Assembly: GCA_965649825.1 (NCBI GenBank)
Contig: OZ287722.1
Span: 1-46,000 of the forward strand
Origin: Penicillus capitatus
Taxonomy: Eukaryota > Plantae > Chlorophyta
Length of the DNA stretch: 46,000 bases
Reading direction: 5' to 3'
Part shown: one piece after another, positions 1 to 46,000 of the stretch
Position numbering within the stretch: the stretch's first letter is position 1
How the letters are laid out: every line of letters starts with the position of its first letter
The notes under the pieces: model-generated
Seen by the model: only the letters and a program-made list of their open reading frames with translations
Databases searched by the model: none
Told to the model about the DNA's origin: nothing
Made by a program: the position numbers and the translations under genes

Positions 1-919
1 GTTTGCATTCCCACGCCAGCGTCGAGAGCAAATCGTTCTTGTCCCTACCGTCCCGACCCGGATACTGCAGCTGTGCCAAACTCCACAGAAAGCGCGGCAC
101 ATCGTTGTTATTGAGACGCGATATCTTGATTTTCATCTCGTAGGTCACGGCCTCCATAATGCTTTCGACATTTGGGTACTGCATTCGAGCGAGGCCTTCG
201 ACGAAGACGGCCAGATCGATAGATCTCAGTTTAGAAATATCGCGCAAGAGACGTTGGATGATATCGCGAATCAGCGCATCCATGTTGTCGTGCAGGCTGA
301 GTGGCTGGACCAAGACCTTCGGTCCCAAAAAACTGATTCCCCATATCGCGTGGGTCAATTCCTCAGACGTGCATCGGAAGAGCTGTTTCCACAGCAGCTG
401 TCCAATCTTCTGCAGAACCTGCACAGCAGAAGCGACGTTCAATCGGCGGCCAGTCTGTGATATGGACACAGACGAGTTGCTGCGGTTTCTCGAACCACCA
501 GTCGCCCATGTATGCCACCGACTCCGCTCTGCCGATCCGGGCGAACATCGTGGCAGCATTGCGGCTCGTGATCGTGATTGGATTGTCATCGATGAGTTCG
601 ACGAAGTAACGCAGGAGACGAGAAACGGATTCTCCCCCTTCGGCAGACGACGGCTGGAGGCCTCTAAAACGTTTCACCAGTTTACTGCCTTCTTTGTTGA
701 TATTGTAGGAGTGTAACTCCCCTGGAGTCCTCTCTGTCATCTTGGTTCCCATGCAACGCAGGAGAAGACGCGCCTAAGACGAACGTGCGCTTCCGTTGAG
801 GAGATCGAGATCGAAACCTGCGATCCGATGGGTGGCGATACATGGAAGAGAGGCGAGGCGACGGGCGGCGTGACAGAGAGATGCGAGGCGATGGCTCGAC
901 GAAGGGCCTGACGGAACAT
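1..919 (-). CDS. FASTK/OPR-like helical-repeat organellar RNA-binding protein (3' end runs off the window)
   Basis: ATG 919; GT-AG introns 774-817 and 419-473 join three ORF pieces: MFRQALRRAIASH...SQ|ARLLLRCMGTK...QQL|VLQKIGQLLW. Arg-rich presequence-like N-terminus; repeats DLAVFVEGLARMQY and DVPRFLWSLAQLQY resemble FASTK/OPR helical repeats. Open to position 1. Confidence 0.7.
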
Positions 920-1067
920 GGCGTATCATTGCGTTTGCATTTGGCCTTTAATGAAAGGGACACACGCACGCCTTAGGCATCCGCGGTGCAGCTTCGACGC
1001 ATTTGGCTAGAGTATGACAGGAAGCGGCGGCTGGAGATGCACGAAAGAGCGAGGCAGACGTCGGCAG

Positions 1068-1997
1068 ATGCACATTGACAGCTCCCAGGTGTGGGCCAAT
1101 GTCGGTGATCCGTCAAGACGCGGTGTCGGATGCAGGTCGAGGAAGCTCTGAATCCGGTCCGCGGCGTGCGGGATGCATTGCGGCGACAAGGAATCGAGCC
1201 GCGAAACTATGCAAGGTGCAATCGAGAGGCGGTCAGACAGGCGAGTCAAAAGAACGCGATGAGACGAAAAGTGAGGCGACGACAGAAGCGTCTCGGATGA
1301 GCGTGCGCTGGTCTGTGGCGCCTTTTCAGCAATGCCTTATCGAAAGCGCCGCCGCGCGACCGAAAGAGCGACGTCGTTCAACAGCGCCACGACGCGAGAT
1401 CACGGCTGAGGATGCAAGGAATAGTCACGTTCTGCGCAATATCCTGGAAGCGAGTGCCAAGAGCAAGACGGATGTCGGGGACAGGAACCGCCCTTTGAGC
1501 CCTCGATGGCTTCACAAAGAGGGATACGGAGAGGTGCGTGACGCTCCGATCGATCGGCCGATACGTCGCACGCGCTCACGATCTGCGTCGTCCAGGTGCC
1601 GAGCTACTTGCAGATGCGCAAAGTGGAGCTGGCAGCCGAACGCGATGCAAAAGAACGCGCTAGAGAAGCTGCGCTGTGCGCTCCAGGTCATCTCCAATGC
1701 ACTTCACCCCCGCCTTCGTGTCTAAGGAATCGAGTAAAGGTATGCGATTGATGGAGGATGGAGAGCAGAAAGAGGCACTGGAGAAAATTGTGCACAGTAA
1801 AGACAACGTGGAGACGCAGCTGCGCAATCTGCCGTTGATCATCGAGACGCCATCCCTTATGAAACTCAAAACAGAGTCCCCATCTCACACATCTCTCTGG
1901 CCTCACACTTTTCTACGACAGATTGGAACGGCGTCTGGTGGAGCTCGAAGAGGCCGAACGCATCTTCTCGAGGCCGCGCGTCATCGTTAAAGTCTGA
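1068..1997 (+). CDS. Enkurin-domain protein (ENKD1-like)
   Basis: Six exons joined by five GT-AG introns: MHIDSSQ|VEEALNPVRGVRDALRRQGIEPRNY...GYGE|VPSYLQMRK...APGMRLMEDGEQKEALEK...QLRNLPLIIETPSLMKLKTE|LERRLVELEEAERIFSRPRVIVKV*. The C-terminus matches the enkurin-domain pattern (LP-x-IETPS...FSRP-x-V). Start codon is uncertain (ATG 1014, 1068 or 1130). Confidence 0.8.
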
Positions 1998-3280
1998 TCG
2001 AGCGAGATGTCCGTATGGTGTCGTATTCAAATGTCCGTCCGTGTTTTCACACTTTTTATGATGACACAATTCAGAGAGTGTTATTGCTTTTGAGCATGTG
2101 GCTAAAGTCCCGTCAGTTTATGTGTGACATGATACCGGATTAGACATCTCGCTCAGGAAACAAGAAATCCGAACTCCCTTCAAATGAACGCCCTTCAATC
2201 TTTCATGCATTTGCCAAAATGATTGCTTGGGTAGAGAGCTGTGCAGTTATGTCTCTGCACAGATCATCATACTGTTCAACGCATGGATTATTCATCTCAA
2301 ACGACTAGGAGTGCGTCTACATTCCTGAATGATGACACAAGAGTGCCCACTTGTCAGTCATTCCCTTCTTCAGTTTCGACAAACAGAGCTGACGTGAAAT
2401 GATGATCGCGAAGTCGGTTGTCATGGGTGGTGAGGTAGGAGGATCACAGGAGCGAAGAGATCCGATGGATTAAATCTTAACAGCCTACGAAATCGTGAAA
2501 CCATCCTTCTATCCTTGATTGACAATACGTACGTATCCTTTCTTCGCCACAAAACGAATGATGGGAGAAAACCATCGGTCCAATCGATCAATCAATCGCC
2601 TGAAGTAAGTACTTTGTCCCAGACGACACGATGTGTCAATATTCTTTCTTTCTTTCTTTCTCTATTTGTCTCGAACGTGAATGGGTCGACTGGCATCGAA
2701 GTCATGCCTGATGGAGGACGGGCCCAAGGAGTCATGGGAAAAAGAGATGCGGAGAGCACACTTGACTTTCCATTGAGAGAAGAGCATAGCACACAGAATA
2801 GCACAGCGCCAGCCCAGCACATCGATCCCACACCAATGCAACGCAATACGCAGACACACGCGCGCTCAAATCGCTCACGCATTGGACACGCGAATGCAAA
2901 CCCACAGTACCACATGCAACGAGGTATACCAATGGACCTGAATCATACTTGCTGTTGCACTAGTCTACCGATCGAGAAGAAAAACCTCAAGAATTCTGCA
3001 CAGCTGTGAGTTTATGTACAGACCTGTCAAAAAGGATTTTAAGGAAAAGAATCCTAATACAACAGCCCTTCCGTACGTGGCTGCAAGAGACAATGTTCAT
3101 CGTTATCATTCTTCGTCTTCTTCTTTGTCTTTCCGCATGAAATTTATACATTGATTGGATGAACATGTAATCGAGTCGGTGGTGCGTCGTCCCACACGTT
3201 GACTGGAAAGTTAGGACTGATGCTCACTTGACTCGATTTGAATGTATGATCTCTTGCGTATTTTGCTTCTCTTATCCGAG

Positions 3281-4396
3281 TCAAGACAACTTCACTGGCT
3301 CTGCAAACACATCCATCCACACAGGCATTAGATAGCCATTGAGTGAGAGAAAGAGTGAGATGCCGTACTCGAAGTCGGCTTCTGACGAAGAGGTGGTGGT
3401 GCTCGATGCACTCTTGCTGTGTAGGTAGAGTGGCATTTCGAAGTTGTCAACAGCAAAGACTAACCCATCCGTCTCGCTAGCGTCTTTTTCAGGTGTTCTG
3501 GGGACTGGACTACGGTCAGAGTCTTCAACGTGACTGGATGATACGAACTGCGTCTGAAGATCGATGAAGGAACTGACTTTCATGGGCAGCGGCGAGTTGA
3601 AGTCTGAGAAAGAAGTCAGATGTCGAAATCGGCTCCAGTCATTCATTTCTGCAAAAGACAGTGTCTCGGCAGTGGTCGCCGTATCGGGCATAACAGATTC
3701 CCCTTGATTCGAGTCAAGTAGCACGGCAGCACCAATCACCTCCTCTTCCCCTTCGCTGGCCGCCGAAGCGGCCTCTTGTAATTTTGCATGCGATTCTTTG
3801 TTGAATACAGCCGAATCTGATGCAAGTCCGACGGCGACAGGCACTTGTGTTGTTGGATGCTGCTCTGCATGGACTTCTTCTTGTTCATGTGCTGCCATCA
3901 CCATCTCCTGACTTGCTCGTGCAGATTCGGATTCATTTTGCATCGCCTCCACGACCTCGCCACTGTGCAAGACGCTTCCAGTGCTATCATCAGCGAACTT
4001 GCGAGACGAGGGGGTCGACACTTCGTGGTCACTCGTGGTGCGATGCACAAAATCGTCCGCAGAGTCGATCGACCGGCTCGGTCCAGCGTCAGGGGTGTCC
4101 GTCGGTGACTGCATCATCAACGTCTGTATATTGGCGCGTTGACTTTTCTCGAGCGGAACCGGCACTTCCACTGGAAGAACGGCCGTCCGGCGAAACAACT
4201 CCGTCATCTTGTCCATTCGCTCTTCATACTTGCGCAGCCTCTCTCCCCTCAAAATAACAAGCCCCGAATTCTGTGACAGTGTTGCCTCCAGGTCGCGCAT
4301 TCCTTGTTCATCGAGCTCCTCTTCCGAGTACTCGAACGGTTCTGATTTTCGTTTCCGTCTGTTGGAACGTAAGAATCTTATAGGGAAGAGACCCAT
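3281..4396 (-). CDS. Uncharacterised acidic Ser/Glu-rich, largely disordered protein
   Basis: Single long open frame; first ATG at 4396 (MGLFPIRFLRSNRRKRKSEPF) with an in-frame stop upstream at 4463-4465. Basic NLS-like RRKRK, low-complexity body, hydrophobic C-terminal tail. No family recognised. Confidence 0.6.
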   Translation of the reverse strand: MGLFPIRFLRSNRRKRKSEPFEYSEEELDEQGMRDLEATLSQNSGLVILRGERLRKYEERMDKMTELFRRTAVLPVEVPVPLEKSQRANIQTLMMQSPTDTPDAGPSRSIDSADDFVHRTTSDHEVSTPSSRKFADDSTGSVLHSGEVVEAMQNESESARASQEMVMAAHEQEEVHAEQHPTTQVPVAVGLASDSAVFNKESHAKLQEAASAASEGEEEVIGAAVLLDSNQGESVMPDTATTAETLSFAEMNDWSRFRHLTSFSDFNSPLPMKVSSFIDLQTQFVSSSHVEDSDRSPVPRTPEKDASETDGLVFAVDNFEMPLYLHSKSASSTTTSSSEADFEYGISLFLSLNGYLMPVWMDVFAEPVKLS

Positions 4397-4800
4397 GTCT
4401 GTGTTTATTATGTCACGGTCAGAAGGCAATTTGAAAACAAACGATACGCCTTTCTTGGTGATTCAAAGGACGACAGGTCGACAACTGCGAAAGAAATAGG
4501 CCTTGATTCTCTCAGGCAAGCAATTTGAACGTGGAGCGTTTTTCAAGTGGAGCGCGCGTTGATGATGATGATGCGCAGCCGTCGTTAGCATGCATACCGT
4601 CAGCACTACGACAGCGGATGGTCACCGTCATGCCAAGCCAATCGATCCAACCAACCACGAGCTCCTAACCGACGACCCCGACTTAAGGAGCCAGCGCCCG
4701 CCATTCCTCACCACCTCGACGACCTCGGCCAAAACATTTTGAGGATCGTTCGCCTCTCGAGAGTCGTTTTAGCGAGTGCATCGAAATTGGTCACGCGGTA

Positions 4801-6206
4801 ATGCGAAAAGGAGTTTGCGCTCTATTCTGCTCATTAACTGTGGGACTCGTTGCCATCTTGTTTAGGTCTTCGCTTAGGTCTGCATCAGAGACGCCGGTGT
4901 CGAACAAGATGCGCAAAATACTCGTTACGGGAGGCGTTGGCTTCATCGGTAGGTCCCATCTGTCGTGCCGTAACACTGACGGCTGTGATGACAGGGAGTC
5001 ATACATCGGTGGAGCTCGTGGAGTCGGGATACAACGTCACGATCATTGACAACCTGCAGAATTCGTTTTTGGACGCTTTTGAGCGTATGAAGGAACTCGT
5101 GGGCGACAAGGCTGAGTTTTTGAAATTCAAAAAGGCGCGTGTTAAACGGCGCATTGCTTTATCTGTGATGTGACTGACAGGTTTGTTTAGGTGGATCTCA
5201 AAGATCTCGCAGCGCTGGATGCTGTCTTTTCAGAAGAAAAGTGACGACGGCTACTGTGGCGGCGTGTGATGCGAGCGTGATGTGACGTTTAGATTTGATG
5301 CTGTTGTGCACTTTGCTGCGATGAAAGCGGTGGGCGAGAGCATGGAGTTTCCCATGCTCTACTACAAGAACAATGCCATTGGCACTATCAACCTCTTGGA
5401 CGCGATGGGCCGACACGGATGCAAAACAGTAACACCGATCACTTCTTTGCTGACAGTACAGAGAACTGTGTGATCGTTGTGTGACCAGTTGGTGTTTTCG
5501 AGTTCCTGTACGGTCTACGGAAATCCCAAGGAAGTCCCTATCACCGAAGACCATCCGCGATCGGCGATTAGCGTTTACGGACGGACAAAGCTGTTCAACG
5601 AAGATATGATGATGGATCTCTCTACTGCAGACAAAGAATGGAAGATCATTCTACTGAGGTGACGCGGATCGACTGTCTCTCTGTCGCATAGAGTGTTGCG
5701 AGGTGTTTAGGTACTTCAATCCCGTCTCTGCCCATCCTTCCGGTCGAATCGGCGAGCATCCGATCGGCATTCCGACGAATCTGATGCCATTCGTTCAGCA
5801 AGTCGCCGTCGGTCTCCGTCCCGAGCTCAAAGTCTTTGGGGATGACTACGAGACGCGTGATGGGACGTGCATTCGAGACTACATCCATGTGATGGATCTC
5901 GCCACCTCACACGTGGCCGCCTTGCAGAAGGTCATCGAGACGGAGAACTATGGCTGCCAGGCGGTGAATGTGGGAACTGGCAAAGGGACGACGGTCCTGG
6001 AGATGATCCATGCCTTCGAAGAGGCCAGTGGAAAGAAGATTCCCTTTACCGTGGTCGGCAGACGTGCCGGAGATTCGATTGCCGTCTGGGCAGCAACGGA
6101 CCGTGCCGAGAAGGAACTGGGCTGGAAGGCAAAGTTTGACATTAAGGACATGTGCCGCGATCAGTGGAAATGGGCCACTCAAAATCCCAAGGGATACGAA
6201 AACTGA
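4801..6206 (+). CDS. GALE: UDP-glucose 4-epimerase
   Basis: [11 protein letters not shown]|GSH NAD-binding motif, [25 protein letters not shown], catalytic [31 protein letters not shown]. Five introns, one GC-AG (5135-5190). In-frame ATGs at 4801 and about 4908. Confidence 0.97.
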
Positions 6207-6226
6207 CTTGTTTCCTGGATGCTGCT

Positions 6227-7378
6227 TCATTTCTGAAACTGCTCTTCCTTGTTGTCTTCTGTCCTTCGATGTTTAAGCCATGCCTTCAACTGCCGATCGA
6301 TGCGCTGTGCCTCCTCAGTTTCGACGGCGTTTTGCTGAGAGCCTTCGACGCCTAATCGATCGATCTCGCTCAATTCCTCGTGCAGTGTCTGCATCGTCCT
6401 CATCTCACTCTAAGACATATGACCACTGCACCATCGCAAAGAGAAGAGACGTTGTCGACAGATGATGAGAGGAGTAAAGGATGAACGATGTTCTTCAGAT
6501 AGGACTCCAGTCGTTTCTTGTTGCTCTTGTACCCGGATCGCACAGCCGCCAGCGCCAATGTACCTGGAAAAGTGAGAGAAGAGTGACTTCGTACACAAGG
6601 GCATCTCATCGCACTTGGCGCGAAGAGCAAAGGAGCATCGGTCTCCAAGAGACACTGCGCTGCGACGTAAGCCGATTTTCGCACGGCCGAGAGATCGTCG
6701 ACATCTTCCAATCCCACTCTGTCGTGCTCGCCATTTCGCATTCGCCGAGCAATGTCCTGCACAAACGAACACGCGCATCGTGCCTTGCACACGTGTGAGA
6801 ACAGTGCCCCACTTCCATGAAGCCATCGATATCTCTAAAAGGCGTGTGGACGATGAGATCGTACTGCAGCGACTTGACCAATCGCAGCTCACTCTTCCTC
6901 AACTGATGCTCCGTCAGAGAGGGAAACGCATGAACGAGATTGTCGATCGTGAGGTATTCCTCTTCGATTTTGGACGCCACGTAGATGCATGCCATAAAGA
7001 GTTTGCTGGGATCCTGATTCATCACACTATTATCAATGTAGAATCTCTTCAGAAACATCATGGCTGTCGATTGGACACGCAGAGAGTAACTCTGCTGTTG
7101 GCAAAATGCCAGAATACTCTTCTCATAATACCGCAGTAACAGCCGCTCCTCTTCTTGCGTCACAGGGGGGTCTGTTCACGACGACTTGACGTCTGATGAT
7201 GGAAATAGGCAGCTGAACCTGCGAGGCTGTCCATCAGAGCAGCACTGCGCGAAGCGGCCCGTCGTTGTTCCTGTAAAGATATTATGTTCCAAGTAAAGAG
7301 AGAAGTCGGCACTACTAGCTGGTCCTTCTTAAACGTCCATCGTGCGCGTTGAGACGATGACGCGAAGTTCATTTCCAC
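6227..7378 (-). CDS. CCNH: Cyclin H
   Basis: MEMNFASSSQRARWTF N-terminus; cyclin box EEERLLLRYYE...STAMMFLKRFYIDNSVMNQDP...CIYVASKIEE; QYDLIVHTPFR; last exon ...QRIDRQLKAW...QFQK* with stop at 6227-6229. Confidence 0.9.
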
Positions 7379-7562
7379 GCACGCAATGGTGATGATGATC
7401 CGGGCGTTACGCCACCGACCACCGATCGGAGCGTCGCTGCGACAATCTTCCTCTCGATTTCGGCCACATCCACGCCGCTCTGTGGCAATACGCGCCCAGA
7501 TGCCACGTCAGTGAACGCAAGGACATTGCTCTGTGCGACACTGAAGAATAGGAGCGGCAAAG

Positions 7563-8482
7563 ATGGCGCAGAATAAAGTACTGCAGATCTGGAGAACGGC
7601 TCAAGCTGTTTGCTTCGACGTGGACAGCACACTGTATGCCACAAACACCTCGACACTCTTTAAAGGACACGATTGCATGGACAGGATCCAGGAAGAGAGC
7701 ATCGACGAGTTGGCCGATTTCTTGGGCATGGGCGAACGCATTGCTCAGCTAACGGAGCGGTAGAGTGGTGCTTGTGTCCACACAGTGCCAGATATGATTT
7801 CTGTCCAGGGCTATGAACGGGAAGATGAGATTTGAGGAGGCGTTGAAAGAGAGACTCGATGCCATGCAGCCATCTGCATCAGACGTGGAACGATTCTTGC
7901 AGCAACGTCCTCCCAGAATAACGCAAGGCATCCCTGAACTCGTCTCTGCATTGCACGGGCGTCAAATTGCAGTGTATCTCATTTCTGGCGGATTCCGAGA
8001 TATCATTGGTCCGATAGCAGACAAGCTGGAAATCGATCGCAGCCACGTCTATGCTAACACCATCTGCTTTCATGTACCTCACAGTATTTGTCTCACTTTT
8101 GCTCACTCTTTCGGTTTGTAGGAAGATGGGAGCTATGCAGGATTTGATGCAACGGAGTTCACCTCTCGTAGCGGAGGCAAAGCAGCTGCCGTGCAGTCTA
8201 TTAAGGTCACTCTTCTCACACAAGGCATCTTTCATAGATACGCTTCCTCTAGGACACCCACGCACATCGCCCCATGGTCATGATCGGCGACGGGGCTACC
8301 GATCTGGAAGCGCGCAGCCAAGGCGCCGTAGATCTCTTTATCGGGTAATCGCCTTTTCGTTTACTCGAATGGCTCATCGGTCATGGATTAGGTATGGAGG
8401 GGTCGTTGAGCGTCCTGTGATCGTGGATCAGGCGGATTGGTTCGTCAGAGACATTGGCGTTCTGCTAGATGCTTTAGATTGA
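7563..8482 (+). CDS. PSP: Phosphoserine phosphatase (HAD family)
   Basis: AVCFDVDSTL|IQEESIDELADFLG (HAD motif I DxDST), YLISGGF (motif II), FTSRSGGK, MIGDGATDLEAR (motif IV), LFIG|YGGVVER. Five GT-AG introns; stop TGA 8480-8482. Confidence 0.95.
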
Positions 8483-8507
8483 AGGCAAAAGCAATCCCTT
8501 CCTTTCT

Positions 8508-10612
8508 ATGCGATTCCTCACTCGACTGCGCGTTCTTCTGAGACAGGGTCTTCAGAATTGGCTCATCGAGTCCTACGCGACGCATGGCGTCACTCAGCGA
8601 CGTCCCTTTGCGGTTCCGCACCTCGTCGAGGATGCGGCGTGGACAGAGGACCTTCAGTTGAGATCCTTGTCGATACCGACTTCCTGTCGGAGTGCACCGC
8701 TGCGTCCCTTTTCATCTCCTTATCGTTTATTCACGACAAAGAGCGACGATTCCGAATCATCTGATGAACCTCCAACGATACGCGACGATTCGGATGCGTC
8801 TGATGAACCTCCATCGCCTGCTTCTCTCCCCAGCGACGATGAATGGACTGTCTTTGACGACGGCAATGCACAAGTGTCCTCTTTCAGATCTGTGACGCTG
8901 TTTGGAATGCAAGGGTCGTTTAGGAAGATGCAGAAGAGCCGCCTTCTTTTGCGAAAGTGCAATCTCTACAGAGAGAAGCGTGGGACACTTTGAGCAAAGA
9001 GCGATCGCATTTGTCGAAGGCAGTGCAAGAGCAATACCGAAAGGCATTCATGTCGGCTACCGTGTACTTCCGAGTGCATTATCGAGATCTCACACTTCTG
9101 GAAGTGTGTGACATGATCGCGCATTTCTCAGGCCTTGTTCCTGGACCTAAAGGACGCCTCTGGGCAGCTAGACAATGCAATGAGACGCTGCTGCACCTTG
9201 TTCAGATGTGGTACGAGAAACTCAGCAACGCCGAATCGATCGATCCCGGCACTTTCTCGCAGACGATTCGAGTCATCGGCCGATTCGGCAAACCTTTTCA
9301 GCAGCATTGCGCCAAGGCCGATCCAGATAATAGTTTATGGAAACTTGCTGATCTAGCCACATCTCTGGTGCCTTCCGCGACTCCCGAAATGATCGTTTCG
9401 ATGCTCGACGGATTTGCAAAGCTTCGCGTGTTCCGAGACAGATTCCTGGCAGAAGTGACGCTGTATACGGAGCTCAACATTGAGAGCTTCGCTCCGTGGA
9501 ATCTGATTGATCTGTTGGACGCATATCGGCGACTGAGGTATGAAAAAACGACCCGATTAATGGGCAAGATTTCACATGCCATTATACCTCGTGTGCATGA
9601 ACTGTCGCCGGATCGCTTGGCAAGACTGCTCTGGATCATCTCATCTTTTCGCTGGAAACACACGACAGAACTGAACGATGCACTGCTAAAGGTATGACGC
9701 GTGTGATGTCACTCATCGAATGCGATCTGTCTTCAGGAGAGCATGCACAGAATTGCAGACTTCTCACGAAATGCCATGATCCTTTTGGCAAACCACCTAG
9801 CAGCGACATATCACTATCCGGGCGATGTCTTTGTCCATACCGTATGTCGAGATTTCGTCAAAAGATACCATCTTTTTAACCACACACCTATCGCTATACG
9901 GTACCTGGTGGCATTGGCAAAGCTTGGATGCCGGGATGAGGAGGCCATTCATTTCGCCAGAAACATCGTCATGAATGCTCCTTTGACACTCAAACATGTC
10001 CTGCTGGTTGGATGGTCCCTCAGCATACTGGACGCTTTTAATGAAGAGGCCACCAAATGGTGGATCCAGAGAGTTGGGCAGGCCAACTATTTAAACACCA
10101 CGCTTATCGAAAAACGTTACTTCTATCAAACCCTGTTGCATATCTATGTGTTTCGGCCTGATCTTGGCCGACTGCTGGATGTGGATCCCGAATTCGAGGA
10201 GGTCTGTCTGGAGTCGTGGAGACAGCGCGTGAAAGAGAAAGCCTATACTTCTCATGGCGTGCTGCAGATTATGACAACCCTCAGAGAACTGGGATTCTAC
10301 TGCTTTCGATCGCACTTTACCTTTGGCCGTCGTCTGAACATCAGCATCTTTTTTCACAGAAGATACACGATTCAGATCGGCATTTTCGCCGAAGAGGGTT
10401 TTGCCAACAACCGTCAGCGACTGAAGGGTCCGCAGATCTGGAAGCGACAGTTGTTGGAGAAGATGAATTGGACGCTGCTGAAAGTGCCGATTCTGGAATG
10501 GGAGAACCTCAACAGTCGCGTCGAGAAGCGGGAGTACCTCAGGAAGAAAATCGTAGAGATCATGTCGAAACGCATCGCCATGGCAAAAGGTATCCGGCCA
10601 GAAGCCAATTGA
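8508..10612 (+). CDS. RAP-domain/FASTK-like helical-repeat RNA-binding protein with organelle-targeting-like N-terminus
   Basis: Three exons (introns after NAQ and LLK). Arg/Leu-rich N-terminus MRFLTRLRVLLRQ; repeats MIVSMLDGFAKL, NLIDLLDAYRRL, RLARLLWIISSF; RAP-like C-terminus GPQIWKRQLLEKMNWTLLKVPILEWENL. Confidence 0.8.
8745..8813 (+). repeat. Imperfect coding tandem duplication (30-nt unit, 39-nt period)
   Basis: gacgattccgaatcatctgatgaacctcca (8745) and gacgattcggatgcgtctgatgaacctcca (8784) encode DDSESSDEPP and DDSDASDEPP. Confidence 0.75.
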
Positions 10613-10643
10613 GCGTAAAGGACTGATATTACAGAGGGCTATC

Positions 10644-12695
10644 CTACTCCTGACGCGGTTTCGACCTATACTTCAATTCTCCAATTAATGTCCAGGCAGT
10701 TAGAGCAATCCACCCGATATTGACAGGCGACAAGACCACACTGAACATGCCATAGTATGCCTCAGTCATGATCATAGAACGCCCGAAGGAGGCCATGGAA
10801 AAGAGACCCAAGAGGATGTAAACGACGAGGGCTTTGTATTTCTTGCAAACAGATTTTGATGTGTCTTTCCAACGCTGAAGTGTCCATACCATCCAGACGG
10901 TTGCGGGCAGAACAACGGTGATGTAGAACTGACAGGCGCGGAAAGGCATCTCGGGACTGTGAACGGCGACGAGATCTGAAGAGGCGGGCTGGATATGAAT
11001 GGTCGGGACAAAGACAATGCCGAGCGAGTTATCGGACAGCACACGCGCAGCATACCAGGGACCAAACAGCAAGAGCAACGAATAGCACAGCTGACCCCAC
11101 CAGAAGACAGGAAACTGTGTCGCTGTCTTGAATGCCAAGAAAGGAGATTGGAAGTAACGCATCCATCTCATCCCCGAGTTCGAATTCCGTCTGTTCCTTG
11201 TCTCTTCCGGAGTGGCGTCTCGTGCCGTGTCGATCTGCACAAGAGCGATGCCTTTTGGCAGAAGCAGGAGCAGGAAGATGTGCATCATGATCAGCAAGAC
11301 GAAGAAATTCTGAAAGACGGAGCACCACGAGTATTTCAAGATTAGGGACGTCGGGAATTCTTGCGGATACGGTTTTGGCTTGGTCCTCGGCTCCAGCGGC
11401 CGCCTCTCAGAGAGCGCTATGCGATTGGATGCATCGAACCGGACACGAACCTGCACAGAGGGAGTGCGATCGCCGCACAGTGATCGAAAGAGCGTTTCGT
11501 TCAGCTGCGACTCGAACACTGGCCCTCCATTCACGGCGGCCAACTTCTCCACCGTGTGCGCCGCTACAGCATCGTCTCCGCAGTAGATCAGCGCATCAGC
11601 ATGCAGGTCTTTGGAAGGAACTGTCACATCATCTCTTTGCCAGACAATGACTCGTAGCGACGACAGTGACGACGCCGTTCCAGTATTCCCCAGAGGAGCA
11701 AAGTGTGGATTCGGTGGAGATGTGATCAGCACCACAGCTGCCTCTATGCGCATGGCTGCATCCAGAGGTCGGATGATAGCCGGCTGCGATGCCTTCTCCA
11801 TTTCGAAGTCTGCAAAAGAGAGATGGCCATCATCGATGGCCACGATGCGGAATCTCCTTCTTATCTTCCAATCTGTCGTCTCCAGCTCCAACAGCGTCGA
11901 AGCATCGCCCTCGTGCGATCGGTGCAGATGATTACCGAATGCATCGTGCAGATGGCCACAGAACCACGCCGCCACTCCATACTTCCAGAGCACTCTCTTC
12001 AGTTCCACTTGATTTCCGACAAAATAACGCGCCTCCTTTCCGACGGTGCTCATCGGATAATGCCCGTACGCTATGTAAAGAGGACGACAGTTATTGCCAT
12101 ACCACTTTCGCATGTCGGTCACAATCTCGATCTCCAGCTCGTTCAGAATCTCCTCCGTCATCATGCCAAAAAAATTCGTGGGGCTGCGCAGTCCAATATC
12201 GGGAACGAGATCGATACCGACGAGACAGTAGACCGGACAGGCAGTCGATGCAAAGAAGGGATGTATGAGGATACGTCTCGACGCCCATGCCTCGCCCATC
12301 ACTGCAGAGGTTCGATAGGAGTCTCCTTCTCCGTTCCGTTTCCCGGTGTCAAAAACATCGTGATTGCCGCGGATGTCGATAAAAGTGGATGATGTGTTGC
12401 CCATCGCAGGGCGTGCCATTTGGACCATTTCTCTGTACTGTGTCCATTCCTTGGGCCGCTGTTGCGATCTACTGCTGTATGGGACCTTGGCATGGACGAG
12501 ATCTCCCGTAATCAGAACGGCGGAAAAATCGAAAAGGGGGAAGAACTGCTGAAACAGAATGCTCAAATCCGCCGCCCTGCCTTCAGCGACCTCGCTGAAA
12601 TGCAAGTCCGAAAGGTGCAGAAACCACGAGACCTCCGCCTGTGCCACTCTGGGGGTCCAACAAAGCAGGACGGAGCATAGGATAAGGGCAAGCAT
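10644..12695 (-). CDS. TMEM62-like calcineurin-type metallophosphoesterase with C-terminal transmembrane region
   Basis: 683-aa uninterrupted ORF. Signal peptide MLALILCSVLLC; metallophosphoesterase motifs LSDLH, TGDLV, RGNHD, YGHYP, CGHLH, then LELETTDWK; several hydrophobic segments after residue about 460. Confidence 0.85.
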   Translation of the reverse strand: MLALILCSVLLCWTPRVAQAEVSWFLHLSDLHFSEVAEGRAADLSILFQQFFPLFDFSAVLITGDLVHAKVPYSSRSQQRPKEWTQYREMVQMARPAMGNTSSTFIDIRGNHDVFDTGKRNGEGDSYRTSAVMGEAWASRRILIHPFFASTACPVYCLVGIDLVPDIGLRSPTNFFGMMTEEILNELEIEIVTDMRKWYGNNCRPLYIAYGHYPMSTVGKEARYFVGNQVELKRVLWKYGVAAWFCGHLHDAFGNHLHRSHEGDASTLLELETTDWKIRRRFRIVAIDDGHLSFADFEMEKASQPAIIRPLDAAMRIEAAVVLITSPPNPHFAPLGNTGTASSLSSLRVIVWQRDDVTVPSKDLHADALIYCGDDAVAAHTVEKLAAVNGGPVFESQLNETLFRSLCGDRTPSVQVRVRFDASNRIALSERRPLEPRTKPKPYPQEFPTSLILKYSWCSVFQNFFVLLIMMHIFLLLLLPKGIALVQIDTARDATPEETRNRRNSNSGMRWMRYFQSPFLAFKTATQFPVFWWGQLCYSLLLLFGPWYAARVLSDNSLGIVFVPTIHIQPASSDLVAVHSPEMPFRACQFYITVVLPATVWMVWTLQRWKDTSKSVCKKYKALVVYILLGLFSMASFGRSMIMTEAYYGMFSVVLSPVNIGWIALTAWTLIGELKYRSKPRQE

Positions 12696-12737
12696 GCGAA
12701 ACGTCCGAAGGGAAAGTTGGCTGATCGAAATACGGTC

Positions 12738-15491
12738 ATGATATACGGTTACCTGTCGATGCTAACGACGAGGAAGGGAGCTTGTCTGACGATGCGGCGT
12801 CGACTACACCGTCTTCGGCATCTGCACCAATATCCAGGACGAAAGGGAAAGACAGAAAGATCCGTTTCACTGCCTCGACGTATAAACACCGCCTCTTCGG
12901 GCAAAATTGGGAGCAGTCGAGAAGTCAAAGGAGGATCTCGCCCTTCCGTGTCCATACGAGAATCTTCTGTTGCGGAATGGATTCAGCAGACAGTGATCTC
13001 TGTACGCAAAGTGATGCATGAAGTGCTGACTTGGTGCCGGATTCTGATGCCGTGGATCTTGGTACCATGTCTCACTCTTTTGATGCGGCCATCTCGCGGA
13101 CACGGATATCTCACTCCTAACCTCTCACAGCATTATTCGCATGTCACCTTTGCCAGCGCTTCGAAGTCGATCGCAGATTCCAAGATCACCTGGGTTGACA
13201 TTCTGCAGTATAAGTTTCAAAAGGTCCGGACGAGAGGTGTCTTCTAGCGAGAGATATGCGATTCCGGCTGTTTCGGGTTCAGGTCATGTCGAAGCAGATG
13301 TTTGGCAAACTGTGTGCCGTGCTGTTGGCAGCAGCGCCGATCGTCGTTGTCGGTGGTCTGTGTCTCAAATTGGCCTCCGGAGATCGACTACAACACTCCA
13401 TGTTCAAAGCCTTCACCATCATGGGCGACGTACCAGGCACGTCCATCCCTACCTCACTTCCTTATCCGTCCAATGTCGTTACATGTCAGGAGCCGATGCT
13501 GTGCAGGACGACAGTCCACATGTCCTGTTCATCGGCAATCTGATCTTTTTCGCTGGGATGTTCACTGTGGCGGTGACATTGGGAATCGTCTGCGATGACA
13601 TCAGCAACTTCGTCTCAGATGTGCGGCATGGAAACTACCAGATGGTGGAAGACGGACATACCGTCATCCTCAATGTCAACCGCCTGCTCGGTCCTGTCCT
13701 GCACCAAGTGACACCCTTGTTGTTCGATACGTCTGTCGACGAGAGAGGAACTGTGGATCAAAGTAGATCGAAGCGGCCTCCAAAGAACGTCGGCATTTCT
13801 CCGGACCCATCGTCATCTTGGCCGATATGGACAAGGAGGAGCTCGAAAGATTCGTCGCCGAGAAAGCGGAAGGCCTCAAACTCGAAATCTCCACACGCCG
13901 AGGATGCACACACGATGCCATGGATCTCAAGAGAGTCGCAGCTGGCAAAGCACAGTGCGTGATCTGGTTGGAACCTGAAGACGACGAGGTCTCAGTGGCA
14001 GCGAGGAGAGCGTGCGCCATCGCAGCGTTGAAAGCTCTCGGCTCGGGCAGCAGCAAGACTGCCAGAATGATCGTCCAGACATCGCACGATTCCTCTAAAT
14101 CTCTCTACCAACTGACTGACGTGCCCATGGCTTATCGGACACCGCCGCTGATGCAGGAGAGTAAATTGGATGTTATGGAACTGTGTGAGGAAGAGAACTT
14201 CGATCGACTGCTGGCGCAATGTGCCTTGCAGCCTGGACTGAGCGTCCTTTTTTCGGAAATCTTTCAGCACAATGCGGGGAAAGAGTTCTACGTCACACCG
14301 AATGCAGAATTCGCGGGGCAGGTCTATTCCGAAGCACGGCGTCGATTTGACACAGGCGCTGTGTGTGGAATCTACACTCCGCCACTGGAGAGTCCCCACA
14401 GCGATGGGAGTGTGCTGCTCAATCCTCCAGAGGACACTGTCATGAAGAAGGATGACCGGCTTATTGTGCTATCCAGCGATCGAGAACACGCCAATTCACA
14501 AAAGAAATCCACACCGCACGCATCGTGGGTCAAAGATGTGACCCGAGAGTACACGCCCACCTGGTCACACAGTATTGTGGTTCTGTGCTTTGGAGATGAG
14601 GGCAGAGCCGACAGCGGCATCGTGCAAGCCATCAGCATGTTTGCTCCCAAGGGAACAAACGTAACTATCGTCGCTTGGTATGTGTCGCGGACGGTGTACA
14701 CAGAGAGAGTTGCTTAAATGGGATGTTTGTTTGTGCAGTTCTGCTCCTGAAACGGACGGGAAGAATGGAGACTGTCAGGTCTCATACATCGAGGGCAATC
14801 CGGCATCGTTTAATACGCTTCGCAAACTTCAGAAGCACGAGATCGATACCATCGTCCTGGCCGGACTCGAAGATCTTCCACCCAAACTCGCAGATGCTCA
14901 AGCAAGCATTCGTCTCCATCTTATAACGTCCTCAGATCTGTTGCGCAGCTAATTTCAAGTCTGATTCAGATTCAGGAATGGGCCGAAAAGATATGGGAAA
15001 ACAAGAGAGGGTTCAATGTCGTCAGTCCATTGAATTCCTCCGAGACAAAGAAATTGGCAGATCACCTCATCGAAGTCGGCAGGTCAATGTCGGTGCCGAT
15101 TGCACTCGACGTTTTGCTGCCTTCCGAACTTGCGAGTGGCCTTCTGGTCCAAGTAGCCGGGGCGCCGATCCTGAACTTGGTCTTCAAAGATCTCATCGGA
15201 GACAACGGAGTTGAACTGTATCTCAGAGACGCGGAAGATTTCCATCTAATCGGAAGAGGACCATTGAAAGCGCACGAGGTGTCTGATATGGTCCGGCAGC
15301 ACAGCGAGACATTTCTCGGGTGAGATCTCCCTCCGACGCCATCGCTATGTGACTCCTACTGCAGTATCATGCGAAAAGACAAGAGCTGCGAGATCGCTCC
15401 CGGAGCCATGGAAGAGCACGAGTATGAGGCAGGGGAACGAATTGTTGTACTGGCAGAGAATTTTGGACCGGAATCCGTTGCAGATGCGTGA
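12738..15491 (+). CDS. CASTOR/POLLUX-like cation channel (PEC-like) with N-terminal transit-peptide-like extension
   Basis: TM helices flank a pore segment (FKAFTIMGDVPG|ADA...GMFTVAVTLGIV); VRHGNYQMVEDGHTVILN; RCK-like EISTRRG and YIEGNP; ADAQ|LISSLIQ; C-terminal ERIVVLAE. Six introns, two GC-AG. Start could be ATG 12738, 12759 or 12792. Confidence 0.85.
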
Positions 15492-15808
15492 ACGATGTGA
15501 CCAGGAATACGCTTTCGTATCGGAGTTGCATAATATAACTGGCCTTTTGTATGTGACAACGTCTCAGTCGCTGTCCGTGCTGCTGCATGAAAGCGTCGCT
15601 GTCCAATGGACTAGGCCTTTGTTGATGACATCGGACTCTTCCAGCCATCACGTGCCTGCTTCGTCGCGTCGATGGTCGAGCGCATCGAATCTGTCATAGG
15701 ACGCGTACTGACGCAGTAGATAAGCCAGCGCTGTACGACGAGAGCGGCACGAATGGGTGACGTGACCCTCTCGGAGTTGTGTATCAGACCATGGTGTCTT
15801 CGTACCGT

Positions 15809-16057
15809 ATGAATCTCTCCTTCCTTTTTGTCTTCCTCTGCCTCAGCGCTGTTGTGGCGCTCCGCCGGATAACGGAAGAAACTTATGGGTTTGTCGGCGT
15901 CAACTGTCAGCAAATGGTCGGTTGTGCATCGCAAAGATACGTGTCCAGTGATTCGTACTTTTCACAGGGAGAATTTTGTGAAAATGATGCCGAGTGTTGC
16001 AAGCATCATTGCGCAAGCCCCGAGGGCGGTCTCAGCTTCAACATCTGCCTCGACTGA
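15809..16057 (+). CDS. Small secreted cysteine-rich peptide, knottin (ICK)-like
   Basis: Signal peptide MNLSFLFVFLCLSAVVA. Removing a predicted 51-nt GT-AG intron (15917-15967) gives a 65-aa precursor ending CQQMGEFCENDAECCKHHCASPEGGLSFNICLD (C-x6-C-x5-CC-x3-C-x11-C). Confidence 0.65.
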   Translation: MNLSFLFVFLCLSAVVALRRITEETYGFVGVNCQQMVGCASQRYVSSDSYFSQGEFCENDAECCKHHCASPEGGLSFNICLD

Positions 16058-16335
16058 AAATCATCTCCATCCCTTGGACTGAGAATCCCATTTGCCAGTG
16101 AGTGGTACGAAGAGAGAGACGTTCATGAACCACAATCCTCGCAGTTCTGCAGGAACAGTATTTTTTCAAATGTTCACGGTGTGTTGCGACACTGTCCCTG
16201 TTCCGACTCGAACAGCAAATACTAGTTTCGCCAATACCACACCGGTCGTAATGTCCCCGTCCACGTTCGACATTTTCGCGACGAGCGACGTCATGTGCCT
16301 CATTTGAGCCCATTCGCCTTCAGTCTATCTCCGTT

Positions 16336-17332
16336 ATGTCGACGTTGACCATCGGAACGTCGAAAAAGACCTTCCGACTGACGGATCTCGATGTATCCGT
16401 GCAAGAAACTCTGTCCGATGCTCTCGGCGAAGGGTGCCACCTACTGCCCGAAATCGAAGCCGATACCGAAGCGTTGCAGTTCCTAAACGGATTCTTGAGA
16501 CACGTCGACGTGCAAAGACGACTGGCCCTCGCCGAAGTCGAGCACGCGTCTTTGCTGAAAGAGGATTATCGACTTGAAGGTGCGTCTCTCGGTCGCTGAG
16601 ATCCCGGGTTCGACGTTTCTGTACCAGAGCTGCGACTTCAGGAGCAGCTGAAAGTCATTGGTGTGACGCGCGATGCATTGACAAGAGAAGCGCAGGCGAA
16701 TGTCGCCCTCGTGGCCCGGATCACAGAGAAGCTCCAGCTGCGTCAGCCGCATTTCAATCACGTTTGCTGCAAATGGACACAACTCTGTCTTCGACAACAC
16801 TCGGCAAACGAAAAAAGAGTAATCATCACACTTTCACTCGTCGACGCAACTGGATTCCGGTTACAGAAGTGTGTGAGTGATGTTACACGAGAAACAATGA
16901 AGATGGCGGAGCAGATGCGAATGGTAAAAGGGAAACTCGCCGCTGCTTGCGAAGCCCGTGCGAAGATGGTCTTGCCACAGGCGCAGTTACTTCCCGATGC
17001 CGAGAGCAAGATCGAACAATACAGGCAAGATGCACAAGAGTACAAAGCCGCCTTGGAGGAGAGGGGATTTGGCCACGAGGTAAGTATCATGCAGGACCTG
17101 TGCCGTCTTCGCACTTAACAGAAGACTGTAGATCTCGCACGAGGCGATCGTGGAGAAGGCAGAGCATCTGGATCGATACAGGGCCGAAATTGCGAGTCTG
17201 CACAAGGAGCTGCTGCCATACGATCGGCAACTGCCACGCAACATGGACACAGCCCGAGATCGATTGCGGGAAGTGCGAGAAGAGATGGAGCGTGTGACAT
17301 CCGCCATTCGTGAAAAGATGGTTACCGACTAG
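16336..17332 (+). CDS. HAUS1: HAUS augmin-like complex subunit 1 (AUG1)
   Basis: Coiled-coil protein with HAUS1-like pattern: LPEIEADTEALQFL...KEDYRLE|ELRLQEQL; C-terminal ISHEAIVEKAE...LLPYDRQLPRNMDTARDRL. Assignment is from remembered family pattern only. Confidence 0.6.
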
Positions 17333-17337
17333 CGCTG

Positions 17338-19062
17338 TCACGACGAGGCCGGAACTGTCGCACGTCTCCAACTGGGGACAGCTTTGTGCGGAACGTGTCG
17401 AATGAAAGCACTGGTGCAAGGCTTGGATGGCGAAGAAGGGTTCGAAGTGGCATCGCAACGTCGCCTCGAGGCATCTGTCGATTGAACGAGTCGCGCCGGA
17501 TCGCGCACCGCCTCTACGACCACCTTAGGGGAAGCACTGACGTATTTCGCGGGAAAGAGCGAGATTATTACTTGCTGTCGTAGCCGGTCGATGCGTTCTC
17601 TGCGTCTTAGCTCTGTCATCTGTCGCTCTCTTCTTCGCACGAGGCGTCTGTCCAGAATCTGTCGGTTGCGTTGTTTGACTCTCTCCCGCTTTGCTTCCGC
17701 AGAGAAGTGCGTGTGCACGTGTTGCGTTTTCTGTCGCCGTTGAATCATCTCGGCAGCTCTGCGTTCGGCCTCCTGTTCGAACGCCACTGCCGGCTGGCTC
17801 TTCTCATGGACGCTTGTCATACCTTCTTGCGTTCCCTGTAAGCACGGACGCTTTTCTTTTTTTCGAGCTGCGCCTCCCGTATCTTTCTTTCTTCCTCTTT
17901 CTGAGTCTCCATCTTTTTTTGCGCCGCCTTTTTCTTCTTTGCCGCTTCTTCGGCTTTCTCTGCCTGCCACGACTGAACAAGTTGCCGTTGTACCTCACGC
18001 CGAAGCCGAGATTCGTGATCCTTTTGCTTTTTCTCTCTATCCTCTTGTCGAAGATCTCTGTCTTCTTCCTCGGCCAAACAAAGGCATTCGTTCTTGGCTC
18101 TCTCTTTATCGTTGCGCCAGCGACGAATGGCGTCTTTCTTCCTTTCTGCCAGGTCGCAGAAGACGGAATGCCATCTTCCGTGACGGACAATTTCGTTTGG
18201 AGCGATGCCGATCAACTCTTGACGACACAGCTCTGTCGTCATTAAATAGTCACCCTTGCAAATGCCAAGCAGCCTATAGAGAACTGATTTCGGTACGAAG
18301 ACACGCGTCATCGTGCGACACTGTGCCTGAGATACTCTCGGTGATCCTCCTCTCGCCATCCGTCCGTTTCGCCGTGCTGTTCGAGATAGGCATCGTATTC
18401 GAGTACCTCGGGCAGCAACCCGCTTTCGTTCTGCTTTGCTCTACACAGACGCGAACGCTGGCGAGCTGTATTACCAGAAGATAACATACAGAGGTGTGTT
18501 TGTCGCTGGTTTAGACGTCGCTGAACCGTTCCACTGCGGGGTACTCATGCGTTCGATCATGAGTTCGAGGTCGCGGTCAAGAAGGGCTTCCTCGCGCTCG
18601 AGCATCTGTCGTTGTCGGATCTCTTTGTGGTGGAAGGCATAGATTTCGTTTTCGACGCTGGTCAACGCGTCGCGTAAGTCCTCCGCTGACTTGGCGTCCG
18701 TCTTCGTCTCTTCGAGCTTCAGAATTGACACATACATCCGTCAGCATGCAGCAGTTCTCTATGAGTTGTGTGACGACGAGAGAAGATAGGTCTTCTGTCC
18801 GTTTCCGGATGCGGCAAACGTCTTGCAGCAGAGCCCGTACGAAGGAGCGGCGTTCGAATTCGGCCGATGTCTGCTCGTCTGTAAACTGCTGCTCCACGCC
18901 GGCGTCTGAACAAGGTACGCGGGTGCAACGAAGCGAAGCTTCACGTTTGGTGTAAAGCTGAGCCGTTTTGAGCCATCGCTTCGTCTCCAAGCGTTTTGCA
19001 TTCTGTTCTTCGTCTGTCGTCATTGTCGTCAACGCGACACACTTGCTGTCAAAATATGACAT
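17338..19062 (-). CDS. CCDC112-like coiled-coil protein
   Basis: Spliced LLPEVLEYDAYLEQHGETDGWREEDHREYLR|LLGICKGDY; EIVRHGRWHSVFCDLAERKKDAIRRWR; K/E/R-rich coil; C-terminal VPHKAVPSWRR. One GC-AG intron (18274-18326). Confidence 0.7.
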
Positions 19063-20783
19063 ATGTCTTGCCGGCGTTACGCTGTGTCCAGTTCTATTCT
19101 GTATTCTCTTCTATCCATTTCCAGTTTACAAGTGTTGGCGTTTGATTTGTGATGTAAACGGATGTGACAGTCCGTGGGCGATGGTGAAATACACTGTGAA
19201 CTGAGGTTATGCTATGTTTGTTATTTTCTTGTGAAAGTTTGGACAATGCATCGGCAACACAAATCACTTAGGTTATGAATCTATGCATCCGTCTGTGAGT
19301 AGTGAGGTAAGTATCCACTGTACATTTTCCGATTACTTCACTCTAGTGCAGCATGCGTAGATTCCAGTACCTTTATGAACTCTTCACAGGATGCTATAGG
19401 TTCTGTTGGTTGCCTCGATCCTCCCTCTGCAATAGGGACAAGTAGTGCTCTGTGGATGGCATCGAGAACTACTCGAAATAGCGCTGCTATTCTTCGAACT
19501 TATTGTGCATCCTATTTTTTATGTACAGAAGAAGGACTGTAGGCGCTCTGGGAAGACAAGCGAAAAAGTTTATGACGACGGTTGTGAGGCCCTTAAAGTG
19601 AAGGAAGAAGAAAACGAAGAGGCTGGCGATTGGGTATGCAGCTTGACGTGTGTGCCACTGTTGTGATATTCTTCTATATTCATGTTGTGTTATTTCACTT
19701 ACCGATTTGACTGTCGTGAAGAGATCTAAGATGAAGACGTATATCAAATAAATGGAATCCTTGTCTTCTTTAAATGGAAGTCAAAAGTCTCAATGTACCA
19801 CTCTTTTAAGCGCTTCATGGCTTTTGTCTCCTCGAGTTAGTACCTCTTCACACTTGCTATACGAAAACGCTAATTCGTCGATGATGTTTACCATTGTAAG
19901 ATTCCTTCTCTCGCGTCCGTGATTCACATCTTTGTACCGTGAACATGCAGATAGGGAGATAAATTCGAGATCACATCGGCCTCCAGCCAGGGGCATATGG
20001 GTAATGGCCCATGCACAAGTTGATGTCAAATGCCGTCTCGGGCCCATGACGTAGCGACCGCTTCGACACCCAGACGACAGGAAACAGATTACGGTTTACA
20101 GGTGAGTATCGACAATCAGACAGACACAAAAACCAACGCGGTTTACGCTTAATTAATTTCGACGATTCGATTGGTGCCGCTACGATCGTGTCATCACATG
20201 ATTGACTCAGGGAAGTCAATCCGGCACTTTAACAGTTTAGGACGGTCGTATCATTTTTTCTGATCTGAATCAAGTTTAGGGAACCTTTTGGCAAGCACTT
20301 TACGTAAAAATGCGGCAAATGGCGTGAGCGAGTCCAATAAGAATAAAGCACGGTTAGAAAAACGGTCAGGATGGTGGCGAGCATAAGCATAACAGTTAAA
20401 AGACAAAAACGTGATTCCACCTGGTGGCACTACAGGTATAAATAGATATTTGAGAGTCCTCGATCGATAGTGAGGCAGCTAGCGGAAGTTGTTTGCTAAG
20501 AATTGAAAAAGATGCGAGAAATCGTATCGGGTAAATGCTTGCTTCCATCAGGGTGGATAAAAAGATTCCATCCAAGAAGGCGCACTTGTAAGGAGAGATC
20601 AGTGTTGTTCCACCGACGGCTTATGAGAAAACGGATGTAGGCTTGCGCATGCGATCGGACAATACGGCGTTCACATGGCGATTTAATAAACTCGGTGTAG
20701 AGCACAAGTTGAGAACGACCAAGAAACAGTCACATAATAATTCAAACATGACCACTATGGACGTGATATACTGCACCATTAGA

Positions 20784-21143
20784 TTACCATAAAAATTGAA
20801 CAAACAACTTAAAACGGTAATAAAGAGCAGTAAACAAATCAGATCCATAATTGTATTCGTTATTCCCAAGTCGTTCATACATGACTTTAGCTCTTTCATG
20901 GTAAACAAATGCTTCGTCGACTCTTCCCATCCTTTCCAGACCGATAGCGTAGCTCCGAACGCAATAAAGAAAGTCCGGATGATCCGCATCTCCGTGGAGA
21001 CGCTCGCACATCTCGAGAGCCCTCTTGTAGACGGGCAATGCTTTGTCGTAACTTCCCGTTTTTTTTTCTAGTCCAACGCCATAGTTACTGAATGCAGCTC
21101 TCTCTTCGAGTTGAAGGTTTCGAACGCGCAAATAGATCCATGC
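20784..21143 (-). pseudogene. Isolated kinesin-light-chain-type TPR fragment (about two repeats), probably a relic
   Basis: NYGVGLEKKTGSYDKALPVYKRALEMCERLHGDADHPDFLYCV / RSYAIGLERMGRVDEAFVYHERAKVMYERL. Begins after an AG acceptor; no in-frame ATG or partner exon found. Confidence 0.55.
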
Positions 21144-21362
21144 CTAAACACAAGTCATTGACCGTTCTTTTTCAATCTCTCATTCGACACTTTTAACGCT
21201 TGATTTATGCGTATCGGCCATTAGGAAAAGAGAACATGCAACAACACGCGGCAGTTCGTTCGATCCTCGAAGGGCGACCTTTCGTCGTTTTGAACTCTGT
21301 CCAGCGCAAGTTGTGCAAGAGATCAGGATCTCGAACGAAACGGGTAATGCCATTCACCAGAG

Positions 21363-21990
21363 ATGGCCACGGCCGAGGTCTTCTCTGTTCAGAGTGCTCT
21401 TCCCGCGGATGTCACCTTTGCTGTCTCACAACAGTCCATCGCCTTCGGTGCGTGCACAAGTCAAAGAGCCATCTCTCGTTCTGATTGTCAACCCAGGTTG
21501 CGTTCTTGCCGTAGAGAACCTTTTTGCCAGGTCTCAGACGACAATGGCACATCCATTTCCCTCTGAAACGCTGTGATCTTACCAGATATAAAATTGCGGC
21601 GGATGACCCGGGACGACCGCAACTTCTGCCTCTTTTCATCTGCTTAGGAGGATACGGCACGGTGCCTCTCCTCAGCATCCTCTGGTCATGAGACAGAGCA
21701 TGCATTTCTTAGACGGTGGGGTTGTTGCAGACGCAGAGTGACCTGCTGCAAGCGACGGGGTTTCTCACCGGAGTCGTCACGTCTGTTTACGTCATCATCG
21801 CATCCGTCATTCGAATTGCAGCGACGAGTTAGATTCCTCGTCCTTGATGAACAGCCTGGTTAATGGTTCTATGTCAGAGAACGATCAAAGGAGCTGGCCA
21901 GGACCCAAGACGTGGCCAGTGGTGCTCTCGCTAGGCGCTTCTTCCATGGCATTGGCATTTGTTCAGTCCTTCGTCCGGATCTCAGCGTGA
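21363..21990 (+). CDS. Uncharacterised small multi-pass membrane protein with WPGPKxWP motif
   Basis: Exons join as MATAEVFSVQSALPADVTFAVSQQSIAF|GCVLAVENLFAR|YKIAADDPGRPQLLPLFICLGG...TGFLTGVVTSVYVIIASVIRIAAT|KNDQRSWPGPKTWPVVLSLG...SA*. One internal junction and the 5' end are uncertain. Confidence 0.6.
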
Positions 21991-22075
21991 ACGGAGAGAT
22001 GAGATGACTTTGCGATAACATTCGTCTCTATTTAACCGAGGAGACTGCTTTTGTTTTGACAGACAAAATTGGATT

Positions 22076-23059
22076 CTACTGAGGATGACGTGAAGACATG
22101 ATATTCGCATGCAGCAGCTGAGCAATGACCTACAACGAACAGACGAGATCCGTCTGAAGATGCATCGACAGAGAATGCCCACGGCGTAATCTGAAGAATC
22201 TCTGAACTCTGGATGCCGTCGAACGAGGTCGTCGAGGGCTTCTGACGCTTTCCGGTAGTCCTTCTGCAGGTAGTACACATCGATCAATCTCAGATGTCCC
22301 TGCCATCCAACAAACAGTGTCCACACAGAGACACGACACAGGACGCATAACCGTCGTATAGTCGAGAGGAGCGTGTTCGATCGCGGCGAGAGCATCAGAC
22401 AAAGCACCCTCTACATCTCCAAGTTGCAGTCGGACACCAGATCGATTGGAGTAGAGCAGATGGCGATTTCCCATCACATTTAATTCCAGTGCTGTGGTGT
22501 ATCTGGTCTCGGCATCGGCAAAATCTCCTTGTCTCGCAGCTGCGTTTCCACTCACCCTCAGCTAAAGGCAGCGTATGTAGAAGAATGCGACGAGCAGTGC
22601 ACGTGAGATCGCACTTGCGTCGCCATGACCAGATTCGCATCGATCTCCACGTCGCACTGCGTTTTTAGCACTTCTGTCATTTGGGCTACTGTACCGACAT
22701 GATTCACGTACATCTCACAGGGCAAGAGCAGAACATTCGGCCCATTTCCACATTGCCCTGCTCTCACGCACCCTCACAGCGCACACTTGGCTACACACCT
22801 TACCCAGACATCCACATCCGATCGCTTCAACTTCTTTTAGCCTCAAATCTTTAACAAACTTCAGAATCTACGCATCTGAAGTGTCCATCATGTTAAGACC
22901 ACTAGCAGGGGGCACTTCTGCCGATCCCTGGGATTTGCAGGTCTTGTTCTGACAGATTCGGACTTCATACTGCGTGGCGGCGCATCGAACAGAAGACCGC
23001 GGAAGTGCACGATACCGCAACGCGACGCTCGTATTTCGTGTCTGCATGATGTTCACCAT
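22076..23059 (-). CDS. Thioredoxin-like [2Fe-2S] ferredoxin domain plus TPR protein, plastid transit-like N-terminus
   Basis: VRICQNKTCKSQGS (CxxxxC) and GCL|GQCGNGPN supply four Cys ligands; TPR LRVSGNAAARQGDFADAETRYTTAL...LLYSNRSGVRLQLGD...ALSDA; last exon VIAQLL...HPQ*. Start at ATG 23059 or 23047. Confidence 0.8.
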
Positions 23060-23169
23060 CCGTTACGTCATTTATCTAAACACATTTCCCATCAGCCTCG
23101 GCATCTCGCGATAAGGCAGGTCTACTACATCTTGCAAATCGTTGTCGCCTTCAAGTCGTGACTCTTAGA

Positions 23170-23641
23170 ATGGAGGATGACGATAAAGAACAACGACTTC
23201 GGTCAGACTCGGGGGATTTGGAATCCGTTCCTTCCGGGACGATTCTTATCGGCTCTGATGAAAAGTCAGATTCGCCTTGTAAGCGTGTAACCTGTACACC
23301 TGGATATCCAGACGCTCAACCTCGTGACCCTTCAGCTTCTCCCTCGCTTCCTGACACCAATGCTGTCTAGATATTCTTCCATTGAAATCAATACTGAAAA
23401 CGACACTAGACAAGAGAACTAAAGAAGAAGGAACGACGCCTCGAAGCAAAATTACGAAGGAACTCGCATGGAAAGACCGGCATGGCAGTGAACTCTTTCA
23501 AGTGCGAATTTTCTCAGCGAGGTGCGCCCATCGATTGTTTCTCTTTCTACCTCTACCCAAACATGGCCCTTTAGTGAGAAAGACACCGATGATGAAGATG
23601 CAGCTATAGAGAAGCAAAAATCCTGTTGTGCTTTGATGTAA
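23170..23641 (+). CDS. Small protein (108 aa) with SILK and RVxF-like motifs and a C-terminal CaaX box
   Basis: Exons 23170-23278, 23371-23521 and 23575-23641 sum to 327 nt: ...LPLKSILK...KITKELAWKDRHGSELFQVRIFSAS|EKDTDDED...KQKSCCALM*. Confidence 0.7.
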
Positions 23642-24240
23642 CCTGCTCGTCATACCTATCTACCCTTCAGCTCTGCACGGATGCATGCCTGTCAGCGCAC
23701 ACAGTCTTTACTTCTTTAGCGAAGCCTTCGTTGGTTTATGCATTTTGCTTTTGGTTCTGGCGGTTGTGACAATTCTGCAATGTGGTATGCACGAGTGTCA
23801 GGGAAACGCTACCTTAAGGGAATCTGATGTATTGTGGGTACATTGGATTGCTGAATGCGAGTGACGCTCTATACTCATGGAGGAATGCGCTGCGATGTAG
23901 TTGACGAGAGACATCGATTTTTTCCTCTCGTCTACTGACGGCTTCTGTGCGCTGCGTACGTGACTCAAGCAAGCGTATAACACAGCAAGGTACGATCGTA
24001 CAAGGATGCCATCTATTCGTCCATTCATCATCCATCCAGTTGTTTGTCTAATTGTTCCCATGCACATGTTTATGACCAAGAGACTGCCTCTGTGCCCATC
24101 CCCCTCCTTCCGAGAAAAGAATAGGGCCGTGACGCTACTGCAGAAGAAAGAGCATTTTCAGACCACGAACGCATGACCCAAAGAATGAGAATCTGTGTCA
24201 TGCCCCATGACTTGACAGAAACGTTCAATAGAGAGAAGTG

Positions 24241-27200
24241 TCACGTGTTCACAGGCTGATGGTACTTCGAAGGCTGCTGCTGCTGCTGTTGCTCTCTTGG
24301 ACGGGCTTCTGTGTCGGCCGGAAGATAACGGCCGTCTGGCGACTCTGTCCACGTGATCGGTGTATCTTCGATATGCTCAACGGCATCGTCATCGATGTCC
24401 ATGGGATCCGGCTCGGGCTTCTTCCGCTTCTCGTGGATGATCCTGAGTCCGTTTTCGATGTAATTCCGAAAGGCAGCACTGGTGTTGTTGAGGAAAGGTT
24501 TGACATCCACCTCTGGATGGTCTTGTTGAAATTGATACAGGCATTCCATGCCATTCTGAGTCATCTTCTTATCGCCAATCTTTTTGAAGATGACAGCCAG
24601 CTCGGTCTTCAGTTCGTTATGGGAGGTCTCGGGACGGACGTCATCGATAGGCGTTAGAGATCCGTTGCTTCTGGGTGGTGGTGTTCTGGGAGGAGGTCTA
24701 GAATCTGGCCCTTGTCCAGAGCAGCCATCAATGCTGTTGAAATACTCCTGAATCACGGTTGGCTGCGCCCCAACAGGCGGCGGAGCTGGGCCCTTAAGAA
24801 CTCCTGTGGTATGTAATGTTTGGAGATTCACGTCGATGTAGGCCAGAATGATCGGCGGCGGATAGGTATGGTGTGGAATGGCATCTAAATATGCAGAAAT
24901 CTCTGCACCCTGTACAGCAGAGCATCAGAGAGGAGTGGAAGAGGAATGGATGGCATGCCTTAAATCGACAGATTTCGTAAAGAATGGTCTTGACCATTCG
25001 CAGCGGCTTGTCGTCACACTCACCACGTCTTCTCAACTCATCGGGACCCATCTTCTCAAAAAACTCATGAAGGTCCAGCAGGACAGTTCCCACATTAAAT
25101 TCCTACGGTTACAAGATCTGTGCCATCCATTTCTCTTCAGAATGTCTGTCCTCACCATTTCATCCACGGCATTCGACTCCAGTAACGCTCCCATTCGCTT
25201 GGTGACCTTGATTAAACATTTGACGACGAGATTAAAGAATCTGTTCTGCAGCTCCGCTCGACTTTGTAAGATGGTTGGTGGCGGCGCTCTCAGGAAGAAG
25301 ACCAGGACGCTCATGACTGAATTGAGCTGAGACATTTCCAGTACTTTCAGCATAAGCACATTCATTCCTTTCATAATGGTATGCGCATCTGGGACTCGGG
25401 CCAGTCGATCGTCCAGCAGCAATTGCAGAAGACAGGAGACGAGATCCAAAAGAGTGTCCTTCTCGACAGATGGTGCCATGAATGGAGTGAGAAACGTTTG
25501 CAGGAGGGTATTCAATGTATACTTGCAAGCACGCTCAGATGGCGGCTCATGTCCGCGCTCCATCGCATCCACAATCTCCAGTACAAACTAAAGAAGAGAC
25601 ATCGACACGTGGTGTGTGAGAAAAGTGTGTTACGCGTTTCAGACGTCGCTGAAGTTCCCTGACGAGTTCATTGGCAGAATCCTTCAGCAATTGGATGGTA
25701 GCTGGTGTACCGGTCTTGGCTCGATCCAGTTCGTAGACTATGATCTTGAGAGAATCGATCGACTCCTCAAGATCTTCATTCTGAATCGTGATCATCGCTC
25801 GGGACCACGTTTCTTCTACGTAACTGTCGGAACGTTCAGGTGTCTTTTCGTCTTCCACAGCGAGGGAAGGTGGCAGAGGCGACATGGACATCTCCACAGG
25901 ACTCGCTCTTGCTGCAAAAGCCGGTCTTGAGTAAGAAGTATTCACTACAGTCAGAAGTCATGTCACGTCAATATCTGCCGCTGTGTAGCAGGAGTGGCAA
26001 ACCTGGAGGGAGATCAGGTGGTGGTGGTAATACATTTTCGGTTCTGGTTGCTTCCCTTGTCGCAGGACGTTCGATTTCTGGAGGATCGGGCAGAGGGGGC
26101 GGCATCGGAGACTGAAGACTTCGTCCACTGAGATGAGATGGCGGTCGCGGATACGTATCTCCATTGACCGAACCGGAGTCCAAAAGCGGATTCGGTGTCT
26201 GTCGTTTCCGACTACCGTCTGGCGTTGGCAACCTCGATGGCTGACTGGCAGGTGTCGACGGTCGAGAGCCACGATAACCAACAGCCAATCCCTTATCGTT
26301 CAATGTTTTGTGGTGCGCTTTGAAGCGCTCCTCGATTAAGGACTTCTGCTGAGATGTGATGCGTCCCAGGAGCTTCCAGATTCTCGTCCCTTCAAAGTCA
26401 TACACAACCGTCAATGTCGACAGAGAGGCAGCCCTGACAGCTTTGTCACGATCTGCCACGGCGGAGGCAATCTCTTCCAGTACTCTGAAGACAGAAGACA
26501 TGAAAAGCACACGCCTTGAAAATGACGTACTTGGACTGTTTGTTTCCCAATGCGATCTTAACGCCATCTCGGTCAATCATGGAACCCATTTCGTCGATGC
26601 ACTCCACACGTGTTCGCGTGTTCTTGCTCGTGAGACCCTGGCTCACGAAAGCGAAGACCTTGGACGTCGGGTAGACTGTCGTCGCCAAGCAGATAATGTC
26701 TCTGTGGAATCGTTTGATTCTGTCTTGGTTGTGACCCGATTTGTCGACGATGCAAGGCAAGAGTATCACAGCTTCGTATTCAGACAGTCGATAGTTCTCC
26801 GATGCCAGTTTCTCAAAGACACTCTTCAGCATCTCCAGCACAAGAGTCAGGCACTGAATCTTCCCTTGGTGGATTCTCAAAACGGACCATCTAGATACCA
26901 TCGATCATCAGATGCGATAGACATACGCTTGCGATGTGACCTGAAGAGGAAGTCGAGAGACGACAGAATCTCGTTGTACAGATCATTGATGGCATCTTTG
27001 ATGAGCTCCGCCGCCGTGCAGTGTTTTTTGAAATCGGGAGCGAAGAGCAGGGAATGCAGATGGGGTGCCACACAGGGCTCCATTTCTGTCTTGAGCACAG
27101 ACTCCTCATCCGGCGGTACACCATCGAACTTTCCCCTCTTCCCGCGATTTCGGTGCGCGCGGTCTGCCTTTCGATCGTTGAACACAAAGAGCGGCGGCGC

Positions 27201-30200
27201 TTCGGTCTTCGCTGTCGTAGGAGGTGTCTTGTCACCCGACACGTTGCGTGATCCTTTCTTGACGCGCGTCGCTGATCCAGTCCCCGATACCTCTGGCGTT
27301 CGCGCTCCTCGACGACTTTTGTCTGGAGCGGACTGTCCGGTCGTTGTTGCCGTGACGGTTGCCTGGGCATCGCCTCTGATCTTTTGGATGGCCTCCTGCA
27401 AGGCCGATCTGTACGAAGCGTCTGTCGATTGGACACACGATGTCACACTGTCACCAAATTTAGTCATAAGAGATTGCAGGAGCGTCTGACTCGCTTCCCG
27501 CACTTGCCCTGCCTTGTCACTCAGTCCAGCACCACACGCCTTCACACAATTCTCCAGGCTGTCTTTCGACACACGGTCTTCTGTCGCCATCTTGTTCAGC
27601 CAGACCAGCGCATCCTTCTTTCCATCGACATGCGATTTGGGAGAAGCCACTGTTCCAATGAATTCAGGAAGCAATGAATTGAGAGAGGCAACAGAGCACC
27701 AAGCTTCCATTAACTCGATCACCGCCGCCCTCACGACTGGCTTTGCATCGGACAAGGCTGACAAAGCAGGCTCCAAAATGCCCTTCCCCTGTCGCTCAAT
27801 GGCTTTCCCCATAGCTGCTGCCAACTTTGAAAAGATCTTCAAGGCCTGTGCAATCAAATTCTTATTGGCATCTGAAAGGCGTCCTTTCAGAGCAGGGAAC
27901 AGATCTCCCACGGTCGGCTGGATTCGATTGCCGGATTCCACCAGAAGCTGCTCGATATCGTCCATAGCTGCTTTGCGTTCTTTCCAGTTGGCATCGTTGA
28001 GTCGAGGCACAATCCGGTCGTTGACAGGCTGCGAAATGTCCGCCCTCGGCAGAATGTCGTCTGGATTGAACGCCGGAGCAGCAGCTTCGTCAGATTCTTC
28101 ACAAACTTCCATGACGCCTCCGCCCTCTTGTCCTTGACTCTCGCCCTTCGCTCCGGATACCTTGCGATTGGCGACGAAGCTCGGATCCTGTGGGTTCTTT
28201 CCAAATTCTGCCTCGATTGTCACCATCAATGCCGGCTTCACATTTGGACGTATCATATCGGCTAACGGTGGACCAATGAACTTGTGAAGAGAACCTGCCA
28301 ATAAAAAGTACAGCACGGCAGAGAGATGCAGGAGTGGCTGGACCTATAAGTGACACAGCGGCGTTTTTGACGGCCGGTATTGTGTTTCCTAACTCCTCCA
28401 CAATCCAATTGATCACAATACGTGTATCGATCCATGGTCCCAAACCAAATTCCTGAACCGCAGATTTCATCCAGTTCAGACCTTCGGACAGCACCTACAG
28501 CACAGCCGACCTCGCTCCACCCTCCATTCCCTTGCATCTTGACGCACTTTTGGATTTCTATGTTTCTTTGCTAATGAATAAATCAGTGAAAAAACGAAGT
28601 GAAGACCCATCTTCTCGCACACAGAGAGGAGAGTTTCCTGAGACTGTGTTCTCAGTTTGATATCAGCAATCTTCTCGATGAGTCCAGTAATAGCGGCGTA
28701 GGCATCCGATCGAGACAGGACTTTGGAATGCTCTACGACGTAACGTAAAACTTCGAATTCCTTTCCCATAACCTGAAAGATCTTCTCGCTCCATCCAGGC
28801 AGCTGTGAGATGCCTTGAATGAGCAGCGTCCCGTGCAGGGCGAGATCGATAGAGGGCAGTTTCTCATGCATCGACTCCAGAGCCGCCAGGCGCTCTTTCC
28901 ACGCAGCGCTGTTTAATCCAGTCACCACTTCTTCGCCAAAGAGCTCAGTGAAGCCGCGTTCGGCTCCCTCCTTTGCCATAGCACTGTTCTTCAGAACTTC
29001 TTCATCGACTTCTGCCGTATCTATGCACATTCACAGACGTTGCTGTCGGCGAAGGACTTGTTCGAAAAGACAAACAGCTCATGGATGACTTGGATGCACT
29101 CGGTTTCGATGCAGGTTTCGGATTGGAAGATGGTTTGGAGGAAGAGGGTTTATCCTTGGAAGGTTTCTTCGGTTTGGGAGCCGGTTTGTCAACGGCCATT
29201 GCGTTAGAGTCCGTTCCCTTTGGCGCCGGTGCAGCCGGTTTGGGCGCTGCCGTGGGTTTAGGTTTCCCTGCGCCACTTCTCGCTTCTTTGAGCAGCTCGT
29301 CCAGTTTCTTCTTGCGTACTTCGTCCAGCTTCGCCGTAATCTTGTCAATCGCGGCGGCGCTGGTGGCCTTCAAACAGAAGGACACCAAGACAGCCAATGC
29401 CCTCTCCCTTGTCAAAGGCGTCGCATCGTCCGAGCAACTCGCAATCGATGCACTGTAGACCGGCAACAGCTTTGCCGCTGCCTGTTTCGTCGAGTTGTCC
29501 AGACAGATCTTCATCCACTCCAACGTGCATTGCTTGACTTTGGGATTCTGATGTTTCAAGGCTTCGTGCGTATCTTCTTGCACATCCAAAAGTGTAAAGC
29601 AATAAGTGCTGAGATTGGTCAGCGCCTCCATGCAGGCACGGCAGACACTCATATTCTTCTCCTTGAATTTCTCCAGCAGCATACTGCAGTAGCTCTTTGC
29701 CAGTGGGAAGTCATGTCGAAGCCCCTTGGCCAGGGCAGCGACACACCAAACAGCTTCGGCCACGCATTGAACATTGCTGTCCTTTGTGATGATCTAGAAA
29801 CACATCGACCGAATCGCGTCGAGATGCATTCAATGTTGCCGTACCTTTTTGAGCTCTCTATTGATCTCTGAGTAATCTCCTGGGGCGAGACGCGGCTTAC
29901 TAGCGAGTGTTTTCAGCGAACTGAGTGCTCCTTTACGAATCGACCATTTCTTTTCTTGAAGATTGGCCCACCATTCCCGATCCAGTTGTCCCACCACTTC
30001 TGATGGCTCTGCTAAATCGTATTCATCAATTTCCTGCGCCATACACATCGCACGGGGTTTTCGATTGCCATCTCTTTACCATTGCTTCTGGCTCCTCTGC
30101 TGGAGAGGATGGACCTCCAGGACTGCCTCCCTGTTCGGCAGTCTGCTCCTGTGTTGCTTGCTTAACTTGCTGACTCCTGGTCAGCCGTTGTGCCGTCGGA

Positions 30201-31061
30201 CGTCCCTGCACATCCATCAAACGTCCCATCATCTGTCACTGTCATTTCAGATGCCATGAGGTGACAGACCTCTGGGATCTGAGCGATCAGCTTCTCGACA
30301 TCTTCCTTCATCGCGTCCCTCATTTTCTCAAACAGAATCGTCTTGACAGAATTTGCACCGACCCATTTGGCCAACTCCGCCACCAGTTCCTTCACTTTGG
30401 CCCGGATCTTGGCATCTTTGGAGTCGAAGAGCGGCGGCAGCGATTTCAAAATCGGCTGAGGGGTCATCACTTTCGTGCCGAATTGATTCACACATTGGAA
30501 GACGATATCCACACATGCCAATGCCACTTTCGGCACCTTGTGTACAAATCCCTTTGACATAAATGCCTCCGCCACTTTGTCTCCTTGTTCATCTTCCACA
30601 AACAGCAAACACACTTCCACCGATTTCAACACGGTTCCCGGTCGACCACTCAACGCCTTCGTAATCAACCCTGTACATACTTTATCACAAATCCTATTTA
30701 CAAACACTCCATCGAATCACAGAGGCATCATCCGTCCCATCACTTCGCCGCATGTGTCGTCGAGCATTTCTTTAAGTACTCTATCGTCAGTTCCAGTCCC
30801 TTATCGAGTGCGGCTGCATTGGTATCGATCACAGCCTTTGGTAAGTAAGACCCTATGCAGCTCGTCTCGTCGTCAAGCCTCGGAAGGTCATGTTCTACCG
30901 TAGTCGGCGAGAAGTGGGTCTTCTTCGGTAAAGACTTTTTCGCACTTGGACCGCATTTCTTCATACACTTCGACGCGCGCTTTCCACAGCTTGTGCGCGA
31001 CTCTTTCGGCTAGGGGACGTCGGCGAAGCTCCTCGAGAACTTGATTTTCGTCGTCAGCCAT
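24241..31061 (-). CDS. MOR1: XMAP215/MOR1 family TOG-domain microtubule polymerase
   Basis: LAERVAHKLWKARV, EKKWSIRK, LNSAAWKERL, LNDANWKERK and DFKKHC TOG/HEAT starts; C-terminal DDKPLRMVKTILYE...PIILAYIDVNL and ELAVIFKKIGDKKMT. About 14 short introns, one GC-AG. Confidence 0.96.
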
Positions 31062-31186
31062 TTTGAACTTTCGACGCGCGCAGCACAAACGAAAGAAAAC
31101 CGAATGGAATGCGCGACGCACGACGCAGAAGGCAGCGCGTGCAAAATCCAAATCACCCGTCGCGATGGACCTTAAATGCACACGTT

Positions 31187-32585
31187 ATGTCGAACGCATC
31201 ATTCGTCCAACGCAACACCAAGTCCTGGTTCACACGCACCGCTCGATGCCACGTGCGCCGCCAAGGACCCACGCGCCGCCGGATCCGGCCCATCTGCGCC
31301 ACGACGGCAGACGGGCGAACGACTCAGCGTGTCGTAGCGGACTACGAGGCCTACACCGTACCGCTCTACAGTCGACCCGACGTCGTTCTTGTCTCGGGCA
31401 AAGGCACACGTGTGGTCGACAGCGAAGGAAAAGAGTATCTGGATTTTTCGGGCGGAATTGCAGTTAATGCATTGGGCCATGCGGACGATCGAGTGATCGG
31501 GGCAGTGCTCGAGCAGGCTGAGAAGTTGATGCACACAAGCAATCTCTTCCATTCTCGACCTGCCATCGATCTCGCGAAGAGACTGGTCGAGCATTCCTTC
31601 GCGGACAAGGTCTTCCTGTGCAATTCGGGGACGGAGGCGACGGAAGCGGCAATGAAGTTTGCAAGAAAGTGGGCGTCTCTGCGTCAGGGCATCGATCCTT
31701 ACGATCCCGAACAGAACGGGCCGTTTGAGATTGTTTCTTTCACGGGTGGGTTTCACGGAAGGACGATGGGAGCACTGGCACTCACGCCAAAGCAGCGATA
31801 CCAATCTCCCTTTCTCCCGATGCTCCCTGGCCATCGATTGGCAACTTTCAACGATCTGGACTCTGCTGCTTCGGCTATTCAATCCGACAAGACGTGTGCT
31901 GTCATTGTCGAACCTGTCCAGGTCATTTCTCACTCCTCCTATACCGACCCCTTTTGTAACGCGATGGGATGTGAAGGGCGAAGGTGGGGTGAAGCTGGCG
32001 ACGATGGCTTTCTTGCAAGGATTGCGTTCTCTGTGTGATGCACATGAATGTCTGTTGATCTTTGATGAAGTTCAGTGCGGCATGGGACGTTGTGGAAAGC
32101 TCTGGGCGCATCTACTGCATGATGTGACCCCTGATATCATGACCTTGGCCAAGCCTCTGGCTGGAGGCCTACCAATCGGCGCCGTTCTCGTGAAACAGCA
32201 CGTCTCGGATGTCATGCAGCCTGGAGATCACGGTTCTACCTTTGCTGGCAGTCCCCTCATCTGCCATGTCGCCAACACCGTTTTCGATATCATAAAAGAT
32301 CCCGCTTTCCTCGATCAAGTCACGGAAAATGCACGCCTTCTGCATACCGAGCTCTCTCGTGCACTGAAAGACCATCCATCCGTGCAGGAGATACGGCATT
32401 CGGGTCTGCTCTTCGGTATCCAATGCCGTGGTCCTGTGGTAGATATCGTTACTAAAGCGATGTCCGAGGGCTTGATCGTCATCACAGCGGGAGCAGGGGA
32501 TGTGATCCGTCTGGCCCCTCCACTGAACGTCGCAATCGAAGAGATACACGAATGTGTGGACAAGCTCGCAGTCGCTTTTAAATGA
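31187..32585 (+). CDS. argD: Acetylornithine aminotransferase, organelle-targeted
   Basis: EYLDFSGGIAVNALGH, FLCNSGTEATEAAMKFARK, FHGRTMGAL, VIVEPVQ|GEGG, LIFDEVQCG, PLP lysine in TLAKPLAGGLPIG, HGSTFAGSPL. One intron. Confidence 0.96.
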
Positions 32586-32976
32586 AGGAGGACTTCCAAT
32601 GCACATACGAGTTTATCACGAGACAGCGCTGCCCTTTGAGAGATTCTCAGGTGACCACTGTATCCTCCACTACTGCAGATGCATCGCACAGGACTGTCAT
32701 CTTTCCGACCGCTGAAGATTTCGGTTTTGCCAGATCCCAAATCCCACGAGCGACCTTGAATGGCTGTTAACAATTTCCAGTATGGCCCACCAACGCCGTT
32801 TGTCCGTTATCCGCATTCAGAGGTGACAGTGACATCGTCGACAGAACGGACTGTACAGAGGTCTTTCGCGTCATGATGTGTTCCGTTAAAGCTCTTGCTG
32901 TCTCGTGGACTATCAACTCGACGCCTTGTCGGAGTGACGCAAGACCAACTGTCCGGGTATCGGCAGCGAGACGACG

Positions 32977-33962
32977 ATGCGCTCCGTTTCACCAAACCGC
33001 AGCTATCCCACCACAAGAGAGCGCCGATGTCGCCACTCTCTCGCAGCCCATATCACGCCGAGAGACGCTCTTGGGAGGCAAACAGCGCTCTGGCCTTTCT
33101 CCTCGAACGTTTGTCATACTCAGGACTCTCTCCACTCGGACTCTGTCTGTGCACCTCCTGTCTTCGGAAGCGGTCCACTTGGTACGACAAGTATATTGCC
33201 TATGCACTTAATTGCCTTCCGAATGATTATCAACAATGGATTCTGCCGTACAAAGAGACACTCTTCGATGCACTCGTCACCGATCGACCGATCGACATTC
33301 TAGAGATCGGAGTGGGCGGAGGTGACGATTTCGTATCGGCATCAAGCTCCGCTGAGATCTGGCCCGTGAGCAGGAACGAATTTTGATCTCGTCCAAGCGC
33401 GAGCACCCGAAGCGCATATGGTCGGCCTCGATCCCAATCCCGAAATGAAAAGCTATGCCCACGAAGCCGCCCGTAACGGCGCCCTGCGGAACTTCGATTT
33501 CGTTGAGGGCTACGCTGAGAACATGCCTTTTCCAGATCACTCTTTTGATTTCGTCATTTGCACACTGGTGCCGCATTCCACTCCCATACCCCATCGATCC
33601 ATCGCACTTTCACAGGTTCTCTGCAGCGTCCCAGACGTCCCTGCCACTTTGTCCGAAATCTGCCGTGTGCTTAAACCCAAAGGACAGTTTCTCTTTCTCG
33701 AGCACGTCATTGGACCACCAGCCTCTGCCACACGCTTCGCCCAAACCGTCTTCAATCCACGTAACTGCTCTGCAGCCATTCCTGCATTTGACCTTTGCTC
33801 TGCCTCACAGTGCAGCAAGTCCTAGCCGATGGATGTCATTTGACACGAGATACCCTCCATGCGATTCACTCCAGTCGCTTCTCTCGGGTCAATGCTCAAG
33901 AGATCACCATCTCACAGGCCTCTTTCCTGGCGCCGCATATAGTTGGTACAGCCGTCGTCTAG
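32977..33962 (+). CDS. METTL7-like class I SAM methyltransferase with transit-peptide-like N-terminus
   Basis: ILEIGVGG|GTN motif [28 protein letters not shown]|[30 protein letters not shown]. Four GT-AG introns; stop TAG 33960-33962. Confidence 0.88.
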
Positions 33963-34033
33963 ACGTCACATCCTTGTTCGACAGCAAGGCCATTCATTGT
34001 CGAATTGCACTCGCCGTTCCGTTTTTGGTCGCG

Positions 34034-34876
34034 ATGGTGCTCGTCCTGTGCATTGGCGATTTTCACGTCCCGCATCGTTCGACCGATTTGCCACAACGCT
34101 TTAAGGAACTCTTGCAACCCGGAAAAATTCATCACATACTATGCACGGGCAACCTCTGTTGTCGCGTACAGCACTCGGTTCAGCAGCAAGGCCATTGGCA
34201 AACACATTCCTATGCAGGAGCTCATGGAATACCTCCGCACCGTCTGTGGTAGCATACACGTCACGAAGGGCGACTTTGACGTCATCCAAGCACCTGAAGA
34301 CAAAGTCTGCTCAGTTATCGACCGAACATGATACAGAGCGTCCTCTACAGGTCATCACGGTCGAGGATTTCCGAATCGGCCTGTGCCATGGACATCAAGT
34401 GAGCGATCGCATTCGTGACTGGAATACGAGATGGGAATGGGATCAGGTGGTGCCAGCCGGAGATGTCAATGCATTGGGTATCTTGCTGCGAAGATTAGAT
34501 GTCGATATCTTGCTGACTGGGCACACCCACGTGTTACAGGTCCTCCTCCTGCATCGCTGTTCTTCTGGTCGCCATTGACGGGCGAGGTCAGGTCGAACAG
34601 CATGATGACCGTCTGTTAATGAACCCTGGGTCAGCAACCGGAGCCTACAGCATCTACACAGAGGACGTGGTTCCGAGTTTCATGCTCATGGATATCACTG
34701 GAAGCAAAGTGGACGTCTATATCTATCAGATGATTGACGGGGAGTCGAAGGTAAAGAAGATGGAGTTTGTGAAGCCCAAGGCTCGATCTTACCCCAAAGG
34801 ACCCAAAGAGAAATTCAAGGGTGCCATTCACAAAGTCATGGACTCAGCAGTAAGCCGCTTCCTTCGCTTCTGGTGA
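34034..34876 (+). CDS. VPS29: Retromer subunit VPS29
   Basis: [61 protein letters not shown]. Four introns. Confidence 0.96.
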
Positions 34877-35107
34877 GGTGAATGGAGTAGATGGATTCTG
34901 TAGGGGAATGAAGGGGAGACGGAAGGGAAAGAGAGTTCACAGGAGAGCTCAAATGGCAATCCTCCAGCACAGGAGTAACAAAACATCGACATTGCTGTGT
35001 GCACTTGAGGACGTCCTTTTCCAACCGCTTTTTCCGATACTGTAGTGACAGAACGCTTCATCCCAGATATCAATCAGGCTGTGGGTTCAGAAAAAGATGC
35101 TGAGCCC

Positions 35108-37158
35108 TTAGCCACTTACATCTACATTCAAATCTTCTGTCTGCGATGGTGGTGAGGGTGGAAACAGTTGGTCGATCTGCCTCTTTAAATATGGCACCTG
35201 TTGGGCAATATGCCACGGAAATTCATCCTGTGCCAAATGCAGTACGGTCCATCCAACGGCCTCGAGCATCCGAATGCGCCACAGTCGATAGCAGAGAATC
35301 TGCAGAAGGGGATTGGAAAGGCAGGCAGGGCCTTGGATGGACATACTTTATCAGGGGCATTCACAAATCGCTTGCGGGGGAGGATAATCTCAATGCTGAT
35401 GCGATGACCAGCGGGATTGGTTGCCAAAGTGGCGCCGACGCAAATCGTATCCAGTATTTTACACTCGCAGATGTATCCAAGCCGACGTATGGCGAAAGAA
35501 TAGGCCTTCAAGAGACTCGGAATCTTCTTGAGCGTCTGCGTCACTCTCCAGTGCTCCATGCTTGCCTACAGCGACTTCTCTAACCGTACATCTCACAGAA
35601 ATACAGAGCGCGTGAACCTGAACGATCTCAGACGACAGCAGATCGTTGATGTCGACATCTGGGTGCGAGAGCCGAAGTGTGACGATTGCCTGAGCTAATT
35701 GGATCAGACGTGCCTCGGCGAAGGCAAGCAATGGATACTTGTTCAGATAATGCGCCGCCCATTGCACCCACTCGGGTGTGAGCTGCTCCAGCATAGCCAG
35801 GGACCAGATGATGAGGATCGTTGTGGATGGGACATCCTCTGTCTGCTCGTAGTCTTTCATCGAGGGTATAGCCTGCAGCAGTCCTTGAGGTTTATGGCCC
35901 ATGTTGGCACAGGCGACCAGCAGAGTCGAGATCTCGTTAGTAGCGAATGCACTCTGATGTTCGACACAGTACGCATCGAGCTTCTCCCGAAACGCCGGGC
36001 TTGGGAGGAAGCGCAGTCGAACCATGGATCCGACGAAGGTTGCCATTTCATACGTCTTGAATGTGTCCATGTGCTCGAACGACCATCTCTCCATCTTCTC
36101 GAGCAGGGTCACGAGACCTTCTGGAGGAATAAGGAGTTTCTCAAGTGCCCATGTGATGTTGGCCACCTGCCGGGCGTCGCTGAACTCGTCAACACGCGCT
36201 TCCAGTTGACGCAGAAGTGGCGGCAGTAGATTCACAAAGTCTTCATAGTTTAACTGCGCCAGCGCATGGAGAAGCAAAGAGGTATCCTGTGGCGTAAACG
36301 CCGCCACCTGTTGCTTTGCCACTGCGGCCAACAACGGCATGAACTCTCGCGCTCCCACGATGTCGAGTCGAGCCAGACTGTTGGCAAAGAGCGAGATGCA
36401 CTGGGGATTGAACGAAGAGATGATGCGAACGGCATGCATCAACAGCGACTCCATTGCCTGATAGCCATTGGACGTTCCGAACGACACGTGCAAAGATGCT
36501 TGACCCAGGGTGGCAAACGCCCATACGATGTTCGACACATGCATCGCCTCAAAATCATTCAACTTCTCCATCGTTATCTCCAAAAGCTCCTGCCCAGATC
36601 TTACGCCTCTCGAAAAGGAGCGAGCGCTGTGCGGCGGTGTACTTTAAAGATAGGATGGTGCAGGATGATGCTCGACATCGCAGACTCGATGCCCAACGCC
36701 CCGAGCTGATGCAGAAAGGTTGAGACATTGACGTGATCCATACAATGCCGCTTGGTCTTAAGTATGGTATGCAGACGGTCCAGTCCGCGTTCGAACAACG
36801 GCAGCTGCTTTTCACGTGGATGCACGACTCGATACCCTGGCCCTTCTAACCAATGTCGCTCTTTCTGCTCGCCACCCTCTCGCAAATCCTCGACCACTCC
36901 CTCACTGATTTCCAAAACGTGCTTGTTGAGCTGCAGCGCACGGACATCGGGATGGTGCGTCGGCTAGAGGAGGGCACCGTAGGAAGGGGCGTCTCTTCGG
37001 CATCCCACCTGTGGAATGGATGGTCCTGTTTTTCGACCGCCGCCGCCGTCTGAAAAGCCACGCGCTTCGGTGAGCGGCCTCTGCTGCAGCACGGCATCGA
37101 TCCACCTTCCAACAACGCACCAACTCCCGCGCAGCGCCCTCCTCCGCAAAGCGATCAT
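35108..37158 (-). CDS. RAP-domain/FASTK-like helical-repeat RNA-binding protein with mitochondrial-presequence-like N-terminus
   Basis: MIALRRRALRGSW...; repeats DHVNVSTFLHQLG, AMHVSNIVWAFATLG, PQCISLFANSLARL, PQDTSLLLHALAQL, ARQVANITWALEKL; RAP-like C-terminus RLWRIRMLEAVGWTVLHL. Confidence 0.88.
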
Positions 37159-37184
37159 CGTCGCGAACGTACAAACACTTTGCT

Positions 37185-38405
37185 TTACATAGCATCTTCA
37201 CCGAATGCTTCCATTTTCTCCCAGATGGTCATTTCGTCATCGGACTCGCTACCAGCCCCGTCGAGCTGTTTGTCGAGCCAGGCTTGACGCTCGAAGCGTT
37301 TGTTCTCGCGCTCAAAAAAGTCTTTGTCTGCGACCATGTGACCCTTACGGATCATGTATTCGTCGATCTCTTCGACACACTTGTTGCCTTCTCCTGCCCA
37401 ATCCGGCAATTCATCTGGATTCTTCTCTGACCAAGGACCCTTGTCTTTGCGCGGATCGAAAGCCCGTCCTGCATCACCAGCTGTCACATCTGTCATTTCA
37501 CGGCCTCACTCACGCACCGTTCTGTGTAATGACATTCCAGATCTCCTCTTCCGTCCAATTGTAGCCCTCTTTCTCGTCATCGGGGATTCTGAAGGGAGGC
37601 AGATGGAAAAGGACAGTGCTGGGAAAAGGGAGGAAGGTGACCTGGAGTCGACGGCGACAAGGTTGGCGTACTCGTATTTACCGAGCACTTCCCGCTGATA
37701 CTTCCGCCATTCACGTCGTCCCTTCTCCCTTGCCTTCCTCTTCTCCATCATGGCTCTGAAATCCCAATCATCCCAGTCTGGATCAAATTCCTAATGCAGT
37801 TCTCTCAGCTCCTCTCTGTCAGCCATCCAACAACAGAGGTGCACTTCAGCAGGCGTGGGTGGTTGAACAGGCTCGTCAAAATTTTTTGTAAAGTTGACCG
37901 GCATTAGAGTCTGGTAATCGGAACGGGTCTCCAAATACTTACACGCCTTCATGAGCCACATGCGCTGACCCTCTATCGAATCTTCATACTGTGGCAGATC
38001 CTCAGCGAAGGCGCCTAGTCACATCACACCTGTTGTGCGTGAAGAAGTAGCCGAGGACTGACCTTCCTCTTCCAGGAGGTGTCGCCATTCGTCGTACCAT
38101 TCGTCGTAGTCATCTCGATACCAGAATTCCTCCCAGTTGATGGCGCCTTCGGGAAAGAGCTTATCTGCCATGCGTTTGATGATGTGCCACTCTTTTGTCG
38201 AGATGTGCCAATCGCCTCCCATCTTGAACTGTTCGATGTGTGGCATGACATACTGCGAATCCGGATGCCCCTCCGCATCGCGTTTCCGTTCTTCTCGGAT
38301 CCGACGGTAGACGCGACAAACGCCCAAAGAACGGGACGTCCATTGTCTTTTACAAGGGGGCGAGATTCTGTGGTGATACAGACGCGGAAGGGTGGCGGAA
38401 AGCAT
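37185..38405 (-). CDS. Uncharacterised Trp/Asp/Glu-rich protein with plastid transit-like N-terminus
   Basis: Five exons joined by GT-AG introns: ...INWEEFWYRDDYDEWYDEWR...FDPDWDDWDFRAMMEKRK...YNWTEEEIWNVITQN|GRAFDPRK...EAFGEDAM*. No family recognised. Confidence 0.7.
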
Positions 38406-38477
38406 GGTGCTCGGTGTCTTTAGGTGACAACGATGTGACGTTCCGCGCGATGACAGGAGCTTTGTGAACGACGTCCG

Positions 38478-40375
38478 ATGCTGCGACGCGCTGTGGTTGG
38501 CCTTGGCCGATGGAATGCCTCACCGGAGGGCTCCTGTTCGAAATGGATGTCCTCCGCCGTTGCGCCTCTCCACGACACCCACCTCGACACACAGCCGGTG
38601 AGCGTCCCCTCTGACGCAGCTGCATTCCATAACAGCCAGATATCTGCTCAGAAAGAAATACGACGTCGAGCGAATGGCATTCCTTTGACGACGGGACGTC
38701 CCAGACTCGTCGTTCTTGGCACGGGATGGGCAGCCTGTCGTCTACTGCGCGACATCGATCCACGCAGATATGATTTGACGGTGCGTTTTCGAACACAAGG
38801 GCGTTTGTTTGTGAGGTGGGTATTGCGTCTAGGTCGTTTCTCCGCGAAATCACATGGTGTTTACTCCGTTGCTGGCCTCGACGACCGTCGGTACATTGGA
38901 CCCCAGAAGCGTCACCTTGCACATTGCCATGATTCAGAAGGCGTTGCATCAGCCACAGAACCAGTATCATATGGCGTCGTGTGAAAACGTGGATGTGGAA
39001 GAGCAATTGGTGCACTGCAATGCAAAGGGCGTTCAATTTTCGCTACGCTATGACAAACTCGCTATCTGTACCGGATCACAAGTACGCTTCTCTCCCTTGC
39101 CTCTATCTATTAACGGCGTTCAACACAGGGGAGCACATTTGGCATACCAGGCGTCGAAAAGTACACGCATTTTCTGAGAGACGTCCGCCAGGCCACAGAG
39201 ATTCGAGCGAAACTGATCGAGAACATCGGCCTGGCTCCACTCCCTGGTACCATCTCCGTTTCTTTGCGGACAGCGACGAAGAAGGATGCTTGTAGGAAAC
39301 ACCGCTGAAGAATTCTCTCGCTATCTCACCGTGGCCATTGTCGGCGGAGGACCTACCGGCGTGGAATTTGCTGGCGAGCTGTGCGATTTCGTACGTGAAG
39401 ATCTCAAACGTCTCTATCCCAACAGAGCACGCGCAATTCGGTCTGTCTCTCTTGCTAAATGCGCCCTTACCTCTCGAACGACAGGCAAAATGCAGGGTCG
39501 TTCTAATCGAAGCTCAGGAAGTACTGGGATCGTTCGATACGTCTCTGAGAGAGTATGCCGCTCAGAAACTAACGAGGCAAGGCGTCCATCTCATCAAGGT
39601 ATGCTCCTCCTCCTCCTCTTCGTGCCATTGATTGATGGTGCCCCAGGGGACGGTGCAGGAGGTTGGCCCTTCGTTTATTCGTTTGCACGATGGAAGAGTG
39701 ATCCATTTCGGTCTATGCGTCTGGAGCACAGGAGTAGGGCCGACAGACTTCGTTTCAAGTCTTTCAATGAGCAAAACGGAATACGGTCGACTTGCCATAG
39801 ACGACTACATGAGAGTCCTCAAATTGAACACCGAAGATGGCGGCGCCTCGCATCAAGTGAGACAATCCCTTCTACCTAATGCTCGCCCGTCCTGACCAGA
39901 CGTCGATGCTGCTGCTGTCCAGAACGAAACGTCCAAAACGCGCCACATTCCAAATGTCTATGCATTAGGAGATTGCTGCGCCAACCGTTCCCGTCCGTTA
40001 CCTGCCTTGGCACAAGTCGTAACACATGGCTCACCATCGGCTGCCGCATCGACGTGGTGTGTGCGTTAGGTCGCCGAGCAACAAGGCAAGTATCTTGCCA
40101 GGATTCTGAATGCCGAGGTCTCTCCCAGCGGCAAAGCAATAAAGACGGACGTGGATCCGTTTGTCTATCGTCATTTAGGCTCGATGGCGACCGTTGGAAG
40201 GATGTCTGCCATCATGCAACTCGATGGTCCACGATTCAGCCTCGCTGGATTCAGCAGCTGGGTGGCCTGGCGGTCGGCCTATCTCACACGTCTAGGTACC
40301 GTACGCAATCGTTTGTACGTCGCTTTCAACTGGACCATCACTCTTCTCTTCGGCAGAGATCTGTCCAGATGGTAA
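38478..40375 (+). CDS. Type II NAD(P)H dehydrogenase, NDA-like
   Basis: RPRLVVLGTGWAACR, VSPRNHMVFTPLLAST, IVGGGPTGVEFAGEL, VWSTGVGP, VYALGDC, LPALAQ|VAEQQGKYLA, FVYRHLGSMA, RDLSRW*. Seven introns. Confidence 0.94.
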
Positions 40376-41190
40376 CCGCAGAATTTCTTTGTACATTACG
40401 ACCGACCGACCACACAAATAATCATCTGGCGATTCTTTTAATTCTTTCTCAGAAATGCACTTTCTGTTTCGCTGCTGCTGTGAAGCACTTCCATTCATCA
40501 CTTTGCCCGTTTGACAGTTTCTCTGCTGTAAACACGTCACTGTTGCTGTTGCAGATATGGCCAGCCGCCAAAACCGGACCCCAAGGCAGTCTACCAACCC
40601 TACGTGTCGCGACGCGGCCAGGCCGCGGAGGAACGATGTGATCCACAAAGCTTTCGTGAATCGGTCATATTTTTAACCCGCCAGCGTCCAAATCTCCCCA
40701 CCCGTCGTCATCGTTGGCACACGTGGGACCATTCGCCTCCATCGTTCGTTATGGTTGAATGTCTGCTGTCTAACGGCAAACGAGAGGATAGAGAAGGAAG
40801 TTCGCTGCATCTTCCTCCCTTACGTGATAGTTCATGGTGCCATGTGAATTTCACGGTTAACTTCTCTGCAAGACATAGCGCATGGTGCGAAAAATTGACA
40901 CATGCGCGGAGCTATGTGGCATGGGTATGTTCGACGGAATCTGCATTGAACGGTGGACAGCTGACGGTTGACGCTTCCATCTGAAGTACTTGGTAGAAAC
41001 TGCACGGGCGGTTGGACAGCGACTACTTTAGCTGACTCAGTCGCATCGGTATTGGTTTTTCAGCATCCAAGAAACGCGTGTTTCCCTACATCGTGCCAAA
41101 ACCTTAGTGATTTCTCGACGAAGCTCTTTGAGCTTAAAATCTCCAGCTGTTCAAAAAATACCGCCTCGGAATTAAGACGAAAGACCGAAT

Positions 41191-43105
41191 ATGAAGACGC
41201 TATTGCTGTTCTTGTTCGTGATATCGCTGTGCGCGGCAGAAAGCCTAAGTAAGAATGCGCCGAACGCGCTCGCCTGAATTCTGTACGCGTCACGGCGCAA
41301 TGGCCAATCGCCGTCGACTGTCTCGTCGACGCCTCGTCGACACCAGCGCCCACGTTTAACACTTTCTAACGACGGTTTTTGGTGTAGACGCAAAAGGACG
41401 CCAATTGACGCAGGAGGACACACAGGTTGCTGACTATGAAGGACTCAAGGCCGCTCTCGAAAGCGGCGAACCCCTTATCGTCATCACGGCTCCATTCACC
41501 GTGGAAGAAACCCTCACCATCACCGCACCCGTGACGATTCAGAGCACTGGAAACGTGGCACTCGGATGCCCTCCGGCGCTCAATTCGGCCTTCATCGTCG
41601 AGTACGCGCCTACCGCATCCTTCTCCATACAGACGTACATCATCTGCCCTTCCCTAGGGGTGTAACTGTCACATTCCGTGACATGGCCATTAGAGACTGT
41701 TTGTTGAATGATGCCTTCGCCGTCATCCTTGCTCGCAATGGAGCATCTGTGACATTGCAGAATCTCGAAGTGACAAATGTGCGTAACGTCGCCGCCCCCG
41801 GTGTCGTCTACGGCCTAGACTCCGCCATCACGATCACAGATTCCTTCTTCCAAAACAATAGAGGATACGATGGGGCGATCGTCTTTGCCCAAAACTGCGA
41901 CATCTCGGTCGCGAGGAATGATTTTGTGAACAATCTGGCATACGATGACGGTGTGGCCATCTGGGCAGAGAACTCAATGACAACCGTCGAGGAGTGCTCT
42001 TTCCGTGACAACGTAGCGGATTTCTCTGGAGGTGCACTCTTTGCTAAGGTACGGTATCCTCTACTGCCTCCGTTCCCTCTTATGGAACAATGGTCTGATC
42101 ACAGAGCGGCACATTGACAGTCAAGTCGTCAGCATTTACGAACAATCAAGCATCGTATGGAGGCGGTATCCGAGGAGAAGACGCCACCATTGAAGTGACG
42201 GAATGCAATTTCGACAACAACCGCGCTTCTTACTACGCAGGGTCCATCTACATTCTGGTCAGCAATGCCGCCATCGATAGATCGAATGCGTCCAACGGGA
42301 CGGTGTTGCTTGTAGGGAGGCATTCTGAATGTGCAAAGTTGTGCCTTCACGCGTAACTATGTCTTCAATTTTGCGGGAAGTATCTACTCGGAGGGCGGAG
42401 CCATGACCATTGTCGATTCCACTTTCGATACCAATAGTGCAGAAGAGTATGCCGGAGGCATCTATGCTTTGGTAGGTCCCTCTCTTCTCCTGCCGCACTC
42501 ACCTGGCGGACTGTTTTTGGCAACAGAGAGGCTCTCTGGTACTCGAGGGTTGCTCTTTTATAAGGAATGAAGCCCAATACTTTGTCGGTGCTGTCTACGC
42601 TCTGGACACAACCAACGTCGATGTCACAAACTGCAGTTTCGTGGAAAACAGTGACACGTACTTTGCTGGAGCTATGTACGCTCAGTATGGAGCAGTGAGC
42701 ATCAAAAACTCAGAATTCGTGAGAAACACCGCCAAGGAGTTCTCTGGAGCCCTCTACATTCAAGTCTGCCCCCATACTGTACCACACCTATACCAACATC
42801 CCTCTTCTGCTCTGTACAGGACGCTCCGTTGACACTCGACGGATCGTTAGTTTCGGGAAACACGGCAGATTACTATGCAGGCGGTCTGTTTATGCAGGTA
42901 TGTCCCTCCCCTCACTCCATGGGCGATCACATATGGTGTGGTCTTGTAGAATGGCGTGTTTAACTGCATCAATTCGATATTCCGTGACAACACGGTGCAG
43001 TACTACGACGGTGCTTTCGTCGTCGAGAACACTCAGGTCAACCTCAACGGTTGCCAGTTCGAAAACAACTCCCCAGTGAATCTTACCAGTAGAGCTGGTA
43101 TCTGA
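41191..43105 (+). CDS. Secreted right-handed beta-helix protein with PMP-like FxxN/GGAI repeats
   Basis: Signal peptide exon MKTLLLFLFVISLCAAESL (41191-41248); about 24-aa repeats such as CSFRDNVADFSGGALFAK, STFDTNSAEEYAGGIYAL, SEFVRNTAKEFSGALYIQ. The 3' end could extend by a further exon. Confidence 0.8.
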
Positions 43106-44130
43106 TCCCCTTTCGTTCTACCTGCCCCCGTGTAACCTTCGGGTGTTGCATCGATTCCACAAGTGTGCGTGACTCGACTTCTAAGTTGTAGTTACTTGGG
43201 TGGTTCCTATGCTGATTTCGTTTTTCTTAACTCCCTTATCGAACAGCTGTACCAAATTCCTGTCCTCCCGTGTCTGTCCTCTATACTCGAATGACGCAAA
43301 AGTAAAGTTTCGGCTTTTTTTGTTTTCCTGTCAAGTCTCGTCGAAATCTGCTGAGATCACCAGATTTCGGTCGGGTACACATGTGTGTTGAGGATCCGGC
43401 ATTCGTTGTTCATTCTTGGTCCTGACCGGCATCGAATATGATGATGGCATACATGTATGGTTGTGTGGGTACATTATGCAAGTGTGTGTTTGTCGATTGG
43501 CGTCACATCACTTCGCCATTAGCCTGACTGCCATCGTGTGGCACAATCGTCATCTTTTAGCCTTTCTCTTTTCTTGTACGTCCACTGCTGATTAATTGCG
43601 TGACTTCAGGAAAACATTTAGGGAATGGTTGTTTCGGACATCATTTTTCTTTTGTCCTCTGGCCATAGGCGTTACACGTTCGGCCGACGAGATCCTCCAA
43701 GTTCGTCGAATAGGACCTACCTGATCGGTTTAATGGGAATCCTACTCTATCTCTGTTGACTGTCTCGTGACTCCGGTGAGAATGACGTAGCGGATTAATG
43801 TGCAGAGGACAATGCATAAAAGCGACCACTGCACAATACTTGGTAGTGGGGGCTGCTGGCTCTCTCGACCATACTTCGCTGAGAATACATATTTTTATAC
43901 GATAGGCAATGTCATCTCTTTACCTGTCTGGACATGGAAAGCCCTTTTGATTAGTGGAGACAAAACGAAAGACATTGACTGAGACCCGGAAGTTGAATTA
44001 CGCACAATTTTAAGACCGATAGATCCTCTATTGTTAAAGGCAACGAGCCAACGCGCCTACGCGATGCTCAACAGAAAGGACAGACTGTCAAATCGGGACC
44101 TTCGACATCCGATAGAGAATGCAGCAAGCG

Positions 44131-45324
44131 TCAGACTTGAATCGTAAATGCACCCGGCAGCTTGACGCCAGACTTCGGCTGACGATTGGAATCGTAGATT
44201 CCGAAATGGTAGTCCAGTTCACATGTGCTGCACGAAGGGTCAGTGACCTGAGTGCTCAGACCTTCACAGGTACCGCAGGGTGCCCAGATGCGTTTCCAGT
44301 CTTCATCGAATATCGCATGGATGTAGGTCGGTCGATTGGTCCGTCTGCCTTCCTCCACGATCTCCTGAATGAAGATCGTGGCATTGGCTTCGCTTGGTCC
44401 AGCCAGAAGTCCGTCTCTAGCATTGGGGCGGCCTTCGCAGCATCGCTCCCCTTCTGTCGGCCATCCCGATTCGCAGATCCACACCGGTTTGCTAAAGTAC
44501 TGAGCGAGTCCATTGGCTTTGGCATGGACATAACTCCCCGCCGACAGACAGTCATAGTCTACGCCCGTGGGACAGACGATATCCCACCCCTCCCAGAACG
44601 GCTGCATGTTCATACAGATGAAGTCTGTCTCGGCAATGAGTTCTGGACCGATCGCAGATTCATACACAGGCCAGACATCCGCCGTCGTGACTGGCGTCTG
44701 GTATCCACCGTTCGAAACGATCCTCTTCACTTGACGGATGTAGGAAAGCAGATCATTCAGGGATAGGGTCTCACTGAAGAGGACCTAATGCAGAGATGGG
44801 ATGGTCATCGTGGATGGAGGGCGTGAGGGAGACGCACTTCGTTTCCGACAATGATGGCGTCGATAATGTTGCTATGTTCGGCGAGAATGGGTCCCACTGC
44901 TGCGACCTCCTGGTCATTCATCGCCTCGTTTCCGGAGAGATAGGGGCCGATGATGGCGCGCATCCCATTACTCTGACAAAAACTGAGAATCGCCTACACA
45001 TGGACATCCCATCGTTGGTACGTTCAGTTCCGGCGTCGCTTGTGGTTCCGTCCGTACTTGGGTGACGTCAGGACACACCGCGATGTTGTAAAGACGGACG
45101 TGGTCCGCAACTTCCCGTATAATCTGCATGTCCTGATTGACTTGATATACCGGCAGGCACATCGAGCCGAGGTCCAGGGCAAAGGGAGAGTAAGTGACGC
45201 CGTAGAGAGGCCCATTAGACGGACGGGCATTCCTGTCGAAGTCGCTGCCGAGTGAGCCGACACCGTTGGCCGAATGGAAAGCGCATGCGACAAGAGCAAG
45301 AGCCAAGAGCGAAGGCCAATGCAT
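44131..45324 (-). CDS. Secreted glycoside hydrolase family 17 (beta-1,3-glucanase/transglycosylase-like)
   Basis: Signal peptide MHWPSLLALALVACAF; YGVTYSPF, HVRLYN, acid/base IVGNE|V, VTTAD, NMQPFWEG, nucleophile ICESGWPTEG, HFGIYD. Two introns. Confidence 0.88.
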
Positions 45325-46000
45325 GGCGTCTGAACGTATCCGAGCGAATGGGTACTGTGGCAAACGAATGAGGCTTTTCGTAGCCTTTGAACGGCGGCCC
45401 TGAGGCAAGCCTGGCGAAATGAACCGTCAATTGGCCGGTCCAGTGCGCCGCCAAATTGAAAGGACGGCGTGACGTATCTATCGGTTGGAATCTCCCGCGG
45501 CTACCGAGGGAGAAGCCGTTCGGCGAGAAAGTGGTCGATGCGTTTGCCGTCTTCTCGCAAGAGGTAGAGATCAAGGGACGGACACGATGAGAGACTGCTC
45601 CATCGAGTGACTTTACAACGCTGAGTCATGCACAGCTCATTAAATAGCAGGCTGCATTGCGGAGCTATCTATCTGTCCATTCTGGACATCCGGTCGCTCC
45701 TTTTCTTCCTATTCTATATCTGCAGCTTCTTATGGGCTGAGTAAGATTCCTTTAGTTTCTCCCAGCGACAAAAATGCAGCTCCCAGTGATCTGGCAGCGC
45801 GGACGTAACAGAAGGGATTCTGGATTCTCTTCATGTAGAAAGGAAGGTAGGTCCACCAGCATGGTTCTGTCACACGAAAAGGAGTGCATCTGAAGATAGA
45901 TCAAATCATCGAAATGGGAATGTCCTTTGCTTGTGCTTAACAGACAGACAAGCCAAAAGGGGATAAGCGGTCGTTTACTCTTCTTTTACCTGACTCTGAT

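Follow-up and report, generated by a model that had tools for sequence, protein, structure and literature searches.

Tandem genes for a phosphoserine phosphatase and a RAP-domain protein 25 nucleotides apart in Penicillus capitatus: separate overlapping transcription units or a shared mRNA?

The window examined here is a 46,000-nt stretch of DNA from the green alga Penicillus capitatus (contig OZ287722.1, positions 1 to 46,000), and it contains on its forward strand two unrelated genes, PSP and RAP1, whose coding sequences follow one another almost without a break. PSP opens with a predicted transit-peptide exon at 7386-7506, recognized by BLASTP to the relative P0001 and by a conserved start codon, ATG 7386, which is kept in the related contigs L003 and L004. 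A 45-nt GT..AG intron (7507-7551) links this exon in phase to the second, and the BLASTP alignment with P0001 is continuous over the junction (PRRSVAIRAQMPRAAK versus PRR-VACSAQSPRMTK). A preliminary description of this DNA had placed the PSP start at 7563; the additional exon and intron move it to 7386. The remaining exons lie at 7552-7633, 7685-7759, 7809-8073, 8122-8205, 8253-8344 and 8392-8482, and the last of these terminates in ...ADWFVRDIGVLLDALD-TGA, with the stop codon at 8480-8482 and a C-terminus that is the same as that of relatives P0001-P0003. The spliced product of 269 aa is 68% identical to P0001 across 241 aa, and a total of 4829 homologues were found with a top identity of 70%. 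HAD motif I (DxDxT) is present as DVDST, and on the basis of this motif and full-length similarity the predicted product is a phosphoserine phosphatase of the HAD superfamily; the Pfam HAD match was weak in a single-exon search. The coding sequence contains 19 ATG triplets in 810 nt compared with 12 expected, in agreement with the earlier account of a first ORF of more than 200 codons with internal ATGs, and its start codon has G at both -3 and +4.

The PSP stop is separated from the RAP1 start codon by 25 nt (aggcaaaagcaatcccttcctttct, 8483-8507, forward strand). Direct reading bore out what had been said of this spacer, namely that it contains no ATG, contains no TGTAA (the pentamer taken here as the chlorophyte poly(A) signal) and is not a multiple of three in length. 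RAP1 comprises three forward-strand exons. The first (8508-8873, 122 codons) encodes a presequence-like N-terminus and then an acidic low-complexity stretch, and it is joined in phase by a 50-nt GT..AG intron to the second (8924-9691); the third (9737-10612) ends with the stop codon TGA at 10610-10612. The resulting 669-aa protein carries a C-terminal RAP domain (Pfam PF08373, 1.8e-9, 37.8 bits with a cut-off of 24.2). An initial homologous-protein search with the full-length RAP1 query returned no match, and its relatives, 193 homologues by HMMER, came from the full HMMER scan.

ATG 8508 is the sole in-frame ATG of RAP1 exon 1, the frame being shut upstream by TAG at 8475-8477. Its context is weak (T at -3, C at +4), and the next in-frame ATG of the mature coding sequence is at 9050, 542 nt downstream, which agrees with the earlier estimate of about 540 nt. 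A mis-assigned start would make exon 1 a chance ORF and let the protein begin from Met165 (ATG 9050), leaving approximately 540 nt for a promoter and UTR; the absolute coding score of exon 1 is indeed near zero in the coding model used, and ORF-style gene calls on the relatives begin RAP1 in exon 2. However, the transit-peptide exons of other genes here have equally low coding scores, and the frame of exon 1 tops the other five frames by 9-25 nats. All three indels relative to L003 (3, 3 and 39 nt) are in frame, identity to L003 by codon position is 0.90/0.91/0.82 with the third position least conserved, and neither the ATG nor the in-frame stop upstream of it has been lost. A homologous N-terminal ORF with the presequence and a DDEW motif is also found in L003, L004, L005, L006 and L008. 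Read as coding signatures, the in-frame indels and the pattern of divergence across codon positions establish exon 1 and its ATG as genuine and, with the conserved ATG, support the RAP1 start given in the preliminary description; the mis-assigned start retains scarcely any probability and is close to refuted.

The PSP-RAP1 pair is present in L003, L004, L005, L006/7 and L008, where the spacers measure 25, 4, 27, 3 and 12 nt, respectively, and are ATG-free in every species examined. These related contigs are genomic, since all of them keep introns. The L003 spacer is identical at 22 of 25 bases without an indel, and the RAP1 proteins across the six genomes with 3-27-nt spacers are 35-81% identical. 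No RAP1 homologue was found within 10 kb of the PSP loci of Bryopsis (L001) and Ostreobium (L002). A block of GALE, cyclin H, PSP, RAP1 and a TMEM62-like gene is retained across related species, and L005 keeps the PSP-RAP1 pair despite different other neighbours. Conserved in five other genomes, the tight spacing of the pair is more than chance, and conservation of the pair among relatives fits a functional unit. Across the six genomes the PSP stop drifts as the C-terminus is extended by tails of 0-8 residues, while 25-33 nt consistently separate the conserved core of PSP from the RAP1 ATG; the stop-to-start distance itself therefore gives no indication of being under selection. Around the junction (8392-8570), 69 of 77 near-neutral sites (90%) match L003, compared with a background of 78% (p ~0.007), which is approximately the level seen at the bidirectional start region between cyclin H and PSP. 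Such conservation would be anticipated at a promoter or 5' end, and a coupling element would predict it equally. Metagenome scans with the RAP1 protein and with a 36-nt junction sequence found nothing.

Neighbouring genes 3-31 nt apart are found in the window and its relatives whether the arrangement is tandem, divergent or convergent. The cyclin H gene on the minus strand has its start codon at 7370-7372, with an N-terminus (MNFASSSQRARWTF) corresponding to the conserved start of cyclin H and a Cyclin_N domain downstream, and it stands head-to-head with PSP, the two ATGs being 13 nt apart here, 9 nt in L003 and 8 nt in L004. GALE and cyclin H are tail-to-tail across 20 nt. On the other side of the pair, RAP1 and the TMEM62-like gene (10644-12695 on the minus strand, whose single ORF of 683 aa carries Metallophos and TMEM62_C domains) are separated tail-to-tail by 31 nt (10613-10643), a gap that is ~25 nt in L003, 13 nt in L004 and 3 nt in L008. 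Other head-to-head gaps measure 72 nt (gene X and NDH2) and 125 nt (MOR1 and ArgD). A methyltransferase gene with the usual C-terminus is followed, after an ATG-free spacer of 71 nt (33963-34033, forward strand), by VPS29, which begins with its canonical N-terminal 15 residues; this tandem pair includes no RAP gene. The window also contains a gene-poor stretch at 17.3-24.2 kb and many spliceosomal introns of 45-56 nt. The tandem gaps of 25, 26 and 71 nt are no shorter than the divergent and convergent gaps, and the PSP-RAP1 spacing is not exceptional within this genome, as non-tandem neighbours are as close. It had been argued that the spacer leaves no room for UTRs and a promoter and hence that the locus is bicistronic; this argument does not discriminate, given neighbours that cannot be co-transcribed and yet lie 13, 20 and 31 nt apart. 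Since neighbours unable to share an mRNA are equally close, this lineage must in any case have promoters embedded in adjacent genes and UTRs that overlap.

A second tandem junction lies on the minus strand. Gene X (38405-38063, 38014-37845, 37790-37642, 37588-37518 and 37468-37185; span 37185-38405) encodes 338 aa, for which no Pfam family was found and a single homologue, P0121 (347 aa, without a RAP fusion), was identified. Its start codon has A at -3, its coding sequence holds 28 ATG triplets in 1017 nt compared with 15 expected, and it ends in ATG-TAA, with the TAA at 37187-37185 forming part of a TGTAA made up of the last codon and the stop. A spacer of 26 nt without ATG (AGCAAAGTGTTTGTACGTTCGCGACG, 37184-37159) leads to ATG 37158 of RAP2, a FASTK-like gene (37158-37009, 36963-36643, 36589-35618, 35565-35347 and 35299-35108) whose 617-aa product has a presequence-like N-terminus. 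The preliminary description had seen here a recurrence, at 37159-37184, of the layout ending in a RAP gene; the short same-strand spacer stands, but the RAP match of RAP2 is weak and below threshold (12.9 bits, E = 0.11), and the product instead matches FAST_1 (32.4 bits with a cut-off of 27.4). Both proteins resemble FASTK/RAP proteins (PMC5737537, PMC8190603), RAP1 in its C-terminal RAP domain, preceding helical region and presequence-like N-terminus, and RAP2 in combining FAST_1 with a RAP-like C-terminus. They differ from these proteins in the sub-threshold RAP match of RAP2 and in RAP1, where neither FAST_1 nor FAST_2 was detected; the L005 ortholog of RAP1 shows a faint FAST_1 match.

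TGTAA is enriched near stop codons, occurring within -12 to +40 of 4 of 17 stops compared with 0.4 expected, and approximately a quarter of the genes in the window have it near the stop while most are without it. The TGTAA of the TMEM62-like gene (minus strand, 10629-10633, 10 nt past the stop) is conserved in the window, L003 and L004, and across these genomes it sits 4-10 nt after the stop, inside a gap of 13-31 nt. With the signal located within the 13-nt gap of L004, cleavage would have to fall inside the RAP1 coding sequence. The TGTAA overlapping the gene X stop predicts a poly(A) site just ahead of the RAP2 ATG. In the four genomes checked, no TGTAA lies in the interval from the PSP stop to the RAP1 stop; a copy ~200 nt beyond the RAP1 stop is conserved between the window and L003, and L005 has one 47 nt beyond it. 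An apparent depletion of sense TGTAA within genes (5 sense, 16 antisense) was not significant when allowing for the impossible in-frame TAA. Inspection upstream of 11 start codons revealed no shared promoter motif, and no promoter or initiator motif was recognized before the RAP1 or RAP2 ATG. The motif GCAAAG or GGCAAAAG, shared by the spacers and found ahead of the PSP internal ATG 7563 as well, was rejected as common coding sequence; GCAAAG has 55 occurrences in the window compared with ~22 expected. Spliced-leader trans-splicing was also rejected, as the interval between the pyrimidine tract and the ATG is without AG, the tract is absent at the second locus and there are no strand-directional gene clusters. 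Rfam, tRNA and tandem-repeat scans of the window were empty.

We favour the reading in which PSP is a separate gene from RAP1, and X from RAP2, with transcription units that overlap in a hyper-compact nuclear genome, and give it about an even chance of being correct. Dense packing with overlapping transcripts explains the spacing at least as well as a shared two-gene mRNA. Built on the observed gene models, spacers, conservation and small gaps in all orientations, with transcript start and end positions that we infer, this organization would put both the core promoter and the transcription start of RAP1 within the final exon of PSP or in the spacer, so that the leader would be very short, and would place the PSP 3' end and poly(A) site within RAP1 exon 1. 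Each protein would have its own capped mRNA, and read-through RNAs spanning both genes may arise as by-products. With the signals of each gene buried in its neighbour, rearrangements between them would be selected against, which would explain why the pair and the block from GALE to the TMEM62-like gene have stayed together across species. In the compacted genomes of microsporidia and nucleomorphs, spacers range from a few to tens of bases whatever the gene orientation, transcripts begin and end inside neighbouring genes, and gene order is frozen among relatives; such overlapping transcription was reportedly described by Williams et al. in PNAS in 2005 (cited in PMC6009652). The tiny spacers in all orientations and the gene order kept among relatives are similar here, whereas the present case differs in being a free green-algal nuclear genome with 45-56-nt introns and gene-poor stretches, and in a transcript overlap that we infer. 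Separate units would also be consistent with the PSP and X ORFs, which are ATG-rich with a purine at -3 and are not built for ribosome bypass. Against them stand the lack of a recognized promoter or initiator motif upstream of the RAP1 and RAP2 ATGs, the ATG-free spacers and the retention of the L005 pair with its other neighbours changed. The PSP 3' side without TGTAA is a prediction of a shared 3' end, though most genes here are similar, and the 3-4-nt spacers of L004 and L006/7 resemble the stop/start apposition of Auxenochlorella (PMC11291117).

It is possible, if rather doubtful, that PSP-RAP1 and X-RAP2 are instead obligate dicistronic nuclear mRNAs on which the 40S subunit re-initiates at the RAP ATG 3-27 nt downstream, with low-level expression of an organellar RNA-binding factor as the result. 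The same-strand arrangement with ATG-free 25- and 26-nt spacers, the pair conserved in five relatives including L005 with its other flanks, the weak context of the RAP1 ATG, and a TGTAA that is absent between the two stops and present past the second all point in this direction, and polycistronic mRNAs of nuclear genes are an established feature of green algae, the ORFs of those in Auxenochlorella lying very close together or overlapping (PMC7896298, PMC11291117). In the bicistrons of Chlamydomonas, Chromochloris and Auxenochlorella the inter-ORF gap is 40-260 nt, more than tenfold below other colinear gaps (PMC7896298, PMC11291117), and in the validated loci ATGs are depleted ahead of ORF2, the ORF1 start has a weak context and translation works by leaky scanning (PMC11291117). 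The loci described here share with these bicistrons two complete same-strand ORFs with their own starts and stops, a very short ATG-free spacer, an ORF2 longer than ORF1 and, for PSP-RAP1, conservation of the pair in related algae. In contrast, the first ORFs here (810 and 1017 nt) contain many ATGs and have a purine at -3, the gaps between non-tandem genes are as short as the inter-ORF gaps, and TGTAA is present on the upstream stop at the second locus. Neither a weak ORF1 context nor ATG depletion was found, context being judged by the general purine-at--3 rule, which may not be the species consensus. Leaky scanning is impossible here because ORF1 is long (269 or 338 codons) and ATG-rich. 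Re-initiation after long ORFs is established to be very inefficient, as is also argued in PMC11291117, and after 269 or 338 codons it would be unprecedented among validated green-algal bicistrons. The two spliced RAP1 introns past the PSP stop would, under plant rules, predict nonsense-mediated decay; the drifting PSP stop and unconserved stop-to-start distance, the spacing that is unexceptional beside divergent and convergent neighbours, and the absence of the pair from Bryopsis and Ostreobium also argue against a dicistronic mRNA. Termination-reinitiation, as in the TURBS of caliciviruses and influenza B or after short uORFs, needs a very short ORF1 or an upstream 18S-complementary element. 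The loci here are similar in having stop and restart codons 3-27 nt apart, but the last 90 nt of PSP lack the TGGGA core, and its single occurrence before the X stop is at chance level. That obligate dicistronic mRNAs with termination-dependent re-initiation after an ATG-rich ORF of 270-340 codons have long been kept in this lineage is improbable, and such re-initiation would differ from the leaky scanning demonstrated in other green algae.

Two further explanations carry still less weight. The possibility that a cryptic intron removes the upstream stop and spacer, so that PSP-RAP1 or X-RAP2 forms a fusion from one alternatively spliced gene, is extremely unlikely. In-frame GT..AG candidates of typical size exist at 8440-8491 (52 nt) and 37188-37139 (50 nt, donor GTAAAG), and a dynamic-programming gene finder picked the latter. 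The codon-usage and periodic-Markov gene finders are crude, however, splitting MOR1 and fusing X with RAP2, and served only as guides; each gene boundary cited here was verified manually or against homologues. The scores of the two candidates are like those of random GT..AG decoys and, ranked among 51 real introns, lie in the lowest 2% and 6%. They carry AAG and GAG acceptors in place of YAG, and ~0.8 such in-frame pairs are expected per junction by chance. Moreover, the acceptor AG at 8490-8491 reads AC in L003, the PSP C-terminus that splicing would delete is conserved, and the homologues P0001 (PSP) and P0121 (X) carry no RAP fusion. A dedicated scheme coupling organellar RAP/OPR factors to upstream genes, with RAP genes enriched downstream of ultra-short tandem gaps, is very unlikely. 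Two of the three tandem gaps of less than 100 nt in the window do precede a FAST/RAP-type gene, but 3 of ~22 genes in the window are FAST/RAP-like, and two of three would arise by chance at ~0.05 in what is a post hoc test. The remaining FAST-like gene, whose ATG lies near 917 on the minus strand, stands next to a divergently oriented gene, and the methyltransferase-VPS29 pair has the same layout without a RAP gene. Similarity between RAP1 and RAP2 is not detectable and they are therefore not one inherited module, and the upstream partners PSP and X are mutually unrelated. The translational coupling scheme for RAP factors put forward in the preliminary description is not supported, given the non-RAP pair with its 71-nt gap and the divergent neighbour of the third FAST-like gene.

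If PSP and RAP1 were co-transcribed and RAP1 translated from the second position, nuclear polycistrony would extend to another green-algal lineage, and dicistronic expression would require a re-initiation mechanism unseen in validated loci. If, as we favour, the genes are separately transcribed, a free-living algal nuclear genome would be packed as tightly as those of nucleomorphs and microsporidia, with divergent starts 8-13 nt apart, convergent stops 3-31 nt apart and a packing that appears to freeze gene order. For the annotation of genomes of this kind, a short stop-to-start distance alone is not evidence of polycistrony and should be compared with the distances between non-tandem neighbours.

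At locus 1, the plus-strand phosphoserine phosphatase gene (PSP) has a canonical C-terminus (...ADWFVRDIGVLLDALD) and ends with TGA at 8480-8482, and the 25-nt spacer that follows (8483-8507) contains neither ATG nor TGTAA, as the preliminary description had read from the sequence. The start of PSP, earlier placed at 7563, has to be moved to ATG 7386, so that a transit-peptide exon (7386-7506) followed by a 45-nt intron is gained; the lengthened protein has 269 aa and aligns across the exon junction with a relative of 267 aa. ATG 8508 opens a 122-codon exon of the RAP-domain gene (RAP1), joined in phase across a 50-nt intron to two more exons that complete a 669-aa protein with the RAP domain at its C-terminus. 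The following in-frame ATG lies 542 nt downstream, in agreement with the earlier estimate of about 540 nt. On comparative grounds, the predicted start at 8508 is solid. A mis-assigned start is refuted by comparison with the related contig L003, where exon 1 indels measure 3, 3 and 39 nt, identity is lowest at third codon positions (0.82 vs 0.90 and 0.91 at the others) and both the ATG and its upstream in-frame stop are kept, and by the coding frame of exon 1, which outscores the other five.

Several further features were observed around this start. RAP1 intron 1 (8874-8923) is 92% identical to L003 against an intron average of 79%, and its flanks are also conserved (8834-8971 at 0.90 or more, near-neutral sites); retention of the intron gives an ORF ending at 8993 and a 161-aa product, and the intron may be regulated or serve some function. 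The PSP frame stays open for 94 codons beyond its TGA (8483-8764), overlapping RAP1 exon 1 in a different frame; among the three frames it scores lowest for coding (-27 nats), and its openness is probably due to chance or composition. Two mini-uORFs precede the RAP1 ATG within the last PSP exon, ATG-CTT-TAG (8469-8477) and an 8-codon ORF (8394-8420), and neither is conserved in L003, where synonymous changes remove both ATGs.

Relatives were found by a full HMMER scan with RAP1, and their contigs were retrieved. L003, part of the 704-kb ENA metagenome contig ctg303731 of ERZ26696514, is collinear with window positions 1-18981 at 85% nucleotide identity, while L004, L005, L006/L007 and L008 belong to species further removed (RAP1 identity 35-46%). 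Each of these carries the RAP1 ortholog directly after PSP on the same strand, with stop-to-ATG spacers of 25 (L003), 4 (L004), 27 (L005), 3 (L006/7) and 12 nt (L008), none containing an ATG; the pair is absent in Bryopsis and Ostreobium. In L005 it is retained though the other neighbours differ. Spacer length is divisible by three in L005 and L006/7, and the L005 spacer also lacks an in-frame stop, so that read-through there would fuse PSP and RAP1. The position of the PSP stop drifts among species, adding 0-8 residues at the C-terminus, and the conserved PSP core lies a steady 25-33 nt from the RAP1 ATG; together these give no hint of selection on the stop-to-start distance. The anatomy of the locus is thus confirmed and evolutionarily stable.

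The preliminary description had reasoned that a 3' UTR, a promoter and a 5' UTR could not fit into 25 nt. This argument fails, as neighbours unable to share an mRNA are equally close. Cyclin H and PSP lie head-to-head with 13 nt between their start codons (7372-7370, minus strand, and 7386, plus strand), against 9 nt (L003) and 8 nt (L004) in the relatives, the cyclin H start being identified by its conserved N-terminus MNFASSSQRARWTF; the two genes either have 5' UTRs of just a few bases or each place promoter and leader inside the coding exon of the other. X/NDH2 and MOR1/ArgD are also head-to-head, at 72 and 125 nt. Tail-to-tail pairs include GALE/cyclin H (20 nt) and RAP1/TMEM62-like, with 31 nt between stops (10613-10643) and correspondingly ~25 nt in L003 (about 12080-12105), 13 nt in L004 (7641-7653) and 3 nt in L008 (5598-5600). 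Ultra-short gaps are no speciality of tandem pairs, and the equally short non-tandem gaps mean that signals buried in neighbouring genes are already necessary in this lineage.

These gaps occur in a gene-dense eukaryotic nuclear segment of ~52% G+C, with genes typical of the green lineage (Castor/Pollux, MOR1/XMAP215, GH17) and a PSP protein whose nearest named relatives are from Bryopsidales green algae (Bryopsis, 66% identity; Ostreobium, 64%), the top relative overall being a EukProt protein (70%). Spliceosomal introns are short and strikingly uniform, nearly all of the 57 modelled in the whole window measuring 45-56 nt; past GT the donor has hardly any consensus, and the acceptor is YAG. 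Uniform length combined with a near-absent donor consensus suggests recognition by length. Gaps of 230-850 nt and one gene-poor 7-kb stretch are also present, which makes the genome patchy, not minimal throughout. In the gene-poor stretch (17333-24240), G+C drops to 43% in a core at 19-21 kb, and the only ORFs are weak, TPR-type ones of the minus strand (~21985-22680); no repeats, tRNAs or Rfam matches were found in it. Regions 2040-3280 and 4397-4700 are without a confident gene model, yet match L003 at 94% and 96%, compared with 83-90% for most coding regions and 79% for introns. The former shows many small indels of lengths that are not multiples of three, and could represent a conserved RNA that is not translated, a block of regulatory sequence or a gene that escaped recognition; an Rfam search gave no match.

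A minus-strand TGTAA lies 10 nt past the TMEM62-like stop and is kept in three species; in L004 it falls within the 13-nt gap, so TMEM62-like cleavage must occur inside RAP1 coding sequence. TGTAA is enriched near stops (4/17 vs 0.4 expected) and is therefore probably the poly(A) signal of a subset of genes. Four genomes show no copy of it between the stop codons of PSP and RAP1. Across the junction, taking in the last exon of PSP and 21 codons at the start of RAP1, near-neutral sites match L003 at 90% (69/77, p about 0.007), against 78.7% for introns and 75-82% for third codon positions, a level comparable to that of the cyclin H/PSP start region. This pattern points to constraint beyond that on coding at the PSP-RAP1 junction, whose source could be a promoter together with a 5' end, the 3' end of PSP or an element that couples the two genes.

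The layout had been said to recur at 37159-37184, here locus 2. On the minus strand, the spacing holds, with gene X (338 aa, unknown family, 38405-37185) ending 26 nt before the RAP2 ATG at 37158; RAP2, a 617-aa FASTK-like protein, has FAST_1 above threshold but a weak RAP match. Locus 2 does contain a TGTAA, at 37189-37185, where the final codon of X runs into its TAA stop; it predicts cleavage at about 37175-37160. Also on the minus strand (1-917), a third FAST-like helical-repeat gene is cut off by the left edge of the window; it has a transit-peptide-like first exon, an ATG near 917, a 44-nt intron and a divergent upstream neighbour, and its L003 homologue has faint FAST_1 and RAP matches. 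The suggested coupling scheme specific to RAP genes is not borne out: of ~22 genes in the window 3 are FAST/RAP-like, and the neighbour of one of these is divergent; no similarity between RAP1 and RAP2 could be detected; and the tandem methyltransferase-VPS29 pair has this layout too (stop 33960-33962, ATG-free 71-nt spacer 33963-34033, ATG 34034) with no RAP gene.

The bicistronic interpretation with re-initiation at the RAP ATG is not established. We favour, with middling confidence, a mechanism in which PSP and RAP1 would be transcribed as separate units that overlap, the genome being hyper-compact. Its main rival, a true dicistronic mRNA with re-initiation, is judged less probable. Co-transcription would account for the absence, in four genomes, of a TGTAA from the PSP stop to the end of RAP1, for spacers that are uniformly ATG-free and in two cases only 3-4 nt long, and for the L005 pair outlasting its surroundings; none of these pointers is statistically compelling, and each would also follow if the genes were tied to each other by buried signals. 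Re-initiation is further disfavoured by the drifting PSP stop, which shows no sign of a selected stop-to-start distance.

Validated green-algal bicistrons have inter-ORF gaps far below other colinear gaps, a short ORF1 with a weak start context and a depletion of ATGs upstream of ORF2, and are translated by leaky scanning, with re-initiation argued against (PMC7896298, PMC11291117). In contrast, ORF1 here is long (810 nt for PSP, 1017 nt for X), ATG-rich (19 and 28 triplets vs 12 and 15 expected) and has a purine at -3 of its start codon in both genes, and leaky scanning is excluded on these features; the preliminary description, too, had seen it as a poorer fit than re-initiation. Splice-mediated fusion is unlikely: the cryptic introns that would keep the frame (52 nt at locus 1, 50 nt at locus 2) have scores in the range of random decoys, the acceptor at locus 1 lacks conservation, and the homologues are unfused. 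Fusion, a mis-assigned start and other readings share what probability remains. Re-initiation after ORFs of 810 and 1017 nt would constitute a new mechanism; whichever reading is right, the locus belongs to an already known type of system.

Follow-up and report, generated by a model that had tools for sequence, protein, structure and literature searches.

The question raised by this locus is whether a short open reading frame (ORF) conceals a split gene for a small cysteine-rich secreted peptide, and whether such a peptide would adopt the knottin fold. The locus lies in a stretch of 46,000 nucleotides, referred to here as the window. An initial annotation had described the ORF as a hydrophobic N-terminus followed by seven Cys on straight read-through, with a stop-free intron masking a regular six-Cys framework. 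This description was reproduced. The ORF ran to TGA 16055-16057 with seven Cys behind the hydrophobic N-terminus, the stretch 15917-15967 was 51 nt long, in frame, stop-free and bounded by GT and AG (GTCGGT...TTTTCACAG), and its deletion gave CQQMGEFCENDAECCKHHCASPEGGLSFNIC, which corresponds to C-x6-C-x5-CC-x3-C-x11-C. The unspliced product from 15791 was MVSSYRMNLSFLFVFLCLSAVVALRRITEETYGFVGVNCQQMVGCASQRYVSSDSYFSQGEFCENDAECCKHHCASPEGGLSFNICLD, and the spliced product of the window ended ...VNCQQMGEFCENDAECCKHHCASPEGGLSFNICLD. The best explanation overall, which we hold with reasonable confidence, would be a two-exon nuclear gene, missing from existing annotation, at 15791-16057 on the forward strand, with the following parts.

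15700..15721, forward strand: conserved 22-nt upstream block, GACGCGTACYGACGCAGTAGAT, with 21 of 22 positions the same in the window and in the sister-species contig L002 (see below)
15791..15916, forward strand: exon 1, 42 codons, beginning with ATG 15791 in an ACCATGG context
15791-15859, forward strand: predicted signal peptide, residues 1-23, with the hydrophobic core LSFLFVFLCLSAVVA
15917..15967, forward strand: candidate intron, 51 nt, phase 0, GT-AG, between Cys I and Cys II (loop 1)
15968..16057, forward strand: exon 2, 29 codons plus TGA 16055-16057, GEFCENDAECCKHHCASPEGGLSFNICLD, carrying Cys II to VI

After the signal peptide, exon 1 encodes an N-terminal extension, LRRITEETYGFVGVN, and then Cys I and QQM. 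An in-frame stop was found at 15758-15760, upstream of ATG 15791. The initial annotation had placed the start at ATG 15809; this codon is TTG in L002 and in a second sister-species contig, L003, while ATG 15791 was kept in four of the four sequences compared (window, L001, L002 and L003), and the start codon was therefore moved to 15791. The 22-nt block at 15700..15721, perhaps part of a promoter or 5'-UTR, is surrounded by intergenic DNA that is otherwise rich in indels between the window and L002.

The other genes recognized in the window encode a UDP-glucose 4-epimerase, two FAST_1/RAP-domain proteins, a TMEM62-like metallophosphoesterase, a Castor/Pollux-like channel, HAUS1, an XMAP215-type TOG protein, a cyclin, a GH17 glycosidase and acetylornithine aminotransferase (ArgD). 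For spliced ArgD, which served as a single marker gene, the best named matches were all from Chlorophyta (Edaphochlamys, Volvox, Gonium, Chlamydomonas, Ostreobium, Bryopsis, Coccomyxa and Chlorella), with 58-62% identity. On this marker, the host is most likely an uncultured green alga that lacks close relatives among sequenced genomes. A third FAST_1/RAP call, with faint Pfam matches, was observed at the start of contig L001, just upstream of the window.

It was found that a generic knottin regular expression had no direct match in the six frames of the window. When any GT...AG stretch of 40-70 nt was allowed to be removed, two loci matched, the gene at 15791-16057 and 3800-3840; the latter match was hydrophobic and junk-looking. 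Second-order Markov simulations with the same intron freedom yielded ∼0.8 matching peptides per 46 kb, and ORFs of 80-120 codons were common in every frame of the window. The Cys framework by itself is within chance expectation when the intron is freely chosen. Codon usage could not be used to score the ORF because the codon bias of the genome was too weak: in log-odds, bona fide genes scored ∼0.1 bit per codon and the 88-codon ORF ∼0. As the framework lay within chance and the codon bias was weak, independent evidence was needed. These two results speak for a non-coding chance ORF between the Castor/Pollux-like gene and HAUS1, in which the pattern would have come from the free choice of intron. 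The same explanation gains from the flanking non-coding DNA, which is also ∼80% identical between the two species compared below, and from the protein collections, which hold prokaryote-style read-through calls only.

The independent evidence came from a comparison between species. An exhaustive HMMER search with the spliced precursor against 1.84 billion representative proteins returned one true match, P0002 (66 aa, E = 8e-8). The match covered residues 2-43, i.e. exon 1 only, and stopped at the exon-intron junction, P0002 being a prokaryote-style gene call that runs from exon 1 into the intron. A 1224-aa bacterial repeat protein, P0003 (E = 1e-4), was discarded, its match being spurious and due to repeats. 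The contig of P0002 (L002, 1.68 Mb, assembly ERZ26696514) exhibited the same gene order as the window (epimerase, RAP, TMEM62-like, Castor/Pollux, the ORF and HAUS1) and was 83.8% identical to window positions 5782-19133. A second contig from the same sample, L003, was near-identical to L002 and had the same gene structure, with two signal-peptide replacements, two synonymous changes and one intron change. Contig L001 (702,701 bp, ENA metagenome assembly ERZ25074695), which encodes the neighbouring RAP-domain protein, was 99.77% identical to the window (48 differences in 20.6 kb) and kept the gene structure; at this identity, the two represent different haplotypes or strains of one organism. 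Its peptide differs from that of the window at two residues, both in the loop-4 turn (PEGG to PDGS). The comparison covers two species with two haplotypes each (window and L001; L002 and L003). That gene finders would miss or misread the gene had been expected, and both were observed: the prokaryote-style calls on L001 skip the ORF, and P0002 reads through the intron. The gene in L002 has the following parts.

10001-10126 of L002: exon 1
10127-10178 of L002: intron, 52 nt, GTCAGT...TTTCACAG
10179-10268 of L002: exon 2

Since 52 nt do not make up whole codons, read-through in L002 shifts the frame to ...GRILRKK followed by a stop, and the Cys-rich part is lost. Splicing at the same GT and AG restored the frame and gave MAFSDRLNLSFLVVFLCLLSVVAARQMAEEIYGFVVVNCYQMGEFCEKNDDCCKHHCKRPEWGLGFKICLD, whose Cys-rich end was ...NCYQMGEFCEKNDDCCKHHCKRPEWGLGFKICLD with a Cys spacing identical to that of the window. 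In both L002 and L003 the stop codon is retained, as are all six Cys at unchanged distances.

These results bear directly on whether the gene is spliced at all. An unspliced seven-Cys protein of 82/88 residues, with GT...AG ends that are coincidental, would agree with the in-frame, stop-free state of the 51 nt in both the window and L001, and with the conserved DNA of its 5' part, to which the extra TGT codon belongs. However, the 52-nt stretch in L002 and L003 would end such a protein after GRILRKK with the loss of five of the six core Cys, purifying selection was found to act on exon 2 in the spliced frame, and the three indels of the gene all fall in the stretch (see below). In addition, a secreted peptide is less likely to have an odd number of Cys. 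We find the unspliced protein hardly credible and prefer the removal of 15917-15967; the in-frame, stop-free state of the intron in the window looks coincidental. The 7-Cys isoform that had been proposed to arise from intron retention may thus be possible in the window's species, but it is impossible in the sister species, where the 52 nt would cause a frameshift.

The coding constraint was examined in the alignment of the window with L002. From the Castor stop to the HAUS1 start, 17 indel events were counted in 844 nt. The exons, 216 nt in all, carried none of the 17 (P = 0.0066); the intron carried three (net +1), and four were upstream and ten downstream. Substitutions at the three codon positions were 12/10/25 over the whole CDS (P = 0.004). 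Exon 2 exhibited 20 substitutions and no indel, with a distribution of 4/2/14 (P = 0.0009). The dN/dS values by the method of Nei-Gojobori were 0.30 for the whole CDS, 0.16 for the mature part, 0.11 for exon 2 and about 0.95 for the signal peptide, versus 1.3-1.7 in the other two frames of the same alignment; the neighbouring genes gave dN/dS of 0.13-0.30 with dS of 0.44-0.51. At three of the six Cys codons (two of five in exon 2) the species differ, in each case by a synonymous TGT/TGC change and nothing else. Positive selection on the loops, considered for the 22% divergence of exon 2, was rejected because the changes were mostly synonymous (omega 0.11).

Taken together, the comparative tests indicate that the locus codes for a protein and that purifying selection acts in precisely the spliced frame proposed by the initial annotation. 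The third-position bias (P about 0.001-0.004), the dN/dS of 0.1-0.3 in the spliced frame only, the indel-free exons (P = 0.007) and the conservation of the ATG, the TGA and all six Cys argue against a non-coding chance ORF, as does the antisense ORF at 15611-15934, which was considered as a candidate itself and is broken in L002. A chance origin is distinctly improbable in our judgement, and a real coding gene with a 51-nt intron is very likely. As this locus illustrates, tiny split genes for Cys-rich secreted peptides escape annotation, and the comparison of two genomes, by indel placement, codon-position bias and frame restoration, can validate such genes without RNA data.

The intron had also been called typical of the genome in its length. 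Nine reference introns, anchored by GALE/ArgD homology or by the two-species comparison, were available for judging this. Automatic two-species intron discovery was too permissive (4389 candidates, then 78), and the hand-checked anchored introns listed here were used.

4949-4994: GALE intron, 46 nt
5241-5292: GALE intron, 52 nt
5429-5488: GALE intron, 60 nt
5659-5710: GALE intron, 52 nt
6410-6459, reverse strand: cyclin intron, 50 nt
15320-15364: Castor intron, 45 nt
17080-17131: HAUS1 intron, 52 nt
18441-18489, reverse strand: intron of the gene at 18.4 kb, 49 nt
31922-31976: ArgD intron, 55 nt

These introns were 45-60 nt long, with a mean of ∼51 nt. Their donors were weak past the GT (GTAGGT, GTGACG twice, GTAACA, GTGAGA, GTAAGT, GTATGT, GTCGAC and GTCATT), their acceptors were YAG or AAG, and CTGAC/GTGAC/GTGAT-like motifs preceded the acceptor by 10-20 nt. 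The candidate intron, GTCGGTTGTG...TACTTTTCACAG, has a GTCGGT donor, a GTGAT branch-like motif and a CACAG acceptor. As this 51-nt candidate fits the anchored introns, among which GTC donors also occur, the claim was verified. All four sequences (window, L001, L002 and L003) retain its GT and AG. In its ends, length and splice-site character, and in the need for its removal to keep the frame in the relatives, the candidate has the properties of a spliceosomal GT-AG intron.

Two other splicing patterns were considered. An intron shifted by 4 nt, at 15921-15971 (GTTGTG...GGGAG), would leave the Cys spacing unchanged and yield CQQMVEFC... in the window and CYQMVKFC... in L002. It is also of the GT-AG type, is conserved in L002 and keeps the frame in both species. 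However, its GAG acceptor lies downstream of a better YAG (TTTTCACAG followed by G), which a scanning spliceosome would meet first, and the anchored donors are better matched by the GTCGGT/GTCAGT donor that follows ATG. The shifted intron would moreover create a non-conservative E/K difference where the 15917-15967 boundaries give an invariant GEF. We regard it as highly improbable. An alternative splice at 15941-15994 was rejected, since its AG is not conserved in L002.

With the 15917-15967 boundaries, the mRNA without the 51-nt intron would encode a precursor of 71 residues, composed of a cleavable signal peptide of ∼23 residues and a mature peptide of 48 residues. The mature peptide would comprise a conserved 15-residue N-terminal extension and a 31-residue six-Cys core. 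The Kyte-Doolittle profile over 15 residues peaked at 2.7-2.9 at the N-terminus, which is followed by VVA; the hydrophobic type is conserved though the sequence varies. By eye and according to the -3,-1 rule, the signal peptide is likely cleaved after VVA, and the mature peptide would start at the following L. The hydrophobic N-terminus would direct co-translational entry into the ER and the secretory pathway, and a secreted product is likely. The dibasic RR pro-region suggested in the initial annotation was not supported, because RR is RQ in the orthologue and the next segment, EE-x-YGFV-x-VN, is well conserved. The peptide was calculated to be anionic, with a net charge of -5 in the window and -2 in L002. 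The CCKHHC motif was invariant in both species, and the variable positions clustered in loop 2 (NDAE/KNDD) and loop 4 (AS/KR, G/W, S/G, N/K).

Three disulfides would be formed in the secretory pathway, and the peptide would fold into a compact disulfide-rich structure, probably a cystine knot, with a beta-hairpin over the last loop (turn PEGG or PEWG, then L-x-F-x-I). Outside the cell, it might act as a stable binding module for a protein target, as an inhibitor or a ligand. Since the peptide is acidic, such a role may be favoured over that of a membrane-active antimicrobial, although this is speculative. A function in defence, antifouling or signalling, as had been proposed, is speculation at present.

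Knottins are defined by disulfides I-IV, II-V and III-VI, of which III-VI threads the ring of the other two. The six Cys of the peptide follow the C-C-CC-C-C framework with a spacing of 6/5/0/3/11 in the window as well as in L002 and L003, and the loop lengths of classical inhibitor cystine knots span these values. The Pfam matches were all to knottin families and all sub-threshold (Conotoxin_I2, Conotoxin, Toxin_12, Toxin_29 and UPF0506; 10-18 bits versus cut-offs of 21-27). The scores were 15.4 bits for Conotoxin PF02950 (gathering cut-off 25.1), 13.5-15.7 bits for Conotoxin_I2 PF17557 (27), 12.0-12.7 bits for Toxin_12 PF07740 (21) and 10.1-13.6 bits for Toxin_29 PF08116 (25), each short of the score required for membership of the family. 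In a profile search of the PDB, 12 of 12 matches were cystine-knot peptides; the best, Wrightide R1, had an E value of 0.06, which is not significant. Together with the 0.11 obtained from the single sequence and a score of 16 bits, this value falls short of membership in a wrightide-like family. With single sequences, the spliced form had eight PDB matches (best E 0.11) and the unspliced form two (best E 0.93), and the weak Pfam and PDB matches aligned from Cys I in the spliced form only. The AlphaFold2 model of the mature peptide, made from a single sequence, had a mean pLDDT of 46 and a pTM of 0.23. As no family match was significant and the model, with its pLDDT of 46, was uninformative, the structural class was assigned from the framework only.

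The C-C-CC-C-C pattern is also possible without a knot. The gene and the intron may therefore be real and the product a non-knotted six-Cys secreted or vesicular peptide, or a Cys/His metal-binding peptide built on CCKHHC. The lack of a significant knottin-family match and the pLDDT of the model point in this direction, and the net charge of -5/-2 together with CCKHHC, whose two His are fully conserved across both species, makes a metal-binding or non-knotted fold possible. On the other hand, the loops of 6/5/0/3/11 are in the range of classical knots, the PDB profile matches are without exception knottins aligned Cys for Cys, and the predicted signal peptide points to an oxidising compartment, where the six Cys would be expected to pair. 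We consider a non-knotted or metal-binding product rather unlikely, and true knottin topology is slightly favoured. We read the locus as a real orphan gene whose product is probably knottin-like.

The distribution of the gene was found to be narrow. No paralogue was detected by tblastn in the window, L001 and L002 (roughly 80 kb), and no further homologue beyond the orthologues was detected by HMMER among the 1.84 billion cluster representatives. In a word-indexed search of 5.8 billion clusters, the unspliced protein had no match and the four-row alignment retrieved P0002 only. None of the four possible protein forms was present in an exact look-up of a 15-billion-protein collection, and the spliced form was absent from every public protein and transcriptome set searched. 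A scan of JGI metagenomes with [ED]CCKHHC and exon-1 patterns gave 420 pattern matches, none of which was confirmed; with GEFCE-x4-CC, 120 matches were obtained that were essentially random, except L042 (see below). Judged by these searches, this is a single-copy orphan gene in two sister genomes.

The cystine-knot scaffold has been described mainly in plants, fungi and venomous animals. If the peptide were a true cystine knot, it would be a green-algal, anionic and single-copy addition to this scaffold, and its sequence would be that of a new, stable mini-protein of use for work on structure and binding. The statement of the initial annotation that no chlorophyte knottin had been characterised agreed with a full-text literature search, in which no report of a green-algal knottin was found. 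Other peptides with Cys motifs, the alpha-hairpinins, have been predicted computationally in green-algal transcriptomes (PMC11591084).

Compared with known systems, the peptide shares C-C-CC-C-C and a small, presumably secreted precursor with a predicted signal peptide with the O-superfamily and I2 conotoxins and with the spider toxins of Toxin_12 and Toxin_29, which are the top Pfam matches. In contrast to the venom toxins, the algal precursor has no conserved basic cleavage site adjoining the core, the gene is a single-copy orphan and not a member of an expanded family, and the host is non-venomous and of a unicellular type. The resemblance is most simply read as a shared scaffold and not as family membership.

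A partial likeness was also observed in L042 (Ga0207874_1000392), whose C-terminal module, ...DPCKPNGEFCETGDECCNGFCRKNESG, exhibits the C6-C5-CC-C3 spacing and GEFCE..ECC; this likeness is partly built in, since the search pattern itself selected GEFCE..CC. Unlike the algal peptide, the module stands at the end of a long, high-GC, bacterial-looking ORF, is truncated before the last Cys and has no small secreted precursor.

Within the green lineage, plant knottin-type antimicrobial peptides and algal alpha-hairpinins are likewise small, secreted and Cys-rich. The alpha-hairpinins, however, have a 4-Cys helix-loop-helix motif instead of the six-Cys CC framework (PMC11591084), and the plant antimicrobial peptides are typically cationic, whereas the algal peptide is anionic (-5/-2).

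The closest comparison is the plant peptide Wrightide R1 (PDB 2MAU/4BFH) of the alpha-amylase-inhibitor group, the best although non-significant PDB match and likewise from a host of the green lineage. Its six Cys align Cys for Cys from Cys I, the pattern Q-x-G-E-[FY]-C...CC...H-C...P-x-x-G is shared, and loop 1 and loop 2 have six and five residues in both. The third loop has four residues in Wrightide R1 and three in the algal peptide, and only the algal peptide has the 15-residue N-terminal extension, an acidic character and the loop-1 intron. It is improbable that the gene represents the first green-algal knottin family with a common ancestry with the land-plant wrightide/alpha-amylase-inhibitor-like group. 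If this ancestry were true, the origin of the scaffold would predate the chlorophyte/streptophyte split, and the phase-0 intron in loop 1 would be an ancestral or a lineage-specific mark.

The window and L001, the ENA metagenome contig that covers the same locus, were found to be 99.77% identical, and were therefore regarded as two haplotypes or strains. Within the six-Cys peptide gene, only two differences were observed, at window 16024 and 16028 (L001 16282 and 16286). Both were nonsynonymous and neighbouring, and both fell within the turn of loop 4, the last inter-Cys loop, where E was replaced by D and G by S from the window to L001 (PEGG to PDGS). A comparable pair was observed in the sister species. 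The two ERZ26696514 contigs carrying the syntenic orthologue, L002 (ctg303812, 168x) and L003 (ctg303731, 156x), came from the same sample, and were syntenic and near-identical with similar coverage. They are probably both haplotypes of one diploid alga, or two co-existing strains, and the same appears to apply to the pair formed by the window and L001.

In the comparison of the two species, a 22-nt block, GACGCGTACYGACGCAGTAGAT (window 15700–15721), was nearly invariant, although the surrounding intergenic DNA was otherwise rich in indels. It lies ∼70 nt 5' of the start codon of the peptide gene, and may represent an element of the promoter or of the 5'-UTR. The synteny between L002 and the window stopped at L002 13337, corresponding to window 19133. 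Beyond this point, L002 14927–19224 exhibited an LTR-retroelement-like ORF pair (RVT_1/integrase and gag/protease). In the window, the region from 19 to 21 kb (19000–21000) showed a low GC content of 0.43.

GC-AG introns may be fairly common in this genome, because two introns of the window appeared to require a GC donor for frame:

window ∼5135–5192, GALE intron, donor aag|GCGCGT...
window ∼13436–13491, intron of a Castor/Pollux-like gene, donor cag|GCACGT...

FAST_1/RAP domains are of the organellar RNA-binding type. Three such gene calls were obtained in or beside the window, two of them inside, which is a notably high local density:

window 9743–10612, plus strand, FAST_1/RAP-domain gene call
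window 35459–36583, minus strand, FAST_1/RAP-domain gene call
L001 1–681, just outside the window, upstream, FAST_1/RAP-domain gene call from faint Pfam hits only

The sole other site in the window where GT..AG removal yielded a generic six-Cys pattern (CNFACDSLHLCCWMLLCMDFFLFMC) was at 3800–3840 on the plus strand. Its product was hydrophobic and it overlapped a long minus-strand ORF; it looks like a chance occurrence.

Elsewhere, a long, high-GC, bacterial-looking ORF was observed in the metagenome contig Ga0207874_1000392 (L042 1–130, minus strand), with the C-terminal end ...DPCKPNGEFCETGDECCNGFCRKNESG. This locus is truncated ahead of the final Cys. It was retrieved with a pattern built from the algal peptide; because the match came from our own pattern, the likeness was partly selected for, and it comprised the C6-C5-CC-C3 spacing and the GEFCE..ECC motif, which are present in both the ORF end and the algal peptide.
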